Assembly (NCBI GenBank): GCA_016934325.1
Contig: JAFGSV010000024.1
Coordinates: 5,306 to 69,305, forward strand
Length of the DNA stretch: 64,000 bases
From: Candidatus Aenigmatarchaeota archaeon
GTDB lineage: Archaea > Aenigmatarchaeota > Aenigmatarchaeia > QMZP01 > JAFGSV01
Direction: 5' to 3'
A model generated the notes under the pieces. That model had not been told where the DNA came from. It did not search any database and worked only from the letters and a program-made list of their open reading frames with translations. Shown in pieces: positions 1-64,000 of this stretch. The stretch's first letter is position 1. Every line of letters begins with the position of its first letter. A program made the translations under genes and the position numbers.

Positions 1-366
1 GGCGTTCTCCGGGCCAAAAAGCTCGGCCACGCCCAACGCCATGAAAAGGAGTATTGCGAGCGATATTCCTCGCATCTTCGGGCTCTTCCCGATCATCTGG
101 TCCTTCATCAGGACGTATATGACACCGAACACGATCCCCGTCAAAACACCGCCGAATATGGCCGAAGGGAAGGAAGATATCAGGGTTATGCTGTAGAGCT
201 GCTCGGTGGAGATGGGGATGTTCGCGTTCGAGGAGAGCACGGACTGCAGCATCTGTACTATCTTCTCCTTTTCCAGGACCATGTAGAGGACCGTGACTAT
301 CCCGGCAAGGATCCCGTAGAACACCCCGGCGGCAGCGCCGCTCTTGATGCCGTGCTTCCATTCCAT
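1..366 (-). CDS. Integral membrane protein, N-terminal part only (gene runs off the window start)
   Basis: A reverse-strand ATG at 366-364 opens an uninterrupted frame down to position 1 (MEWKHGIKSGAAAGVFYGILAGIVTVLYMVLEKEK...). It has several hydrophobic stretches. It is missing from the ORF track because there is no stop inside the window. Confidence 0.5.
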   Translation of the reverse strand, partial: MEWKHGIKSGAAAGVFYGILAGIVTVLYMVLEKEKIVQMLQSVLSSNANIPISTEQLYSITLISSFPSAIFGGVLTGIVFGVIYVLMKDQMIGKSPKMRGISLAILLFMALGVAELFGPENA

Positions 367-461
367 GAAGATATTTCGCGCCCGTGGTTAAAATGCTTTC
401 ATCAATTTGTCTGACACAAAGCCGAAAATAGCATATAAGAAATATCGACCAATTATGAAAG

Positions 462-2249
462 ATGTCGAGGCTAAATGCAGGGTCAGCTGTTTACTTGGTT
501 GTGGTCGCGATGGCGATGCATGCCCTGTCATCGCCGGACGCGCTGGCGCAGACATGCCAGATGAACGGGACCATCATTACTCCAGATTCCGATGTATTCC
601 TCAGGGGCCGCTATGTGATGATAGAATCGTATCTGGACGACTGCGAAGGCAACCCTATATCCGGGGCGACGAACACCATGAGGGTCAAGCACAGCGATTC
701 CCCCAACGAGCTGCCATACTGGGAGTCGTGCTTCAACATGTCCGAGGCGGGCGGCATTTACAGCTGCTACTGGAGGGCGCCCGATGACGCCAAATTCGGC
801 TGGTACGATGTCAGGCTGGACGCCCAGAAGTCCGGCTACGGAACGGCTTCCGCCATGAAGAGAGCGTTATACATCGGATACGTCCCGGAGATACGGTCCG
901 TTTCTGTCAGCCCGCTGGCCGGCTCCCCCTGGACCGGATTCGATTTCAAGGTCCAGGTCAACGACGATGACCATTCATGGAACAACATTACCCTGTTGGT
1001 GAGCAAGGACAACGATACATGGAAGGAGATCAAGACGGTCAGGGTGAAGCCGCAACCCGCATACTCGTTGACCATGGAGGATGTCATTTTCACTCCCGAT
1101 GATGAGGGGGCGAGGTATTTCAAGTTCGTGACGGTGGATGATATCTCGCACTTCGCAGCTGAAAGCGGAGCCTATGGCTTCAAGATTTACGATTGCGGTG
1201 ACGGGACATGCGACCCTGACGAGCATTGCATGACCTGCCCGTCGGACTGCGGCTACTGCAAATCGGCCAGGATCGATGTCATCGATATCGCTTCCGATGC
1301 AGGGAATGTCATTCATCCAGCAACGATCGTCGTGACCTCGACGATAGAGTGCTCCGGCATGCGTTATGAATCGCCGTACTTGTACGGGGTGTTGGACTGC
1401 TCGGGGGCAGCAGCTGAGATACATCTCGCTGGCGACGTGCTTGGATTGGCCCCGGGCGAGGAATCCGTGCACCAGCTAGGAACGATGGAGAACGGGAGCA
1501 AAGCGGAGACATCATGGACACTGGTCACGCTCCCCAAGATACGGATGGATGAGGCGCCCCTGAGCATCCGTATCAACGTCTCCGCGAGGGAGAGCACGAA
1601 CTGCACCAACGGCTCAGCGACTTCCGATATGATATACGTGACATACAGATGCGGGAACGGCGTCTGCGACGAAGGGGAGAGCAACTGCACCTGCCCATTT
1701 GACTGCGGGAACTGCAGCGGCGTCTGCGGCGTCTGCAAGGGATACGCATGCGTGAATTCCAGCTGTGCCTGCACGACGATGGGTGATTGCTGCGGGAATT
1801 CCGTCTGCGATGCCAACGAGACGTATTCGGTCTGTCCGGGTGACTGCACCCCGGAGTGCGGGAACGGGGCCTGCGAAGCCCCGAACGAGACCCATTCGAA
1901 CTGCTGCGAGGACTGCGGATGCACGAACAACCAGACATGCAGGAACGGGGCCTGCGTGGATGAGAGGCCGAGGATATGCGTCCCGGATGCCATAAGATGC
2001 TCGGCGGGCAATCTGCATCTGTGCAGTGCCGACGGGACCGACTGGCTCATCCTCAGGATATGCGAGCACGGCTGCAGCGAATACGACCTTACATGCAACC
2101 CTGCGGGCGGTTCCGATGACTCCGCTTGGTATGTATTAGCGGTCCTAGCCATGGCTGCTGCCTTGCTGGCATACGCCTATCGCAGGAAGAGGAAGTCCAG
2201 GAAGCCGCTTTCCCTGGAAGAGGCGCTGGACGGCTTCTACGGTGCATGA
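462..2249 (+). CDS. Secreted cysteine-rich surface protein with C-terminal membrane anchor
   Basis: It has a signal-like N-terminus (AVYLVVVAMAMHALSSPDALAQ). It carries repeated modules such as CGDGTCDPDEHCMTCPSDCGYC, CGNGVCDEGESNCTCPFDCGNC and CGNSVCDANE..CPGDCTPECGNGACEAPNE..CCEDCGC. A C-terminal TM helix (WYVLAVLAMAAALLAYAY) is followed by a basic tail (RRKRKSRK). Confidence 0.75.
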   Translation: MSRLNAGSAVYLVVVAMAMHALSSPDALAQTCQMNGTIITPDSDVFLRGRYVMIESYLDDCEGNPISGATNTMRVKHSDSPNELPYWESCFNMSEAGGIYSCYWRAPDDAKFGWYDVRLDAQKSGYGTASAMKRALYIGYVPEIRSVSVSPLAGSPWTGFDFKVQVNDDDHSWNNITLLVSKDNDTWKEIKTVRVKPQPAYSLTMEDVIFTPDDEGARYFKFVTVDDISHFAAESGAYGFKIYDCGDGTCDPDEHCMTCPSDCGYCKSARIDVIDIASDAGNVIHPATIVVTSTIECSGMRYESPYLYGVLDCSGAAAEIHLAGDVLGLAPGEESVHQLGTMENGSKAETSWTLVTLPKIRMDEAPLSIRINVSARESTNCTNGSATSDMIYVTYRCGNGVCDEGESNCTCPFDCGNCSGVCGVCKGYACVNSSCACTTMGDCCGNSVCDANETYSVCPGDCTPECGNGACEAPNETHSNCCEDCGCTNNQTCRNGACVDERPRICVPDAIRCSAGNLHLCSADGTDWLILRICEHGCSEYDLTCNPAGGSDDSAWYVLAVLAMAAALLAYAYRRKRKSRKPLSLEEALDGFYGA

Positions 2250-2391
2250 CGTTAGCGCTGTAACATGAGCTTAGGATGAATTCGATTCAAGCCCCAAATC
2301 ACAGGGCAACGCGAAGAGGTAATGGGCGATTAATAAGCAATCGCAATCAAGAATTAATCAGGACATGCATATCAACTGAGATGGTGATGGG

Positions 2392-2583
2392 ATGGAGGAG
2401 GAGCGCAGGCTGACGATGTATCTTTTCATAGTGTTCATATTCCTGCTGATCATCCTTTACATGGCCAACCTGATACCCCCCGACGAGAGTAGGTTCGTCA
2501 TCACCCTGAGGATATTGATACTGGCGGCCGCCGTAATCGTTGGGTTCTTCGGGGTCCTGAGCTATTATGGCAAGTGGGGATGA
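2392..2583 (+). CDS. Small two-TM membrane protein (hypothetical)
   Basis: 63-aa ORF with two hydrophobic helices (LTMYLFIVFIFLLIILYMANLI and ILILAAAVIVGFFGVLSYY). No family was recognised. Confidence 0.35.
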   Translation: MEEERRLTMYLFIVFIFLLIILYMANLIPPDESRFVITLRILILAAAVIVGFFGVLSYYGKWG

Positions 2584-2647
2584 ATAGTGACTTCATTTCT
2601 TGAAACGCAATTTTGAGGATTTGAAAAAGCACCCAGAACCAAGAGAA

Positions 2648-3652
2648 TCAACGGAATTCGATTCCATAGGCCTCAAGAAGCATGTTGAAAGCCTCGTTTG
2701 CTGTGATGAACCTATCGAATCCCGTATTGCCTGAAAATTTAGTCGAGCCAAAGGCTCCCATGCTGCTCTTGAGATGGGGCTCAAGCGTCCAGACTTCATG
2801 GTGATCAACTACATCGATGATTGCTGTTCTCTCTTGGAGTATCTCCTTGTAACCGCCATCGCCCTGCCCGACCGCACAGAACCTCTCCTCTCCGTCGCCT
2901 GTCGGTACCAGATTATCATTCTCATCCCTTCTTCCAATCCCGTCCTTGACATGGAAGCGGCTGGTTCTATGCAGAGTCATATCATATGCCTTCTTGGGCT
3001 CGATGCCCTCGGTGATGTAGTTCATGGCATCGTATATCATGGTATAGGTTTCCCGGACTTTCGGATCCATGTTCTTAAACAGCCAGTTGAGCATTTCCGG
3101 GCTGTAACCGAAAAGTTTCCTTTCATTCTCAACGCCAAGCAGTACTCGCTCTCCGCCTTCCATGGCCGCTTCGCCCATCATGTTCATGAATTTCAGCACA
3201 TTTTGTCTAACCCTTTTGTCGCTGACATCGCTCATATCTCCCACAGGATATAGGCTGAACACCCTCAGCGCCGGAGGCGTCTCCTCTGTCGCGTATATCC
3301 TTGCAGCGGCAAGTGCGTTCTGGAAATCCCCTCCCTTCTTCATAAGATACTCTTCAAACGATTTCCTGACACCCTGCTTATTGGTGCGGGTATCCAATAC
3401 AGTGTCGTCATCCACCAGGTCCACCTTGCCTATGGGCGAACCGACAGTGGCCACCTTTCGGCCAATCGACTCCAAATCAGCCCTGTATTGCTTGTGCTTG
3501 CTCTTAGGAAGATCGATGACATTATCATTCCCGATCATCCTGATGTCAAGGTAATTGATTTTCATCCTTTGCAGCGCATATAGCTGCTTTGACCAGTCAC
3601 GGAAGCATTCGTCAATGAAAGCGGACTTTGCGATATATCCCATGATCATCAA
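2648..3652 (-). CDS. Xylose-isomerase-like TIM-barrel protein (sugar phosphate isomerase/epimerase or AP-endonuclease-2 fold)
   Basis: 334-aa ORF. It has metal-ligand-like motifs typical of the fold: LLGVENERKLFG (the Glu of VEN) and RTSRFHVKDGIG (H-x-K-D). Substrate is unknown. Confidence 0.55.
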   Translation of the reverse strand: MMIMGYIAKSAFIDECFRDWSKQLYALQRMKINYLDIRMIGNDNVIDLPKSKHKQYRADLESIGRKVATVGSPIGKVDLVDDDTVLDTRTNKQGVRKSFEEYLMKKGGDFQNALAAARIYATEETPPALRVFSLYPVGDMSDVSDKRVRQNVLKFMNMMGEAAMEGGERVLLGVENERKLFGYSPEMLNWLFKNMDPKVRETYTMIYDAMNYITEGIEPKKAYDMTLHRTSRFHVKDGIGRRDENDNLVPTGDGEERFCAVGQGDGGYKEILQERTAIIDVVDHHEVWTLEPHLKSSMGAFGSTKFSGNTGFDRFITANEAFNMLLEAYGIEFR

Positions 3653-3736
3653 GCAATAATTGTCATGAAACTTTTTATCCGTTTCGCTGATACCAAGGAC
3701 AATCTCTGCTATCGAATCAGAACATATAAAAATGAA

Positions 3737-4264
3737 TCAAGACCCTGGCGAATGGTATCTCAGTATATCGAAAAACCTAATGCCATCTTCCACCGATATG
3801 GGAACGGGATTCAAATCGTCGATCCTCAGCATGTGCTCAGCTGCCGCCTCGCAGATTCCGCCTGTGACGTTGTCAGCATCGCCCTCTACGTGGAACATGT
3901 CAGTCTGCTGCAGCATCTCTATCCCGGGTCTTTCATCGGCCGTTATCGCGTTCGGAAATGCTCGGGCCTTCCAGGAATAGACATCGACATGTCCCGTAAA
4001 CGGATATCCGCTGGCGGTGATCACGTGCTTATTACCGGAAGTGGACAGGAGGAAATGTCTCTGAAAACCGGGAAACAATGGATCATCAGGAAGAGCAACC
4101 GCTTTGAGGTGGAAAATCCTCGGATCGAATTCGAGGTGTCCAGCTTGAATATCATCAGAAGTGTATTGACGGGGGCATGCGAAGAAATATTTTCCATCAT
4201 CCTGTCTTATTCTCAAAGGTGATGCCTTCTTCGCTTCAATCTGACTCGCATACAAGGTGTCCAT
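3737..4264 (-). CDS. Hypothetical protein
   Basis: The ORF-track frame is 3737-4378. I prefer the internal start MDTLYASQ at 4264 because GGAGGA lies about 7 nt upstream on the coding strand. No family was recognised, and the upstream part of the long ORF looks like junk. Confidence 0.45.
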   Translation of the reverse strand: MDTLYASQIEAKKASPLRIRQDDGKYFFACPRQYTSDDIQAGHLEFDPRIFHLKAVALPDDPLFPGFQRHFLLSTSGNKHVITASGYPFTGHVDVYSWKARAFPNAITADERPGIEMLQQTDMFHVEGDADNVTGGICEAAAEHMLRIDDLNPVPISVEDGIRFFDILRYHSPGS

Positions 4265-4384
4265 GGCCATTCCTCCGAGAATATTCAGACGATAAATAAT
4301 ATAAATACAAAAGTGCCGAGGGCGGACGATGTTCGGTGTATGAATCCGAACCATTAACATCGATGGCGATTTATCCACGCTATT

Positions 4385-4420
4385 GATACATTTGTATCAT
4401 TTATTGTATACAAATGTATC
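4385..4420. promoter_or_regulatory. Two copies of a near-palindromic box GATACAWWTGTATC in a divergent intergenic region (candidate operator)
   Basis: GATACATTTGTATC at 4385-4398 and ATACAAATGTATC at 4408-4420 are reverse complements of each other. Each is itself nearly palindromic. A TATA-like run (TATAAAAATATA, about 4446-4457) follows, roughly 15-25 nt before the ATG at 4470. Confidence 0.4.
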
Positions 4421-4469
4421 CATCACATTTATATACGACTGTAGCTATAAAAATATACAGGTGTATCAA

Positions 4470-4865
4470 ATGAATATCGAGTCTCATAAGAGAGCGATAA
4501 GGGAAAGCCTTGAAATCATAGAGGAATCGATACGGAAAGGGGTATCGGAGAGGCAGAGGACCATAGGGTTCCATTGCTCGGTCGCGGCTGCTGACATCCT
4601 CGAGCTTTTCTTGCATTCGCGGGGGCTGATAAGCCCGGGCAAGACCATAAAGCATGATTTCTTCGCTTCGAAGAGGAAGCTGAAGGAGAGGCTGCCGGAG
4701 TTCGAACACAGGGAAAGGGCCATCGAACTCCTCACGGAGCTAGAGTCCAAGAGGAGCCTTCTCTGCTACGGCAAACCGCAAACCGAGGGGCTCATCGAAG
4801 AATACCTGTCGACATTCAACAAGATTCGGAAACTTTTTGATGGATTGGGTGCGGATTATGAATAA
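4470..4865 (+). CDS. Small alpha-helical protein, possible HEPN-like partner of the downstream nucleotidyltransferase
   Basis: 131 aa from MNIESHKRAIRE. Its stop overlaps the next gene's ATG (TATGAATAA). It has an R-x4-H string (RTIGFH), but in the N-terminal third rather than the usual HEPN position. Confidence 0.45.
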   Translation: MNIESHKRAIRESLEIIEESIRKGVSERQRTIGFHCSVAAADILELFLHSRGLISPGKTIKHDFFASKRKLKERLPEFEHRERAIELLTELESKRSLLCYGKPQTEGLIEEYLSTFNKIRKLFDGLGADYE

Positions 4866-5484
4866 GTTGCTGGTGGCCTTCGCAGCGGATTTCGTCTCTT
4901 TCCTCATCCAGAAGATCGGCAGCAAACATCTCTCGAATCTCAGAGGTGTCATACTTTTCGGTTCTGTCGCCAGGGGCGAAGCAACGAAAGAAAGCGATGT
5001 CGATATTTTCTTGGACCTGTTTAGAGAAGACGATGCGCTGTTAAAAATCGTCCCGGGAATAATCGAGGAATTCTACTCCGGCGCGATGTTCAAGAAGTAC
5101 TGGAGGCTGATGGGAATAGACAATGAAATAAAATGCGTCCCGGGCAGGCTTGATAAATGGAAGGATCTCCAACCTTCCATAATATCCGAAGGGATCACGC
5201 TTTTCGGGAAATATGCGCAGGCTGCCAAGAACGGGGGGAAATCCTTCGTCATAATAACGTGGGAAAAGGTCAGGCCCGAATCGAAAAGGGTTTTTCTGAG
5301 CAAGAAACTCTTCGGGTATTCCCTGAAAGGCAAGATGTACAAGGGTGTCCTTGATGGTACGGGAACGGTTAAGCTGGGCAGTTCATGCCTGCTCGTTCCT
5401 GTTGAGAATTCAACGCTCGTCATGGAAACATTCAAAAACATGAAAGTATGTTACAAGACATTCCATGTGAGCAGCCTAATCTGA
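4858..5484 (+). CDS. Nucleotidyltransferase-domain protein (MNT / Pol-beta superfamily)
   Basis: It carries the GS-x9-12-D-x-D signature LFGSVARGEATKESDVDIFLDL. The start ATG at 4858 overlaps the upstream stop, which suggests translational coupling. There is an extra C-terminal domain of about 110 aa. Confidence 0.7.
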   Translation: MNKLLVAFAADFVSFLIQKIGSKHLSNLRGVILFGSVARGEATKESDVDIFLDLFREDDALLKIVPGIIEEFYSGAMFKKYWRLMGIDNEIKCVPGRLDKWKDLQPSIISEGITLFGKYAQAAKNGGKSFVIITWEKVRPESKRVFLSKKLFGYSLKGKMYKGVLDGTGTVKLGSSCLLVPVENSTLVMETFKNMKVCYKTFHVSSLI

Positions 5485-6069
5485 GGATTCATTCAACAAT
5501 GTCATATATGCGAGCATTATCAATAGAGCCTGATATGCCTCGGGTGCATCAAAGAACCGAATTCAGAGTTCCAAGCTAATATATTTCCAGCTCCTTCCAT
5601 GAAAATCGATCAGGTATATAAAATTTCTTTGTATAACTTTGTATAATATTCAATGGTGACCTTATGAGAACTTATGGCTCCAATAATGCTTTTGATACCC
5701 AACATCCGCCCGGAACCCTTCAAGTTGACATACTTTTTCATTATGGAGACGGCAGGACTGACTCGGATCGGTTCTGGTATAGGGATGAATCCCCTGCTGT
5801 TGATTTCTTGGCGGCGAGAAAGCATTGGGGGATTCCAGACGGAAGAAAAAGGTATGCTGAAATCAAGATCTCAGAAGAGGCTACCGGAAGAGATGTTACA
5901 AAAAAATTATTGAAGATTGCGGAGTCCACGACGGCTATACAGGATGCCTCGCTGCCATGGGAAATCGTATCTTATGAAAGATCGTATGAAAATAGGCCTC
6001 GTCATGATTGGAGTCGTCCTTTCATGTAATTGAATGATTATTATGAAACAAACGATATCAAACGAACTT

Positions 6070-6083
6070 ATGCCTCGGGCGGG
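6070..6083. repeat. Distal copy of the 14-bp att-like direct repeat ATGCCTCGGGCGGG
   Basis: It is identical to 52079-52092, which covers the 3' end of the tRNA gene, and has the same orientation. It lies just outside the element-borne orc1/cdc6. Confidence 0.55.
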
Positions 6084-6308
6084 CAAGCATGTGAAATTGT
6101 AGTGCCTACATTTATGTTAAGATTTGTGACCCTCAACGAATAATTGTCCACGTGTTATAAATTAGTTGCGCCGGTGGTATTCCTTATTCGGAATGCATGA
6201 AAGCACGAACTTGACCCATTCAGGCGTCTCAATCTCTTTCTCGATTTCTTGGTTCATGGATAATTGTACGACAAGGACTTTTACTCCATTACATCTGCAC
6301 TTCGCTTG

Positions 6309-6320
6309 TTATGCGGATAA
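6309..6320. repeat. TTATGCGGATAA box, copy 1 (just downstream of the orc1/cdc6 stop)
   Basis: Exact 12-mer shared with 7425-7436. It is near-palindromic, with 10 of 12 positions symmetric. Confidence 0.3.
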
Positions 6321-6328
6321 CTGCCACT

Positions 6329-7369
6329 TCATTGAGCAACAGTAAATTCCCTGACTTTCCCCTGTATCGCCGCTCTCTTGGCCTGCACCAGACCGAACTC
6401 GACGAGCTTGTTACAGTAATCGGAGTACGTCCGGACAGCAATGGGCCTGATTTTTCTGCTGTCGCAGGTTTCGATATATTGCCTCCAGAGTTCTCCGGAA
6501 AGAATCCGGTTGTTTTTCGAGATCAGCTCGTAAAGAAGCCTGTGATGATCGGTCAATTTACTGACCATGTGAGTTTTGTTCAGGTCGTTCGCCGAATTCC
6601 AAGCTTTCATAACATGGGAGTTTGTGATAACGTCCTGTGCATCCTTCTCAGCCAGAAAGGCAGCATTCTTAAGAGTATGGATGGCTATCCGTGCGTCTCC
6701 CGATGCAAGGGCGGCAATTGTGTGAAAAAGACCTTCGTCGCAGGTGTCGGTGGCCAGGGCGTGACGGGCACGCTGCAACAGTATCTCGAACAGTTCGTTC
6801 TGTGTGTACTCCTGAAAGTGTATCCTGGCGGGATTGAGTCTGGATTTGATCCTGTCTTCGAGGTCGAAGTAAGCGTGCTGGGAATTGCAGGCACATATCA
6901 GGCCGGTTTTTGAGAGGCCCGAAAGATTGTACAGGATTGCGTGCCTTTCCTTGGGCGGTGGTTTATCGATTTCATCGAGGACTATTACCAGGCGTTCGCC
7001 GGAAATGTGCCTCTTAAGCCTTTCAAGCTTGAAGGAGGTGCTGAGCTTCTCCGCCCCGAGCATCCTCAGTTTCATGGCGGTTCTCTCAAGCACCGAAAAG
7101 AAGGTCGGATATTCCCAGCAATTCACGTATACGCCCCTGACACCCGCTTCTTCGGTCAGCTTTCGCAGGGCATGTATTGCGGATGCAGTCTTGCCGGCTC
7201 CTGACTTGCCATAGAGCCAGCAGTTAACGGGCTTGTCGCCGTTGGTAATCGGCCGCATACAGTTTATGATTTCATTCACGTGTGATTCCCTTGAATGGAT
7301 GTCGTTCGAGAGGTGACTCTCACTGAGGACGTCAGGGTCTATCAGTATTTCTGTTTTCTTTGATTGCAT
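6329..7369 (-). CDS. cdc6: Orc1/Cdc6 replication initiator (AAA+ ATPase plus winged helix)
   Basis: Walker A is GKSGAGKTASA and Walker B is LVIVLDEIDK. The sensor-2-like motif is SGDARIAIHTLK. The C-terminal region looks like a winged helix (YSDYCNKLVEFGLVQAK). Confidence 0.85.
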   Translation of the reverse strand: MQSKKTEILIDPDVLSESHLSNDIHSRESHVNEIINCMRPITNGDKPVNCWLYGKSGAGKTASAIHALRKLTEEAGVRGVYVNCWEYPTFFSVLERTAMKLRMLGAEKLSTSFKLERLKRHISGERLVIVLDEIDKPPPKERHAILYNLSGLSKTGLICACNSQHAYFDLEDRIKSRLNPARIHFQEYTQNELFEILLQRARHALATDTCDEGLFHTIAALASGDARIAIHTLKNAAFLAEKDAQDVITNSHVMKAWNSANDLNKTHMVSKLTDHHRLLYELISKNNRILSGELWRQYIETCDSRKIRPIAVRTYSDYCNKLVEFGLVQAKRAAIQGKVREFTVAQ

Positions 7370-7424
7370 ACAGTTTTTTCGTGCCGTACCAAGAAATAGT
7401 TTTCGTTTCTACTCGTCTTGCTGT

Positions 7425-7436
7425 TTATGCGGATAA
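7425..7436. repeat. TTATGCGGATAA box, copy 2 (about 56 nt upstream of the orc1/cdc6 start)
   Basis: Exact 12-mer shared with 6309-6320, in the same orientation. It lies in the orc1/cdc6 upstream region next to TTTTCGT direct repeats (about 7373-7410). Confidence 0.3.
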
Positions 7437-7494
7437 GAATGATGTGCTTAAACAAAAAGGAAAAAAGTATAAACTAGAAGTGACAAGTTGCGCT

Positions 7495-7880
7495 TGTTTG
7501 GTGTACCGGCAAGGGTCAAAAAAAGTGCTCTACGTCGAATGCTCCGTACGTCTGCCCAGTGGCATATACTCTCGCGTCGTCATGCACTACCAGATGCTTG
7601 ACGTCCCCTGGAGGGTACATCATTGACCATATAAACAGCAACGTCCTTGACAATCGCCGGGGCAACCTGCGATTATCGACCGTCGCCCAGAATGCATGGA
7701 ACGTGAAGAAGTGAAATCCCCACTTCGGTTACAAGAGCGTCTGCCACAACAAAACAAGGGCCTGTGGAGGGCGGGAATTGTCTATCAGGGTAAAAGAATA
7801 CACTTTAGGCTATTTCAAAGACAAAATCGCCGCCGCAACGACATACGATGTCGCCTCGATAATTCTCCCCTTATTTTTCT
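7495..7880 (+). pseudogene. Decayed HNH-AP2 type endonuclease gene (multiple frameshifts)
   Basis: The homologous pieces are spread over three frames. The HNH part is ...SRVVMHYQMLDVP / GYIIDHINSNVLDNRRGNLRLSTVAQNAWN. The AP2-like part is YKSVCHNKT / GLWRAGIVYQGKRIH / LGYFKDKIAAATTYDVAS. Stops separate the pieces. Confidence 0.65.
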
Positions 7881-8062
7881 GGAATTCCCCTAAAATTTTT
7901 TTGTCAGAAGTCATAATGGCCGATATAAAGAATATTGTGTTTAACATTGTAGACAGCTATATATTCTGGATTTAGAGATAATAGAAAGAGACAGCGGGAT
8001 TCAACCCCGCTAAGGCCGGATTTGTATAAAGACCTATAAAAATCTGGTGCGTCTCTGAAAAT

Positions 8063-8103
8063 AGCCCTGCTGATTCATATGCAATGATTCAGCGGGCTTT
8101 TTT
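8063..8103 (+). terminator. Intrinsic-terminator-like hairpin plus T-run
   Basis: AGCCC(T)GCTGATTCAT-atgca-ATGATTCAGCGGGCT forms about 14 bp with one bulge and one mismatch. TTTTTT follows immediately. It sits at the start of the AT-rich segment. Confidence 0.35.
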
Positions 8104-8240
8104 ATTCTAATTTCTTCATTCTTAGGAGCATTTTAATGCTCTCATTTTTACCTTGCAAGAAATTATACCGCATTGTAGACTTTTGTATAGGGAAAGAATC
8201 TCGATCTAAGTTGTTGAAGGAATATTCAGAGTGAAAGAAT

Positions 8241-9500
8241 ATGAGCGCCACTGTAAAAAAATTTGAAATGCCTAGCATCGAGGATATCGAGAGATATATT
8301 AAATCGGAATTGGGCCGGATAAAAGCGCGTGACTATTCGGCAAATGAAATTTATGAGTGTGTAAGAGTTTACCGTGACCTTGAGATATTCTACCACAACC
8401 TTATTGAAGCTTTTAGTCTTCAAATTCAAACTGCAGATGAGATATCTGAATTTGTTCATTCGGTTAGGTTCCGTACCAAAGATCCATATCACCTTGTATA
8501 TAAATTAGTGAGAAGGTGCTTAGGATTAGATGACAAGAAACCACATAATATTACACCTTTCGATCTCCTTGACCCAGAGGTGGGTATAACTGATTTGGGG
8601 GGAGTGCGAATTCTGCATCTTCGTGCCAATGATTGGGAATATATACACGATTATCTTGTAGCCCCGGGAAATATGCCAAGTTTATCAATTGAGAAAAAGA
8701 TAGCATATGTCAAGCCAGAAAAAAAGTTAGAATATACAAAAGGGAACAGGTTTTACCTTGATGATAAGGATCTAAACAAAAGCGAAATAAAATATGACGA
8801 CAAACAAGAATACACGTCTCTACATTACATTTTTAAATCGAATTATCCTCATCCTTCTGGAACTCTTTATTTTGAGTGTCAAGTTAGGACATTATTTGAA
8901 GAAGGTTGGGGCGAAATCGACCACCAAATGAATTACCCTGACAAAGCAAATTCTATAATACGTGGATATCTTTCATTATTAAATTCTAGCGCACACACTG
9001 CAAACACCATCGCAGCAAAACTCGAAACTCTAGAATATATCCCTTTGTATATTACATGGGAAACCGAACTTCGTACAGAACGAAGCGCAGATAGGATTTA
9101 TTGCATTACACCAGATCTAAAATGGGTGGCCGAAAATCTCGATAAATCTATTAATAACGTTAAAGATTCGGAAGGTACTTTCCACTATTTTATTCTGAGT
9201 GATGACAATGACACAAAACAAAACATTACAAAGGTAGAAAAACGTTTGAAAGCGGAAGGTCTTTGGAAAGTAAAAGTTTGGCTGCATCATCTTTCAGGAG
9301 ACAAATCTGTGGTTCCGGTAATCGCCGATTTACTTCTACTTGAAAATGCTGTTCATCCAATTACGCATAAGCAATGCCCCATATCTGTAGTGGGAGTACC
9401 AGCGCAGAAGGAAGTTAGTCAAGAAGAACATCTGGACATGTTGATTACAGAAGAATCAGCTATTAAACGAATGAAGAAATTCTTCGAGAACCTTTTATGA
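8241..9500 (+). CDS. RelA/SpoT-domain nucleotidyl/pyrophosphotransferase (small-alarmone-synthetase-like) with an uncharacterised C-terminal extension of about 170 aa
   Basis: The synthetase-fold motifs appear in order: KDPYHLVYKL, ITDLGGVRILHL, EYTSLHYIF and ECQVRTLFEEGWGEIDHQMNYP (compare EIQIRT..Q..WAE..H...YK). Its stop overlaps the next start (ATGA). Confidence 0.8.
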   Translation: MSATVKKFEMPSIEDIERYIKSELGRIKARDYSANEIYECVRVYRDLEIFYHNLIEAFSLQIQTADEISEFVHSVRFRTKDPYHLVYKLVRRCLGLDDKKPHNITPFDLLDPEVGITDLGGVRILHLRANDWEYIHDYLVAPGNMPSLSIEKKIAYVKPEKKLEYTKGNRFYLDDKDLNKSEIKYDDKQEYTSLHYIFKSNYPHPSGTLYFECQVRTLFEEGWGEIDHQMNYPDKANSIIRGYLSLLNSSAHTANTIAAKLETLEYIPLYITWETELRTERSADRIYCITPDLKWVAENLDKSINNVKDSEGTFHYFILSDDNDTKQNITKVEKRLKAEGLWKVKVWLHHLSGDKSVVPVIADLLLLENAVHPITHKQCPISVVGVPAQKEVSQEEHLDMLITEESAIKRMKKFFENLL

Positions 9501-10315
9501 CACAAGTGCTTACATGGGAAGACACTTTACTGGATTATTTGCGGACATCCAACGAAGATGAACAAGTAGTCAATTTTGTCAGCAAAACAATCCTTCCCCA
9601 ACTCACCAGTAGATTTGATAAAATCGACTGGCTGGAATTAGGTCCGGGTCCTGGAACTAAAACGCAGCTAATTTTAGAGGATATTATGGGATCGGCACAA
9701 GCTCATCTACGAAGTTTGCGGTTGATCGAACCATCAGTAGCTTGGTGTGACTTCATTCGCCGCAATACTCCAGAGATATTGAACACAATCAAAATATTCG
9801 AGATGAGTTTTAATGACTACCTTTATAGTGAATCAAGACTATATGACAAATGGCAACCGAATTTCGTGACCTGCTTCCATGTTCTCTACGAATATGAGTT
9901 GATTGAAGAATTTCTTCTTTATCTCAAACACCAAGAGCAAACTGGCCACCGCTTGCTCGCATGCATTATCGTCGAATCAGAACACTCTGACTTCTTCAAG
10001 CTTCGCCAAAAACTTATACATTTTGGACAACCTCAGCCATCACCGGCCGCCCTTCAACTTCGCAGTTCGGTTTCGAAGTTAGGTTTGCCAGCACAAGAAT
10101 TCGAAGTGAATAGTCAGTATTTCAGAATTTCGGATATTTATGAAGGATTACAATGGCTTTTAGCGTTTCTCTTCGGATGTGAAAAAGAAGCGTTAACAAA
10201 GATACCTGAAAAAGTTCGCATGGAAGCTAATGAGATAATAAAACAATTCCTTGAGAAAAAACAGAACCAAGTATTAGAAGTACCTGATATAGCTTTTGTT
10301 TTTGCCATCGGATAA
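9497..10315 (+). CDS. Class I SAM-dependent methyltransferase-like protein
   Basis: Motif I-like WLELGPGPGTKT is followed by an acidic loop (LILED). It overlaps the upstream RelA/SpoT gene by 4 nt. Substrate is unknown. Confidence 0.55.
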   Translation: MTQVLTWEDTLLDYLRTSNEDEQVVNFVSKTILPQLTSRFDKIDWLELGPGPGTKTQLILEDIMGSAQAHLRSLRLIEPSVAWCDFIRRNTPEILNTIKIFEMSFNDYLYSESRLYDKWQPNFVTCFHVLYEYELIEEFLLYLKHQEQTGHRLLACIIVESEHSDFFKLRQKLIHFGQPQPSPAALQLRSSVSKLGLPAQEFEVNSQYFRISDIYEGLQWLLAFLFGCEKEALTKIPEKVRMEANEIIKQFLEKKQNQVLEVPDIAFVFAIG

Positions 10316-10318
10316 GTT

Positions 10319-11104
10319 ATGTCACATGTTGTTGTTAATCGACTGAGTCACACTTTTACTTCTCGCAAAGAAAAGCTTGAAGTTTTGGATGAACTATCAT
10401 TTGAAGTATTTCCGACAGAAGTCGTTACCATTCTTGGACCCTCGGGTTGCGGTAAGTCTACTTTGCTCCGATGTTTAGCAGGCTTGCTTGTTCCATCAGA
10501 AGGAACTATCGAAATTGACGGTCAATCTCCAGACATCCTCCGGCAAAAAAAGGAACTGGGTTTTGGTTTTCAGGAGCCATCTCTTATGGATTGGCGAACG
10601 GTCGAAGACAACATCTCGCTTCCAGCAGAATTAGGTATTCAGGATGGAGCCTTATCCGAATTAAAACTACGTATAGATGATATGCTTAATCTCATTCGGA
10701 TGACAAATTTCAGGAGACATTATCCACCACAACTCTCAGCAGGAATGAAACACAGGACTGCGCTAGCGCGTGCTTTAATATTGGAACCAAAAATTCTATT
10801 ACTCGATGAACCATTAGCTGGTCTTGATCTTCTCACAAGGAGAGAGTTAATGGGTCAAATTACTACATTGCTCGAACGACAGAAATGCACGACAGTAATA
10901 GTAACACATAGTGTGGAAGAAGCTGTTTTTTGGGGTGACAGAGTGATTCTCCTTACTCATCGACCCGCCTCAATTGTGCAAATAATTGAGCATCATGGAC
11001 AGCGTCCAAGAAAACTCGCATATGCCGAGTCGATGGAATTCCATCACCTTGTGGATCGATGTTCTGACTTGATTCTCGGATTAAGTAAATCAAACCATGA
11101 ATAA
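10319..11104 (+). CDS. ABC transporter ATP-binding protein (NitT/TauT nitrate/sulfonate/bicarbonate-type family)
   Basis: Walker A is GPSGCGKSTLL, the signature is LSAGMKHRTALARAL, Walker B is ILLLDEPLAGLD and the H-loop is VTHSVEEA. Confidence 0.9.
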   Translation: MSHVVVNRLSHTFTSRKEKLEVLDELSFEVFPTEVVTILGPSGCGKSTLLRCLAGLLVPSEGTIEIDGQSPDILRQKKELGFGFQEPSLMDWRTVEDNISLPAELGIQDGALSELKLRIDDMLNLIRMTNFRRHYPPQLSAGMKHRTALARALILEPKILLLDEPLAGLDLLTRRELMGQITTLLERQKCTTVIVTHSVEEAVFWGDRVILLTHRPASIVQIIEHHGQRPRKLAYAESMEFHHLVDRCSDLILGLSKSNHE

Positions 11105-11840
11105 AAAGAAGATTATTGTACCTGTTGTAGTACTGTTAGCTGTCTTAGCTGCGTGGGAAATGGTTACGCGATTGGCAAACGTGCCTATATATATTCTGCC
11201 GCCACCATCTCATGTAGCCAAAGCTTTCTTTGATCCAAGAACACAATTATTGAAACATACATACGTCACCTTAGGTGAATCGGTATGTGGATTATTGATC
11301 GGTTCGATGATAGGCCTATCTTTAGGAGTTATACTTGCTGAATCTCAGTCGGCACGACTTGCTTTTCTACCATATATCGTTGGTTCCAACGCGGTTCCTG
11401 TTATCGCAATTGCTCCACTAGTTGTCATGTGGTTTGGGTACGGTTTTTTATCAAGGGTATTGGTATCAGCATTCCTCTGTTTCTTTCCGTTGTGTATCAA
11501 CGCTTATCGAGGACTTCAAGCAGCAGATACACACTTCCGGGAACTTTTCGATGTTTATGGTGCTACACGAAGCCAATACCTACTAAAAGCTCGACTGCCT
11601 TACGCAATGCCATTTTTGTTTGCTGGGGGTAAACTAAATGCAACATATGCTGTTATTGGAGCAGTTGTAGCAGAATTCATCGGCACTACTGCTGGATTAG
11701 GTTATGGGATGGTCCATGCTTCATACAATTTGGATACACCTCGTCTTTGGGCTTATCTGGTGGTGTCTATAACAATGGGAATTTCCTTTTATAGTATTGT
11801 GTGGATATTAGAATTTTGGTATAGGAGACGCTATGAATAA
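11097..11840 (+). CDS. ABC transporter permease (TauC/SsuC-like)
   Basis: It is a polytopic membrane protein with an EAA-like loop (GATRSQYLLKARLPYAMPFLFAGGKL). It overlaps the ATPase gene by 8 nt. Confidence 0.85.
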   Translation: MNKKKIIVPVVVLLAVLAAWEMVTRLANVPIYILPPPSHVAKAFFDPRTQLLKHTYVTLGESVCGLLIGSMIGLSLGVILAESQSARLAFLPYIVGSNAVPVIAIAPLVVMWFGYGFLSRVLVSAFLCFFPLCINAYRGLQAADTHFRELFDVYGATRSQYLLKARLPYAMPFLFAGGKLNATYAVIGAVVAEFIGTTAGLGYGMVHASYNLDTPRLWAYLVVSITMGISFYSIVWILEFWYRRRYE

Positions 11841-12900
11841 AGAATCAAATTCAAATTTTGGTCAAAGGCGAATACCTAAGAAGGTAGGGCTTGCCGTAGT
11901 CGTCGTGATAGTTGTAATTGCTTGTGTGTTTGTAATAAGAAATCTTCAGAAACCAGACAGTTCTGGATTGATTCAAGTTCGTTTTCGCTTGCAATGGACA
12001 CCACAAGCTCAATTTGCAGGATACCTTGTGGCAAAGGAGCTTGGTTACTATAAAGACCAAGGGCTAGATGTAGAAATCCGACCTGCCGGTCCTGATTTAA
12101 AGCCGCAGAACACAGTAGCAGCGGGTAGTGACGACCTTGCAGTGGGAGTAGCTAATCTGATTGTTGCTTCTCGATCGAGTGGCGTCCCGCTGAAAATAAT
12201 CGCACAAATTTTCCAAGATTCTGCCAACCGTTATATTCTCAAAAAAGAAAACGCTATTCAATCTTTACATGATTTGCGCGGTAAGAAGGTTGGAATCTGG
12301 ATGGGTGGTGATGAAGCAGAATTCGTTGCTATGCTCAAAACGGCTGGAATGACGTTAAATGACGTAACTGTTGTGCCGCAAGGTTTCAGTGTTGCTCCTT
12401 TTCTCAACGGGGAATATGTGCTTTCAATGGTTACAACCTACAATGAATTGAATCAAATAAGAGATCAAGGCATTACAGATGATAAACTACAGATTATTGC
12501 ACCCGGAGATTATGACGCGGCAATTGTGGGTGATGCGCTGTTCACAAGCGAAAGGTACATTCAAGAAAATCGCGATGTAACGCAAAAATTCCTTAATGCA
12601 TCACTTAAGGGTTGGATATTCTGCGCGGAAAATCCTGAGAAAGCAATCGACATCGTTCTGAGGTTCGAAAAGTCACTTAAACGGGAGGATCAAGTTAAGC
12701 AACTCAAAGAGGTCATGTCGCTTGTTCTCAGCGGACAGGCTAAGAGCAAGGGTATTGGTTACATGGATCGTAACTATTATGTAACAGCGGAACGTGTTCT
12801 TTTTGATTCGGGCCAAATCTCTAAACGGGTAGAACCTTCAGCTGTTTTTGATGATTCACTTTGGCAACAAGTCCCGTTATCAGAAAAATTGGTGAAGTAA
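11833..12900 (+). CDS. ABC substrate-binding protein, NMT1/THI5-like (SsuA/ThiY-type)
   Basis: It has an N-terminal anchor with a Cys (VVIVVIACVF). The NMT1-type core is LQWTPQAQFAGYLVAKELGYYKDQGLDVEIRPAGP. It overlaps the permease gene by 8 nt. Confidence 0.85.
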   Translation: MNKESNSNFGQRRIPKKVGLAVVVVIVVIACVFVIRNLQKPDSSGLIQVRFRLQWTPQAQFAGYLVAKELGYYKDQGLDVEIRPAGPDLKPQNTVAAGSDDLAVGVANLIVASRSSGVPLKIIAQIFQDSANRYILKKENAIQSLHDLRGKKVGIWMGGDEAEFVAMLKTAGMTLNDVTVVPQGFSVAPFLNGEYVLSMVTTYNELNQIRDQGITDDKLQIIAPGDYDAAIVGDALFTSERYIQENRDVTQKFLNASLKGWIFCAENPEKAIDIVLRFEKSLKREDQVKQLKEVMSLVLSGQAKSKGIGYMDRNYYVTAERVLFDSGQISKRVEPSAVFDDSLWQQVPLSEKLVK

Positions 12901-13584
12901 GGAATCCACTTGGAAATCGATAAGAGTCCTATTATCATTATTGACAGAGAATCGTGGCTCTTTGAATTTCCGTTAACTACGCTTATAAATATTCTGAACT
13001 CCAGAAAGGTCTTTTAGTGAATCTCGGACAAACCAGACTACGGCTACTTTGTCGGTCATTGGCCAACTGGATCAGATAGCCCCTTGCGGTCGTACACATT
13101 TTACATACGGACAGGCAACAGCATGAGGTAATACCACGTGAGAAACATCTCTTGGCGTTTTAGACTAAATGATCTAAGGATGTAACTAATGCGACGTAAA
13201 TAGAACACAAGATAGGCAGATAAACCATTTCTTAATTATAGTTGATTTTTCACTTGGTTTTTTCAAGAATAAATGTTATAAAATTATAGAAGGTTCAGTT
13301 TATGTGCGGCATGCGAACCTTTTGGAGTACGGCAAAATCAACGTAACGACTTTGCTACGATGTAGTTATACTTCTTGAATAGAAATTGGGCAGAAATATT
13401 TATAAAGCTTACACTGAAGGAGGTAGGATAAGAGGAGAGGCTATTGAAATGTTCGTAACATCATTGATAATAAGCTGTTATGGAAGTATGAGGCATAGAA
13501 AAATGCTCGGAGTAAAAATAAAAAGATTCAGAAAACGCACAATTAGTAACCTTTTCGTAAGGAATAAAAAATGCTCAAAAAAAT

Positions 13585-14232
13585 ATGTTAAGGGCAAACT
13601 GGGTCCTGGATCCCGGCAAATTTCTCTCCCGGGAAGAAGTAGACAGACTGCTGGAGACAGCGAGAAGAAGGGCAGAGGCGGCCTTGGCCAAAGGGCTCAA
13701 GGTGGCCGTAAGGGATTACTTTGTCGTGGACCTTGCTCTATCCACGGGATTGCGGGTGGCGGAGATTGCCAACTTGAAATGCAAGGACATATTCTTGAAC
13801 GACCGGATGTGTGCGCTTCTGGTCAGGAACGGCAAGGGCGGCAAGAAAAGGCTGGTCCGATTCAACGGATCTTTCGGGCGGCATTACGAAGAGTATGTCC
13901 TGTGGAAGCAAGCCTTCGGCGAACCTGCTGGTCCCGGCGATCCGCTGCTATTGTCCAGCAATACCGGCGGCCATATGACCACTCGGGCGATAGAGAAGGC
14001 GTTCAAGAGGACGGCCGCCAGAGCCAGCCTGCCTTCCCGTTATTCCATCCACTGTCTCAGGCACACCTATGCCTGCGAACTTTACCGGGCCAGCGGCTAC
14101 AACCTGCGTCTGGTCCAGAAGCAGCTCGGGCACGCCCACATCGCGACAACGCAGGTTTACGCGGACGTGGTGGAACCTGACATGCAACGGGCCCTGCAAA
14201 GATTATACGCCCCCCGGCAGGGGCGATTGTGA
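13585..14232 (+). CDS. Short tyrosine recombinase, catalytic domain only (FimB/FimE-like size)
   Basis: 215 aa. The catalytic residues are the Arg in LSTGLRVAEI, H-x-x-R in HCLRHTYA, then LGHAHI and the Tyr in TTQVYADV. It starts directly with KFLSREEVDRLL, so there is no N-terminal core-binding domain. Confidence 0.85.
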   Translation: MLRANWVLDPGKFLSREEVDRLLETARRRAEAALAKGLKVAVRDYFVVDLALSTGLRVAEIANLKCKDIFLNDRMCALLVRNGKGGKKRLVRFNGSFGRHYEEYVLWKQAFGEPAGPGDPLLLSSNTGGHMTTRAIEKAFKRTAARASLPSRYSIHCLRHTYACELYRASGYNLRLVQKQLGHAHIATTQVYADVVEPDMQRALQRLYAPRQGRL

Positions 14233-14263
14233 AGCTTTTAAGGCAGCAGCAATAAGAACATAA

Positions 14264-14845
14264 ATGGATGGCGACGAGCGAGGTGGAACGTCTGGTGGTT
14301 GCATGGTCTTGGCCGGGATTCTAAAGAAACTTCTGCTTGGCAGGGCTTTCACAACCGAACATGGCAGGATAAGGCTCTTCGGCATGATGGACTGGATTCT
14401 GATTCCCGCCATGGCCTTGGCGAAGGACATCCAGATGATCGGCGAGAAGAACGGAGAAGAGTTCCTGTACGAGCTCGGTTACGAAGGCGGAAAGGAAGGA
14501 GCAAACGAACTGATCAAGTACATGGGTTTAAAGCCGAGAGCGGGATGGGTGACGCAGAAGGCTATTCTCAGTCTGCTGGAATTCATCGGGTATGGAAAGC
14601 CTGAATTCCTGGTGGCCAAGGTTGGTGAAGACGGGCATCACCATCTCGTCTTTCACGTGAAGAACAATCCGGTGGTCGAGCACGCCGCCCGGATGTACGG
14701 CGCCAGGTCGAAGGTATGCTCCTGGTTCATGGGAATTTATGCGGCTCACGGGGAAATGGAACTCGGAATTCGCAATGCCCGGCTGAAGGAGAACAGGTGT
14801 ATCTGCCGGGGTTCGCCTTACTGTGAATGGGAAACGAAATGGTAA
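14264..14845 (+). CDS. V4R (4-vinyl reductase) domain protein
   Basis: The C-terminal V4R signature is VCSWFMGIYAAHGEMELG....ENRCICRGSPYCEWE (C..G..E..C..G..C). The true start may be the internal MVLAG. Confidence 0.65.
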   Translation: MDGDERGGTSGGCMVLAGILKKLLLGRAFTTEHGRIRLFGMMDWILIPAMALAKDIQMIGEKNGEEFLYELGYEGGKEGANELIKYMGLKPRAGWVTQKAILSLLEFIGYGKPEFLVAKVGEDGHHHLVFHVKNNPVVEHAARMYGARSKVCSWFMGIYAAHGEMELGIRNARLKENRCICRGSPYCEWETKW

Positions 14846-14885
14846 TCGGGAATAACTTTCTTGCTTGTTTTGGAGGGAATTTCTG

Positions 14886-16535
14886 ATGGCTCGCGGTCTG
14901 TTAATCAGCTATCCGGGATACCCTTACACACCCAGCAGCCTGCTGCCGGACAACGGGCTGGCGAATCTGGCCGGGGCACTGATTGAAGCGGGCCACGAGG
15001 TGCAGGTTCTGGATTACGGAACCGTTGACACGATGAGGCGGCTCGTTCCGCAGGGCTTACGGCGAAAGCTGTCTGAAATTTACGACCAGGTCAGCAGGGC
15101 AAGAAATGACTGTATGTCCGGGCTGAGGGGATTGTATTTGCTGTCGAGGCTTCACTTCGCGGACGGGCGGCTTGCCGGGTACCGTGCGCGGGAAGTCATG
15201 CGAATTGCAGAGGAAATAGCACAAGTAATTCAGAAGCGAAAGCCTGACTTCGTGGGATTCAAGCTGTGGAACGGTGACGGATTCAGCGGCCCTGTGATGA
15301 TAGCGGAGTTCCTGAAGAGACGGTTCCCGGAACTGAAGATATTCGCCGGCGGCCCTCACGTGGATTTTTTCCGCGGGCTTATATTTGAAAGAACGAAGGC
15401 GTTCGACGGTCTGGTCTATGGAGAGGGAGAGGAAACCATCGTTCAGATCGCTGATTGCGTTTCCGGCCTATGCAAGCTCGAATTACCGAATCTTATTACG
15501 CCGGACGGCATTGAGAGGCAGATAAAGCGGATCGGGGACCTGGACGGTCTGCCGATGCCCGTCTATGACGAGAACGTCTATCCCTCCATGAAAGGCAACG
15601 GGAAGATAAAGATAGTTGTCCTCGATGAGAGCAGGGGATGCCCCTACGGCTGTGCCTTCTGCGTTCAATCCGTAAAGAGCGGGCATGAGAGAAGGGTAAA
15701 AACGGCTGCTCGCATCGTCGGGGAAATGAAGCGAATTCGCGACCATAACGGAATAAGGTCATTCAGATACGCGGGATCAAGCACACCATCGACATTGATG
15801 AGAGAAGTTGCAATTAAAATCATGGAAGAGGACCTTAAAGTGAACTACTGCTCGTATGGGCACGTCAGGGAATTCTGTTCCGAGGATGCAAAGGCACTGA
15901 AGGAGTCCGGACTCTTCGGGCTTCTTTTCGGGATAGAGTCAGGGAGCCAGGGGGTTCTGGATTTGATGAACAAGCCCACCACAATTGAACAGATCAGAAC
16001 GGCCGTCAAGGCAGCAAAGGTTGCGGGAATATTTGTCGTCGGAAGCGTGATACTGCCTGCTCCTGGGGACGATAAAGACACCATGAACGAAACATTTGAA
16101 CTGCTGTGTGACATCCGGCCCGACTCCGTTTTCATCCAGTTTCCGGGCGTTTACCCGAGAACGCCATGGGTGGAGAATCCGGAGAAATACGGTTTTGACC
16201 TTGACGCGGAGAATTACTGCCGTCAGGTCATGGATTACAAGATCAAGACGCTTTTCCCGCCGTCGTTCTGGTCGCCCCTGCCTTACCGGCTGAACGGAAT
16301 GAGATTCAGGAAGTTTGCGAGGATTACGGAACAATTTGCCCTGAAGCTGGAGAGGAACGGCCTTGTCACGCAGCTCACCGACGACATCGCAATGGTTGGG
16401 TCCGTGCTTGGAATGGAACCGATGGGATTCAAACAGGTTACAGCAAGGGCGATGTGGACTGGGGACTGGGAGAAGATGGCTGAGGTGGTTTCGGAGTTCA
16501 ATGAGAAATCGTCATGCAAGAGTCAGAAAAAATAG
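14886..16535 (+). CDS. B12-binding-domain radical SAM enzyme (class B rSAM)
   Basis: The CX3CX2C cluster motif is GCPYGCAFC. The N-terminal Rossmann-like B12-binding region is LISYPGYPY...HEVQVLDYG...FVGFKLW. The ATG at 14886 is preceded by GGAGGG. Confidence 0.8.
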   Translation: MARGLLISYPGYPYTPSSLLPDNGLANLAGALIEAGHEVQVLDYGTVDTMRRLVPQGLRRKLSEIYDQVSRARNDCMSGLRGLYLLSRLHFADGRLAGYRAREVMRIAEEIAQVIQKRKPDFVGFKLWNGDGFSGPVMIAEFLKRRFPELKIFAGGPHVDFFRGLIFERTKAFDGLVYGEGEETIVQIADCVSGLCKLELPNLITPDGIERQIKRIGDLDGLPMPVYDENVYPSMKGNGKIKIVVLDESRGCPYGCAFCVQSVKSGHERRVKTAARIVGEMKRIRDHNGIRSFRYAGSSTPSTLMREVAIKIMEEDLKVNYCSYGHVREFCSEDAKALKESGLFGLLFGIESGSQGVLDLMNKPTTIEQIRTAVKAAKVAGIFVVGSVILPAPGDDKDTMNETFELLCDIRPDSVFIQFPGVYPRTPWVENPEKYGFDLDAENYCRQVMDYKIKTLFPPSFWSPLPYRLNGMRFRKFARITEQFALKLERNGLVTQLTDDIAMVGSVLGMEPMGFKQVTARAMWTGDWEKMAEVVSEFNEKSSCKSQKK

Positions 16536-17122
16536 TGGTCAGAAAAGCTAACGGCCATGATGAGTTGCAGGCCATCTTCCGGCTCAGGTACGAGAGCTAC
16601 CTGCGTAAGGGATACATACCTTCCAATCAGGATGGTATTATGCTCGATGAATGGGATGAATCGCCTGACACGACTCACTTCGTTGCAATGGAAAGCGGCG
16701 AACTCCTTGGAGCGGTAAGGCTTGTCCTGGACTCGATAAAAGGTTTACCTATGGAGCGGGTGTTTCCGGAAGCAATCAAGAAATTGAGAAAGCAGGGCAG
16801 AAAAGTTGCGGAGGCTTCCACCCTGGTGGTTGCAGAGGGTCCGTCCGGTTCGAGCCGGAAGCTATGGATGAAATTATGCAGGACTCTATGGATGGAGGCG
16901 GAGGCCCGGCATATTGACGACCTTTGCATTGCGGTGACACAAAATCATGTTGGCTTCTATAAAAGGCTTTTATTCGAAAACATGGGAAGGGGCAGGCACT
17001 ACAAGTCCCTGAACGGCATACTCGCTTACCCGCTGCGAGTATGTGTATCTGGTGTCAGAACCAGTCACAAGTCAGACGGAAGCAACCATGATCGATCTCT
17101 GCGCAGGCAGCTCCTGGAGTAG
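16514..17122 (+). CDS. GNAT-fold N-acyl amino acid synthase-like acyltransferase (FeeM / exosortase-associated acyltransferase type)
   Basis: The family-like N-terminus is VVRKANGHDELQAIFRLRYESYLRKGYI...LDEWDESPDTTHFVAMESGELLGAVRLVLDS. It overlaps the rSAM gene by 22 nt. Confidence 0.55.
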   Translation: MQESEKIVVRKANGHDELQAIFRLRYESYLRKGYIPSNQDGIMLDEWDESPDTTHFVAMESGELLGAVRLVLDSIKGLPMERVFPEAIKKLRKQGRKVAEASTLVVAEGPSGSSRKLWMKLCRTLWMEAEARHIDDLCIAVTQNHVGFYKRLLFENMGRGRHYKSLNGILAYPLRVCVSGVRTSHKSDGSNHDRSLRRQLLE

Positions 17123-17423
17123 TCCAGATAGAGCCTGTGTGTTAAGCACGTCAGGATTAGCCAGTCTGATTTTTCCACCGTCCCATTGCATACGCAAAAG
17201 GTTATGCCGATGAGGTTTAAAAGGTTTATCGTGGAAGGTGAGTTTCGTGCGGATAAGAAATTTGCAGCTTGATGAATAAAAATGGTGTATAATATTCATC
17301 AGAGTGATGGAGTCGCTCAGGTTTGTATCAGAAGAGCGGGAATCATTTGGTAAAACACCTTTCTGTGAAAGCCCCGTTTGCGTAGGATGCTAAACCATAA
17401 AAATCTGATTAGGGTATCTTTAA

Positions 17424-20400
17424 GTGCAGATAGCTATGCTTGTGAATTTTCCGCGAATAACGAACAAAAGAATATTTAGGAGGCATTATGGCGCTAGTCA
17501 TCTCCGGGGAGAATTCTATTTGCTATATTATAAGGATTTTCCGCGTGCTGCGTACGTTGTTGATGGAGAGGATAATGAGTGTGTTAAATACTTCTCCGAT
17601 AGGAGTCAGTTTTTGTTGCCTGCGGCTTGGCTCATTGTAACACGCGACTCGGGGACAAGGGCATTCAGATATAGTAATGGTAGTTACAGAGCATGTTCTG
17701 GCAGCGTTGACTGGCACGAGGTACAAAAATCGAAACCCGTCAACCTGACGCCAAACTGTGCAAGCGTGATAATAGACCAGATTTTCAAGGATCACAAGAA
17801 TTGGCTCAGTGACCCCCTTTCTAAAGCGGCGATTGGTAGCATACCTAAGATATTTTCAGAATGCACAACGCTTGTCTATGAGTTGATTCAGAACGCGTTT
17901 GATGCCAATGCCTCACGTGTCAGGATAGAGCTTGATGAGAAGGGCCTTAGGTTCTTTCATGATGGGTACAACTTCTCGGAATCCGATGCAAAAGCGATTT
18001 CATTTGTCAATCTATCAAGTAAGGACAAAGATAAAACGGGATTCATGGGAATTGGCTTCAAATCCGTATTTGAAGCAAGCTTGAAGCCTGAAATCCATTC
18101 GGAACCGTTCTCGTTTTTATTTAATAACCGGAGCGAAGGTGGATACATCCTACCGCAGAATGTTTCACCCAAGACAGTGACACCTCCTTTCACCACTTTG
18201 ATTTACGTGCCATTCAAGGAGAAGCGTGTTTGTGACTTAATCAACAAGGAACTGACTCCTGAAGAGGAAAAAGACAACAAACTAGGTTTCTCAAGGAAGA
18301 CCTTCCTTCATCTACTCAAGGAAAAGAATGGAATATTGGCTGGCATCAGGAACGTGGAGACACCGTTTGTCAAGTTTAGGATTGTAAGGGGAAAGTTTCC
18401 AAACTCGTATCGGATTGAGGACCTCAAAGAGGAAAAGGTAATTGATAGGAAGCCATGGCTATACTTTGAAACGCGGCTTAGGCCGGAGAAAGGAGAAGTA
18501 TCTGATTTTCTCAGAGCGCGGGGCATTAAGAATGAGGAGCTTGAAGAGGAAGGATGGGACGAAATACTTTCGATTATCATTCCATTGACACAAACTAACA
18601 CAGGTTATGCTCCGGTTAAAGGTTACGCGGGTATACTTAACGTGTATCTCCCGACCACAATTAAGACTGGTTTCTCCTTTGACCTTCAGGGGAATTTCAT
18701 AATCAGTGCAGGCAGGGAGCGATTGAGATACGCCACAGGCAAATGGAACAGAGAACTGTTCTCACATGTAGGAGAATTGCTGGTAAAGATATTCGACTGG
18801 TGCAAGTCTCTGAAGGAAATTTCAGATATTGATCTTTCAGCTTTCTATTGTTTGATTCCTGATTGGAAATCAGTGGACTTCGTGGATAGAGAAATCATTG
18901 ATGATATTAGGTCCCGTTTCACTAAGTTTTTCAATTACTTGGCGATAATACCCGTTGGGTCGGAAGAATCAAAGAGGATAACGTATAGGACCGCCAAAGA
19001 TTGTGTCATGGTTGATGGTCCTGTCCTGGATCTTTTCGGTAAAAAAACTATCGAACACCTGACTGGGAAGAAAATAGTTCTGCCCAGCCTGAGCATGGAA
19101 GCGAGGGAGAAGATATCTGAGTCATGCGATGTCGATACATGGGGCGTGAACGAGACGATAAAACTCATTTCACAGAAGGATTGGTTAAAGTATTCACCTA
19201 AGTTCAAGAGTCGGCGACATTGCCACCGATGGCTATCAAAACTATATGCATATTTGAATAGTGTTCCTGTGCAGGATAGATATGACAGCGATCTTGCAAA
19301 CTTAGAGGATAGGATTCTCAATTGCTTTATATTTCCAACTGAGTGGGTAGAGGGAGAGAAACAATATAAGTATAGCCGATGTCGTGCGCCAAGAGAGAAG
19401 TTGTACAGGCTGCCAAGGGAACAGGCGGCATTACCTGTGGAAGCTTTCCTGCGAAAGATTAGCATTGTGAACCAGGGTTTTGAGGATTACATCCGGGGCA
19501 GACCTAGCAAAATGACGGATGAGGAAAAGGCGATGGCAGAGGCCAGCAGAAATTTTCTGGAGAGTATTGGTGTTCCTACTTTGGAACCGGACGTTATAGC
19601 CAAGGATTTCATCTCGCCCCTCTTCCGGAACACTTCAGCCCATAGCAAAAAGGTTCTTCTGGAATATACATCTTTCATCTGCGAGCATCTGAAAGAAGTT
19701 AAGAAAGAATCAATAGACATCCTCTTGTTGAATAAGCGAGGAGAATTTTGTATCCCCGACCAGCTATTCCTTGGTGACGCTTATGGTTTTGCTGACATAG
19801 AAGAATTCCTTGGCCGTACCAACCACGATGTCTTTGTGTCCGAACAGTATCTGAATAAGGCGTCCATAAGTACGAGCAAGTGGGTAGAATTCCTTTCGTC
19901 AGTCGGCGTCAAAAATTGGCTACCTATTAAATCAATAAAAGAAACGTTGGGGCCACACAGACTGAAGGAGAGACTGGGAGAGCATTACAAGGATTTCCAA
20001 GATATACCGCTGAGGGGGAGTTATATAAGTGCAGATTTTCCTGGTAACAGATTTCTTCTGATAGATGGTGATTTCTTAGATGTGGTAAAATGTAGACTCG
20101 AGGAGATTCGGAAGATGCCCCTCATTTCAAAAAAAGACTGCATGCGAGCATTCTTGAGAATCATTGACGCTCATTGGGAGTCAAAGTACTCAAAGAACCT
20201 GTATGTGAAGGTACTGTACTATAAAGAATATGAGCCGTACTATTCCAGTCCGCATAAAAGATTAATAAGCCTTAAAGCGAAATTTGCGGAGTATCTCATC
20301 AGGGAAAGATGGGTGCCTGCAACGAATTCCGATGACTTACGTGAGCCGAGTCAAGTTGTGGCTCAAACCGAAGAGAATATATCGCTGTCCGATGAAGGAA

Positions 20401-22361
20401 TTGTTCTGTGTGAAGAGGTTGTAAAAAACCCAGACCTTCTGGGGTTCTTAAAATTCAAGCCTATCCCTGAAAATGTCACTAGCTTGGATAGACTGGTTAA
20501 TTTGAAGACTCGCGGAAGTGAAAACCTCGATATGTACAAGAAGCTTTACAGGCTGATTGCTAAGGACGTTGAAGAAAAAAAGCTAGGTACTCAAGATGTA
20601 GTTAGAGAGTTCAGTGATAATAAGCTCATATATATAAATAATAGCTTCTGGTCACCTGAGGAAACGATCTTCAATCCACCCGCTCCTTTGCGGTTATACT
20701 ATCCAGCCGTAATTGAGACATACCCTGACATGAAGGATTTCTTCTGCAAGACACTTGGCTGTGACAATGACAATCCGTCAATCAAGAAAATCATTATGTA
20801 CTTTCTTAAATTCCTATGGGTAACAGACAGAGGCATGGATGACACGCTCAGAGCATCAGTTGTCCATTGTTACAGGAAACTGCTGGATTTCGTCGGCGAA
20901 CAGGAGAATGCAACATATAAGGAGGAGCCCCTTTGGGAGAGTTTTATAAACGATTGCAAGGTCTTCTGCAGGGATATCGGCTGGATATCCTCCCGAACAG
21001 ACAAGCCTATTGTCTTCCTTGACGTGCCAAAACACGAGGAATATTTCCATCGTTGTAAAAAGATTCGCATTGAGAGCCACCTTTCACAGCTACAGCGGGA
21101 TACTAGCGACCTTGTGCCCTTACTGGAACTCCTGAACGTAAAGCCTGCATCACAAGCAATAAAAGAAGACATTTCTTCATCCGGGGAGGGCATTCATGAG
21201 AATACCCAGCAAATCGAAGCTAATTTGAACTTCCTTGCTGAGTCTATAGTCGATGTGCTTTCGAGAAAATACATTGACTCGACCAAGAAGGAACGGACGG
21301 AACTGAAGAAATTCATCGAAAAGCTAAACGACTTCAAGAAATATCGAAAAGTTGTATACCATGTGGATCGGATTGCCTGCAAAATGTATTTGGACGGAGA
21401 AAAGCTATTTGATGTGAATAAATCTTGTCATATAGAAAAGGAAGGTGGGTTGCTTAAGATACTGGCTAGGGACGCTTTGGGCGTAATATACGGGCAATTG
21501 TCTGGTGAGCTTTGCAGTTTTTTGGGAACGGCAATTCTCCCCCGAAGCATTAAAGATGTAGTCCATCTGATGATAGACAGAACTGTTGGCAACATCGAAG
21601 GGGATTTCCGAAGAAGTATGCAAAACGTATACCGTGACATTGGCTTCGACACAACACATGATGAAAAGGCTGAAGACCTCGAGGAGGAAGAGGATGCTGA
21701 TGAGACAGAAGAAGTCGATACTGGGGAGGAACCTCAGGATTCAGAAGGCTCACAGAAGCACGAGAAGAAACCATATGATGAAGTAACAGATCCTGTCGAC
21801 TTTTCGGGAATTTCGCTGGTGACGGTCATTGGCAGTGAAACAACACAGCATGATCAAAGTGGTGGTGGCACAAGAGGGCATGTTGGCAAGAGGCATTTCA
21901 CTCCCAACCCATACTCCGAGGAAGACGGAAAAAGGGGCGAGGGGATTGTGCTCGAGAAGGAAAAGGAACGCCTCAGGAATATTGCATTGTCTGATTACGT
22001 TCAGAAAGTCGTTCATATCTCGGAAACCAAACCAGGCAATCCGTGGGACATAGAATCTTTTGACAAAAGAACAGACACTGGAGAAGTCATTCCAATAAGA
22101 ATTGAAGTGAAGGCAACCCCAGATGAACACAGCCTCGTGTTTCCGATGTCAGAGCCAGAGTTCAGAGCCGCTTTAGACACAAAGAGTCCGAAAGGTACTT
22201 ACTTCATCTACAGGGTCTTCAGCGTTAGAAGTGCAAAGCCGTCGATAAAGAGATATGAATTCTACGAACTGTTTCAAGAGAAACGAATTTCCATTAAGAA
22301 AGCGAAAGACTTCTATCTCGAGCTTCCAATAAGTGATGAAGAAAGCAGTGTAGAAGCGTGA
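17424..22361 (+). CDS. Giant GHKL-ATPase (sacsin/NO VEIN-like) protein with a C-terminal DUF3883 nuclease-like domain
   Basis: 1645 aa. The GHKL N-box is LVYELIQNAFDANASRV, the G1 motif is FHDGYNF and the G2 motif is GFMGIGFKSVFE. The C-terminus matches the DUF3883 pattern (GEGIVLEKEKERL...PWDIESF...IRIEVKAT...SEPEFRAA...YFIYRVFSV). The start is uncertain (GTG at 17424 or ATG at 17436). Confidence 0.75.
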   Translation: MQIAMLVNFPRITNKRIFRRHYGASHLRGEFYLLYYKDFPRAAYVVDGEDNECVKYFSDRSQFLLPAAWLIVTRDSGTRAFRYSNGSYRACSGSVDWHEVQKSKPVNLTPNCASVIIDQIFKDHKNWLSDPLSKAAIGSIPKIFSECTTLVYELIQNAFDANASRVRIELDEKGLRFFHDGYNFSESDAKAISFVNLSSKDKDKTGFMGIGFKSVFEASLKPEIHSEPFSFLFNNRSEGGYILPQNVSPKTVTPPFTTLIYVPFKEKRVCDLINKELTPEEEKDNKLGFSRKTFLHLLKEKNGILAGIRNVETPFVKFRIVRGKFPNSYRIEDLKEEKVIDRKPWLYFETRLRPEKGEVSDFLRARGIKNEELEEEGWDEILSIIIPLTQTNTGYAPVKGYAGILNVYLPTTIKTGFSFDLQGNFIISAGRERLRYATGKWNRELFSHVGELLVKIFDWCKSLKEISDIDLSAFYCLIPDWKSVDFVDREIIDDIRSRFTKFFNYLAIIPVGSEESKRITYRTAKDCVMVDGPVLDLFGKKTIEHLTGKKIVLPSLSMEAREKISESCDVDTWGVNETIKLISQKDWLKYSPKFKSRRHCHRWLSKLYAYLNSVPVQDRYDSDLANLEDRILNCFIFPTEWVEGEKQYKYSRCRAPREKLYRLPREQAALPVEAFLRKISIVNQGFEDYIRGRPSKMTDEEKAMAEASRNFLESIGVPTLEPDVIAKDFISPLFRNTSAHSKKVLLEYTSFICEHLKEVKKESIDILLLNKRGEFCIPDQLFLGDAYGFADIEEFLGRTNHDVFVSEQYLNKASISTSKWVEFLSSVGVKNWLPIKSIKETLGPHRLKERLGEHYKDFQDIPLRGSYISADFPGNRFLLIDGDFLDVVKCRLEEIRKMPLISKKDCMRAFLRIIDAHWESKYSKNLYVKVLYYKEYEPYYSSPHKRLISLKAKFAEYLIRERWVPATNSDDLREPSQVVAQTEENISLSDEGIVLCEEVVKNPDLLGFLKFKPIPENVTSLDRLVNLKTRGSENLDMYKKLYRLIAKDVEEKKLGTQDVVREFSDNKLIYINNSFWSPEETIFNPPAPLRLYYPAVIETYPDMKDFFCKTLGCDNDNPSIKKIIMYFLKFLWVTDRGMDDTLRASVVHCYRKLLDFVGEQENATYKEEPLWESFINDCKVFCRDIGWISSRTDKPIVFLDVPKHEEYFHRCKKIRIESHLSQLQRDTSDLVPLLELLNVKPASQAIKEDISSSGEGIHENTQQIEANLNFLAESIVDVLSRKYIDSTKKERTELKKFIEKLNDFKKYRKVVYHVDRIACKMYLDGEKLFDVNKSCHIEKEGGLLKILARDALGVIYGQLSGELCSFLGTAILPRSIKDVVHLMIDRTVGNIEGDFRRSMQNVYRDIGFDTTHDEKAEDLEEEEDADETEEVDTGEEPQDSEGSQKHEKKPYDEVTDPVDFSGISLVTVIGSETTQHDQSGGGTRGHVGKRHFTPNPYSEEDGKRGEGIVLEKEKERLRNIALSDYVQKVVHISETKPGNPWDIESFDKRTDTGEVIPIRIEVKATPDEHSLVFPMSEPEFRAALDTKSPKGTYFIYRVFSVRSAKPSIKRYEFYELFQEKRISIKKAKDFYLELPISDEESSVEA

Positions 22362-22365
22362 TGAA

Positions 22366-24414
22366 TCATAATGCTTGCTGTCTCTTTGTATGTATCACGA
22401 GAGGGTCATCAAATCCTGCTTCTCGGCACTTCTCAATATTGCCTTCAACATCCGACTTCCCCGTCTCGATTTCAATCGCTATTCTCCGTCCATCTTTTGA
22501 AGCCACAAGATCAACCGCTTTGCCGTTCCCGATAGGCACTTCCTCCTCAACCGTATAGCCTTTCCTGCGATACTGCTCCGCAACCATGTGTTTCCAGTAC
22601 TCGTGCTCAAGGCTGGCGTTCTTGGGCAGTGACTTCACTTCTATCCCTTCAAGCTTTAACAGTTCCCGGCCTTTTTCCGTGACCTTCAGCAGCGTGACAC
22701 TCCCATTAGGCACGCCGATTCTATCCTGCTTTATCAGTTCCCTTTCCAGCAACGTTTGCTTAATCTTCGTGCCGGTTCGAGCATTCCAGACGAGCCTTGT
22801 GTATCTGTCGGTCACTACGGCTAGAGGATGCTCTGCTATATCTACCAATAAATCCCACTCCATCGGTGCGATTTCAGGTATTTCGTCTTCCTTTCTGGCA
22901 GCTTCCGGAAGGGCTGAAATAGCCTCGTTCAGGGCCAACTGAAGTTCTTGCACCCCCCGCTTGACGGAATCGCTTCCGGAATGTCTTATTTCTGTCTTGG
23001 ACGCCTGGAAATTGCTCACTACTGGAAACAGAGGGAAACGAACGAGGAACGGCTTCACCCACCTGTCCTGCATCTTGACTATTCCCTGCCCGACCGGCAG
23101 CCTGCCGATGTGGTCCCATTCCTCACGTGGAAGTGTCAACGACTTTCCGGCTGCCGCCACGTCGTTTGCGTGCTTTAGGTTCAGGCAGATCGTAACTCCG
23201 GTGTTGCCCAGGGCGGGCGTTGTCAGAAGACTCGGATTCTGGTCCAGGAGAACGATAGCCTCACCGAGATCTCTCATCTGCCTGAGGATGAAATCGTGCA
23301 TCGATTGCCCTACCGTATGACGGCGGAGAAACAGGTTATGAGCCTCCTCGACAATCAGAGCATGCTTGAAGGCTCTCGATTTTCCTTCCGAAAGCCGGTG
23401 ATAGTAAAGCCACAGAAGGAACGCCTGGCTGAACAGGCTCCTGTCGGTTTCGCTGCCGAGGCCGGAAAGCTCCAGGATAACGGGTCGGTCAAGGAGGTCC
23501 TGAAGCCTTGCATTGGAAGAGGAGTTTATGATCCTGCCTATAGGGCCAGTGGTCAGCTTGAAAAGGGTGTTGAGGGCCGAAGCCTTCCAATCCCGTTCCC
23601 GCGAATCCGCTCCGTAGGACTCGATGCGGTTCCTGACGTCGTTGAAGGTTATCGGTTTTGCCCTGTCCCCCATCATGGAGCTGAGGGATTTGAGGAGAAA
23701 ATATTCAACGCCCCTCGTGCTCAATAGCTGGTTCCCCGGCAGGTAGGTTGAGCAGACCACTGACGTGATGTCGCGCAGGTAGGCTTCCGCCTGGTTGTAG
23801 GTAAGATTGGGCGGCGGGTCAAGCGGATTGAAGGATAGCGATCCCGGCTCGCCAGGGGCGAATGTGAGAACCGTCCGTGCCCCGTTTCCGTGCTTCAGAC
23901 ACTTGTAATTGCCCCGCCAGTCAAGGACGGTGAACGGCTTGCCTTTTCTCAACAGGTTTGATACGAGCAGGTAACCGACGTTGGTCTTGCCCGCCCCGGA
24001 ACGTCCGAGTATTGCCACGTGCTGCGGAAGGTCGGTCTCTCGCAGGCCGAAAGGATGCAATGATTTATCTGCGTAAATCACGGTTCCGAGCGGATACCCG
24101 CCTTCGGCCTTTTCTCGCGGCGGCGGCTCAAGCAGGATGTGCCTTCCCGCGTAGCTCTCGTCCAGCAGCTCGGCTGCCAGTGCACTGGCCACGGCATGGA
24201 TGTCCCTCTGCCGGTCCGGATCAAGCAGGGTGGTGAGCCAGAAGGCGTCCGCCATGTCACCGATGACGGGACGGAGCTTCGCCAGCAGGGATTTGAATTC
24301 CTCATGGTACACGTGAATCACCTTGAACCTCAACGTTACTGGCTGACCTATTCGTTCCGTCAAGGGCGTCGATTTCGCGTTGGAGCTTCCTGATTTCGCC
24401 CCTGAGCCAGACAA
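22366..24414 (-). CDS. HerA/FtsK-superfamily (DUF87-like) ATPase fused to a winged-helix and a PD-(D/E)xK-like C-terminal module
   Basis: Walker A is ILGRSGAGKTNVG and Walker B is ALIVEEAHNLF. An FNPLDPP motif is present. The C-terminus has a wHTH-like segment, then KAVDLVASKDGRRIAIEIETGKS. The true start is probably downstream of 24414 (GTG near 24320 or MADAFW), because the long ORF overlaps the upstream gene. Confidence 0.7.
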   Translation of the reverse strand: MSGSGAKSGSSNAKSTPLTERIGQPVTLRFKVIHVYHEEFKSLLAKLRPVIGDMADAFWLTTLLDPDRQRDIHAVASALAAELLDESYAGRHILLEPPPREKAEGGYPLGTVIYADKSLHPFGLRETDLPQHVAILGRSGAGKTNVGYLLVSNLLRKGKPFTVLDWRGNYKCLKHGNGARTVLTFAPGEPGSLSFNPLDPPPNLTYNQAEAYLRDITSVVCSTYLPGNQLLSTRGVEYFLLKSLSSMMGDRAKPITFNDVRNRIESYGADSRERDWKASALNTLFKLTTGPIGRIINSSSNARLQDLLDRPVILELSGLGSETDRSLFSQAFLLWLYYHRLSEGKSRAFKHALIVEEAHNLFLRRHTVGQSMHDFILRQMRDLGEAIVLLDQNPSLLTTPALGNTGVTICLNLKHANDVAAAGKSLTLPREEWDHIGRLPVGQGIVKMQDRWVKPFLVRFPLFPVVSNFQASKTEIRHSGSDSVKRGVQELQLALNEAISALPEAARKEDEIPEIAPMEWDLLVDIAEHPLAVVTDRYTRLVWNARTGTKIKQTLLERELIKQDRIGVPNGSVTLLKVTEKGRELLKLEGIEVKSLPKNASLEHEYWKHMVAEQYRRKGYTVEEEVPIGNGKAVDLVASKDGRRIAIEIETGKSDVEGNIEKCREAGFDDPLVIHTKRQQAL

Positions 24415-24919
24415 GGTCCCGCCAGCTTGTCAGGGCCTCCCGTCTCCGCTGGCGCTTAAGCTCGAACAGCCTGCGTTCGAGGTCGCGCCGCCGCTCCGTG
24501 TTGTTCATTGCGGCCTTCAGTGCAGAAAGGGATACCTCGCACTCCCGTATCTCAGGATCAAGCTCTTTCAGGGCGTATTGAGCCAGTTGCTCCCTGTCCC
24601 TCTTCGCTCCTTCGAGTTCATCGAGCGCCCTTTGCAGGAAGTCGAGCCGGTCTGCGAAAAGGGATTGCAGAAGACGGAGAGGACGGAGGTGGCTTTCATC
24701 GTTGGAGGGTAGCGATTCCGGCGATGACCGGCCCGGAAAATCGGGGTCGCTTATGAGTTCGTGAAAATCCTGCATGGAAGCGTTCTTGCCATTGGGTGTG
24801 CTTGAACGGGAATCAGCCGGATTTTCGGACGAGTATGTCCCTTCTTTCAGATCCCAGGTTGTCGGGTATGGCACGTATTTCGGATAAATCTCCCCCACGA
24901 CGTTTTTCCGGCCACGCAT
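24302..24919 (-). CDS. Coiled-coil protein (hypothetical), upstream partner of the HerA-like ATPase
   Basis: 205 aa. The C-terminal half is heptad-like and charged (LDELEGAKRDREQLAQYALKELD...RRLFELKRQRRREALTSWRDLVWLRGEIRKLQREIDAL). It is on the same strand as the ATPase gene and abuts it. Confidence 0.5.
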   Translation of the reverse strand: MRGRKNVVGEIYPKYVPYPTTWDLKEGTYSSENPADSRSSTPNGKNASMQDFHELISDPDFPGRSSPESLPSNDESHLRPLRLLQSLFADRLDFLQRALDELEGAKRDREQLAQYALKELDPEIRECEVSLSALKAAMNNTERRRDLERRLFELKRQRRREALTSWRDLVWLRGEIRKLQREIDALDGTNRSASNVEVQGDSRVP

Positions 24920-25038
24920 GTCTCACCCTGAAAATCGGGTTTTATTTTAGGGGAATACGTAATAAATAGTGAATCGACATGGATAGTGCTATTTGTGCCT
25001 ATGATTGAATTGTCTCATTCACCATATTCTCAGGCGAT

Positions 25039-25857
25039 TTGCAGCAAGGGCATACTTTTAATTCTTTCTGGTCAAGACTGTATTGTGGTTGGATGATACC
25101 GCAGGACAAGTTTGGGAATCCTATATATGAACACATATTCAAGGTACTCCAGGAGAACGGCAGAGTTCTCGCATTGGCGGGTTTCAAAGAAAGTAGAAAT
25201 AAACCTAATCTGTTTTTCCTGAAAGATGAGGAAAAGAATGTGGTATTCTTTGCTGACATGAGAAGTACAGGAGATGTGCCGATATGGGAGGACACAAGAC
25301 CTCTCATTTATGGTAAATTCCTTGCGGAACACCCTGAATGGAAGAAGCGAAGAATCATGACAGGAATGTTTCAATTATTATTGCAAAATGGTTGTGAATG
25401 TAGATTTGAAGATGATTTATTAGTTGAGCACGGCGAAGACGGTTACTGCAAGCTTTGTGGTAAAGATTTCCAGGCAGATGGATTATACTGTTCAAAAGAG
25501 TGCGAGAAAGCTGATGAGGAAACATACAAGGATCATTGTGCTGTATGCGGAAGGAGCCTGGATCGGAGAGATGTCATCCGGCACCATGTGAGTTACAAGG
25601 AAGAAAAAACTATCCCTGTATGTCGCTCATGCCATTTGAAAATACATAAGTCGCAGAAAATGCCAAATTTGAAACCTGATGAAGAAGACAAAAAGAAATT
25701 TTATGAAAGAAAACGTAACTGTGAATACTGCGGTCAAGAATTTAAATCAAAGAAAGCAGTTGAGAGGCATGAAAAGGTTTGTTATAAAAGGTACAGGCAA
25801 TTAGCAATGGAACACAAATCCTCATCCGCGCCAATTCTTATGGGAATAGTCAAATAA
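25039..25857 (+). CDS. Multi-zinc-finger protein (zinc ribbon, HNH-like and C2H2-like motifs)
   Basis: The motifs are CKLCGKDF..YCSKEC, then CAVCGRSLDRRDVIRHHVSY...PVCRSCHLKIH, then CEYCGQEFKSKKAVERHEKVC. The start codon is uncertain. Confidence 0.5.
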   Translation: MQQGHTFNSFWSRLYCGWMIPQDKFGNPIYEHIFKVLQENGRVLALAGFKESRNKPNLFFLKDEEKNVVFFADMRSTGDVPIWEDTRPLIYGKFLAEHPEWKKRRIMTGMFQLLLQNGCECRFEDDLLVEHGEDGYCKLCGKDFQADGLYCSKECEKADEETYKDHCAVCGRSLDRRDVIRHHVSYKEEKTIPVCRSCHLKIHKSQKMPNLKPDEEDKKKFYERKRNCEYCGQEFKSKKAVERHEKVCYKRYRQLAMEHKSSSAPILMGIVK

Positions 25858-25928
25858 ACGATTTATTACTTAACTTTTGGTGTAGGATTCCGATTTTTTA
25901 TGCAAGTGGCATTTTAAGGAAAAGCCTC

Positions 25929-28022
25929 TTATAATTGGTCGAACAGCAACATCTGCCGATCCCCAGATGAAGAATTTCTCCTCCTCCTTCCGCCCCTTCT
26001 CTTTTTAACAAAGCTTTCAGGATCAACGTAAAACAGCATGCCCTCTGGTGCAACTTCCGCAACGTAGCCGGGGGCGTTTTTCTCGTTCAGATTCGACCAC
26101 ATCTGCTCCACTCCTTCGGTGCTTAGGCCGTCGACGAGGGCCTTCGCCATCGCGGTCGTCATGTCCTCGCCCTGGGTCATCGCCAGCAGGCCCTCCTCGC
26201 TGAACTTGCCCTCTATGGCGAGGCTCGCCTCCAGCTTAGAGCCCATCAGGTGCATTGCCCTCTCCTGCATCGTGGGGCGGTAATACAGATAGTTCACTGT
26301 GACCGGCCGCTTCTGACCAATACGCCACGAGCGGCGTGACGCCTGCCTGAGCGTGAAGACTGAGTATCCGGTCTGGTAGAACGTAAGCTCGGGGAAGTCG
26401 TAAAGGTCAAGACCGGTCTGAACCAGCTTCGGATTCGCTATAACCACGTCGGTCCCGGAGTCCGTCTTTTTCCTTATCCAGTCTTCTCTTTTCTCAGGAT
26501 CAACCGAGGCCCTGAGAATCTCGGCTTCGATTCCCTCGTCCAGCAAAAGCTCCTGCAGCCTGGTGGTCACGTCTTTGGTTCCGGTATACTGGGCGAACGC
26601 GAAGACCTTCCTGCCGTCTGAGAGGCTGCTCTTGACTATATCGACGAGCTTACGCTCCTTGCTGTAGACCTTGTCCCTGGGCAGTTCAAGAGGCTCCACG
26701 ATCACCTTGCCGGTGTGGGGATGGATGATAGGCTCGTTGTCGAACGGCCTGTCCGGGTATGAGAGCAGCGCGTTGACGTACGTTCCGAGCAGGGCCTTGC
26801 TGCCTTTCGACAGTGCCTGCCTGACGGCCTCGGACAGCCGGTCTTCAAGAATCCCGTACGCGTCCGCAAGCTCTTCGTCCATGTCTATTCCGTGGACTTG
26901 TTCGGAGATAGGGGGAAGGTCCGAAGCCATGTCACCCAGGGAAAGGAATACGGATTTGTCGAGCAGGTGCCTGCTGAAGACGAGAGGCGAGACGCCCGGC
27001 TTCCTCTTCAGGATAGTCCTGCCCTTCCTGCCCTTCGAGCAGACGTTGTCCTGCGGATAGGTCCTCGTCACCCGCTCAAGTACTCCGTACTTCGCCATCC
27101 AGCCGGTGACGTGCCCGTAGTCCAGGCCGTCATCCTTAAGGGTGGCCGGACTGAGCCTATAGAGCACGTAGAAGACGTCGTCCGCGTAGCCGCCGAGCAG
27201 CGTCCCGGTCATGGCGATGGTCTTGCCGCACGCGCTTGAAAGGGCGCCGAACGAATTGCCCTGGGCGGTAGAGCCGCCTTTAAGCTCGTGCACCTCGTCG
27301 GCAACCAGGAAATCGAAGTATCCGTTCATGTATCTCTTGACGTACTCGGACAGAGGGAACCGCCTGACCCTTTCGCTGTCCGCCTGCCACAGGGCGGAAC
27401 CGCAGTCGCCGCAGGACCTTTTGTTCGTGCGCAGGTAATTATAGCTTACCGGTATGCCGTCCCTGTTCACGATCAGGTCATTGCAGTCGGGGCAGTGGTA
27501 GCCGTCCTTTTTCTTGATGGCTGCGGGCCTCCAGGCGTAGCCCAGCTTCGCCCTGTCCTTGCTTATGACGGTGTATTCGGGTCTGGACGGTTCAACGCTC
27601 GTGTCGAGACATTTGACGTCCTCAAGACTCCTGATGATTTTAGCGTCGGAGTCGGGGACCGTTTCGAGGATTTCCCTCTGCCACTTCTTGACCAGGTGTC
27701 CGGGGCACATGACCAGCGTCCTAGCCGGCCTGTCGCCGTTCTTGTAAACGTATGGAACGGAGGCGCCGATCAGCGTCTTGCCGCAACCCATCTCGCCGAC
27801 CACGATTGCGGAGTCGTATTCGTGCAGCAGGCTGCAAAGCCCCATGACGGCGTCGCCCTGGGCCTGGTAAGGCTTCCGCAGCAACGAGTACAGCTTTTCA
27901 TCCCATCTGTCTCCGGGGCTGAAAAGAGGCTCGGCGTAGCCCTTGATCGACTCAGCAAGTGCGCTGCCATACGACTTCAGATACCCGTTCATGTCTGCGA
28001 CGTCTTTCAGCATCTTCACCAC
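25929..28022 (-). CDS. SNF2-family helicase with an inserted zinc ribbon
   Basis: Motif I is GEMGCGKTLIG, motif II is LVADEVHELKGG and motif VI is QASRRSWRIGQKRPV. A CPDC...CGDC insert lies between motifs I and II. Confidence 0.85.
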   Translation of the reverse strand: MVKMLKDVADMNGYLKSYGSALAESIKGYAEPLFSPGDRWDEKLYSLLRKPYQAQGDAVMGLCSLLHEYDSAIVVGEMGCGKTLIGASVPYVYKNGDRPARTLVMCPGHLVKKWQREILETVPDSDAKIIRSLEDVKCLDTSVEPSRPEYTVISKDRAKLGYAWRPAAIKKKDGYHCPDCNDLIVNRDGIPVSYNYLRTNKRSCGDCGSALWQADSERVRRFPLSEYVKRYMNGYFDFLVADEVHELKGGSTAQGNSFGALSSACGKTIAMTGTLLGGYADDVFYVLYRLSPATLKDDGLDYGHVTGWMAKYGVLERVTRTYPQDNVCSKGRKGRTILKRKPGVSPLVFSRHLLDKSVFLSLGDMASDLPPISEQVHGIDMDEELADAYGILEDRLSEAVRQALSKGSKALLGTYVNALLSYPDRPFDNEPIIHPHTGKVIVEPLELPRDKVYSKERKLVDIVKSSLSDGRKVFAFAQYTGTKDVTTRLQELLLDEGIEAEILRASVDPEKREDWIRKKTDSGTDVVIANPKLVQTGLDLYDFPELTFYQTGYSVFTLRQASRRSWRIGQKRPVTVNYLYYRPTMQERAMHLMGSKLEASLAIEGKFSEEGLLAMTQGEDMTTAMAKALVDGLSTEGVEQMWSNLNEKNAPGYVAEVAPEGMLFYVDPESFVKKRRGGRRRRNSSSGDRQMLLFDQL

Positions 28023-28568
28023 TCAGAACGATATTTCCCCGTTGCCGATTCCTTCCGAGATCAACGAATCGAGGATTCTCTCATTCACGGACAGCCTCAG
28101 CACTTTCCTGGTGCCAAGCATCTCGCGGACATGACCGTTGTTCCTGAGCTTTTTGTAAAGCCAGTCCAGCCAGTCCGGAACAACGGGAACCGGGTAGCTG
28201 CTTCTAACGGTTTCGTAGACGAGGCGGGCGGGATCTTCGTTGTCCACGTATAACAGGCTCTCCGGCCTGTCCCCTGACCTGAAGAATCCCTCCTCGGCGA
28301 CCACCTGGTGCAGTGAAGATCCCGGCAGCCTGCCGCTCAGTATCCTGTATTTCGCAGCGTAGGACTTGTTCAGCCCGATGATCCTGTCCGTCATTATTTC
28401 GACTGTCCTGCCGCTTACGAGGGCGCTGGTGACAGCCTTGACGCTGCCGTCACGTCCCCCGACCGACAACAGATAAGGGCAGGAGTACTCGTCGTACGCG
28501 TAGCCGTCCGTGAAGGCCTCAACGTCGAGGCCCTTGTCGTAGTCCCGGAACCTGACCTTTTCCAGCAT
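28023..28568 (-). CDS. Hypothetical protein encoded between the methyltransferase and the SNF2 helicase
   Basis: 181-aa ORF. Its stop abuts the SNF2 start, and its start lies 6 nt after the methyltransferase stop. No family was recognised. Confidence 0.55.
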   Translation of the reverse strand: MLEKVRFRDYDKGLDVEAFTDGYAYDEYSCPYLLSVGGRDGSVKAVTSALVSGRTVEIMTDRIIGLNKSYAAKYRILSGRLPGSSLHQVVAEEGFFRSGDRPESLLYVDNEDPARLVYETVRSSYPVPVVPDWLDWLYKKLRNNGHVREMLGTRKVLRLSVNERILDSLISEGIGNGEISF

Positions 28569-28574
28569 TCGTAA

Positions 28575-29588
28575 TCACATCAGGTTCCTTATCTCGCCGT
28601 CCGGAGTGAGCACCTTGACGGAGACCCTGTACCTCTCGACCTCCCTCTCGACGAGGACGTCGCCCTCGTATTCCTGTTCAAGGTGAGAGACCTTCTCGAC
28701 CTTGCCCCTGACGATGTGCCTGTCGTCGCCCTCGCCGACCATGCCGTCCAGGCAGCCGCTCGCTAAAAGGAGGCCCAGGTGACCGGTGTGCAGCGGCAGG
28801 GGCGGCCTTCCGACTCCGTTCCTGTTTCGCTGCCCGTGCCCGTTCAGCTTCTCCCATAATGCAGATGAACCGAGTTCGTGCTCTAGCTCCGCTTCGTCAA
28901 TCAGGGTGGATCGGAAGAGTCTGACCTCCGGGGACGACGGTACTTGGTAGACCGGTTGCTGCATGTGCGGGATTTCGGGCAGATCCACGTACGGTATGGA
29001 CCTGAGCATCCCGAACGAACCGTCATCGAGGCAGTTCTGTCCTTTCCTCCTGCCGAACAAGACCACCTGCCTGAAGGCTTCATACTCGTCGTCAGGGAAC
29101 CTGTAAGTGTTGAAATCGTCAAAACGGTATGAGAGTATCTTCGCCACGTCCTCGGTGACCCTCGGCTGCGGGACGATGTAAACGACGATGCCCTGCGGGA
29201 CGAGATACCTGACCGTGCCTTTCAGGAAGACCTTCTCCGTCCTCTCGTGCTCGTGCCCGTGCGCCGGGCTTCCTTTCTGCCAGTCGTAGGGCGGATTCAG
29301 AAAGAGGCACGACACGGAACTGTTGCTCATCCTTGCGTCCTCATAGCCGCATTGAAGCACGTGGTCGAGCTTCTCTCTGGCCTGTTCGGCCCTGTACTCG
29401 TCAAGCTCGATCCCGTAAGTAATGGCTCTGGCACCATCCACCAGATTCCGCACGGCGGTTCCCTCCCCGCAGCACGGGTCCAGAACGTTAGCGTTGTCGT
29501 CCGGAAATTCCAGGAAGGACCTTATCCGGTATACCACCGACAGCGGCGTCGGGTAGTATCCCATCTTGATTCGGGCTTCTGGTCTCAT
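28575..29588 (-). CDS. N6-adenine-type DNA methyltransferase (NPPY class)
   Basis: Motif I is VLDPCCGEGTAV and motif IV is FLNPPYDW. The N-terminus (MGYYPTP) is of the kind seen in methylases carried by mobile elements. Confidence 0.8.
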   Translation of the reverse strand: MRPEARIKMGYYPTPLSVVYRIRSFLEFPDDNANVLDPCCGEGTAVRNLVDGARAITYGIELDEYRAEQAREKLDHVLQCGYEDARMSNSSVSCLFLNPPYDWQKGSPAHGHEHERTEKVFLKGTVRYLVPQGIVVYIVPQPRVTEDVAKILSYRFDDFNTYRFPDDEYEAFRQVVLFGRRKGQNCLDDGSFGMLRSIPYVDLPEIPHMQQPVYQVPSSPEVRLFRSTLIDEAELEHELGSSALWEKLNGHGQRNRNGVGRPPLPLHTGHLGLLLASGCLDGMVGEGDDRHIVRGKVEKVSHLEQEYEGDVLVEREVERYRVSVKVLTPDGEIRNLM

Positions 29589-29806
29589 TTGAACCGTCTC
29601 CCTGACATCTTCAGGGAATACGGTGGCCGGTATTTTTTAGGTGCCGCACAAGGCTTGCTGATGATGCCGATGTAATAAGACAATTTTGAATAAATCATCT
29701 ACTTTGTGCGGATGGCACGAACGGCGAGACCTCCATGAAAAGTATAAGCGGAGAAGGTGACAAGGTACAGTCATAAGAAACAGTTAAAGGTGATTTTCTG
29801 CAACTG

Positions 29807-30106
29807 ATGACGGAGGAATTGAGGGCGAAACTTCCTAAGCTGTACGCACAGGAGAAGCTCGGAGCTGATGCGATAGTTTATGTGAAGTATTTTACGCCCG
29901 ATAGCAACTGGACATTCTACGGCACGGAGTTTGACGGGGAGGACAGGTTCTTCGGCCTGGTGGATGGATTTGAAAAGGAATTCGGGTACTTCAGCCTTTC
30001 GGAGCTTGAGAGTGTGAGAGGCCCTATGGGACTTCCGATTGAAAGGGATCTCTACTGGGAGCCGAAGACTCTGAAAGAGATTGTGCCGGAGCTATTCATG
30101 GAATAA
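29807..30106 (+). CDS. DUF2958-like small protein (family typical of conjugative plasmids and ICEs)
   Basis: 99 aa with the pattern LYAQEKLGADAIVYVKYFTPDSNWTFYGTEFDGEDRFFGLVDGFEKEFGYFSLSEL. Confidence 0.65.
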   Translation: MTEELRAKLPKLYAQEKLGADAIVYVKYFTPDSNWTFYGTEFDGEDRFFGLVDGFEKEFGYFSLSELESVRGPMGLPIERDLYWEPKTLKEIVPELFME

Positions 30107-30142
30107 AGGCACTCGTTATACGATGAATTCAAAGTGCAAGTC

Positions 30143-32848
30143 TCATTTATCACTTTGAATGTCAACCATCCTGCCCGTGAACCCGGAAAACTCCATCGGA
30201 CGGTGAGTGAATACTATCACTTGGAGTCCATGCTCGCTGATTGCCTCGTTTATCTTCTCGATTACTCTGTCAGATCGGTCTGTACTGACGTGCACGAATG
30301 GATCATCGAGAACAAGGCATTGAGAGTCTCTTTTGCTTAAGTGTTTTGCGATAGCCAATCTGACACAGAGAGCCAGAACCTCTTTCAATCCGGAGGAGGC
30401 GTCATTAAATTCCAGCGATATATCGTCAATACCGCGTTCACCGAACCTGGTTGGAAACAGATATTCGTTGAGTTCCACGTCCTCATGCATGAATCGGGTT
30501 ATGTAACTCAATGAAGCCTTAACTTCATCCTTTATTGGGCCTACGACACCTGATAAGGCCGAGTGATACTGATTCTCCAACGCTTCCTTCAAGAGTTTGA
30601 ACGACTCTGCACGCATCCGTTCTTTCTCAAGCCTTTCAGTGAGAATTTCAATTTGGGATTCGGTTTCCGTTAATTCTGAATATGCTCCGCCCAGGCTTTC
30701 CTTGGCTATGCCACCTTTGAGTTGGTCTATGGAGGTTTGTTGCTGTCGAATTACCTGATCCTGGTTTTCAATCTGCTTCTTCAGACGTTTTATTCTGTTT
30801 AACGGTCCTTTCTCCAGCTCATCATGTCGCTGCTTTATTTTCTTATACGCTTCGTTCTTTTTAGTTAGGTCTGCGTTAGCGGTGCTCAGGTTCTTTTCCT
30901 GGCTCTCAACTGACCCGTGCTGTGTAATGACCTCGCGCTCACGGGCTCTTGCCTTTTCAAGTTCCTCCGAACAACTCTTCTGTTCAGCCCGTATTCCTGC
31001 CAGCTCTTGCTTTTTTTCCAAATGCTCCTTATCGACTTCATCCCTTTGGGTTCTCGCTCTGTCGAGGACGGTTTTTGCTGCCTCCTGCTCCTGTTCTCTA
31101 ATGTTCATGAGTTCTGCAAGGTCACCGTCCAGAGAGTTCAGTTTTATGGCATTGGGCGTCCTTTCAGTCTTTTTGCATTCTTCAAGTATCTTTTCGAGCT
31201 TCTTCAGTTCACGAGCCATCTCATTCACGGTGCGCTCGTCGATTCCCTTCCTCTCAGCCTGCAATAGGTCTATCTTTTTCGAAATGTCGTTTTGTTTCCT
31301 GCTTAAGTCTTTTAGCTGGTCTATGGATTTTACACTGTATTTTTTCAGGGTACTCTGAATACTGGCTTGAAGGCCCTTGATGTCGACCTTTGCGTCATGT
31401 GCTTGCTTGATATCTGCTGTGACATCGACCTTTCCTAACTCCGGTGCTGTCACGCTTACGCTCTCGGCACCGGTGTCCTTAAGTCTACCATCTTCAAGGT
31501 TCTTTCCATCCACCTCCACTTGAAGTGACCCTTTCTTGCCGGGTGTGACAGTTACCGTTAGCCCTCTCATAGCCAGGCTCTCTTTCAATGCCTCGATTCG
31601 CGCCAGGCTGTTGCTTAGTTTCTCTATTTCGTCCTCCGTGGGGACTACGGGTGCTTCTTCCTTGGACAGTTTTTCGATTTTCGTGGTGATGTCGTCTATC
31701 TTCCTGATTCTTTCATTCGAATCCTTGATCTTCTTTTCGGTGTCGGCCATAGTCCAAAGGATTCGGGCGTCCTTGGTCAGTTCCTCGCACTCCCTTATTT
31801 TCATTGCCTTCTCTTCAACCTCTGCCTTAGCTTCTTGCTGGCGTTTCTCAAGATGCTCACAGACGGCCTCTAGCCGGGAGAGGTTGTCTCTTGCTTTCTT
31901 CTCTTTCTTCTGGAGACTCTCTACTTCCTTAGCGGAATTCTTGAGTTCCTTTATCGCTTTCTCTGAATCCTGCACGTTTCTTTTGGCCTCTCTGACATCA
32001 GCCTCAGAGGCTTCCAGTTTTGACTCGATGGCGGAAAGGTCGACGACCTCGGTTTGTGCCTTTTCAAGTTCGTCTCTCGTCGCTGCTATCTTCTGCTCAA
32101 GACCGGGGAGCTGTTGTTCAAGCTCCCTCAATTGGTGTTTTTCAGCCTCCACCTTATCTATTATGTCAGCAAGTTCTGTTCTTCTATTCTCATGCTCCTG
32201 TATCTCTTCTTCGGTGTTTGATATAGGGGAACCACTGACAGCCCTTCCCGTCTTAGTGAAATAACGAGCACAGGAGGTCTGAACAAGGTTTTGAACGTCC
32301 TGGAATTTCGGGGTGACTAACACACCGCCGGTTTCTCCCCTTTCGAGGTGAAGGGCGGCGGTAGGATCTCCATCTTTATCCGTTGGCAGTTCCCGGTTTT
32401 CCTGGGGTGTCCACAGCCAGCGAAAAGCGCCCCATTGGGAGGGCTTGCTCCCCCTTGAAGAGGGCAGGTCTGCTTCCAGCAGTTTTATCAACTGCTCGTC
32501 TGCCGAGTCATCTTGAGCTTGCAGAACCGGCTTATTGCCGACAACCTTGTACAAGGATGTGCCCCTTCTCAAATTGAAGTTCTTCTCGACGCGATACCTG
32601 GTTTCGTTAAGAGTGAACTCAACGGTAACGGAGGATGTTACGTTTCCAGAAGCTGTGCGGGGTTTAACACCCTTGATGGATTCGGCATGGGAGCTTGACC
32701 TGTCAAAAAAGGCTTTGCTCAGGGCTTCCAGAATGGTTGATTTCCCTGTCTCGTTGGGACCATATATTATTGTCGCGTTATCGTCGAAATCTATCCTTCT
32801 CTTGGTGTGCTTTCTCCAGTTTTCGAGTTCAACCCGGTGAAGCTTCAT
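30143..32848 (-). CDS. SbcC/Rad50/YhaN-like SMC-type ATPase with a long coiled coil
   Basis: The N-terminal Walker A is IIYGPNETGKSTILEAL and the C-terminal Walker B/D-loop is CLVLDDPFVHVSTDR. About 600 aa of charged heptad sequence lie between them. I see no CxxC zinc hook. Confidence 0.8.
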   Translation of the reverse strand: MKLHRVELENWRKHTKRRIDFDDNATIIYGPNETGKSTILEALSKAFFDRSSSHAESIKGVKPRTASGNVTSSVTVEFTLNETRYRVEKNFNLRRGTSLYKVVGNKPVLQAQDDSADEQLIKLLEADLPSSRGSKPSQWGAFRWLWTPQENRELPTDKDGDPTAALHLERGETGGVLVTPKFQDVQNLVQTSCARYFTKTGRAVSGSPISNTEEEIQEHENRRTELADIIDKVEAEKHQLRELEQQLPGLEQKIAATRDELEKAQTEVVDLSAIESKLEASEADVREAKRNVQDSEKAIKELKNSAKEVESLQKKEKKARDNLSRLEAVCEHLEKRQQEAKAEVEEKAMKIRECEELTKDARILWTMADTEKKIKDSNERIRKIDDITTKIEKLSKEEAPVVPTEDEIEKLSNSLARIEALKESLAMRGLTVTVTPGKKGSLQVEVDGKNLEDGRLKDTGAESVSVTAPELGKVDVTADIKQAHDAKVDIKGLQASIQSTLKKYSVKSIDQLKDLSRKQNDISKKIDLLQAERKGIDERTVNEMARELKKLEKILEECKKTERTPNAIKLNSLDGDLAELMNIREQEQEAAKTVLDRARTQRDEVDKEHLEKKQELAGIRAEQKSCSEELEKARAREREVITQHGSVESQEKNLSTANADLTKKNEAYKKIKQRHDELEKGPLNRIKRLKKQIENQDQVIRQQQTSIDQLKGGIAKESLGGAYSELTETESQIEILTERLEKERMRAESFKLLKEALENQYHSALSGVVGPIKDEVKASLSYITRFMHEDVELNEYLFPTRFGERGIDDISLEFNDASSGLKEVLALCVRLAIAKHLSKRDSQCLVLDDPFVHVSTDRSDRVIEKINEAISEHGLQVIVFTHRPMEFSGFTGRMVDIQSDK

Positions 32849-33996
32849 GACCCGACCTCCCTTCCGTATCTTTGCAGGTGGGCAAGAGCCTCGACTATTA
32901 TTCTTCTCTGTCCAGGATCAGTCTCTTTAGATAATGATTCTTTCAGGTATGTTTCGGTCTGATTCAGGATTGGATCTCCGAAATCGAACGGCGTTTCCAA
33001 CTCAGGTGGAACGGTGATATTAAGTGACTCCGATTTCACTCTGAGGTTCTTGTGTATTGTTGCTTGAAACTCCAGCATATTCTCAAGTTCTTCTTTGAGT
33101 TCTAACGGCAGCTCCCCGTGAAGCTCCAATCGAACCATATCAATATCTCTGATTGCTTCGAAATGTCTCTTGAGTTCATCAAGAGAGGAAGAGTCTTTCA
33201 TCTCGAACTCGTCGGATGTCCATGTGAGTTTACCGGTGGTTATAGTGTCAATCTTAGGCGGATCACCTTTCTTTTCAATTTCGACCAGTAGGCATTTTCC
33301 TGCATCGTCTTCACCAAACTTGGTTTGTTCATGAGTCCCGGAATATGCGATTCGGGGTACTCCTCTGTCATCGTCGAAAGCTCTATGACTGTGCCAGTGG
33401 CCCAGAGCAAGGTAATCGATGCCCGTTCTTTCGATACAAGATGGATCAACCGGCAAAGCTGTATCTTCCCAGTTTGAGGAAGGGAACTTGCCTACCAGAC
33501 TTCCGTGGGCTACTCCTATATGGATGCCATCGGTTTCTCGAACGTTTGGGATTCTTGCCGTAAGATCCTGAGCGGTGACCTTGGAAAGAACCGGGCAAGG
33601 ATGAAGGGTTGCTCCGACAACTTCTACCACATCATCTGTGGTGATGATTGTGAGGTGCTTTAATCGTTGGAATATTGCCCTATTGTAGACACAATCTGAG
33701 CCAAGGATATCGTGATTCCCAGGAAGAAGATAAATAGGTATGCGGGGGTATTGATTGAATATGGCAACAACTTTCTTAACGGTCTCCTGACTTACCATGT
33801 TGTGCTCAAAGATATCGCCACATAATAGAACAAAGTCAGCATTCTTTTCCTGGGCGGATTTCAATACGTTGAGGATTGATTCAATTCGGATTTCTCGCAC
33901 AATGGGACCGGCTTCTCCAAGTCCTCCGCCTTTCATTCCGATTTGCCAGTCGGATGTCTGAATAAAACGTACCAAGTGATCATCTCCTATTGACAC
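32845..33996 (-). CDS. SbcD/Mre11-like calcineurin-fold metallophosphoesterase
   Basis: The motifs are SDWQIG, LLCGDIFEH, LPGNHD and ALGHWH. It overlaps the ATPase gene by 4 nt. Confidence 0.85.
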   Translation of the reverse strand: MSIGDDHLVRFIQTSDWQIGMKGGGLGEAGPIVREIRIESILNVLKSAQEKNADFVLLCGDIFEHNMVSQETVKKVVAIFNQYPRIPIYLLPGNHDILGSDCVYNRAIFQRLKHLTIITTDDVVEVVGATLHPCPVLSKVTAQDLTARIPNVRETDGIHIGVAHGSLVGKFPSSNWEDTALPVDPSCIERTGIDYLALGHWHSHRAFDDDRGVPRIAYSGTHEQTKFGEDDAGKCLLVEIEKKGDPPKIDTITTGKLTWTSDEFEMKDSSSLDELKRHFEAIRDIDMVRLELHGELPLELKEELENMLEFQATIHKNLRVKSESLNITVPPELETPFDFGDPILNQTETYLKESLSKETDPGQRRIIVEALAHLQRYGREVGS

Positions 33997-34381
33997 TACT
34001 TTACTTGATATTTCTAAATATTATAAACTTTTCTGTTGTAACAAATCGTGGAGATTGCGCCGCCTATTATCTGTTTGCTTAGAATAACCAACATATGTGT
34101 GTCTGTCAAGTACGGACTTAAAAATAATAATCTGAAGTGCTTTGATACGTATTCTATCACCGGGCTGTTGTGCGGGCCTCGACAGGCTTAAGCCATTGTA
34201 CGGCCCGAACCCTCGATATACGTGCCTCCAACTGAAACCGACTTGCTGGCTTCTCCAGTCCGAGCCAGGAAGCGAAACCACAACGTCGCTTTCCCCTTAC
34301 GGGACGCCTCCGGCACTCCGGAAGGTAAACAATAAGCAGGGCGATTCGGAAACGGACGCTTCTGGATTTGGAGGTGAAAGC

Positions 34382-34690
34382 ATGGAGATGGCAATGGTTC
34401 AGATGGACGGGAAGGGAAGAGTGTTAATACCGAAGAAAATGCGGGAGAGCTTAAAAATGGGCGTTAACGTGGTCTTATTTGTATACGCGTTTGAAAGCGT
34501 AGTGTTCATGCGGAAGGTAAGCACGGACAATAAATCAGTTCTTGAGAGTGTGGAGAGGCTGGGGCTTACGGCCCTGGCCCCCTCAAATAAGTCGCTTGTC
34601 TACTTTGTAATTGCTTTTTGTCAGTATTTATTGTATACTACTCTTTCAAAGAGGCAGCCAATGGAATCGCGGACAAAGTTAGCGCTTTAA
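34382..34690 (+). CDS. AbrB/SpoVT-type DNA-binding protein
   Basis: The swapped-hairpin motif is VQMDGKGRVLIPKKMRESLKMG. The ATG at 34382 is preceded by GGAGGTGA. The upstream part of the track ORF (34142-) looks non-coding. Confidence 0.65.
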   Translation: MEMAMVQMDGKGRVLIPKKMRESLKMGVNVVLFVYAFESVVFMRKVSTDNKSVLESVERLGLTALAPSNKSLVYFVIAFCQYLLYTTLSKRQPMESRTKLAL

Positions 34691-34728
34691 GTTGAGCGCA
34701 ACCCTTGTTCGAAAACAGTGAGAGATGA

Positions 34729-36822
34729 ATGGGAATATTTTCTGTTAATAATTCACCAGTGAATATAGCTGAGTTGATTTCTTCTTGGTGTGATGAGAAG
34801 GATTTCAGAGTTTCGAAGCGGGCAGAGCAACGTTTGGCAAGCGTTACCTCTATAGACGTGGAGGCACGCCCAATTAACAAGAAAGCGGTCTCCGCAGTTT
34901 ATTGGGAAGCCAGCGGAGGAGAAAAGGAATCGGTTGTGCAGGTACGGGTAGAGCCAAATACAAGCCTTAGCGTTCTGGCTTGTCTAGCAATGTGCGCTTG
35001 CGCTGGGACAGTTTTTAGCGGGTTTTTCTACGCTTCCAGTTTTTCTAAATTGGGATTTCTCAGCATTATGATACTTGCTATCTTTTTCGGCCTGCTATTT
35101 ATTTTTTTAGGGAAGTGGCTCACAAGAAAGCAAATTTTATGTGAGGATTCTTTCTGGGAGATGCTACCTAAAAAAGAACTTCTGCGGCATGTAGAGGGGA
35201 ACTTTGGTCCAATCTGGTTTGAGCTTTCCTTTCCGTTCATTATGTCTGTGCTTCTTTTTCTGGTTTTCGCAGTGAATAAGGCACTAGTGTTTGGGGTTTT
35301 TATTCTCAGCTTTTCGTGGTGTTATGTCTTAGTCGGACTCCTTGACTTGTCTGTTAAAGATAGCTATTCGAGATGGAAAATGCTCACAGCTCATGTAACG
35401 AACAGATGGATACAGGTCTGTTTCAAAGCCGTAATGCCATTTGTTCTCTTGTGCGCATTGAACAGCCTTTTCATGCTTGTTGTGGAAGACCAGAACATTT
35501 CCAAAAACAAATTAGGTGTTGTTCTACAGGAAATTGTTAGCACAGCATTTTCCGAAAAAGCCTTTTCAAGAACAAGCGGCATCTTCGAGGAAGAGAATGC
35601 TTGGATACTTAAGAGCGCATTAACGAAAGGCGTAGAAGTGGCGAAAGGCAAGGACGTGAGTTCAGATGCCATAGAAAAAAAGCTTCGCGCGATAAGTGGT
35701 GTGATGCTCGCGGGTATTGTACTCCTGCTGATTTCTTACCTTATCTCTTTGCGTCGACTTCTCATCGTCGCGAATGAATGGGGGATGCGGACTGGATACG
35801 AGGACGAATCGAAAAGGATATCTACGCCGTCCGTGCATCTGAAGCACGGAAAGATAAGTCGCGTTTTATTCCTAGCGCTCATTACGCACTACTTGTTAGG
35901 AAGCGTAATAACAATAACCGCGGGGCTTATTTCTCTTGACGCCATATCTTATGTAATCTCGAAACACTCGCTTATTATCAGGCCGATGAACGTTTTGTGT
36001 GCTTGGATTTTTACGTTTGGAGGAATGGCCTTGACTCCTACTCTTAGTCAAATTGTGGGGTCTTGCTTTTTGCTCGCGTTAGCGTTTCCATTCATGGTAT
36101 TCTTTGTGAATAACATAAAGCGCTTGGTGAGCTTCATGGTGTGGAGGATCATGCTTTATAGGCATATTGGAATGTTGCCTGGGGTACTTATCAATGGAGA
36201 TAAAGTCAAAGAAGTGAATGGATTCATAAGAAGGACCTGTGCAAAATTCGGTCTGACAGTACCAAGGCTACTGATTGAAGAGAAGTGTAGGCAGCCGATT
36301 TTCATTCGAGGGAACCTTATGAGCAAGATCTCAACTATCGGCATTAATCGGAATGTGCTGGAAAATCTGAATACATATGAGTTAAATGCGGCCATAGCAC
36401 ATGAATTGGGACACCTGGCACAAGGTATGAGAAAAATCGAATGGCTTAAACTGATATCGGTAATAACGATGTACTCGAATTATTACCTGACACTGTGTCT
36501 TGACGTGCCACGACGTGAAGTTGAAGCTGATAGATTTGCGATAAGCGCCGGAGTGGACCCCGCTACGTTGGGCAGAGCTATGGTGAAAACCAGTATGATT
36601 GATTTGGGTGCGGAATCATCACGCAGGGAACAGTTGAGCAGAAAGTTAATAAAAGGAATCGAAAGTGTTCTCAGAATAAAAGGAATTGGCATGGTGCATG
36701 AATTCTTTTTCGGTGAAGCGATACTGGGTTACACGTACCCTCTTCTTTCTGAAAGGCTTGCGGCGATATGTATGTCGACAGGTAATGAGGCTGTTGTTGG
36801 TACCGAAACGGAAGCGAAATGA
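34729..36822 (+). CDS. Polytopic membrane protein with a C-terminal M48/M56-like zinc metalloprotease domain
   Basis: The HEXXH motif is AIAHELGHLAQG, with a downstream EVEADRFA that may supply the third ligand. There are more than 8 predicted TM helices N-terminal to it. Confidence 0.7.
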   Translation: MGIFSVNNSPVNIAELISSWCDEKDFRVSKRAEQRLASVTSIDVEARPINKKAVSAVYWEASGGEKESVVQVRVEPNTSLSVLACLAMCACAGTVFSGFFYASSFSKLGFLSIMILAIFFGLLFIFLGKWLTRKQILCEDSFWEMLPKKELLRHVEGNFGPIWFELSFPFIMSVLLFLVFAVNKALVFGVFILSFSWCYVLVGLLDLSVKDSYSRWKMLTAHVTNRWIQVCFKAVMPFVLLCALNSLFMLVVEDQNISKNKLGVVLQEIVSTAFSEKAFSRTSGIFEEENAWILKSALTKGVEVAKGKDVSSDAIEKKLRAISGVMLAGIVLLLISYLISLRRLLIVANEWGMRTGYEDESKRISTPSVHLKHGKISRVLFLALITHYLLGSVITITAGLISLDAISYVISKHSLIIRPMNVLCAWIFTFGGMALTPTLSQIVGSCFLLALAFPFMVFFVNNIKRLVSFMVWRIMLYRHIGMLPGVLINGDKVKEVNGFIRRTCAKFGLTVPRLLIEEKCRQPIFIRGNLMSKISTIGINRNVLENLNTYELNAAIAHELGHLAQGMRKIEWLKLISVITMYSNYYLTLCLDVPRREVEADRFAISAGVDPATLGRAMVKTSMIDLGAESSRREQLSRKLIKGIESVLRIKGIGMVHEFFFGEAILGYTYPLLSERLAAICMSTGNEAVVGTETEAK

Positions 36823-36838
36823 GGAGTTAAAAAAGAGA

Positions 36839-37705
36839 ATGCGTGAAAATGATTTGGAGATGCTCGACGGAGTCCGGGAGATTGCGAAGAGATTCATAAG
36901 TGAGAACTATAGCGACGAAGCTCGTTTTTTCGAGGCCATGTGGACGGTATTGTGCCCGCGCTTACGGGACTGGAAGCGTCTGCCAGCGGAGGCTTGGCCT
37001 CTACCGGACACTTCACGAATGGCAGCAACGGAAGTTGGGCTGACTGGACCGGAGGCTGTCGATCTGGTCACACCAATTGTCGTCGCGACGATGGGTTTTT
37101 TAATGCGTGAAGCGTATGAGAAGGACCTTTCACTTGAGGAACTCGAGGCTCTTACGGGGAAGACCGCGGCACACTTTGGTGCGAATCCAGGATTGACCGC
37201 ACAGTTAGTCAAACACGCTCCGGGTCTTTGCGAGGCTGTGACATCCGCGAAACCAGGCGCAAAGAAGGCCGTGGTATCGGGAATTGAGAGCCCCCAGTAT
37301 AAGATTTGGAGTCGGGGGAAGTGCGTCATAGTTGATGACATCAGCGGATACGAACGAAAGAAAAGGGATTACCTATTTTGGATTGACATGGATGAAAAGA
37401 AGCACATGTCGGTGAGAATACCGGGGGTGGAGCTTAAGAGAATGGCAGCCAGGCTGTTGTTTTATCTCGTTCAGAGGCTTGGGAAGCGCGTTCCGGTTAC
37501 AGACGTTCTCAGAGAGGTCTTTGAGGATGAAATCCCGGAGCCAGGAGGAACGGAAAAGAACAGAATTGATCAGCAGCTTTCGGCGCTTGAAAAGTTCTGT
37601 GGTGGCGGGTTCCGTGAGCATGTTTTCGAGGAATGGTTTGAGAAAGGTCTGGGTTTGAAAAGGTCATTCCTGGAGGGGTACTTCATCTATCGCAGCCTGC
37701 GGTGA
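36839..37705 (+). CDS. Hypothetical protein with an OmpR/PhoB-type winged-helix-like C-terminus
   Basis: The C-terminal pattern is VELKRMAARLLFYLVQRLGKRVPVTDVLREVFEDE....KNRIDQQLSALEKF. The start is uncertain (ATG at 36785 or 36839). Confidence 0.45.
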   Translation: MRENDLEMLDGVREIAKRFISENYSDEARFFEAMWTVLCPRLRDWKRLPAEAWPLPDTSRMAATEVGLTGPEAVDLVTPIVVATMGFLMREAYEKDLSLEELEALTGKTAAHFGANPGLTAQLVKHAPGLCEAVTSAKPGAKKAVVSGIESPQYKIWSRGKCVIVDDISGYERKKRDYLFWIDMDEKKHMSVRIPGVELKRMAARLLFYLVQRLGKRVPVTDVLREVFEDEIPEPGGTEKNRIDQQLSALEKFCGGGFREHVFEEWFEKGLGLKRSFLEGYFIYRSLR

Positions 37706-37716
37706 ATCTTTCATAA

Positions 37717-38304
37717 TCACTTTCCAAACGCTTCATGTTGGTAGCCTAGGGCTGCGATTCTGTCCGCTGCAGAGAGACACGGCGCCCTGAAGGGAAGGCT
37801 TATGTAATCGAGGAGAGCCTCACCTTTTTGGTGAAAAGCATGGGGGTTGCGGTACTGTCCAGCAGGTATGACGTTCAATTCGCTTTTCCTCACTAGGTTG
37901 ATTAGGCAGCGTTTTCCAAAGTGGCAGCCCTCATAGAGGGTCACCAAGAGCCTGCGGTTTGTTGCATCGTGATATTCTTCCTTTAACTCGAATTCGGGCG
38001 GCCATTCATTGGGCTTGATGAGCCAAGCCTCGCTCCATATGCAATGGGCTTCTCTGCGGGGCCTCCTGGCACAGAATGTGATTCTGGTATTGAAGGCCAG
38101 ATTCCCGTATATCGAATCTTCGTCCCATTCTTCCCAGCTAAAGGGAGGCCTCGAGACCATCCTTGCGGATTGATTGCGCTTGAGTTCCTCAGCTTCCGCA
38201 GATTGCTCGGTGAGACTGATAAGGACATTTTTCGAGGGGAGATAGCCATCTACGAGGTACGCATTCAACCTTTCATCTATTCCAGTGTAATGGGCCAAAC
38301 CCAT
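37717..38304 (-). CDS. Hypothetical protein
   Basis: 195-aa ORF with normal composition, divergent from the 38491 operon. No family was recognised. Confidence 0.5.
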   Translation of the reverse strand: MGLAHYTGIDERLNAYLVDGYLPSKNVLISLTEQSAEAEELKRNQSARMVSRPPFSWEEWDEDSIYGNLAFNTRITFCARRPRREAHCIWSEAWLIKPNEWPPEFELKEEYHDATNRRLLVTLYEGCHFGKRCLINLVRKSELNVIPAGQYRNPHAFHQKGEALLDYISLPFRAPCLSAADRIAALGYQHEAFGK

Positions 38305-38490
38305 GCTTCGTCACCTGTGCTATTTATGAGGGTAATTTATAAAAGCTTTACGGCGAGCAGAGATTTTTCAGCAGGTATTCATTCGGCGCACAGAGAGAAC
38401 GGTATGTATGCTCATGTTGTACTTCTGTTGATTGCAGACTGAATGACAGACATAGATGGCCCAAAAGGACTTCTCGAAAGGAGATTAACA

Positions 38491-38820
38491 ATGCAAACGG
38501 GAAACAACGGCAAACAGCGGATTCAAATCCATGTGCCGGACATGTTCCAGCAGCTTCTTCTCATGGAGCTTGGGAAAGCGCGCGGACTTGAAATCTGGAT
38601 AAACGGCAGGAGCAGCAGGAAGGTGAGCCTGTCCTGCAGCAAGGAAGAGGCGGATGCCCTGCTCCGGGAAGCCACGCCAGCCGGAAACGTCCTGTGCCTG
38701 CTGCAACTGGAGTCCGTGGCAAAGTCAATGAAGGTGGCGGGACAGACGCCGTCACAAAACCTGCTCGACATGGTCGCGCAGTTGCGGTCGGAGCTGGGAG
38801 TCTTGGCCGCTCGTGTTTAA
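38491..38820 (+). CDS. Small hypothetical protein, tandem paralog 1
   Basis: The start MQTGNNGK is preceded by AGGAG. It aligns with the next ORF: LLLMELGKARGLEIWINGRSSRKVSLSCSKEEADALLREA against LLLAEIAQSRGFECWIDDGNRYEVCIYASEEEIDSTVRKAA. Confidence 0.55.
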   Translation: MQTGNNGKQRIQIHVPDMFQQLLLMELGKARGLEIWINGRSSRKVSLSCSKEEADALLREATPAGNVLCLLQLESVAKSMKVAGQTPSQNLLDMVAQLRSELGVLAARV

Positions 38821-38880
38821 GGCACATGGATAGCGTGTTCGTTATAAGAAAACCTTTATTGTTTTGAAAGGAGAACGGAA

Positions 38881-39267
38881 ATGAAAAAGACAGAAAGAGA
38901 TGACCGGAAAAGATGCTATATGATTCCGTTTGCCAGCAGGATGCGGGCCCTTCTCCTCGCCGAGATAGCACAGTCAAGGGGATTCGAATGCTGGATTGAT
39001 GACGGAAACAGATATGAGGTGTGCATCTACGCAAGTGAGGAGGAAATAGACTCCACGGTCAGGAAGGCAGCGGATACCGATGACCTCCTGCGCCTGAAGC
39101 AGCTAGAAGCACTTTCAGCTACCATAGAGAGCATCGGTGAAAAGCCTTCGCGTTTGCTCAAGACGGCCATCTCTGCTGCGAAGCGCGAAGCTGCCCGCGA
39201 AGAATCAAAATGTGAAAAGCTTCCTGCAAAGAGATTCGGCCGTGACTCCCTGGCGTCAAGCAACTGA
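38881..39267 (+). CDS. Small hypothetical protein, tandem paralog 2
   Basis: It is preceded by AGGAGAACGGAA-ATG. It is homologous to 38491-38820 over about 90 aa (alignment given there). Confidence 0.55.
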   Translation: MKKTERDDRKRCYMIPFASRMRALLLAEIAQSRGFECWIDDGNRYEVCIYASEEEIDSTVRKAADTDDLLRLKQLEALSATIESIGEKPSRLLKTAISAAKREAAREESKCEKLPAKRFGRDSLASSN

Positions 39268-39347
39268 CACGGATGCCGCGAACTATCTGACAGCCGGAAC
39301 CGGGATAGTGACGGCGGAATGAAAGTATTTAAGACGGGAGAACAAAC

Positions 39348-39605
39348 ATGAACCATGAAGGTGAGCTGATGGGGTTTGCCAACGTCCTTTCAGGGATACG
39401 CAGGTGGTGGAGGAATTACGGCCTTGAAGCCGCCTGCGACGGCCTCATCGATGAATGGGAATACAAGGACCCGGAGCGCCTGGACATGATATGGGGATGG
39501 ATTCAGACGAATCAGATACCCGACGACGAGGACATGAGGGTGCTCTGCGAGGTCTACAGGAAAAGACTGGAGCCCAGACCGTGCTACCGTCCTGCGAAAA
39601 CATAG
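39348..39605 (+). CDS. Small Trp-rich hypothetical protein
   Basis: 85-aa ORF (IRRWWRNYG...WEYKDPERLDMIWGWIQTNQ). It is co-directional with the operon and preceded by a GGGAGA-like site. Confidence 0.4.
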   Translation: MNHEGELMGFANVLSGIRRWWRNYGLEAACDGLIDEWEYKDPERLDMIWGWIQTNQIPDDEDMRVLCEVYRKRLEPRPCYRPAKT

Positions 39606-39622
39606 TTATATCCGCCGTTGCG

Positions 39623-39910
39623 ATGATAACGGCGAACGTCGTTCTTTTTGCCGCTTTCTCGTGGCTCTGGAAAGAAGGAAAAGCCCTGTTGAGCGATTTA
39701 CTCCTCCTTGTATTGTTCTTCGTCAATCTGGCGACGTTTTTAATCAGTGCCACGCTTGGTGTCTACGGTAAAGATTCTTGCCGACATTTGTTCTCTATGG
39801 GTTGCTTGACGTATTTTCCGATGGTGATGTGGGTTTATGTTTGTCTCCGTAAGAATTATCGCCACAGGAAGGAGGTGGATTCAAAATCGAAACGCAGGAA
39901 ACGGAAATGA
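39623..39910 (+). CDS. Small three-TM membrane protein with a basic tail
   Basis: From the ATG at 39623: MITANVVLFAAFSWLW...LLLLVLFFVNLATFLISATLGVY...YFPMVMWVYVCL, followed by RKNYRHRKEVDSKSKRRKRK. The upstream part of the track ORF overlaps the previous gene. Confidence 0.4.
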   Translation: MITANVVLFAAFSWLWKEGKALLSDLLLLVLFFVNLATFLISATLGVYGKDSCRHLFSMGCLTYFPMVMWVYVCLRKNYRHRKEVDSKSKRRKRK

Positions 39911-39961
39911 CAGTTTCCCGGTCATTTTGACAGTAAAAACAGAAATGAAAGGAGCACAAAA

Positions 39962-40267
39962 ATGGAAACGCAGGAAACTACCGATTTGGCGAACCGTAAG
40001 ACGAACGCACTGGCCTCAAGAGACCTGGCGAACATCGTGCTATCAGGTGCCCAGTTATGCCAGCCCGCCGAGACTGTGGCAGTCGGCGTATTTTCGCCGG
40101 AGCTGGAAGAAATCGAAAGAAGAAGGGCCGAGAAGTCCGCCCGGCGGGACGCTGCACGAAGGGCGAAGGAGGCCGCCGCCAGGGGGCGGGCGGAAGAGGC
40201 CCGGCGGAGAGAGGAAGCCGCCGAGATCCGGCGCCAACAGAGGATAAGCGAGATAGGTTACGACTGA
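39962..40267 (+). CDS. Small protein with an Arg/Glu/Ala-rich helical C-terminus
   Basis: 101 aa, ending EEIERRRAEKSARRDAARRAKEAAARGRAEEARRREEAAEIRRQQRISEIGYD. Confidence 0.4.
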   Translation: METQETTDLANRKTNALASRDLANIVLSGAQLCQPAETVAVGVFSPELEEIERRRAEKSARRDAARRAKEAAARGRAEEARRREEAAEIRRQQRISEIGYD

Positions 40268-40335
40268 TAGAAGCTGGCGGCGGTGGTCCAGGGAGGGACG
40301 CCGCCGCTGGCGGGCTTACAGAAGGAGAAGTGATT

Positions 40336-41721
40336 ATGATAGAGCACGTCACAATAACGATTCCATGGCATATAATGAATGACGCGCTTCCCAGGCTTGA
40401 AAAGAACTACGGCAGAGAGGTCGCTTTCATCATCGCGGGCAAGCTCGAATATGGGAACACGCTTGAGTTTCTGCACCGCTCTACGTTCTTCACCGACAAT
40501 CCGGAAAGGGTCTGTTCCAGGATTGATGGGGATGGCTTGTACCGGCTGATTATGACTTACGCTCCGCGACGGGCGAGAGAGGAGGAGATAGAGCCGCTCC
40601 TTAAGGCGCTTTCGGGTTCCGGTGCGGAGAGATTCGGGTTCTTCCAGATAGTGAGAGTTCAGAGGGGCCTTTCGGCCATTGGCTGGGTGAAGGATCACGG
40701 GATGTTCTTCCCGGTGGACGTGATTAACGTCCCGGGGCCGGGGATGCTGAAGCTCTCAGTCGGACGGGCGTGGCCGCTGCCGCCCGTGAAGGCGAAGGAC
40801 GATGGCAATTCGGCCCCCGCAAGGGACGTTTTGCTGGAGGAGTGGCTCACGAGGTCGGACCGCCTGGAAGGTTTCATGGGAAACGGAAAAATAAAGGAGG
40901 GAGAGGATATACTGCTGAAGAGCATATTCTCGTCATTCGCGCTGATAGGTGCGGGACGGATGGGTCTGTGCCTGGCGAAGCATCTTATAAAGTACGGTGC
41001 GGGTAAGCGGGGTACGTTTCTGATTGTTGACCCGGATTTCCTGGAAGCCGCCAATCTGGACTCGATGGAGGTTCCGGAGAAGGCCGTCGGGATGTCCAAG
41101 GCGGATGTTGTCTCACTGGTCCTCAAATCGCTCGACAGCAACCTGCGGGTCGTGCCGGTCGTCGGGACACTGAGCGACATGGATGTCGTCCGCTCAGTTG
41201 CAGCGTGCGACTTTATCTTCATCTGTGTGGATAACGTGGCAGCTCGCGTCCAGGCGTCGATGATAGCCCAGATGTGCAACCGTGTATGCTTCGACCTTAC
41301 CGGTGCCATGGCTCGCAACGAAGATAAGAAAACGACGGCTGGTGGGGAGATTCGAATTTCGATTCTGGATTCGACTGGATGTTCGGTCTGCATGAGCGGC
41401 ATCGGCAAAGATGAATTCTTGCGGCAGGTTTCGGGCGGATACGGGGAGAGCAGATGGGATAGGCCGGAGAACTGGCAGGACGGCGGCAAGGCGGGTTCGT
41501 TCAAGGGGATAATCTCGATGGTGGCCGGCCAGACCTCGTTGTTGTTCCTGCGGCTTCTACAGGGCAGGCTGACGTCTTCGAAGTGGTTCCACCTTGATGC
41601 GGACGGCCTGATTGCCGTCCCGGAGGACGTGACGGATAGCGTGGATAGCGATGATTGCCTCTGCTGCTCCGACAGGTGGGGAGTGAGGGGGCTTGGCGAC
41701 TACTGGTTCAGAAATGGCTGA
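40336..41721 (+). CDS. Divergent E1-like (ThiF/MoeB superfamily) protein with an MPN/JAB-like but motif-less N-terminal region
   Basis: The start ATG at 40336 follows GAAGGAG. The Rossmann motif is ALIGAGRMGLCLAKHL, then LIVDPDFLEAANLDSM where the canonical D-x-D..NL-x-RQ would be. CSVC and CLCC cysteine pairs are present. The N-terminus (VTITIPWHIMNDALPRLEKNYGREVAFIIAGKLE) resembles the first strands of an MPN fold, but there is no HxH/JAMM motif. Confidence 0.65.
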   Translation: MIEHVTITIPWHIMNDALPRLEKNYGREVAFIIAGKLEYGNTLEFLHRSTFFTDNPERVCSRIDGDGLYRLIMTYAPRRAREEEIEPLLKALSGSGAERFGFFQIVRVQRGLSAIGWVKDHGMFFPVDVINVPGPGMLKLSVGRAWPLPPVKAKDDGNSAPARDVLLEEWLTRSDRLEGFMGNGKIKEGEDILLKSIFSSFALIGAGRMGLCLAKHLIKYGAGKRGTFLIVDPDFLEAANLDSMEVPEKAVGMSKADVVSLVLKSLDSNLRVVPVVGTLSDMDVVRSVAACDFIFICVDNVAARVQASMIAQMCNRVCFDLTGAMARNEDKKTTAGGEIRISILDSTGCSVCMSGIGKDEFLRQVSGGYGESRWDRPENWQDGGKAGSFKGIISMVAGQTSLLFLRLLQGRLTSSKWFHLDADGLIAVPEDVTDSVDSDDCLCCSDRWGVRGLGDYWFRNG

Positions 41722-42106
41722 AAAATACAGAATTGAATGGGCACGGGTTCTGAGTGACAGAAGACCGGCACCAGTGATGAATGAGAGCAAGGGCTTAACG
41801 GACCGGATTAGGGAACATAAGATTTGGTCGTCCAAAGGAAGTCTTGGCGTCGCAAAGCTAAAGGGGAAAAGAAGTTTTCGGAAACGGCTGAACTGGCATA
41901 TCAGTCCAGACGCGATGGAATTTATATTAGGACTCCTGGGCATCTTTCTGATGGTGGCTTTTACCATAATATGGTTTTTCTGCTGGGTTTGGGTGACGAG
42001 GCTTGTTGGACAAAGTCCCTACGTCCTCCTCGTCGGAGTGGTGTTTGTTCTGGGGTGGTGGCTGGGATTGTATTGTCTGTGTTATTTGTTTTCTGATTCA
42101 AGGTGA
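41714..42106 (+). CDS. Two-TM membrane protein translationally coupled to the E1-like gene
   Basis: The ATG at 41714 overlaps the E1-like stop (ATGGCTGA). The N-terminus is MAEKYRIEWARVLSDRR. The TM helices are FILGLLGIFLMVAFTIIWFFCWVWV and VLLVGVVFVLGWWLGLYCLCYL. Confidence 0.55.
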   Translation: MAEKYRIEWARVLSDRRPAPVMNESKGLTDRIREHKIWSSKGSLGVAKLKGKRSFRKRLNWHISPDAMEFILGLLGIFLMVAFTIIWFFCWVWVTRLVGQSPYVLLVGVVFVLGWWLGLYCLCYLFSDSR

Positions 42107-42172
42107 GCGGCTTGTTAAATTTGCAATGATTCATGAGGGGTTCGAGGCGGTTTGGTGACTACTGGTTTAGAA

Positions 42173-42688
42173 ATGGCTGATGAGAATAAAAAAATGGACT
42201 GGGCTCGCATTATCGAAAGCCAAAGAATAGAATCCAACGTTGATATTAATCATACCGGAGAGGGTAATATTTCCCGTGTCCTGGGGCGTAGCATCGCACA
42301 TGCTTTTTATAGAATCTTTTATGACAAAATAGTGAGAGAACCGGATGCATTGACAATTGCTTGTGTTGTTGCTGTGCTTGGCTTCTTAATATTCGTGTTT
42401 GCTATGTGGTTGATAGATAGCATGACTTCAGGAGAGGCAAAAAAACCACAAACGGAAATCCGGTATTCGTCTTCGAAAAAGGAAACGGAGAGCGACTATA
42501 AGCTGTGTGTCATAGACGGCGTGAAGTACATGCTCGACAGCGACGGGACGGTGAGTGGGACCGCCGTGGAATGGTTATGGGAAATGTTCAATCCGGCAAA
42601 ACCGCCAATTACACGGCACTCATTACGAAGGCCGCCGATGCGGGCTACAAGCTATTCATCGTTCTGGCCGGAGTTCATAACAGTCTGA
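42173..42688 (+). CDS. Membrane protein, N-terminal paralog of 41714-42106
   Basis: The N-terminus MADENKKMDWARIIESQR parallels MAEKYRIEWARVLSDRR. It has one TM helix (LTIACVVAVLGFLIFVFAMWLI). Its 3' end overlaps the Z1 ORF in another frame, and the last 35 or so codons look like out-of-frame read-through. Confidence 0.45.
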   Translation: MADENKKMDWARIIESQRIESNVDINHTGEGNISRVLGRSIAHAFYRIFYDKIVREPDALTIACVVAVLGFLIFVFAMWLIDSMTSGEAKKPQTEIRYSSSKKETESDYKLCVIDGVKYMLDSDGTVSGTAVEWLWEMFNPAKPPITRHSLRRPPMRATSYSSFWPEFITV

Positions 42689-44952
42689 GAAGTCAGACAC
42701 AGACAAGATTGAATGACGAGTTTCTGGGTTATGACCTTGACAGGGTCCAGAGAGTCACGGGCACGGAACAGCGAATCGGCGTGAAAAGGCTGTTTCCGGA
42801 GCACGGTATGGTCTATACCCTGACGAGCAGCAGCCAGAATGGCGATTTCAACAAGCGAATCGCATCCCAGGTCGGGATATTTCCCTCATCCGAAGGGCCT
42901 CCGATAATCCTGATCATAAAGAAAAATGTGAGTATCCTGAAGAATCTTATTACCTGGATTTCGTCCATATGTGATGAGCATGACCATAAAGGAAGGCCGC
43001 ATCTTTCCAACATACCCACTCTCATAATCGATGATGAATGTGATTATGCGTCGATAAACACCAAGGAACCCGAACTGGATGAGAACGGCAATATCAATTC
43101 TGAATGGGACCCGACAAGAACCAATCTTCTTATAAGAAGGTTGCTGAATATTTTTGACAGGTGCGCGTATGTGGGTTATACGGCCACTCCATACGCGAAT
43201 ATTTTCATTCACAAAGACAGGAAGCATCCCCGATGGGGTGATGACCTTTTCCCCCGGAGTTTTATCATAAGCCTGCCCACACCGAGCAATTATATCGGCC
43301 CGGAAAGAGTCTTCGGCTTGGAAGCGGATTCTGACAGGGGTGTTGAAGAAATCGAGGCTCTTCCCCTGATCCGGTATGTTGATGATCACACCGACATTAT
43401 TCCCGACCGGCACAAGAAAACCACCGTGGTCGCTGAATTACCTGAAAGCATGAAGCACGCGATAAAGAGCTTTCTTCTGAACTGTGCTGCTAGGTCATTG
43501 CGCCGGGAAGGAACTCCGCACAACTCAATGCTGATACATGTTACCAGATTTACGGCCGTACAGGGTCTTGTGGCCGATCTTGTTGAATCGGAACTTCAGA
43601 AACTGGCAGCCAGAATAATGAGCGGTGAAAACCTTGACGACTTCAGGAAAATCTGGGAATCGGACTTCGTACCGACGACAGAAGAGATGTCGGAACGCGG
43701 GTTTGCCGATGCTGCCAAGCACTCATGGATTGATGTTCTGAACCAGCTGAACAGGACCACAAGAACGGTCAGAATCAAGGTGATTAATGGAACAGCAAGA
43801 GATTATCTCGATTACAGGGAAACCGAGCTTGCAGCCGGTGTCAGAACAGCCGCCGGGGAAGAAGTCCCGTGGGAGGAGCAGGGACTGAATGCGATAGTAA
43901 TTGGGGGTGATAAGCTTTCAAGGGGATTAACTCTTGATGGTTTGACTGTAAGCTATTATCTCCGCGCTTCGAGAATGTACGATACTCTCATGCAGATGGG
44001 AAGATGGTTCGGTTACAAGGACGGATACAGCGATCTGTGCAGAATATACACGACTTATGAACTGGCTTCTTGGTACCGGCATATTGCCAACGCAACGATG
44101 GAACTTCGTGAGGAAATAAACTATATGGCCTCTATCGGAGAGACTCCTGACAGGTTCGGTCTCAAAGTGAGGAGTCATCCCGGAAGACTCATTGTCACGT
44201 CCGCGGGGAAGTCACGAAATGCTCAGAAGATAGACCTCTCGTATGCAGGTCAGAGAAAGGCAACAATCATATTCGACAAGAACCTGCTGAAAAACAACAT
44301 GGATGCACTGGAGAAGTTGATAAAAGAGATCGAAAGATCCAAGTATACACGGGTTCGGGAGAAGAACTTCCACTGGCGGGGAGTTTCCTCCGATACTGTC
44401 ATCAACTTTCTGCATAATTACAGAATACATGATGCAGCAATAAGGGAAGTCAAACCGGAACTATTTGCGAGGTACATTGAACGTCAGGTAAAGAATAATG
44501 AACTCACACACTGGGATGTTGTACTGGTTCATAAAGAAAAGGGTCCCGGGAAAAAACCGACAGTGAATATCGGAGGGTATCAAGTGGGATCAGTCTATCG
44601 AAAGCCAGATAAGATTGACGCCGGTATAATTTCCGTTGGTACTCTCATCAACCCGCCCGACGACATGCTGGATTTTACTGATAAAGAAACTGAGAAAGCC
44701 AAGAAAGATCCTGATTGGGGCGATAAAAAAATACCTGCAAAAATCAGGACTATTGTAAAGAAATATCGTCCCAAAGACCGTGGACTTCTGCTGATATATC
44801 TGCCTTATTGTGACACTGCCGGTAAATCATACGGCGGTCAGGGTGAGGAAGTTGTCGCCTTCGGGATAAGCTTCCCTGAAAGCCCCACGGCTGTTCCCAT
44901 TCAATATGTTGTCAATCCTGACGTATATTCGGTCGATAACGGGAGTCAATAG
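42505..44952 (+). CDS. Z1-domain P-loop ATPase
   Basis: Walker A and context are GMVMGNVQSGKTANYTALITKAADAGYKLFIVLAGVHNSLRSQTQTRL. The Z1 signature is GGDKLSRGLTLDGLTVSYYLRASRMYDTLMQMGRWFGYKDGYSDLCRIY. The N-terminus is unclear. The track start is GTG at 42505, and the first ATG before the P-loop is at 42571. Confidence 0.8.
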   Translation: MCHRRREVHARQRRDGEWDRRGMVMGNVQSGKTANYTALITKAADAGYKLFIVLAGVHNSLRSQTQTRLNDEFLGYDLDRVQRVTGTEQRIGVKRLFPEHGMVYTLTSSSQNGDFNKRIASQVGIFPSSEGPPIILIIKKNVSILKNLITWISSICDEHDHKGRPHLSNIPTLIIDDECDYASINTKEPELDENGNINSEWDPTRTNLLIRRLLNIFDRCAYVGYTATPYANIFIHKDRKHPRWGDDLFPRSFIISLPTPSNYIGPERVFGLEADSDRGVEEIEALPLIRYVDDHTDIIPDRHKKTTVVAELPESMKHAIKSFLLNCAARSLRREGTPHNSMLIHVTRFTAVQGLVADLVESELQKLAARIMSGENLDDFRKIWESDFVPTTEEMSERGFADAAKHSWIDVLNQLNRTTRTVRIKVINGTARDYLDYRETELAAGVRTAAGEEVPWEEQGLNAIVIGGDKLSRGLTLDGLTVSYYLRASRMYDTLMQMGRWFGYKDGYSDLCRIYTTYELASWYRHIANATMELREEINYMASIGETPDRFGLKVRSHPGRLIVTSAGKSRNAQKIDLSYAGQRKATIIFDKNLLKNNMDALEKLIKEIERSKYTRVREKNFHWRGVSSDTVINFLHNYRIHDAAIREVKPELFARYIERQVKNNELTHWDVVLVHKEKGPGKKPTVNIGGYQVGSVYRKPDKIDAGIISVGTLINPPDDMLDFTDKETEKAKKDPDWGDKKIPAKIRTIVKKYRPKDRGLLLIYLPYCDTAGKSYGGQGEEVVAFGISFPESPTAVPIQYVVNPDVYSVDNGSQ

Positions 44953-44961
44953 GGAAGTGTA

Positions 44962-45966
44962 ATGATGAAATATGACTTAGAAAAGATATGGGCTTTACTT
45001 GAGGGAGGAATTGAACCCGCAGAATCCAGCCACAACCGGGTGTATAGAAGACTTGATTCCGATAAGGAAACGGGAATCCGGCTCGGTGTTGTCACGCCCG
45101 GTAAAGTCCGGGAGATACTTGTACAGATAGACAGGAAGCAGCAAAAGTCTTTCTCGCCCCCTAAATGGACGGGGATGAGATTTGAAATAATATCACTGGA
45201 TATTCCAAAGAGAACACCTCACATAAGGCTCTTTCTTGCCAACAGGGAACACAAGACCGTATTCTCAACCGTCTGTCATGATATGGTCAATACGCTGCTG
45301 AAGGTCCGAGCTCCCGCTCTTCGGGGCGAGGAATTACAGAACTGTATTGAAAGATGGAGTAGCTTCTTCAGGAAATACGGTGCTGAAGGACTGTCACCGG
45401 AGATGCAACGGGGCCTCTTTGGGGAACTCACGTGGCTCGAGCTGCTGCTCTCCCGGAATATGAATGCGACGGCCGCCGTCAAATCGTGGAAGGGCTGCAG
45501 ACGAAATTTTCATGATTTTCAATACGGGGACAGGGTCGTTGAAGTAAAGACGACCATCAGAAAAGAGCCCCGCAAGGTGCGTATCAACAATGAAAGGCAG
45601 CTCGACAATCGTGGATTCAGCTCACTGTACCTTTTCATATTAACCCTTCAAAAACTTGAATCCGGAGGCCGGACGCTTCCGGGGCTGGTAGATGAAATCA
45701 GGGATGTGATCGGGAATGACAGATCGGCCGAGAATCTGTTCGAGATTGCACTCAGGGACGCCGGATTTCTTGACGCTCACGTTTCCCTTTATACAGATGG
45801 ATACAGGATTATCAAACAGGAGATTTTTGACGTGAAAAGCGGATTCCCCAGAGTTATTGAAGTTCCAAAAGGTGTGGGAGATATTGCATATACGGTGACG
45901 GTCTCGGCATGCTCCGATTTTGAATTGAAGTTTGATGATGCGGTGGATAATTTCGTGGGAACGTGA
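44962..45966 (+). CDS. PD-(D/E)xK-motif protein (DUF4420-like), the usual partner of Z1/AIPR genes
   Basis: 334 aa. The nuclease-like core is FHDFQYGDRVVEVKTT. It sits in the position typical of Z1-AIPR clusters. Confidence 0.65.
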   Translation: MMKYDLEKIWALLEGGIEPAESSHNRVYRRLDSDKETGIRLGVVTPGKVREILVQIDRKQQKSFSPPKWTGMRFEIISLDIPKRTPHIRLFLANREHKTVFSTVCHDMVNTLLKVRAPALRGEELQNCIERWSSFFRKYGAEGLSPEMQRGLFGELTWLELLLSRNMNATAAVKSWKGCRRNFHDFQYGDRVVEVKTTIRKEPRKVRINNERQLDNRGFSSLYLFILTLQKLESGGRTLPGLVDEIRDVIGNDRSAENLFEIALRDAGFLDAHVSLYTDGYRIIKQEIFDVKSGFPRVIEVPKGVGDIAYTVTVSACSDFELKFDDAVDNFVGT

Positions 45967-47984
45967 ACCTGATGGGCGATCTTAAAGAGGCTTCAGAGAG
46001 ATTTCATTCTGATATCAGCACAACGGCTCTCGAACTTGACCTGTTAAAAGAACACAAGTTTGTTGAGGATGTTGGTGAAATCCTTGTGGACGCGGGGGAG
46101 CTTGAAGACTGCGTCAGGTGTTCATATCAGGGACGGGGGACCAAGGTTGACGGGTATTTCTATGACGCAGAATTTGACGTTCTATACTTGATCGTGTCCC
46201 ACTGGATAGATGAGACCGATCCGGCAAAATCAAGAGTCGCACCCGGGGAAATAGACAAGATATTTAAAAGATGCGAAAACTTTTTCAGCCGTAGCCTTAA
46301 GCAACTGTTCAGTAAAATAGAGATTGCCAATGAGGCTCATGACCTCGCCCATCTCATATACGAAACGAAAAAGGAAATCACCGCCGTTAAAATATTCCTG
46401 GTCACCGATGGCATATGTCCCAAAAGACATGCGGAAGTTGTTGATATAGACGGCATAGAGGTTACCAGAGTAATATGGGACATCGAGCGAATTCTGACGT
46501 TCACGGAAACCGGCGAGCGAGAGCCCATAATCATTGATTTTACAGAAAATGGTGGCCCCATTCCGTGTCTGGTGGAAAACACAGAAGATAAGAGATACAC
46601 GGTTTATCTGGCATATATTACAGGACAGGCTCTTGCAGATATGTATTCAAGGTGGGGAACGAGACTGCTTGATATGAATGTAAGAGTCTTTCTGTCCGCA
46701 CGGGGCAAGGTGAACAAGGGAATCAGGGAGACTATTGTTAACGAACCAGACATGTTCTGCGCTTACAACAACGGAATAACGGTTTTTGCCAGGGAAATAG
46801 ATTATACATCTCTGGATAACGGTCTTGTCGGGATATCAAAGGCCACGGGCTTCCAGATAGTTAACGGCGGTCAGACAGTTGCTTCTCTCTACCATGCGAG
46901 CAAGAAGCAGAAAGCACAATTATCCCAGATATCGGTTCAGATGAAACTCATTGTTGTTAATAACAGGGATGATATTGAAAAGCTTGTACCCAGAATAAGC
47001 GAGTATTCGAATACACAGAACAAGGTCAGTATGGCGGATTTATCTGCAAACGATCCACCTCATCCGGAATTGCACGAGATATCGAAACGCCTGAAGGCAC
47101 CCGATCCGACAGGAGGATCCCGGCAGACTTACTGGTTCTACGAGAAAGCACGCGGCAGCTATGAGGAGACAAAAAGACTTGAGGCAAAAACCCCGGCCAA
47201 AAGAAGAGAGTTCGAGGCCCTGTATCCAAAGAAACAGCGATTTGATAAAAGTCTTTTCGGGAAATCCTGGAATACGTATCTGAGAAAGCCTCATACAGTG
47301 AGTCTTGGTGCTCAGAAAAATTTCGCAAATTTTAACATGTGGCTCAAAGAACAAAAGGAAGAGGATCTGAATGAGTTTTTTAAGAAAACGGTGGCGCTGG
47401 TTTTATTGTGGAAAAATGCCGAACGGATTGTCCGAAAGCAACCTTTCGAAGGATACAGGCACAACATTGTGACATACACACTTGCCTGGATATTCGAGTT
47501 ATCAGACAGCAGAATCGACCTGGCCAAAATCTGGAGAGAGCAGGTTATACATGAAAAGATAAACGATGCAGTTGAGGAAATGTCTTTGATTGTTAATGAA
47601 CACATAAGGAAAACTGACAAAAACGTCACGGAATGGTGCAAGAGCGAAGACTGCTGGAAAAAGCTTCTGGATAAAGATTATCAACTCCCCAAAGGTATAG
47701 AAGACGCTTATATAGCGCCTGGTTCGAAAATAGACGTTTATGATCCAAGAATCAGGGAGGAGGTAGAGGTTATCGAATTCTGCAAATCAAAGGGATCTCA
47801 AGCCTGGTGGGATCTGGCAAAATGGCTGAAGGATAGACAGTTTTTGTCCGCCAAAGCAAGAAGTCAGTGCGGTAATATGGGTAAAGCACTTGGAAGGGGG
47901 AAAGACCCAAGTTATTTCCTCTCCAAGGCGTGCAAGAAAGCGTGGGAGGATGCTGAAGTCAGGGGCTGGTCCCCAAATGATTAA
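45963..47984 (+). CDS. AIPR (abortive-infection phage-resistance) family protein
   Basis: 673 aa. The family-type motif is GFQIVNGGQTVASLYHA. It overlaps the upstream gene by 4 nt. Confidence 0.8.
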   Translation: MNLMGDLKEASERFHSDISTTALELDLLKEHKFVEDVGEILVDAGELEDCVRCSYQGRGTKVDGYFYDAEFDVLYLIVSHWIDETDPAKSRVAPGEIDKIFKRCENFFSRSLKQLFSKIEIANEAHDLAHLIYETKKEITAVKIFLVTDGICPKRHAEVVDIDGIEVTRVIWDIERILTFTETGEREPIIIDFTENGGPIPCLVENTEDKRYTVYLAYITGQALADMYSRWGTRLLDMNVRVFLSARGKVNKGIRETIVNEPDMFCAYNNGITVFAREIDYTSLDNGLVGISKATGFQIVNGGQTVASLYHASKKQKAQLSQISVQMKLIVVNNRDDIEKLVPRISEYSNTQNKVSMADLSANDPPHPELHEISKRLKAPDPTGGSRQTYWFYEKARGSYEETKRLEAKTPAKRREFEALYPKKQRFDKSLFGKSWNTYLRKPHTVSLGAQKNFANFNMWLKEQKEEDLNEFFKKTVALVLLWKNAERIVRKQPFEGYRHNIVTYTLAWIFELSDSRIDLAKIWREQVIHEKINDAVEEMSLIVNEHIRKTDKNVTEWCKSEDCWKKLLDKDYQLPKGIEDAYIAPGSKIDVYDPRIREEVEVIEFCKSKGSQAWWDLAKWLKDRQFLSAKARSQCGNMGKALGRGKDPSYFLSKACKKAWEDAEVRGWSPND

Positions 47985-48078
47985 TTAACGGCATAAGATT
48001 GAAGTAAGCTTTAAGAATGTGTGTCCTACAATCTGGAATATGCCATACGGCCTATTCCGAAATAATTGGAGAAATACC

Positions 48079-48276
48079 ATGAATGAATATCAGGCCAGTC
48101 GAATTGCTGAAGTCCTCGGCGGTGAACCATGGCAATCAGGAGGAGATATATGGCTGGTGATGAATTACCGGCAGGACGGTAAGCTCGTAGTCATATCTGA
48201 TGATGTTATATGCCTGTATGATAATCAAGAATGTTTTGATAGTGCGGAGCCTACGACATCGATTCTTCTCAGATAG
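48079..48276 (+). CDS. Small hypothetical protein
   Basis: 65 aa from MNEYQASRIAEVLGG, preceded by GGAGAAATACC. No family was recognised. Confidence 0.3.
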   Translation: MNEYQASRIAEVLGGEPWQSGGDIWLVMNYRQDGKLVVISDDVICLYDNQECFDSAEPTTSILLR

Positions 48277-48312
48277 CAACCGGGATTAGGACATCCAAAT
48301 CCGTTCTATCGA

Positions 48313-49110
48313 TTACCACTTCTCGCACATTCCCTGATAGCCGCAAATCCCGCACATATAGCCCTCGTTCGGATAATAGACGCCTGAGTTGATGGCGTTC
48401 TCGACCTGTCCGGCGAGGCGTGAGAAGCGGTCTATGTCGGCCTGGGTTCGCGTTCCGTATAACTGCTGGATCTTCGGCTGCTTGTTCCTGACCATCACGT
48501 CGAGCCTGACGCCGCTTTCTTCCTCCCCGTAAAGCGTGCGGAAGGCCAGCGAATAGGCCGTGAGCTGGACGTCCTTCTCCGCTGTATTCTCCGGGAAACT
48601 TCTCTTCGTTGTCTTGTGGTCTATGATGCATGCCTGGTCGTCGATGAGGTCGATGTAGCCTTTCAATGGAAGCCGCGTTCCCGGCGTCTCGATCAGGAAT
48701 TCGCGTTCGACCTCGATTGGCTGGACGCCCGGAGCGATCTGGTCGAAGTATGCCTTAAGGAGGCCAACGCCATCGTCTTTGAACTGACCTGGTTTTTCAC
48801 CTTTCGCGAACTCCGTTTCCCTGGCTTCCCGGTCCCAGTATTCGCTGAAAAGCTCGCTGATGTGGTCAATGATGATGTCATGTCCGGTCTTCATCTTCTG
48901 CTTGTAGTTATCGTTCAGGGTCTGATGGATCGTCCTGCCAAGGGTCAGGTCGCCCGTCGGCGGTGATTTCAGACCGCATACGTACCTGAAGAAGTATTGA
49001 AGCGGACAGCGAAGGTACATCTTGAGCTGGGAGACTGACAGGTGGGGCATTATCGTGGTTGCCGTCCCCACCTGCCTGTCCGAAGAGATTTCACTGACTG
49101 CCTCTGCCAT
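48313..49110 (-). CDS. Cas4/RecB-like PD-(D/E)xK exonuclease with a four-Cys cluster
   Basis: The N-terminal Cys context is SVSQLKMYLRCPLQYFF. The nuclease core is GYIDLIDDQACIIDHKT. The C-terminus is CGICGYQGMC. There is no CRISPR array or other cas gene nearby. Confidence 0.75.
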   Translation of the reverse strand: MAEAVSEISSDRQVGTATTIMPHLSVSQLKMYLRCPLQYFFRYVCGLKSPPTGDLTLGRTIHQTLNDNYKQKMKTGHDIIIDHISELFSEYWDREARETEFAKGEKPGQFKDDGVGLLKAYFDQIAPGVQPIEVEREFLIETPGTRLPLKGYIDLIDDQACIIDHKTTKRSFPENTAEKDVQLTAYSLAFRTLYGEEESGVRLDVMVRNKQPKIQQLYGTRTQADIDRFSRLAGQVENAINSGVYYPNEGYMCGICGYQGMCEKW

Positions 49111-49525
49111 GGTTCCCCCCGCCGTTCTGCTGTGCCGGAGCGTCCGGCTCGCCCTCGAAGACGTAGCGTTCGAAGAATCTTGCCGTCTCTATGGTCAGAT
49201 CCTTCTTGGCTTCGGGGTCAAGCTGCACGGGTGCGAGGATCTCGCTGGCGGATTTCAGGCACGACATCCTCGCGATCTGCCTGTCCTTGCCGTTTGGCCG
49301 GTACTGCGGCTGACCGTTGCCGTTGCCGTCGACGGGCTCTACGTCCGTCATGTTCTTGAAGTTCCCGCTCTGCTTGTAGTCGAAGTCGACGGTGACTCCT
49401 TCCTGCAGCGTGTCGAAGTACTTGTCGTCCCAGACGCTGTATCGCTCTCCCCCGACCTGGACGGTCAGGTATTTCTGTCCCTTTCTGCTTTCGTTCTCCC
49501 AGACCTGTTCTATCATCCCTCTCAT
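49091..49525 (-). CDS. Hypothetical protein with an OB-fold-like N-terminus
   Basis: 144 aa (IEQVWENESRKGQKYLTVQVGGERYSVWDDKYF...). It has a Gly/Asn/Gln-rich linker and an acidic, Gly-rich tail. It overlaps the Cas4-like gene by 20 nt. Confidence 0.45.
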   Translation of the reverse strand: MRGMIEQVWENESRKGQKYLTVQVGGERYSVWDDKYFDTLQEGVTVDFDYKQSGNFKNMTDVEPVDGNGNGQPQYRPNGKDRQIARMSCLKSASEILAPVQLDPEAKKDLTIETARFFERYVFEGEPDAPAQQNGGGNHGRGSQ

Positions 49526-49553
49526 ACTGTACCTCCAATTTTATTCAAGGCAG

Positions 49554-49739
49554 CTACACGATGTCCGCCGCGTCTTCCAGTATCGCCTTGGGGCAGAAGC
49601 GGCGGCACCGCTTCACCTCTTTTGAGGAAGGTATCTTCTTCAGCACGGCACACCATACGCCCCTGCCGTTTTCGATACCGCAGATGCACTCGGTGCACTT
49701 AAGCTGGGAAGAGCCTTCCGGTCTGTAGCTGCCTGACAT
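49554..49739 (-). CDS. Small Cys-rich protein (possible zinc ribbon)
   Basis: 61 aa with CTECIC...WC...CRRFC. It is co-directional with the two genes downstream. Confidence 0.3.
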   Translation of the reverse strand: MSGSYRPEGSSQLKCTECICGIENGRGVWCAVLKKIPSSKEVKRCRRFCPKAILEDAADIV

Positions 49740-49809
49740 TACATGAGGTATCTCAGTTCGTCATTTTAGGGTAATGGACAGAGATATTGCGGTTTGTGCG
49801 ATTAAGATA

Positions 49810-50697
49810 CTATTCAAGAAGTGAATCACCATAACTTGATTTCAACTGCTCCCACCAAGTCGATAAATCCTGTTGTGAAGGAAATTGTGTAATCTGGATT
49901 CTATCTGAACATCCAAAAAACGGTTTACGTGCCGCCTCACACCATTGTTCTGTTCCAATAGTTCCATTGCCTTCAAGATTGAGCTTAACATATTCAAGAG
50001 TGTCCCGGTCTGCTGCAAATATGGATTTATCTGCCCATGCAGCTAGAAATGTGTTCACTTGACCAAGTGTAAGGTTTCGACATCGTTCTGTTGCCTCCTG
50101 GCGGCCTCCAAAGATGATGTGGTGCTTAGAAAGAGGTACCATCAAGACCGTACCTCCCCGTAGGAGGCCGTTTGTTTGACAAACAGGATTGTCAGTGATA
50201 ACAATGTAACATTCGTCAGGGAAGACCTTCATTTTCCATCGAAAGTCTGCTCTTGTCAGAATGTCTTGCCATTCGGTAAACCAGTTGGACCTGAATTCGT
50301 TGGCTAATAAAGACACTAATGCATCAAGAGTCTCGTTTTCTCTTTGGGCAATCGCTTTTGCTATGCATATGAAAGCGTTTGTACGGCAGAGCATAGCGGC
50401 AACCCAGTCCACCAATGCCGCACCCCCCTCACCAGAGAGTTCTCTCGTATTTCCGTGATCGACTATAGATGGGTAGTACCTTGCAAAGTTTTGTTCAATT
50501 GGTATAAGCAAGTCAGAATCAAGGTTTGAAACCAGGTCGAGGTAATAATTGTCAATATAAAGAATACGCCTGGGTGACCGACGACGAGTACATATTCTAA
50601 AACTCGGCTTGTGAAGTTCGATGACTTTGTCGTCTTCACCTGTAAACTTTTTTATCATCATTTGAGGAATCAGATGCTGGCGATTTCCTGCTGGCAT
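49810..50697 (-). CDS. DUF4238-like protein
   Basis: I prefer the start MPAGNRQHLIPQMMIKKF, which fits the H-x-[IV]-P-Q..[LI]..F N-terminal signature of the family. The track ORF extends to 50748. Confidence 0.55.
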   Translation of the reverse strand: MPAGNRQHLIPQMMIKKFTGEDDKVIELHKPSFRICTRRRSPRRILYIDNYYLDLVSNLDSDLLIPIEQNFARYYPSIVDHGNTRELSGEGGAALVDWVAAMLCRTNAFICIAKAIAQRENETLDALVSLLANEFRSNWFTEWQDILTRADFRWKMKVFPDECYIVITDNPVCQTNGLLRGGTVLMVPLSKHHIIFGGRQEATERCRNLTLGQVNTFLAAWADKSIFAADRDTLEYVKLNLEGNGTIGTEQWCEAARKPFFGCSDRIQITQFPSQQDLSTWWEQLKSSYGDSLLE

Positions 50698-50841
50698 TGC
50701 AGATTCTCTCCTAATGTGGTTTATATTGCCTTCTATTGAAATCGGCATATTATGAACTTGATATTAAACTATCAGGTGAAAAAGAGGCAAAATTCTTTTC
50801 AAAATGTCTGAGGGGACGATTTTTACAGTAAAAGATATGAG

Positions 50842-52020
50842 TTATAATTGAGCAAGTTTCCTTTTGAGAACTTCCCGGAATTCCTGATCTTGAATAAGCC
50901 TGTCCATCATTTCATCGGCTTTCTTTCTGTCGAGCTCTTTCTGAACGATTGCGTTCGCTGTTTCCTCATCCAGGACTGTCCCGCACCTGCTGCAGAATCT
51001 GTGGCCTGGTGGATTCGAGTGCTTGCACCTCGGACAGTCCATGATTGTGAATTTGTTGTTGCTCTCGTCTTCCTTGGGGATTGGCTTGTTATGCATCTTA
51101 AGCAGAGCGTTGTCTATGTCACGCCCTGAAAGATGCACGTAGGTCGAGGCCATGTCCGATCCCTGGACCCATCCGAAGTACTCATTCATCTGGGCCTCTG
51201 TGAGACAAGTGGCAAGATGTGTCGCCCTGCTATGGCGGAAGTTGTGCGGGTTCACGGATTTTTCAATCTGTGCCCTGCGGGCTGCGTTTTTGAGAATCGT
51301 GTGAGCCTGGGTGTATGCTATCCGGTTCACATTGGAATGGCTCGTTATCCACAACGGTGCTGCAGGATTACGCCGTCTTGGATGCTCATTGAGCCAGTCC
51401 GTCACGTACTGTGCACACGCAATCAGCAGCAGACGCCTCGGACCGGTCTTTCCATTGACGCTGATTTGAAAACCATGGGGATGCTGATTTATGTGCCTGA
51501 TCTGCATGCCGAGGACTTCTCCTATCCTGCAGCCGCTCTCATAGAGCATTGCAATAAACGCCCTGTCCCGGGTGCTCATGGCTGCGGCTATCATGGCATG
51601 AATCTCCTCCTGGGTGAGCAGCTCCTCCGGCAATTTCCGGTGGCGGTTTGTGAATCCCGTCTTGATCCATCTGACCTCGTGCGGATACTCTTCCGTGCCT
51701 CTCAGCCAGCGGAAGAACTTCTTCAGGGTGACTCGGACGTCATGCTTGGTCCAGTCCGAGTAATCGGACCGCTCTATCTTCCTCACGAGTTCCTGGATGT
51801 CTTCGCGATTGCATCTTCGAAAGTCCTTTCCGAGCTGATTGTCGATTGCACGGAGCGTGTATATGTATTTGATTACCCGCCTGATTCCGAGGCCTTCAGA
51901 AAAGCAGAAGTCTGAGAACTTGAGGATGGCTCTCTTGTTCTCAGGGTATTCCTTCGATGCACGGAGCTGCTTATGGAGCCTGGCAAGCCTTCTTTCGAAC
52001 TCTTCTTTCTCATCCGGCAT
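50842..52020 (-). CDS. Tyrosine integrase (full length, with a C-terminal zinc ribbon)
   Basis: The catalytic residues are the Arg in ESGCRIGEVL, H-x-x-R in HNFRHSRATHLA, and the Tyr in MASTYVHLSGRD. It has an N-terminal core-binding-like domain and a CPRC...CSRC ribbon. It starts 60 nt from the tRNA 3' end. Confidence 0.9.
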   Translation of the reverse strand: MPDEKEEFERRLARLHKQLRASKEYPENKRAILKFSDFCFSEGLGIRRVIKYIYTLRAIDNQLGKDFRRCNREDIQELVRKIERSDYSDWTKHDVRVTLKKFFRWLRGTEEYPHEVRWIKTGFTNRHRKLPEELLTQEEIHAMIAAAMSTRDRAFIAMLYESGCRIGEVLGMQIRHINQHPHGFQISVNGKTGPRRLLLIACAQYVTDWLNEHPRRRNPAAPLWITSHSNVNRIAYTQAHTILKNAARRAQIEKSVNPHNFRHSRATHLATCLTEAQMNEYFGWVQGSDMASTYVHLSGRDIDNALLKMHNKPIPKEDESNNKFTIMDCPRCKHSNPPGHRFCSRCGTVLDEETANAIVQKELDRKKADEMMDRLIQDQEFREVLKRKLAQL

Positions 52021-52078
52021 GAGTGATAACCTACGGGGTGCTTTAAGAGGGTTATGTAGGCATCACGCTTTTAAGGTC

Positions 52079-52092
52079 ATGCCTCGGGCGGG
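52079..52092. repeat. tRNA-proximal copy of the 14-bp att-like repeat ATGCCTCGGGCGGG
   Basis: It covers the discriminator base, the 3' acceptor strand and part of the T-stem of the tRNA. It is identical to 6070-6083. Confidence 0.55.
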
Positions 52093-52223
52093 ATTTGAAC
52101 CCACGACCTCCGCGTATCCCATTTAGATCATCGAAAACTCTCGTTTTCTCAGCGCTCACAAAGACACGCTTATGAGCTTCGCCCATTATTTGTGCGGCGC
52201 TCTAACCACTGAGCCACCGAGGC
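52080..52223 (-). tRNA. tRNA with anticodon CAU (elongator Met or Ile2 type) interrupted by two putative introns
   Basis: The reverse strand reads GCCTCGG-TG-GCTC-AGTGGTTA-GAGC-G-CCGC [16 nt] GCTCATA [55 nt] A-CGCGG-AGGTC-GTGGG-TTCAAAT-CCCGC-CCGAGGC-A. Removing both inserts gives a 73-nt cloverleaf. Its anticodon stem is CCGCG/CGCGG and its loop is CUCAUAA. No CCA is encoded. Confidence 0.7.
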
Positions 52224-52525
52224 TTTTGCATGGATTGTTTACTTGTTCTCGTATTTATATCTTGTTAGGCGTTTCATTTAAAATCTCATTGAAGCTTTTA
52301 ATAACGAAAGCCATATATAATGTATGTTCACCCAGTGCAGGAAATGCCCTTATTTTACCAGGGAGAAGGACAAGCTTCGTAACGGCCACATAGTACTCGG
52401 ATTCTGCAGGCTCAGGCAGAAGCACATAACCGACACGACCATAAACAGGCCCCAGTGCAAGGAAAGGGCCGTTATGACCATACCAGATGAAGAGTCATCA
52501 GGAAAGCAAAAAGAACCATCTTTGT

Positions 52526-54586
52526 TTAACCTATCATCCCCATGACTTCCCTTGTCGCCTCGACGTCCATCCTCTTGGACATGCCGTCGACCAGTACCTT
52601 CCTGTTCTTGTAGACCAGCAGCCAGTAAGGGCAGTAGACTATCTTGGTCGATTCCGCCCAGATGCCGAAAAGCTCCGCGATCTTCGTGACCATGTCCTTG
52701 CTCACGTTGAAGTTGACTATCTTGCCCTGCAGGCCCGTCTCCTCGGGCGCGGCCGAGATGCCCGTCTTGAGCAGGTTGTGGGGGATGCTTATCCTGCTCG
52801 GCCTGTACATGTATCCGTCGCTGCTGACCAGCCCCTTCGCCATGAGTATCTTCAGTATCCTGTGGGCGTCGTTGGGCAGCAGCCGCGTGGCCGCCGACAC
52901 CTTCTCAAGGGTGGTCTGCTTCACCTTGCCGAGCAGCGCGATTATCCTCCTCTCCATGGACGAAAGCGTGACGAGGCTCCTAATCCCCCGGGTCCTCCTG
53001 ATCTCCCCATCGCTCTCGTAAACTATCTCGCCGAGCAGGCCGTCCACGTATATGCCCGCCCTGTCGCCGTTGACGGTCCCCTCGACAAACCACAGGGGAT
53101 AATGGATCTGCAGTATGCTCTCCGAGCCCTTGAACTCATGCCGGATGTCATCGAGGGTGAACCGCATCGGCAGGGCGAGGTTGGTGACGCTCACCTGGAC
53201 GGGCTCCGGCAGCACCTGTATCGCTTCCCCCCCGTGCTTGCTCCTCCTTATCCTTATCTCCGCGAGGACCGGCTGCTCGGTGACGCCTATCACCAGGGCG
53301 TTCCCTATGGGCAGGTCCCTGATCCCTTCCTTGACCCCCTGCGTTATCCCCTCGGCGGAGTCGGATATCGCCTTGAGGTCGTTGGGATTGGTGACCTTCA
53401 TGATGACCTGGGTGTTGCACTGCGAGAGGACGTTCTTGTCCACCCTCGCAGGCCTCTGCGAGATTATGCACAGGCTCAGCCCGAACTTCCTGCCCTCGGA
53501 CGCAATGGTCCTTATCATCTTCGAGGAAGCCACCTCCCCGAAGCCCCTCTCCGGGCAGAATGTGTGCGCCTCCTCCAGGACGAGGAAGAAGCCCGGTATC
53601 TGCCCCCTCTTCCTGGCGGCGAAAAGCTCCTCGACGACCTTGTACACGATCATGTGCTGTATCTCGGGCCTCGCAAACTTCAGGTCGAGTATGGAGATGA
53701 CACCGTCCTTGACGAAGTCCTGCGGGGCCGTCGGGTTGGCGGAGAACAGGTTCGTCTTCTGCAGGAAATCGAGCCCCGAGATAAGGTTCCATTTCGACTG
53801 CGACGGTATGTTGCTCACCTCGTTCATCAGGTCGGCAACCGTGTAGTCCTTGTTGCCGAGGTTCCTCATGGCCGAATATATGAGCCCCTTCTGGGTGCTC
53901 GAGACCTTGATGGGCAGGCACTGGAAGAGCTCCTCCGCCGACAGCTTCCCGTCCAGCTTCAGCCTGTTGTTCTCGGGGCTGAACACCTGCACCTGGGAGC
54001 GGTACGACTTAGGCTCGACCCCGAACTTCTCGGCATACCTCAGCTCCTTCTCCTCGTCGTTCTCCTTGACAAGGCTCGAGTACTCCCCGTGCGGGTCTAT
54101 GACAACTACAGGTATGTTCTTCTCGGCGAGCTCCTCGAGCAGCACCCCCGCCATGTAGCTCTTGCCCGCCCCTGTCTTCGCGAGTATCGAGACGTGCTTG
54201 GTAACGAGCTGCTTGACCGGCAAGTTCACGTTGATGTTGTAGCCCTCCAGCTTGCCTATGTACAGGCCTTCCTCGGGCAGCCCAAGCGTGTTCTTGATCT
54301 GCTCCTCGGACGCCGAGAACACGGGCGTCTGGGGGGCGAAGGGGACGTTGGGCGCGATGAGGAAGCCTCTCGGATTCCTGTAGCCTATGACCCTGGCCTC
54401 CGCCTTCGTCCTGTCGGCGTACCTGATTATGTTGTCGATGTAGGCCGTGACCCATTCGCCCTCGGGGGTCTTGACAGCGACGTAATCCAGCTTCTTGACC
54501 TTTGCCTCTGCCTCGAACACGAACTCCTTCGTCGTCACCCTTCCGGATATCTTTCCAAGCAGCATATGAGCACCGCCGTGTATCAC
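52526..54586 (-). CDS. HerA-like DUF87 ATPase (chromosomal copy)
   Basis: Walker A is ILAKTGAGKSYMAG and Walker B is FFLVLEEAHTFCP. The motif SQRPARVDKNVLSQCNTQVIMKV is present. The likely start is MLLGKISG at 54565. The composition is GC-rich, like the core flank. Confidence 0.8.
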   Translation of the reverse strand: MIHGGAHMLLGKISGRVTTKEFVFEAEAKVKKLDYVAVKTPEGEWVTAYIDNIIRYADRTKAEARVIGYRNPRGFLIAPNVPFAPQTPVFSASEEQIKNTLGLPEEGLYIGKLEGYNINVNLPVKQLVTKHVSILAKTGAGKSYMAGVLLEELAEKNIPVVVIDPHGEYSSLVKENDEEKELRYAEKFGVEPKSYRSQVQVFSPENNRLKLDGKLSAEELFQCLPIKVSSTQKGLIYSAMRNLGNKDYTVADLMNEVSNIPSQSKWNLISGLDFLQKTNLFSANPTAPQDFVKDGVISILDLKFARPEIQHMIVYKVVEELFAARKRGQIPGFFLVLEEAHTFCPERGFGEVASSKMIRTIASEGRKFGLSLCIISQRPARVDKNVLSQCNTQVIMKVTNPNDLKAISDSAEGITQGVKEGIRDLPIGNALVIGVTEQPVLAEIRIRRSKHGGEAIQVLPEPVQVSVTNLALPMRFTLDDIRHEFKGSESILQIHYPLWFVEGTVNGDRAGIYVDGLLGEIVYESDGEIRRTRGIRSLVTLSSMERRIIALLGKVKQTTLEKVSAATRLLPNDAHRILKILMAKGLVSSDGYMYRPSRISIPHNLLKTGISAAPEETGLQGKIVNFNVSKDMVTKIAELFGIWAESTKIVYCPYWLLVYKNRKVLVDGMSKRMDVEATREVMGMIG

Positions 54587-54652
54587 CGTTTATCAGATAG
54601 TAAATATTATTGTCCGGTTATATTTTAATCACCTTGCGTTACTTTTCAAGGT

Positions 54653-55972
54653 ATGGCCCGAATGAGGACCCAGCTTTCATCGGCGCTCGACGGCAGGATA
54701 ACGAGGGAGATGAGGATCGTTGCCAGACAGGAGCATGCCGATGCCGGCGATGTGATGGAGCGTGTCGGAAAAGGCGTCCTGGTCATCCCCTCCAATGGCT
54801 TGAAGCCTCCCCGCCGGGTCGTCGGGATAGGGCGGGGTCTCAGGACGAAGGTCAACGCGAACATCGGGACCTCCCCAGACTCGGCGGACCTTTCGCTAGA
54901 GCGCAGGAAGCTGAGGGCCGCCCTTGACGCTGGGACCGACACCGTCATGGACCTGAGCATAGGTGGGGACATTCGCAAGATAAGGAGGAGCATCATGTCG
55001 GTTTGCCCCGCTCCTCTCGGCACCGTGCCCATCTACCAGGCGACCGTTCACGCCGCTTCCGAGGGAAAGGGCATAGTCAGCATGGACGCCGATGCGATCT
55101 TCAACGCCATCGAAGAGCATGCGATGGACGGTGTCGATTTCATGACCGTCCACTGCGGCGTGACGACCCGGAGCCTTAACGAGCTGAAGAAGACGGGCAG
55201 GGTCATGGGCATCGTCAGCAGGGGAGGCTCTTTCCTTGCGACGTGGATGCTGCACAACAGGCGAGAGAATCCGCTCTACGAGCAATACGACAGGCTGCTC
55301 GGCATCGCGAGGAGATATGATATCACGCTCAGCCTCGGAGACGGCCTGAGGCCCGGCTGCCTGGCCGACGCCAACGACAGGGCCCAGCTGGCGGAGACCA
55401 GGATTCTCGGGCAGCTTGCTGCAAGGGCGAGGCAGGCCGGTGTACAGGTGATGATTGAAGGTCCTGGCCACGTACCCATGCACAAGATCAGGGAGAACAT
55501 CAGATGGCAGAAGAGGGTATGCGACGGCGCCCCCTACTACGTCCTCGGACCGCTGGTCACGGACGTGGTTCCCGGCCATGACCACATAACGGGCGCCATT
55601 GGCGGGGCGATAGCGGCCTGGCACGGCGCGGACTTCCTTTGCTACGTGACGCCTTCTGAGCACCTTTCCCTGCCGACCCCCGGCGACGTGAGGCAGGGCG
55701 TGATAGCGTCGAGAATCGCCGCGCACGCGGCGGACATAGCGAAGGGGTTGGAAGGTGCCGAAAAATGGGACGAACAGCTTTCGCGTCATAGGTTCGACCG
55801 GGACTGGAAAAGGCAGATCTCGATGAGCATGGACCCCGCCAAGGCGAAAAGAATCAGGAAGAAGAGCCGGCCGGGAGCGGAAGACGTCTGCACCATGTGC
55901 GGGGAGTACTGCGCCATAAAGCAGGTCGAAGGCCTTTTCAGGAAGAGGAAGCGAGCCCTGGGCGGCCTCTGA
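54653..55972 (+). CDS. thiC: Phosphomethylpyrimidine synthase ThiC
   Basis: The ThiC pattern runs full length: VNANIGTS, DTVMDLS, GTVPIYQA, FMTVHCG, GIVSRGGS, MIEGPGHVP and YVLGPLVTD. The C-terminal cluster motif is CTMCGEYCA. Confidence 0.92.
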   Translation: MARMRTQLSSALDGRITREMRIVARQEHADAGDVMERVGKGVLVIPSNGLKPPRRVVGIGRGLRTKVNANIGTSPDSADLSLERRKLRAALDAGTDTVMDLSIGGDIRKIRRSIMSVCPAPLGTVPIYQATVHAASEGKGIVSMDADAIFNAIEEHAMDGVDFMTVHCGVTTRSLNELKKTGRVMGIVSRGGSFLATWMLHNRRENPLYEQYDRLLGIARRYDITLSLGDGLRPGCLADANDRAQLAETRILGQLAARARQAGVQVMIEGPGHVPMHKIRENIRWQKRVCDGAPYYVLGPLVTDVVPGHDHITGAIGGAIAAWHGADFLCYVTPSEHLSLPTPGDVRQGVIASRIAAHAADIAKGLEGAEKWDEQLSRHRFDRDWKRQISMSMDPAKAKRIRKKSRPGAEDVCTMCGEYCAIKQVEGLFRKRKRALGGL

Positions 55973-56054
55973 TCTGAATAGATGTTTCGGGTTCTGCCGA
56001 AGAAAATGCAAAGCCGCTATAATATACCAGAACAACTCCTATCCAGTGAGCTGC

Positions 56055-56225
56055 ATGAAGAGGTACGCGTTGATACTGTTCATAATAATAACGTTCGCGT
56101 CCAATGCTGCAGTTGCGATGGCGAGCGAGACTGGGAATGCTTTCAGGAACGGCGTGATAGCCTACGTCATCGGCCTCGTCTGCCTGTCGTTCGCGGCGGC
56201 CTTTTTAATCATGCCGAGGAGATAA
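56055..56225 (+). CDS. Small membrane protein (below the ORF-track size cutoff)
   Basis: ATG at 56055 to TAA at 56223-56225. The sequence is MKRYALILFIIITFASNAAVAMASETGNAFRNGVIAYVIGLVCLSFAAAFLIMPRRR. It ends 4 nt before the ArsR-like gene. Confidence 0.3.
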   Translation: MKRYALILFIIITFASNAAVAMASETGNAFRNGVIAYVIGLVCLSFAAAFLIMPRR

Positions 56226-56229
56226 TGTC

Positions 56230-56793
56230 ATGGAGGACAAGATAACGCTGGACAGGGAATCGTTCAAGAGCCTGGCATCGGAGACCAGGGTTTCCATACT
56301 GAAGAGCCTTGACAGGAGGAGGAAGACGCTGACGGAGCTCAGCAAGGAGTTCGGCATGTCTCCCTCGACAGTGAAGGAGCACATGGACAACCTGTGCGGG
56401 GCGGGTCTGACGGAGCAGATCGACGAGGGCCACAAGTGGAAGTACTACGAGCTGACCATGAAGGGGAAGAATGTCCTGCATCCCGAGTACACGAAGATAT
56501 GGATCCTACTCTCGGTATCGGCTCTCGCGATAGTCGGCATATTCTACGATCTCTGGAGGATGGGTAGCGGAGCCGTGCAATTCGCGGGGAGCGCGGCCCC
56601 GCTGCTCGGGAACGCGGACAAGATCGCCGAAGTGCCGTCAGACGCCGGAGGGCAGGCAGTCTCCCAGATCGCTGCAGAGGCTCTGCCGCAGTCGATCCCC
56701 TACCTGCACATAATCGGGATACTCCTGTTCGCAGTGCTTCTGGGGTCTTGCATGACTTACATTTTCCTGAGAAGGAATAGCGTGAGGGTCTGA
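56230..56793 (+). CDS. ArsR-family winged-helix regulator with C-terminal TM segments
   Basis: The HTH is LASETRVSILKSLDRRRKTLTELSKEFGMSPSTVKEHMDNLCGAGL. The TM helices are IWILLSVSALAIVGIFY and the C-terminal YLHIIGILLFAVLLGSCMTYIF. Confidence 0.7.
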   Translation: MEDKITLDRESFKSLASETRVSILKSLDRRRKTLTELSKEFGMSPSTVKEHMDNLCGAGLTEQIDEGHKWKYYELTMKGKNVLHPEYTKIWILLSVSALAIVGIFYDLWRMGSGAVQFAGSAAPLLGNADKIAEVPSDAGGQAVSQIAAEALPQSIPYLHIIGILLFAVLLGSCMTYIFLRRNSVRV

Positions 56794-56813
56794 TGCCGGG
56801 TCCTGTGCTTCCC

Positions 56814-57071
56814 TCACATCATCTCCTTGGAAACGTAATGGGTAGCGATCAGTATGCTCAGGCCTATGATGATCGAGGCAATTAAGCTCAGCTGCCTGTC
56901 GTGAGGGAACAGGTACTCCTCCTGCAGGCCCCACACGCCTCTCCAGAAAGAAATGACCGCGAAAGCTATCAGTATGGCGAATATGCTCTGGTGCTTGAAC
57001 TTCATCTTGTTGAATTTGTCAATCATAATCAATAATTTGCGGCGATAAATAAATATCATTTTGGATATCAT
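56814..57071 (-). CDS. Small membrane protein (hypothetical)
   Basis: 85-aa ORF with two hydrophobic helices (SIFAILIAFAVISFW and LIASIIIGLSILIATHYV). The start is uncertain. Confidence 0.4.
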   Translation of the reverse strand: MISKMIFIYRRKLLIMIDKFNKMKFKHQSIFAILIAFAVISFWRGVWGLQEEYLFPHDRQLSLIASIIIGLSILIATHYVSKEMM

Positions 57072-57082
57072 GACCGGATGAA

Positions 57083-58009
57083 GTGGCGTCTCCGGCCCGG
57101 CCGGCCGGGATTTTTAAATCAGGCCATGTTATGGATAGTATGGAAGTCCTGCTGCTAGACCACCTCAAGGATGCGGACAGGCTGCTAGCGGCCGCGGGCT
57201 GGGCGACGAGGAGCGAGAGGTGCGGGGCCGAGTACAAGCCGACGGACAAGGAGGTCCGGGACATGGTGAAGTACTCCAAGGAGATGAAGCTCAGCTCCGT
57301 GCTCGACATACCCTTCTTCGTCTTCAGCATAAAGGACGTTTCGAGAGCCTTCACTCACCAGTGGGTGAGGTACAGGGTCGCCGCCCACATGCAGCAGAGC
57401 CTCCGCTACGTCAACATATCCACGGACAGCAGCAGCTGGTTCGTGGTCCCTCCGACGGTATCGGAGAAGGGCCATGGCGCTGTCGTCGGTTACATGAGGA
57501 ACCAGCGCAGTGCGGCGGAAAGCTACCGGAAGCTGATAGATTCTGGGGTGCCGATCGAGGACGCGAGGTTCGCCCTGCCCATAGGGACCAAGACCCACAT
57601 CACTACCGCCATGAACGGCGAGGAGCTGCTGCACGTCTTCAGCCAGAGGTGCTGCACTGACGCCCAGTGGGAGATTAGGGCCGTGAGCTACGCCCTGCTC
57701 GCCGCGGGGATGATGATAGCTCCCCTGCTGTTCGAAGGCGCGGGCCCGCACTGCATCGGGGACGGCGTATGCCGCGGCTCGGGCAGGGGGAAATGCAAGG
57801 GAGAGTCGCTGGAGATAATCGGCAAGATCAGAAAGGCCATCGCCGGCAGGAAGGAGGAGTATGACGGGATGGGCCCCGGATGGCTGGAGCTCGACCTCAC
57901 GGACGTGCTGGGCTATTCCGCGCCCGCCGGATTGAAGGCCGGCGTCAGGCGGGAGTTCGGCCAGGAAGCGGGGCTCGACGTGCCCGTCAAGCTGAAGATA
58001 AGGAAATGA
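57083..58009 (+). CDS. thyX: Flavin-dependent thymidylate synthase ThyX-like
   Basis: The ThyX-type motif is THQWVRYRVAAHMQQSLRY (R-x-R-x7-S-x-R-Y). The size fits ThyX. The start is either 57083 (non-ATG) or the ATG at 57129. Confidence 0.75.
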   Translation: MASPARPAGIFKSGHVMDSMEVLLLDHLKDADRLLAAAGWATRSERCGAEYKPTDKEVRDMVKYSKEMKLSSVLDIPFFVFSIKDVSRAFTHQWVRYRVAAHMQQSLRYVNISTDSSSWFVVPPTVSEKGHGAVVGYMRNQRSAAESYRKLIDSGVPIEDARFALPIGTKTHITTAMNGEELLHVFSQRCCTDAQWEIRAVSYALLAAGMMIAPLLFEGAGPHCIGDGVCRGSGRGKCKGESLEIIGKIRKAIAGRKEEYDGMGPGWLELDLTDVLGYSAPAGLKAGVRREFGQEAGLDVPVKLKIRK

Positions 58010-58013
58010 GCGG

Positions 58014-59276
58014 ATGAGCGCTATGGATGCCATAGGCAAGGAAGACGTGCTGCGCATCGTCAGGGACCAGGACAGGTGGAGAGGCACCGAGTGCCTGAAC
58101 ATGATAGCTAGCGAGAACGTCATGTCGCCCCTGGCCACCAAGGCGTACGTGTCCGACTTCATGCACAGGTACGCCGAGGGCAGCCCGTTCAAGAGGTTCT
58201 ACCAAGGGGCCAGGAACATCGACGAGCTGGAGAGCAGCGCGATCGAGCTCGCCAAGCAAGTGTTCGGCGCAACGAAGGCCGACCTGAGGCCCATCTCAGG
58301 GGGCGTAGCCAATGCGGCAGCCTTCAGCGGGCTGACGAGCCACGGGGACCTGCTCCTGAGCCCGGGCGTCGCGGGAGGCTCGCACATATCCCATGAGCCC
58401 TTCGGCGTGGCCGGGGTCCTCGGCCTCAGGGTGGAGCACGCCGCCTTCGACGAGCAGGAGTACAACATCGACGTCGACGAAAGCATCAGTAAGATCAGGA
58501 GGCTGAAGCCGAACCTAGTCACCCTCGGAGGCTCCGTCATACTCTTCCCGCATCCGGTCAGGGAATTCAGCTCGGCATGCGCGGAAGTCGGCGCCAAGCT
58601 CCTGTACGACGGCGCCCACGTGCTGGGCCTCATCGCTGGCAAGCAGTTCCAGGACCCGTTCAGGGAGGGCGCGGACATCATGACGGCGTCCACGCACAAG
58701 ACATTCCCTGGGCCCCAGGGAGGCATCATACTCGGCAACACGGAGGACGAGGCCTGGAAGAAGGTCAAGTTCAGGATATTCCCGGGGCTCGTGTCGAACC
58801 ACCACCTGCACAGGATACCAGCGATGCTGATCGCCCTGCTCGAGGCGCAGCGCTTCGGCGCGGATTATGCCAGGCAGACGGTCAAAAACGCGAGGGCTTT
58901 GGGGGAGGCGCTAGAGGAACTCGGCTTCAAGGTCCTCGCCTCGGACAAGGGCTACACGAAATCGCACCAGATACTCGTCGACGTGAGGGAGAACGGCGGC
59001 GGGAAATACGTCGCTGGCGCGCTCGAGGAAGCGAACATCATACTGAACAAGAACATCCTTGCATGGGACGACGTCAACAACCCTGACGACCCAAGCGGGC
59101 TGAGGATCGGCACCCAGGAGCTCACCAGGATGGGCATGAAGGAGAGCGAGATGAAGCACGTCGCCGAGCTTATGAGGAGGGTCGTCATGGACAAGGCCGA
59201 CAGGGTCGCGGTGAGGGAAGAGGTCATCGGGTTCAGGCGGGACTTCCAGCAGGTGCATTACTGCTTCGGGGAATGA
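58014..59276 (+). CDS. glyA: Serine hydroxymethyltransferase
   Basis: The PLP-lysine motif is TASTHKTFPGPQGGII. The SHMT N-terminus is LNMIASENVMSP...RYAEG. Confidence 0.92.
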   Translation: MSAMDAIGKEDVLRIVRDQDRWRGTECLNMIASENVMSPLATKAYVSDFMHRYAEGSPFKRFYQGARNIDELESSAIELAKQVFGATKADLRPISGGVANAAAFSGLTSHGDLLLSPGVAGGSHISHEPFGVAGVLGLRVEHAAFDEQEYNIDVDESISKIRRLKPNLVTLGGSVILFPHPVREFSSACAEVGAKLLYDGAHVLGLIAGKQFQDPFREGADIMTASTHKTFPGPQGGIILGNTEDEAWKKVKFRIFPGLVSNHHLHRIPAMLIALLEAQRFGADYARQTVKNARALGEALEELGFKVLASDKGYTKSHQILVDVRENGGGKYVAGALEEANIILNKNILAWDDVNNPDDPSGLRIGTQELTRMGMKESEMKHVAELMRRVVMDKADRVAVREEVIGFRRDFQQVHYCFGE

Positions 59277-59437
59277 TGCCCGGCAGCAAGCGAAGCCTCT
59301 CCCGTTGGTCTGAGCCCGGATGCTCTCGTGAAATCCGAAATCTCCAGCCATTGATAATTAATCAGTTGACTCGACATTCTTGGCTTCATTGCCGTCATTA
59401 TTAAGCCAGGCATAACATAATTATCACTTGTGTCCGG

Positions 59438-60862
59438 GTGACTTCCATGAGAGTGGGAAGGAAATGCGAAGATAGAGGGGATATTCCCAGCCCGGGCAAG
59501 AACAGGGACCTCGTCGGGTCGCCCATCATGAAGACGCTTTTCATCCTTGCCGCCCCGATAATCCTGGGCATGGCCATGCAGACGGGGTTCAACCTGATCG
59601 ACACCTTCTTCATAGGGATGCTTGGCTCTGAGGAGCTGGCAGCCATAGGGGTGACGTTCCCCGTCGTCTTCATATTCATCGCCATAGCATCCGGCTTGAC
59701 GGTGGGTTCCACGGCGCTGATCTCGCAGGCCATAGGCGCCGGCAAATCCAGGAGGGCCAACAACATCGCCGAGCATTCGCTTGTGATAGCCACTGCGGTC
59801 GGGGTGTGCACGGCCGTCCTTGGCGTGCTCTTCTCTCCCCCGCTCTTCTCCTACATGGGGGTCAGCGGGCACATCCTCGACATGACGATCCAGTACTCCA
59901 ATCTCATATTCCTCGGGTTCGTGTTCCTGTTCATTGGCTTCGTATCGCAGGGGATAATCCAGGCGGGAGGCGACACCGTCACCCCTACGAGGAACCTGTT
60001 CATCTCCATCGTGATAAACGTGATACTCGACCCTGTCTTCATATTCGGCATAGGGCCCTTCCCCGCCATGGGACTTGTAGGCGCCGGCGTCGCGACGGTG
60101 TTCGCGCGCCTGGTGGGGGCCATGCTGAACGTGTGGCATGTCTTCGCGGGCAAGGCCCTGGTCAAGATCGATCCCAAGTGCTTCAGGCCCGATTCCTCCA
60201 TATTCCTCAGGATAGTCAGCATAGGCCTTCCATCGTCAATAAGCCTCTCCATGAACAGCGTCGGCATGATACTGCTTATGGGGCTCGTGGGGACCTTCGG
60301 CACGGCCGCCATCGCCGCCTTCGGTGTCGGGATGAGGCTGGAGTCCCTGGCGATACTGCCGGTGATAGGACTCGTGAACGCCCTAATCCCCTTCATCGGG
60401 CAGAACCTGGGCGCGGGGAGGCAGGACAGGGCGAGGAGGGCGACGACGCTGTCTTGCTATGCGGTCATACTGTTCATGCTGGTGTTCACGGCCATGTGGT
60501 TCTTCGTCCCCAGGCTGATATTCTCCCCCTTCACGTCCGACGCCGCCATCCTGGACATAGGGGAGGGCTATTTCAGGATTATATCGTTCGGGTACGTGTT
60601 CCTCGGACTCTCATTCATCCTTGGAGCGGCCTTCCAGGCGGCCGGCCGCACGGGGCTGCAGCTGTGGGTCAACGGCCTGAGGTGGGCATTGGCGATAGGC
60701 ATCGCCTATTCGTTGGTTTCCGGCTTCGGCCTTGACGGGGTATGGGCGGGCTTCCCGCTCGGCAATTTCTTCGCCTTCCTGGTAGCGTTCGTTGTGCTTA
60801 AATCGGGATACTGGCTGCATGGCTGGGAAGAGAAGAAGGACCATGAGCGGAGTGAGCGGTGA
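59438..60862 (+). CDS. MATE-family efflux transporter
   Basis: The N-terminus is RDLVGSPIMKTLFILAAPIILGMAMQTGFNLIDTFFIGMLG. It has 12 TM-like segments in an internally duplicated architecture. Confidence 0.88.
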   Translation: MTSMRVGRKCEDRGDIPSPGKNRDLVGSPIMKTLFILAAPIILGMAMQTGFNLIDTFFIGMLGSEELAAIGVTFPVVFIFIAIASGLTVGSTALISQAIGAGKSRRANNIAEHSLVIATAVGVCTAVLGVLFSPPLFSYMGVSGHILDMTIQYSNLIFLGFVFLFIGFVSQGIIQAGGDTVTPTRNLFISIVINVILDPVFIFGIGPFPAMGLVGAGVATVFARLVGAMLNVWHVFAGKALVKIDPKCFRPDSSIFLRIVSIGLPSSISLSMNSVGMILLMGLVGTFGTAAIAAFGVGMRLESLAILPVIGLVNALIPFIGQNLGAGRQDRARRATTLSCYAVILFMLVFTAMWFFVPRLIFSPFTSDAAILDIGEGYFRIISFGYVFLGLSFILGAAFQAAGRTGLQLWVNGLRWALAIGIAYSLVSGFGLDGVWAGFPLGNFFAFLVAFVVLKSGYWLHGWEEKKDHERSER

Positions 60863-60898
60863 AGAAAGCTTTTATTCTGCTCCGCAAATTCATTTAGA

Positions 60899-61795
60899 AT
60901 GAGCCTGATAGACATTCCGGAATACCCCCGGATCAGGGCCATAGAGATCAGAGACAAGCCCCTGTTCGACAAGGCCTTCAAGGAGATGCAGCCGAAGATA
61001 TCCGAGTTCACGTTCACCAACCTTTTCGTGTGGGGCAAGGCGAGAGGATACAAGGTCAGCCGGTCGGACGGGCACATCCTCGTGCATCATGTAGAGGGTG
61101 GAAGGGCTGTGTTCTTCTCTCCCATAGGCCCCGAACCCGACAGGGTGATCCTTGGCCTGTTCCGCGAGCACGGGGACAATGTTTCGTTCATCAGGGTTCC
61201 GCTCGAGGTCGCGTCCAGGCTGCCGGACAAGGATGTCCTGAAAGCCGAGGACAGGGACAGCTTCGACTACGTCTACAAGAGAAATGATCTTGCAGAGCTG
61301 AGAGGGGCGAAGTACTATCCGAAGAGGTCGTTCGCGGAGAAGGCCATGAAGTACGGCCCGATTATACTCGACGACCTCTGCGTCGACTCCGAGATGCATA
61401 AGTTCATCAGGCTCGAGCAGGAATGGTGCGACCTCAGGGGCTGCGACAAGGACAAGGCCCTGGGGGAGGAGGAGAGGGCCATCTACGCGCTGTTCGGCAA
61501 CAAGGACGTTCTGGGGGTCACCTGCGTGGCGGTCGAGATAGAGGGGAGGGTCGTCGCGTTCGCCCTCACCGAGGAACTCAACGACGAAACCTGCGTTGTC
61601 CATTTCGAGAAGGCCGACACCAGCTTGGTCGGCATGTACCAGCTGGTCAACAGGGAGTTCGCCAGGAGGGTTTCGGAGCGCCACAGGTACATAAACAGGG
61701 AGCAGGACCTCGGCATACAGGGCCTGCGCAAGGCCAAGCTGAGCTATTATCCGGCCTTCTTGGTGAAGAAGTTCAACGTGACCATGAAAAGCTAG
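60899..61795 (+). CDS. DUF2156-like protein (lysyl-phosphatidylglycerol synthase C-terminal domain-like, GNAT-related fold)
   Basis: The family-like N-terminus is FDKAFKEMQPKISEFTFTNLFVWGKARGY. Further motifs are YYPKRSFAEKA and INREQDLGIQGLRKAKLSY. Confidence 0.65.
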   Translation: MSLIDIPEYPRIRAIEIRDKPLFDKAFKEMQPKISEFTFTNLFVWGKARGYKVSRSDGHILVHHVEGGRAVFFSPIGPEPDRVILGLFREHGDNVSFIRVPLEVASRLPDKDVLKAEDRDSFDYVYKRNDLAELRGAKYYPKRSFAEKAMKYGPIILDDLCVDSEMHKFIRLEQEWCDLRGCDKDKALGEEERAIYALFGNKDVLGVTCVAVEIEGRVVAFALTEELNDETCVVHFEKADTSLVGMYQLVNREFARRVSERHRYINREQDLGIQGLRKAKLSYYPAFLVKKFNVTMKS

Positions 61796-61855
61796 GTTCT
61801 TCCAGCCGCCGCTGGTTACAGTTTCATTCCTTCTTCCCGGGATTTCTCGGATGAT

Positions 61856-62206
61856 TCATCGACTGAGACGCGTCGCCAGGACGTCCGTTATCGTCCCGTA
61901 GACTATCCCTGCCCCGATGAAGATGGCCGCCCCGCCGTAGAACGATATTCCCACGCTGACGATCGCTCCCAGTATGCCTCCTCTCAACGCAGCGTTCGCG
62001 GGATCGCCCTTGAGCATCTTGATGGGCCCGGACAGCCCTATCACCAATCCCATGAGGAGCCTGCTGTAGAATATGGTCAACAGGTACGTCATGGTCATCT
62101 CGAAGCCCGGGATCTCCACGGCCGATGTCCCATAGGCGCAGCCGAAACCGAAAAATGCGGCGACGATCAGAGCGATTCCCATCCTTCTGGGATTAATTCC
62201 TTCCAT
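61856..62206 (-). CDS. Small polytopic membrane protein (hypothetical)
   Basis: 116 aa with four Gly-rich hydrophobic segments. Confidence 0.5.
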   Translation of the reverse strand: MEGINPRRMGIALIVAAFFGFGCAYGTSAVEIPGFEMTMTYLLTIFYSRLLMGLVIGLSGPIKMLKGDPANAALRGGILGAIVSVGISFYGGAAIFIGAGIVYGTITDVLATRLSR

Positions 62207-62326
62207 TGAAAGATGTTGTTTTCAGGCCTAATAAATATACATCATTCGAAGAATTCCCCCGTGAAGAGGACCTCATCCCCCAACCATGAGCAGCCGTTCT
62301 CCACGAAATTGGCAGGATCGCTGCCG

Positions 62327-63217
62327 TCACACGCCCTTGAGATGTTCGTCGAAGAACCCTATTACCCTTCTTTCGTACTCCGTTCTCTCCGTGTGGAATG
62401 CGGCGACGTGTGGAGTGTCATCGAGAAGCCATAGCTCCTTTGGCTCCTCGGCCATGTCGTAAAGAAGCCTCGCGTCATCGAGCCCGACGAGGTGGTCACT
62501 GTCACCCTGTATTATAAGCAGGGCGTTGGGGCTTATCCCCTGCACGTAGCTGATGGGAAGGTTGTCATCGAGGTTCATGCCCCTGGCCCTGGCGAACAGG
62601 AGCGTCAGGAAGCTGAAGGGGGGCGGGAGATTGTTGTCCACGGCCTTGGCTATCAGCCTGGACCTGTCAGCGAAAGCGCTGTCCGCAACGACCGCCTTGA
62701 TATCATCAGTCTGTCCTGCGGTCGTTATGGCCGTTGCCCCTCCCATCGAGAAGCCCAGCACCCCTATGCTGGCCGGATTTGCCATTTCATTGACGAATCC
62801 GATCGCCGCCTTGAGGTCTTCGACCTCGAGCCACCCGAGGGTGGCAAGGTCCCCCCCGCTCTCCCCGTGGGCCCTGAAATCGAACATGAAGACGCTGTAT
62901 CCGTTCCTGTATAGCATCTCGGCCACCCCTATGACGTCCCCCTTGCTCGAGCCGTGCCCGTGGCACACTACGACCAGCGCATTTGATGCGTCATTTGGCA
63001 TGAGCCATCCGTCCAGCTCAACGCCGTCTGAAGAGCTGAAGACGACGTGTTCGTAATCCTCGGCGAAGTACGATGGGGTGACGGCGCTGGTCCTCCTCTG
63101 GGGATGGAAGAACGCATAGGACTGGTAGAATGGGGTGACCGAAATAAGGACAAGCAGAATGAGCAGCGCCATGCCGGCGGCTCTGAGCGCCTCGGGTTGC
63201 TTTCCCGGTCTTCCCAT
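62327..63217 (-). CDS. Alpha/beta hydrolase with an N-terminal membrane anchor
   Basis: The nucleophile elbow is GFSMGG and the oxyanion region is VVCHGHGSSKGD. Downstream are IQGDSDHLV and a late His (DTPHVAAF). The N-terminal TM helix is AAGMALLILLVLISV. Confidence 0.8.
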   Translation of the reverse strand: MGRPGKQPEALRAAGMALLILLVLISVTPFYQSYAFFHPQRRTSAVTPSYFAEDYEHVVFSSSDGVELDGWLMPNDASNALVVVCHGHGSSKGDVIGVAEMLYRNGYSVFMFDFRAHGESGGDLATLGWLEVEDLKAAIGFVNEMANPASIGVLGFSMGGATAITTAGQTDDIKAVVADSAFADRSRLIAKAVDNNLPPPFSFLTLLFARARGMNLDDNLPISYVQGISPNALLIIQGDSDHLVGLDDARLLYDMAEEPKELWLLDDTPHVAAFHTERTEYERRVIGFFDEHLKGV

Positions 63218-63528
63218 AAAAGGAATTTATATTAATATATTATATATGATTCTTCTTCTACTGAATGCCGGAAAACTACGATGTCCTGGGTGCCGTAAAG
63301 CCCCGGGAGGGTCGCCAATGGGCCCTACAAGAACGGGAATACTTGAGCTGAGGACACACAAGAAACAGATAGAAAAGAAGGAAACCAAGAAGATGGAGGT
63401 CAGGTAGTCATGCTGGCAGCGGTTTTCTTGCTCCGATAAATAATAAAGTCAATTCTATACCGAAAGAGTCGGTAATCCGACAAACCCATTCTGATAGCCT
63501 ATTAAAAACAGGCTAACCTATTAAATAT

Positions 63529-64000
63529 ATGGATTTGATTCAACTTTTTATTTTTGCTGCAATAGGCACATTCACTGGTTTTATTAGCGGGATATTTGGT
63601 ATAGGAGGAGGTTCTATCAGAATCCCGTTGCTTGCAATGACGGGAATGACTCTGATCCATGCTTTTGCAACGAATATGTTTGCAATACCCTTTTCTTCAA
63701 GTATTGGTGCGTATACTCAGAGAAAAAACATAGGCTGGAATATAACAAAGCCTTTTGTTGCAGGCGCTCTGATAGGGATAGTAATTGCCACTCTTATTGT
63801 GGGCTTTGTATCAAGCCAGTTCCTTGCAACCGTCTTCCTTTTTTCCGCATTTCTAACAATTTTCGGACTTTACCTGAACAGGATCAGTCCCAGAGTCTAT
63901 AACAAAATAAGGCCTACATGGTTTAACCTATTCTGCGGTGGATTTATCGCGAATCTTATTATTGGAATGAGGGGAGGCAGCGGAGGGACGGCTTTTCCCC
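63529..64000 (+). CDS. TSUP (TauE/SafE) family membrane transporter, 5' part (runs off the window end)
   Basis: The ATG at 63529 opens a frame that stays open to the window end. The sequence is MDLIQLFIFAAIGTFTGFISGIFGIGGGSIRIPLLAM..., which carries the family GIGGG motif. It is not in the ORF track because there is no stop. Confidence 0.65.
   Translation, partial: MDLIQLFIFAAIGTFTGFISGIFGIGGGSIRIPLLAMTGMTLIHAFATNMFAIPFSSSIGAYTQRKNIGWNITKPFVAGALIGIVIATLIVGFVSSQFLATVFLFSAFLTIFGLYLNRISPRVYNKIRPTWFNLFCGGFIANLIIGMRGGSGGTAFP

What the first reader, a model, noticed from the sequence alone, without database searches (positions are those of the whole stretch)
52080..52223. tRNA(CAU) gene whose anticodon lies on a 7-nt micro-exon between two introns, and which is also the integration site
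The mature cloverleaf appears only if two inserts are removed.

Intron 1 is 16 nt (52178-52193) and lies between tRNA positions 30 and 31. It sits in a textbook bulge-helix-bulge. The outer helix is GAG/CUC. The central 4-bp helix is CGCC/GGCG. The 3-nt bulges are GC|A and AA|G. A 2-bp inner helix CA/UG closes it.

Intron 2 is 55 nt (52116-52170) at the canonical 37/38 site. Its central helix is CUCA/UGGG (with one G-U pair) and its 3' bulge is AU|A. I cannot form the intron-side outer helix, so this is a relaxed motif.

The spliced product has a perfect CCGCG/CGCGG anticodon stem and a CUCAUAA loop. That is very unlikely by chance.

Multi-intron tRNAs are described mainly in Thermoproteales-type archaea. 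Finding one here, at an att site, is worth a look. Intron 2 also contains a perfect hairpin GAAAAC-GAGA-GUUUUC.
Basis: seen in the sequence. Interest (0 to 1): 0.6.

Follow-up and report, generated by a model that had tools for sequence, protein, structure and literature searches.

The report
Two-intron methionine tRNA gene, island-flanked
This is a real, functional-looking methionine tRNA gene of a tiny DPANN archaeon (Aenigmatarchaeota) that is split by two introns, leaving the anticodon on a 7-base exon, and that also borders a probable 46-kb integrated island; it is a clear example of known phenomena, not a new kind of element.

Summary
Rfam's tRNA model matches 52223-52080 (- strand) at 51.7 bits, with 80 nt where the model has 9. 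Removing 16 nt (52193-52178, site 30/31) and 55 nt (52170-52116, site 37/38) gives a 73-nt RNA whose minimum-energy fold is the cloverleaf.

Comparison with relatives settles the exon structure. Aenigmatarchaeota relatives carry the same exons with the 30/31 intron absent, 15 nt or 25 nt long, or with a T-loop intron instead.

Intron 1 sits in a strict bulge-helix-bulge (BHB) motif and intron 2 in a relaxed one. The two motifs share nucleotides, so splicing must be sequential.

Two named Aenigmatarchaeota MAGs and one relative's metagenome contig hold ARMAN-2-like epsilon2 splicing-endonuclease genes, the broad-specificity type. The window's own genome could not be searched.

Intron 2 also carries a K-turn (CUGA, hairpin, GAUGA) beside an antisense stretch that places wobble C34 at the +5 position. 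This looks like a one-sided box C/D guide. It is conserved in over 100 archaeal tRNA(CAU) introns and was already suggested for Nanoarchaeum equitans.

The tRNA 3' end (14 bp) recurs at 6070-6083, with an integrase beside the tRNA, so the att-site reading is likely.

No RNA data were found. Verdict: new member of known kinds, moderate interest.

The parts
52080..52223 (-). tRNA(CAU) gene, probably elongator tRNA-Met; 144 nt with two introns; no encoded CCA
   Evidence: Rfam RF00005 at 51.7 bits, model positions 1-71. The spliced 73-mer folds as a cloverleaf.
52194..52223 (-). Exon 1, tRNA positions 1-30 (acceptor 5' strand, D-arm, CCGC of the anticodon stem)
   Evidence: Identical in L081-L090.
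52178..52193 (-). Intron 1, 16 nt, non-canonical site 30/31, in a strict hBHBh' motif
   Evidence: Absent in L083, L085, L130 and L084. It is 15 nt in L081 and 25 nt in L082, L086 and L088.
52171..52177 (-). 7-nt micro-exon GCUCAUA (positions 31-37) carrying anticodon CAU (52174-52172)
52116..52170 (-). Intron 2, 55 nt, canonical site 37/38, in a relaxed BHB (anticodon stem, central helix CUCA/UGGG, bulges UA|A and AU|A, no inner helix)
52080..52115 (-). Exon 3, positions 38-73 (A38, CGCGG, variable loop, T-arm, acceptor 3' strand, discriminator A)
52153..52162 (-). Antisense ('guide') element UUUGUGAGCG inside intron 2. It is complementary to G31-A37 plus two intron bases. Its 5th base upstream of CUGA pairs with C34.
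   Evidence: Duplex energy -11.4 kcal/mol against -5.6 +/- 1.6 for shuffled introns, 0.05% of shuffles as good. Conserved across more than 100 tRNA(CAU) introns.
52149..52152 (-). Box D'-like CUGA (non-bulged strand of the K-turn)
52133..52148 (-). Hairpin GAAAAC-GAGA-GUUUUC, the canonical stem of the K-turn
   Evidence: The stem covaries in relatives: 39 distinct stems.
52126..52132 (-). Box C'-like GAUGAUC: 3-nt bulge GAU, then GA and U (giving tandem G.A pairs and a U.U pair with CUGA)
   Evidence: the words GAUGA or AAUGA in 73 of 115 introns
52252..52260 (-). TATA-like box AUAUAAAUA, 29-37 nt upstream of the mature 5' end (candidate promoter)
   Evidence: by sequence only
52079..52092 (.). 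Candidate attR core ATGCCTCGGGCGGG (last 13 nt of the tRNA plus 1 nt)
   Evidence: It is the only 14-mer that 52020-52260 shares with the rest of the window.
6070..6083 (.). Candidate attL core, an identical 14-mer in direct orientation
50842..52020 (-). Tyrosine integrase (Phage_integrase domain with an N-terminal SAM-like domain and a C-terminal zinc ribbon). Its start codon lies 60 nt 3' of the tRNA.
   Evidence: Pfam PF00589, E 9.5e-20
6084..52078 (.). About 46-kb integrated island. It holds Orc1/Cdc6 (6329-7369, -), HerA-like and SNF2-like ATPases, a DUF6094 methyltransferase, an AAA_15 ATPase, a ThiF/E1-like gene, Z1-DUF4420-AIPR (42505-47984), a PD-(D/E)XK nuclease and DUF4238.
   Evidence: Pfam. 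G+C mostly 0.38-0.52 (three 2-kb bins at 0.54-0.59) against 0.56-0.60 in the core to the right. No synteny with relatives.

Best explanation
The feature is the functional elongator tRNA-Met(CAU) gene of an Aenigmatarchaeota (DPANN) archaeon, interrupted by two protein-spliced (BHB) introns.

Shown:
- The gene, its exon-intron boundaries and the mature cloverleaf.
- The strict hBHBh' motif around the 16-nt intron at 30/31.
- The relaxed motif around the 55-nt intron at 37/38.
- The presence or absence of the 30/31 intron among relatives with the same exons.
- The two splicing motifs use the same nucleotides: precursor positions 27-28 and 48-50.

Inferred maturation pathway:
1. The precursor first folds so that the 3' strand of the D-stem and the anticodon-loop bases clamp intron 1 into its BHB. 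A broad-specificity endonuclease cuts it and a ligase joins the exons. Relatives encode the epsilon2 (ARMAN-2-like) endonuclease.
2. This completes the CCGCG/CGCGG anticodon stem.
3. Intron 2 then pairs its antisense stretch with the anticodon loop, 11 bp after removal of intron 1. Its K-turn (CUGA, hairpin, GAUGA) recruits L7Ae, Nop5 and fibrillarin, which 2'-O-methylate C34.
4. The RNA refolds into the canonical BHB, intron 2 is removed and CCA is added.

Separately, the last 13 nt of the gene served as the attB core for a 46-kb island. The island was integrated by the adjacent tyrosine recombinase, and the gene stays intact because the element re-supplies those bases.

My probabilities:
- real two-intron functional tRNA gene: 0.9
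- Met rather than Ile2: 0.85
- intron 1 spliced before intron 2: 0.6
- Cm34 guide function: 0.55-0.6
- att site of the island: 0.75
For: Gene and exon structure:
- Rfam match and insert arithmetic.
- The cloverleaf is the minimum-energy fold of the spliced product.
- Orthologues with identical exons lack or vary intron 1.
- The same BHB recurs at the same site with changed inner helices: CA/UG, AUCC/GGAU, CUAGA/UCUAG. There are wobble changes in the central helix: GGCG to GGUG, CGCC to CGCU.
- Synteny of the upstream HerA-like gene at 66-82% amino-acid identity.

Endonuclease:
- An epsilon2-type EndA lies 1.4 kb from the orthologous tRNA in L089, and another in L236. Both match PDB 4FZ2 end to end at E 4e-95 and 1e-96.
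- The search listed the best 120 of 1367 homologues, nearly all 390-424 aa. Eight of them are named Aenigmatarchaeota or Aenigmarchaeota.

Guide:
- Complementarity is significant in the window alone.
- In 118 distinct tRNA(CAU) introns the element UGAGC-NN-xGA is followed by a stem or short loop and then (G/A)AUGA. In 59 of 115 of them a stem of at least 3 bp abuts both GA dinucleotides, against 5.9 expected from shuffles.
- A stable C/D-like RNA was found in the tRNA-Met intron of N. equitans by RNA-seq (PMC3491384).
- Cm34 of archaeal elongator tRNA-Met is known to be guided by C/D RNPs acting on the intron-containing precursor (PMC2584109).

Island.
Against: - No RNA evidence. Three metatranscriptomes of the same study hold nothing on this stretch.
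The endonuclease type is inferred from relatives.
- Intron 2 lacks the inner helix of a full BHB.
- The thermodynamic model prefers another register for intron 1 (-10.7 against -5.4 kcal/mol locally). It also prefers the guide conformer over the splicing conformer (-48.8 against -39.3). The splicing folds therefore need protein help.
- There is no box C and no terminal box C/D K-turn, so the 'guide' is only half of a canonical sRNA. Activity of such a natural half-guide has not been demonstrated.
- The spacing between guide and D' was part of my first search pattern. The unbiased sample still required a particular anticodon arm.
- The left flank of the island could not be matched to any relative, so no empty site was seen.
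Confidence: 0.8

Rival explanations
1. The gene encodes tRNA-Ile2 (CAU, with C34 converted to agmatidine) and not elongator tRNA-Met. The intron architecture would be the same, but the antisense element could not be a Cm34 guide.
For: Anticodon CAU and discriminator A73 are shared by both tRNAs. No isotype-specific model was available; Rfam has only the generic tRNA model.
Against: - G1-C72 and the 5' sequence GCC...GUGGCUCAG look like archaeal elongator tRNA-Met. Archaeal tRNA-Ile usually starts GGGCC...AUAGCUCAG (from my own knowledge, not tested here).
- The homologous intron RNA of N. equitans lies in the elongator tRNA-Met (PMC3491384).
- A conserved antisense element registered on C34 fits the known Cm34 of elongator tRNA-Met (PMC2584109).
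Confidence: 0.12
2. Intron 2's K-turn and antisense stretch do not guide methylation. The K-turn binds L7Ae only to chaperone folding or protect the precursor or the excised intron. The helix with the anticodon loop is the usual anticodon-intron pairing, or the excised intron acts on another target in trans.
For: - There is no box C and no second K-turn, and canonical archaeal sRNPs use both.
- The cis duplex is short (5-6 bp) in many relatives.
- Randau 2012 named no target.
Against: - The 5th base upstream of the D'-like box pairs with C34 in every intron that carries the motif, although the loop, stem and 3' part vary freely. That set includes the unbiased sample. The spacing itself was part of the search and parsing patterns.
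- The layout mirrors the D' guide of the pre-tRNA-Trp intron, which does direct Cm34.
- Cm34 in tRNA-Met is known to be RNA-guided in archaea and in humans.
Confidence: 0.35
3. The gene is a decaying or chimeric copy: an assembly artefact across a repeated exon, or a pseudogene disrupted by insertions.
For: In the source-sample run X1, the Logan contigs break inside the 30-nt exon 1. Depth there is 54 against 6.6-10.9 on the flanks, because several strains share that exon.
Against: - One Logan contig of 11.5 kb covers 51900-52220. That is both introns, exon 3 and the integrase side, with no differences.
- The HerA-like neighbour lies upstream of the same tRNA in all relatives.
- Exons are perfectly conserved while introns vary.
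- Both inserts sit in splicing motifs.
Confidence: 0.04
4. The 14-bp repeat is a coincidence. The low-GC region is a patchwork of older insertions not integrated at this tRNA by this integrase.
For: - The repeat is short. About 0.1 such matches are expected between a 240-nt region and the window if position is ignored (my estimate).
- No empty site was seen.
- DNA to the left of 6070 is also non-core.
Against: - The repeat coincides exactly with the tRNA 3' end, is in direct orientation, and lies on the integrase side.
- Orc1/Cdc6 sits just inside the far end.
- Homology between L085 and L086 ends exactly at the tRNA 3' end, so this tRNA is a recombination boundary in the lineage.
Confidence: 0.2

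Closest known systems
Multiple-intron tRNA genes of Thermoproteales, Korarchaeum, M. kandleri, N. equitans and ARMAN-1/2 (Sugahara 2007/2008; Fujishima 2011; reviewed in PMC4033280, PMC5829648)
   Same: Short BHB introns at non-canonical sites combined with the canonical 37/38 intron. They depend on a broad-specificity endonuclease. Introns are gained and lost quickly among relatives.
   Different: The host lineage is Aenigmatarchaeota, which the papers I could read did not analyse. The two introns lie only 7 nt apart, so the anticodon is on a micro-exon and the two BHBs overlap.
Stable C/D-like RNA in the 66-nt intron of Nanoarchaeum equitans elongator tRNA-Met (Randau 2012, PMC3491384)
   Same: The same tRNA, the same intron site, box C/D-like elements and a GC- or AU-rich hairpin.
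   Different: That paper named no target and no N+5 register. Here there is a single K-turn and an antisense stretch on C34, and the gene carries a second intron.
Box C/D guide in the intron of euryarchaeal pre-tRNA-Trp (Pyrococcus sR50, Haloferax volcanii; Clouet d'Orval 2001, Singh 2004, as cited in PMC4090602 and PMC2584109)
   Same: An intron-borne guide upstream of box D' pairs with the tRNA's own anticodon loop and puts C34 at +5. The guide fold and the splicing fold exclude each other.
   Different: The Trp intron is a complete sRNA (C, D', C', D; two guides, also for U39). This one has only the D'/C' pair and one guide.
Trans-acting guides for Cm34 of elongator tRNA-Met: sR49 (Pyrococcus) and sR-tMet (Haloferax) (PMC2584109; Joardar 2011)
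   Same: The same target nucleotide. They act on the intron-containing precursor.
   Different: Those are separate genes. Grosjean 2008 stated that the tRNA-Met guide is 'always exonic', meaning not in the intron. Here the guide is in the intron.
ARMAN-2 epsilon2 three-unit splicing endonuclease (PDB 4FZ2; PMC3239211, PMC3488258)
   Same: EndA of about 400 aa in relatives (L089, L236) aligns over the whole length at E about 1e-95. That type cleaves relaxed and non-canonical BHBs.
   Different: It was found in relatives, not in the window's own genome. Activity was not tested.
Integration of archaeal plasmids and viruses into tRNA genes by tyrosine recombinases whose gene stays intact, unlike SSV-type integrases (from my own knowledge)
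   Same: An intact integrase gene beside the tRNA 3' end, and a direct repeat of the tRNA 3' end at the far border.
   Different: The core is only 14 bp. The cargo is mostly defence-type genes. Excision has not been shown.

Membership tests
Archaeal BHB-intron-containing tRNA gene (multiple introns) | Removing the inserts restores a canonical cloverleaf tRNA | tested here: met
   Rfam 51.7 bits. The minimum-energy fold of the spliced 73-mer is the cloverleaf at -34.5 kcal/mol.
Archaeal BHB-intron-containing tRNA gene (multiple introns) | Each exon-intron boundary lies in a 3-nt bulge of a bulge-helix(4 bp)-bulge motif | tested here: met
   Intron 1 has a strict hBHBh' motif. Intron 2 has both bulges, the 4-bp helix (one G-U pair) and the outer helix but no inner helix, which is a relaxed form.
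Archaeal BHB-intron-containing tRNA gene (multiple introns) | Relatives confirm the exon junctions | tested here: met
   L083, L085, L130 and L084 read CCGCGCUCAUAA without the 30/31 insert.
Archaeal BHB-intron-containing tRNA gene (multiple introns) | The genome encodes a splicing endonuclease able to cut non-canonical or relaxed motifs | tested here: inconclusive
   The window's own genome could not be searched. Relatives L089 and L236 encode an epsilon2-type EndA.
Archaeal BHB-intron-containing tRNA gene (multiple introns) | The spliced RNA is observed | tested here: inconclusive
   Three metatranscriptomes of the same study hold no contig on this stretch. Contigs show presence, not absence.
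Box C/D methylation guide sRNA | Terminal box C (RUGAUGA) and box D (CUGA) forming a K-turn | tested here: not met
   There is no box C between the 5' splice site and the antisense stretch. The CUGA near the 3' end in some relatives is AUGG here and is accounted for by the BHB helix.
Box C/D methylation guide sRNA | Internal C'/D' K-turn or K-loop | tested here: met
   CUGA, 6-bp hairpin, GAU bulge, GA, U. The stem covaries in relatives, 59 of 115 against 5.9 expected.
Box C/D methylation guide sRNA | Antisense element ending next to box D/D', with the target paired to the 5th nucleotide upstream | tested here: met
   UUUGUGAGCG|CUGA: the 5th base G pairs with C34. The duplex is 9 bp, or 11 bp after removal of intron 1.
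Box C/D methylation guide sRNA | L7Ae, Nop5 and fibrillarin are present, and the target is methylated | not testable with these tools
tRNA-targeting integrative element (tyrosine recombinase) | Integrase gene next to the tRNA 3' end | tested here: met
   PF00589, E 9.5e-20, at 50842-52020 (-), 60 nt from the tRNA.
tRNA-targeting integrative element (tyrosine recombinase) | Direct repeat of the tRNA 3' end at the distal border | tested here: met
   A 14-mer at 52079-52092 and at 6070-6083.
tRNA-targeting integrative element (tyrosine recombinase) | Empty site in relatives, or an excision product | tested here: inconclusive
   Synteny stops at the tRNA 3' end, but the distal flank has no counterpart. 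No joints appear in run X1.

The most novel reading that the evidence does not exclude
The two introns may form one ordered maturation device built around the 7-nt micro-exon. Excision of the 30/31 intron would be the switch. It completes the anticodon stem, lengthens the intron-2 guide duplex from 9 to 11 bp and licenses Cm34 formation by a natural single-K-turn ('half') C/D RNP. Only then could the RNA refold for the second splicing event: splice, then methylate, then splice.

In addition, intron alleles of this tRNA appear to move among co-occurring Aenigmatarchaeota independently of the flanking genes, possibly through recombination at the invariant exons.
Probability: 0.25. Interest if true: 0.6.

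Novelty: new member of a known kind. Interest (0 to 1): 0.4.

Why it matters
The locus gives a clean, naturally varying series for studying how archaeal tRNA genes become disrupted. One tRNA with invariant exons occurs with no 30/31 intron, with a 15-16-nt or 25-nt one, or with a T-loop intron, in otherwise syntenic genomes. Relatives in the lineage encode the rare epsilon2 endonuclease.

It also adds a two-intron context to the intron-borne, one-sided box C/D-like guide for C34 of tRNA-Met. If that guide is active, a single K-turn with a short cis guide would be enough for RNA-guided methylation, and the timing of modification would be tied to splicing order.

For annotation, it shows that a standard tool (ARAGORN) misses an essential tRNA in DPANN genomes.

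The att-site aspect bears on the old idea that introns protect tRNA genes from integrating elements. Here the introns lie outside the 14-bp core, and the gene was targeted anyway.

Tried and rejected
- **ARAGORN**: it found no tRNA in the window or in seven related loci.
- **Genome tools**: The window's own genome could therefore not be searched for other CAU tRNAs, EndA, fibrillarin, Nop5 or L7Ae.
- **Direct-repeat tool**: at its default seeds it missed the 14-bp att repeat. A k-mer script found it.
- **Mismatch searches**: searches with 22-mers of the tRNA 3' half found no second copy.
- **RNA evidence**: three metatranscriptomes of the source study hold nothing here.
- **Empty site**: relatives share nothing with the window to the left of 52080. 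The 595-aa Cys-rich ORF at 462-2249 is not an orthologue of the gene downstream of the tRNA in L081 (BLASTP E 0.34).
- **Box C or a second K-turn**: I looked in intron 2 and at the intron-1/micro-exon junction (GCGAAGC). I rejected this because it is not conserved in alleles that lack intron 1.
- **Nested BHB-like motif inside intron 2**: this has a 7-bp outer helix. I rejected it as chance because L081 lacks it.
- **BHB motifs as evidence**: the loose BHB scanner shows that such motifs are common by chance, so I did not use it as evidence on its own.
- There was no fibrillarin hit. The EndA hits were then verified against PDB and Pfam.
- **Papers not held**: Clouet d'Orval 2001 (PMC92551) and Joardar 2011 (PMC3256356).
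Full report
**1. The observation**

Read on the - strand, 52223-52080 is GCCUCGGUGGCUCAGUGGUUAGAGCGCCGC | ACAAAUAAUGGGCGAA | GCUCAUA | AGCGUGUCUUUGUGAGCGCUGAGAAAACGAGAGUUUUCGAUGAUCUAAAUGGGAU | ACGCGGAGGUCGUGGGUUCAAAUCCCGCCCGAGGCA.

Rfam's tRNA model matches the whole stretch end to end (51.7 bits, gathering score 29). It places 80 nt where the model has 9, which is 71 extra nt, exactly 16+55. ARAGORN reports nothing.

It has a perfect CCGCG/CGCGG anticodon stem and the loop CUCAUAA.

**2. The organism**

- The best relatives of the flanking genes and of the tRNA are MAGs named Candidatus Aenigmatarchaeota or 'uncultured archaeon'.
- Earlier notes of this scan on other pieces of the same genome also say Aenigmatarchaeota.
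- The source sample is a sediment metagenome.

**3. Is the exon structure right?**

A 26-nt word of exon 1 retrieved ten loci from genome and metagenome collections. All carry the same mature tRNA, identical or with one change in the variable loop. Their inserts differ:

| Loci | 30/31 intron | Other introns |
|---|---|---|
| L083, L085 | none (CCGCGCUCAUAA is contiguous) | 37/38 |
| L081 | 15 nt | 37/38 |
| L082, L086, L088 | 25 nt, with a longer inner hairpin | 37/38 |
| L084, L087, L090 | none | 37/38 plus a 38-nt intron in the T-loop (59/60) |
| L089 | none | 37/38 plus a T-loop intron |

L130, found by the pattern scan, has a near-identical tRNA (one exon difference) and also only the 37/38 intron.

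More distant tRNA(CAU) genes with different exons (L100, L131, L132, L196) also have an intron at 30/31.

A BHB with the same central helix recurs at the same site. It reads CGCC/GGCG, with wobble variants GGUG and CGCU. The bulges (G/A)C|A and AA|G are the same, and the inner helices differ: CA/UG, AUCC/GGAU, CUAGA/UCUAG.

My loose BHB scanner finds about ten BHB-like motifs per sequence by chance. The nearest-neighbour energy model also prefers another register locally (-10.7 against -5.4 kcal/mol). The motif alone would therefore not be convincing. The comparative data are.

Exon invariance against free intron variation, plus conserved synteny of the upstream HerA-like gene (66-82% amino-acid identity), argue against a pseudogene.

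**4. Intron 2 and splicing order**

Intron 2 lies at the canonical site. Its motif has:
- the anticodon stem as outer helix;
- bulge AU|A;
- central helix C32-A35 / UGGG, with one G-U pair;
- bulge UA|A;
- no inner helix.

This is a relaxed form.

The intron-1 motif uses precursor positions 22-28 and 48-50. The intron-2 motif uses 27-30, 47 and 48-51. The two cannot coexist. With a 7-nt middle exon, cutting all four sites at once would release the anticodon fragment, so splicing must be stepwise.

Removing intron 1 first is the simpler order, because it completes the outer helix for intron 2. This order is an inference.

**5. Which endonuclease?**

The window's genome could not be searched. 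Fishing in the fetched DNA with a remembered M. jannaschii EndA gave hits that I then verified:
- L089 encodes a 400-aa protein 1.4 kb from the orthologous tRNA.
- L236, a named Aenigmatarchaeota MAG, encodes a 424-aa one.

Both align over their whole length with the three-unit epsilon2 endonuclease of ARMAN-2 (PDB 4FZ2; E 4e-95 and 1e-96). They match single-unit and two-unit enzymes only weakly.

There are 1367 homologues at E <= 1e-20. Of the best 120 listed, nearly all are 390-424 aa and eight are named Aenigmatarchaeota or Aenigmarchaeota by their sources.

The epsilon2 type is one of the two types known to cut non-canonical and relaxed motifs (PMC5829648, PMC3239211). First-reader notes record other disrupted tRNAs in this same genome: a T-arm intron in tRNA-Leu and another multi-intron tRNA. 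I did not check these.

**6. What else is in intron 2**

The 'perfect hairpin' is flanked by CUGA on its 5' side and GAUGAUC on its 3' side. This is the K-turn consensus:
- a non-bulged strand ending in GA next to the stem;
- on the other strand a 3-nt bulge (G-A-U), then GA, then U opposite U.

It matches a box D'/C' pair.

Immediately upstream lies UUUGUGAGCG, complementary to G31-A37 and two intron bases. Its 5th base upstream of CUGA pairs with wobble C34, which is the register of the C/D 'N+5' rule.

In the window alone the target-intron duplex (-11.4 kcal/mol) is matched by 0.05% of shuffled introns. The duplex is 9 bp with intron 1 present and 11 bp after its removal. The guide fold is predicted to be more stable than the splicing fold (-48.8 against -39.3 kcal/mol).

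Two collection scans show that the design is general.
- The first scan included the spacing in its pattern. It gave 62 distinct tRNA(CAU) contexts, mostly named DPANN lineages (Aenigmatarchaeota, Nanohaloarchaea, Woesearchaeota, Nanoarchaeia) or unclassified archaeal MAGs. It also gave 65 non-tRNA controls, mostly bacterial. RUGA followed within 80 nt in 61 of 62 tRNA contexts against 26 of 65 controls.
- The second scan was defined only by the exon sequence. It gave 71 intron-bearing genes, most with (U)UGAGC-NN-(U/G/A)GA, a stem-loop and (G/A)AUGA. These include MAGs labelled Methanosarcinales and Euryarchaeota. A minority have a different intron type.

Over 118 distinct introns, a stem of at least 3 bp abuts both GA dinucleotides in 59 of 115, against 5.9 expected from shuffles. 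There are 39 different stem sequences. The others have short loops (K-loops).

There is no box C and no second K-turn, so this is not a canonical C/D sRNA.

**7. Literature**

- Grosjean et al. [quoted passage not shown] They state that the guide for Cm34 of pre-tRNA-Met is always a separate sRNA acting on the intron-containing precursor (PMC2584109).
- Yoshihisa 2014 calls the Trp intron a unique example (PMC4090602).
- Randau 2012 found by RNA-seq a stable RNA in the 66-nt intron of N. equitans elongator tRNA-Met with box C/D-like elements, without naming a target (PMC3491384).
- Earlier agents of this scan reported the same K-turn-plus-antisense design in tRNA-Met introns of other genomes. 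I reached it independently before reading those notes and took from them only the Randau reference, which I then read.

The guide is therefore a further member of a kind already suggested. Its function is inferred, not shown.

**8. The att site**

- A 392-aa tyrosine recombinase starts 60 nt 3' of the tRNA on the same strand. It has the Phage_integrase domain (E 9.5e-20) with a SAM-like N-terminal domain and a zinc ribbon.
- The only 14-mer shared between 52020-52260 and the rest of the window is ATGCCTCGGGCGGG, at 52079-52092 and 6070-6083. It is in direct orientation and coincides with the last 13 nt of the tRNA.
- Ignoring position, about 0.1 such matches are expected. Requiring the tRNA end, the right side and the right orientation brings this to about 0.004 (my estimate).
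- Between the repeats lie Orc1/Cdc6 just inside the far end and many defence-type genes. These include Z1-DUF4420-AIPR, a PD-(D/E)XK nuclease, SNF2-like and HerA-like ATPases, a DUF6094 methyltransferase and an AAA_15 ATPase.
- G+C there is mostly 0.38-0.52 (three 2-kb bins reach 0.54-0.59), against 0.56-0.60 in the core to the right.
- Relatives are syntenic up to the tRNA and share nothing beyond it. The 90%-identical alignment of L085 and L086 stops exactly at the tRNA 3' end.

I could not find an empty site, because DNA to the left of 6070 is also not shared with relatives. I put this reading at about 0.75.

The core lies in exon 3, outside both introns, so the introns did not prevent integration.

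**9. Intron turnover**

On a tree of the neighbouring HerA-like protein, the 30/31 intron is patchy:
- The window and L081 have it, while the window's closest relatives (L001, L087, L090) lack it and have the T-loop intron instead.
- L086 has it, while its sister L085 lacks it and carries the intron-2 allele of L083.

This indicates rapid gain or loss, or exchange of alleles through the invariant exons.

**10. Assembly check**

In the source run, one 11.5-kb Logan contig covers both introns, exon 3 and the integrase side without differences. The graph breaks only within exon 1, which several strains in the sample share (depth 54 against 6.6-10.9). The two-intron structure is not an assembly artefact.

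**11. Verdict**

The object is a new member of known kinds: a multi-intron archaeal tRNA, an intron-borne C/D-like guide, and a tRNA-targeting island. Its useful features are the micro-exon, the overlapping BHBs and the natural allele series. It lacks any RNA-level evidence.

Noticed in passing
L089:4321-5523 (+); L236:3096-4370 (-): Aenigmatarchaeota relatives encode a 400-424-aa three-unit splicing endonuclease that aligns end to end with the ARMAN-2 epsilon2 enzyme (PDB 4FZ2, E about 1e-95). A 2018 paper (PMC5829648) reported this type only from Micrarchaeota-related organisms. In L089 the gene lies 1.4 kb from the tRNA-Met gene.
   Followed up: partly
L084:1265-1450; L087; L090; L089:2826-2970: Orthologues of the same tRNA carry an intron in the T-loop (59/60) directly 5' of the CCCGCCCGAGGCA stretch that is the att core in the window. 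If the integrase needs more than 14 bp, such an intron would break its target. This is the intron-as-protection idea of Randau and Soll, as cited in PMC4033280.
   Followed up: no
L085:6354-6476 versus L086:4592-4743: Two genomes whose neighbouring HerA-like proteins are nearly identical (90% DNA identity over 4.7 kb) carry different intron sets in this tRNA. They also lose all similarity exactly at its 3' end. Intron alleles do not follow the tree of the flanking gene.
   Followed up: partly
window 52194-52223: In the source metagenome run, exon 1 has a word depth of 54 against 6.6-10.9 on its flanks. A contig with a different upstream flank (L086-like) ends there. Several co-occurring strains therefore share the exon, and short-read graphs break at it.
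   Followed up: partly
L214, L218, L229, L284, L296, L261, L275 (tRNA(CAU) introns): A second intron family (GGGUCUUCGG...GUGACGACAAGAGCGCUCUGGGCAA) lacks the D'/C' layout. It has a C'-like GUGACGA, then GAGCGC, then CUGG or CUGA near the 3' end. By the +5 rule this would register on C32, not C34.
   Followed up: no
window 42505-47984: A co-directional Z1 (PF10593), DUF4420 (PD-(D/E)XK-like) and AIPR (abortive-infection) gene trio sits inside the island. It is followed by a PD-(D/E)XK/Cas4-like nuclease (48313-49110, -) and DUF4238 (49810-50748, -).
   Followed up: no
window 6329-7369 (-): An Orc1/Cdc6 gene lies just inside the distal att repeat, which suggests that the island derives from a plasmid-like or virus-like replicon.
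   Followed up: no
window 2260-6069: DNA to the left of the distal repeat is also low in G+C and shares nothing with relatives. It holds a nucleotidyltransferase gene at 4837-5484. This is consistent with an older insertion at the same site, as an earlier first-reader note proposed.
   Followed up: partly
window 52104-52169 (-): The 5' end of intron 2 (GCGUGUCUU) can pair over 9 bp with the 3' splice-site region (GGGAUACGC). This helix is part of the minimum-energy fold of the full precursor and competes with both the guide fold and the splicing fold.
   Followed up: no
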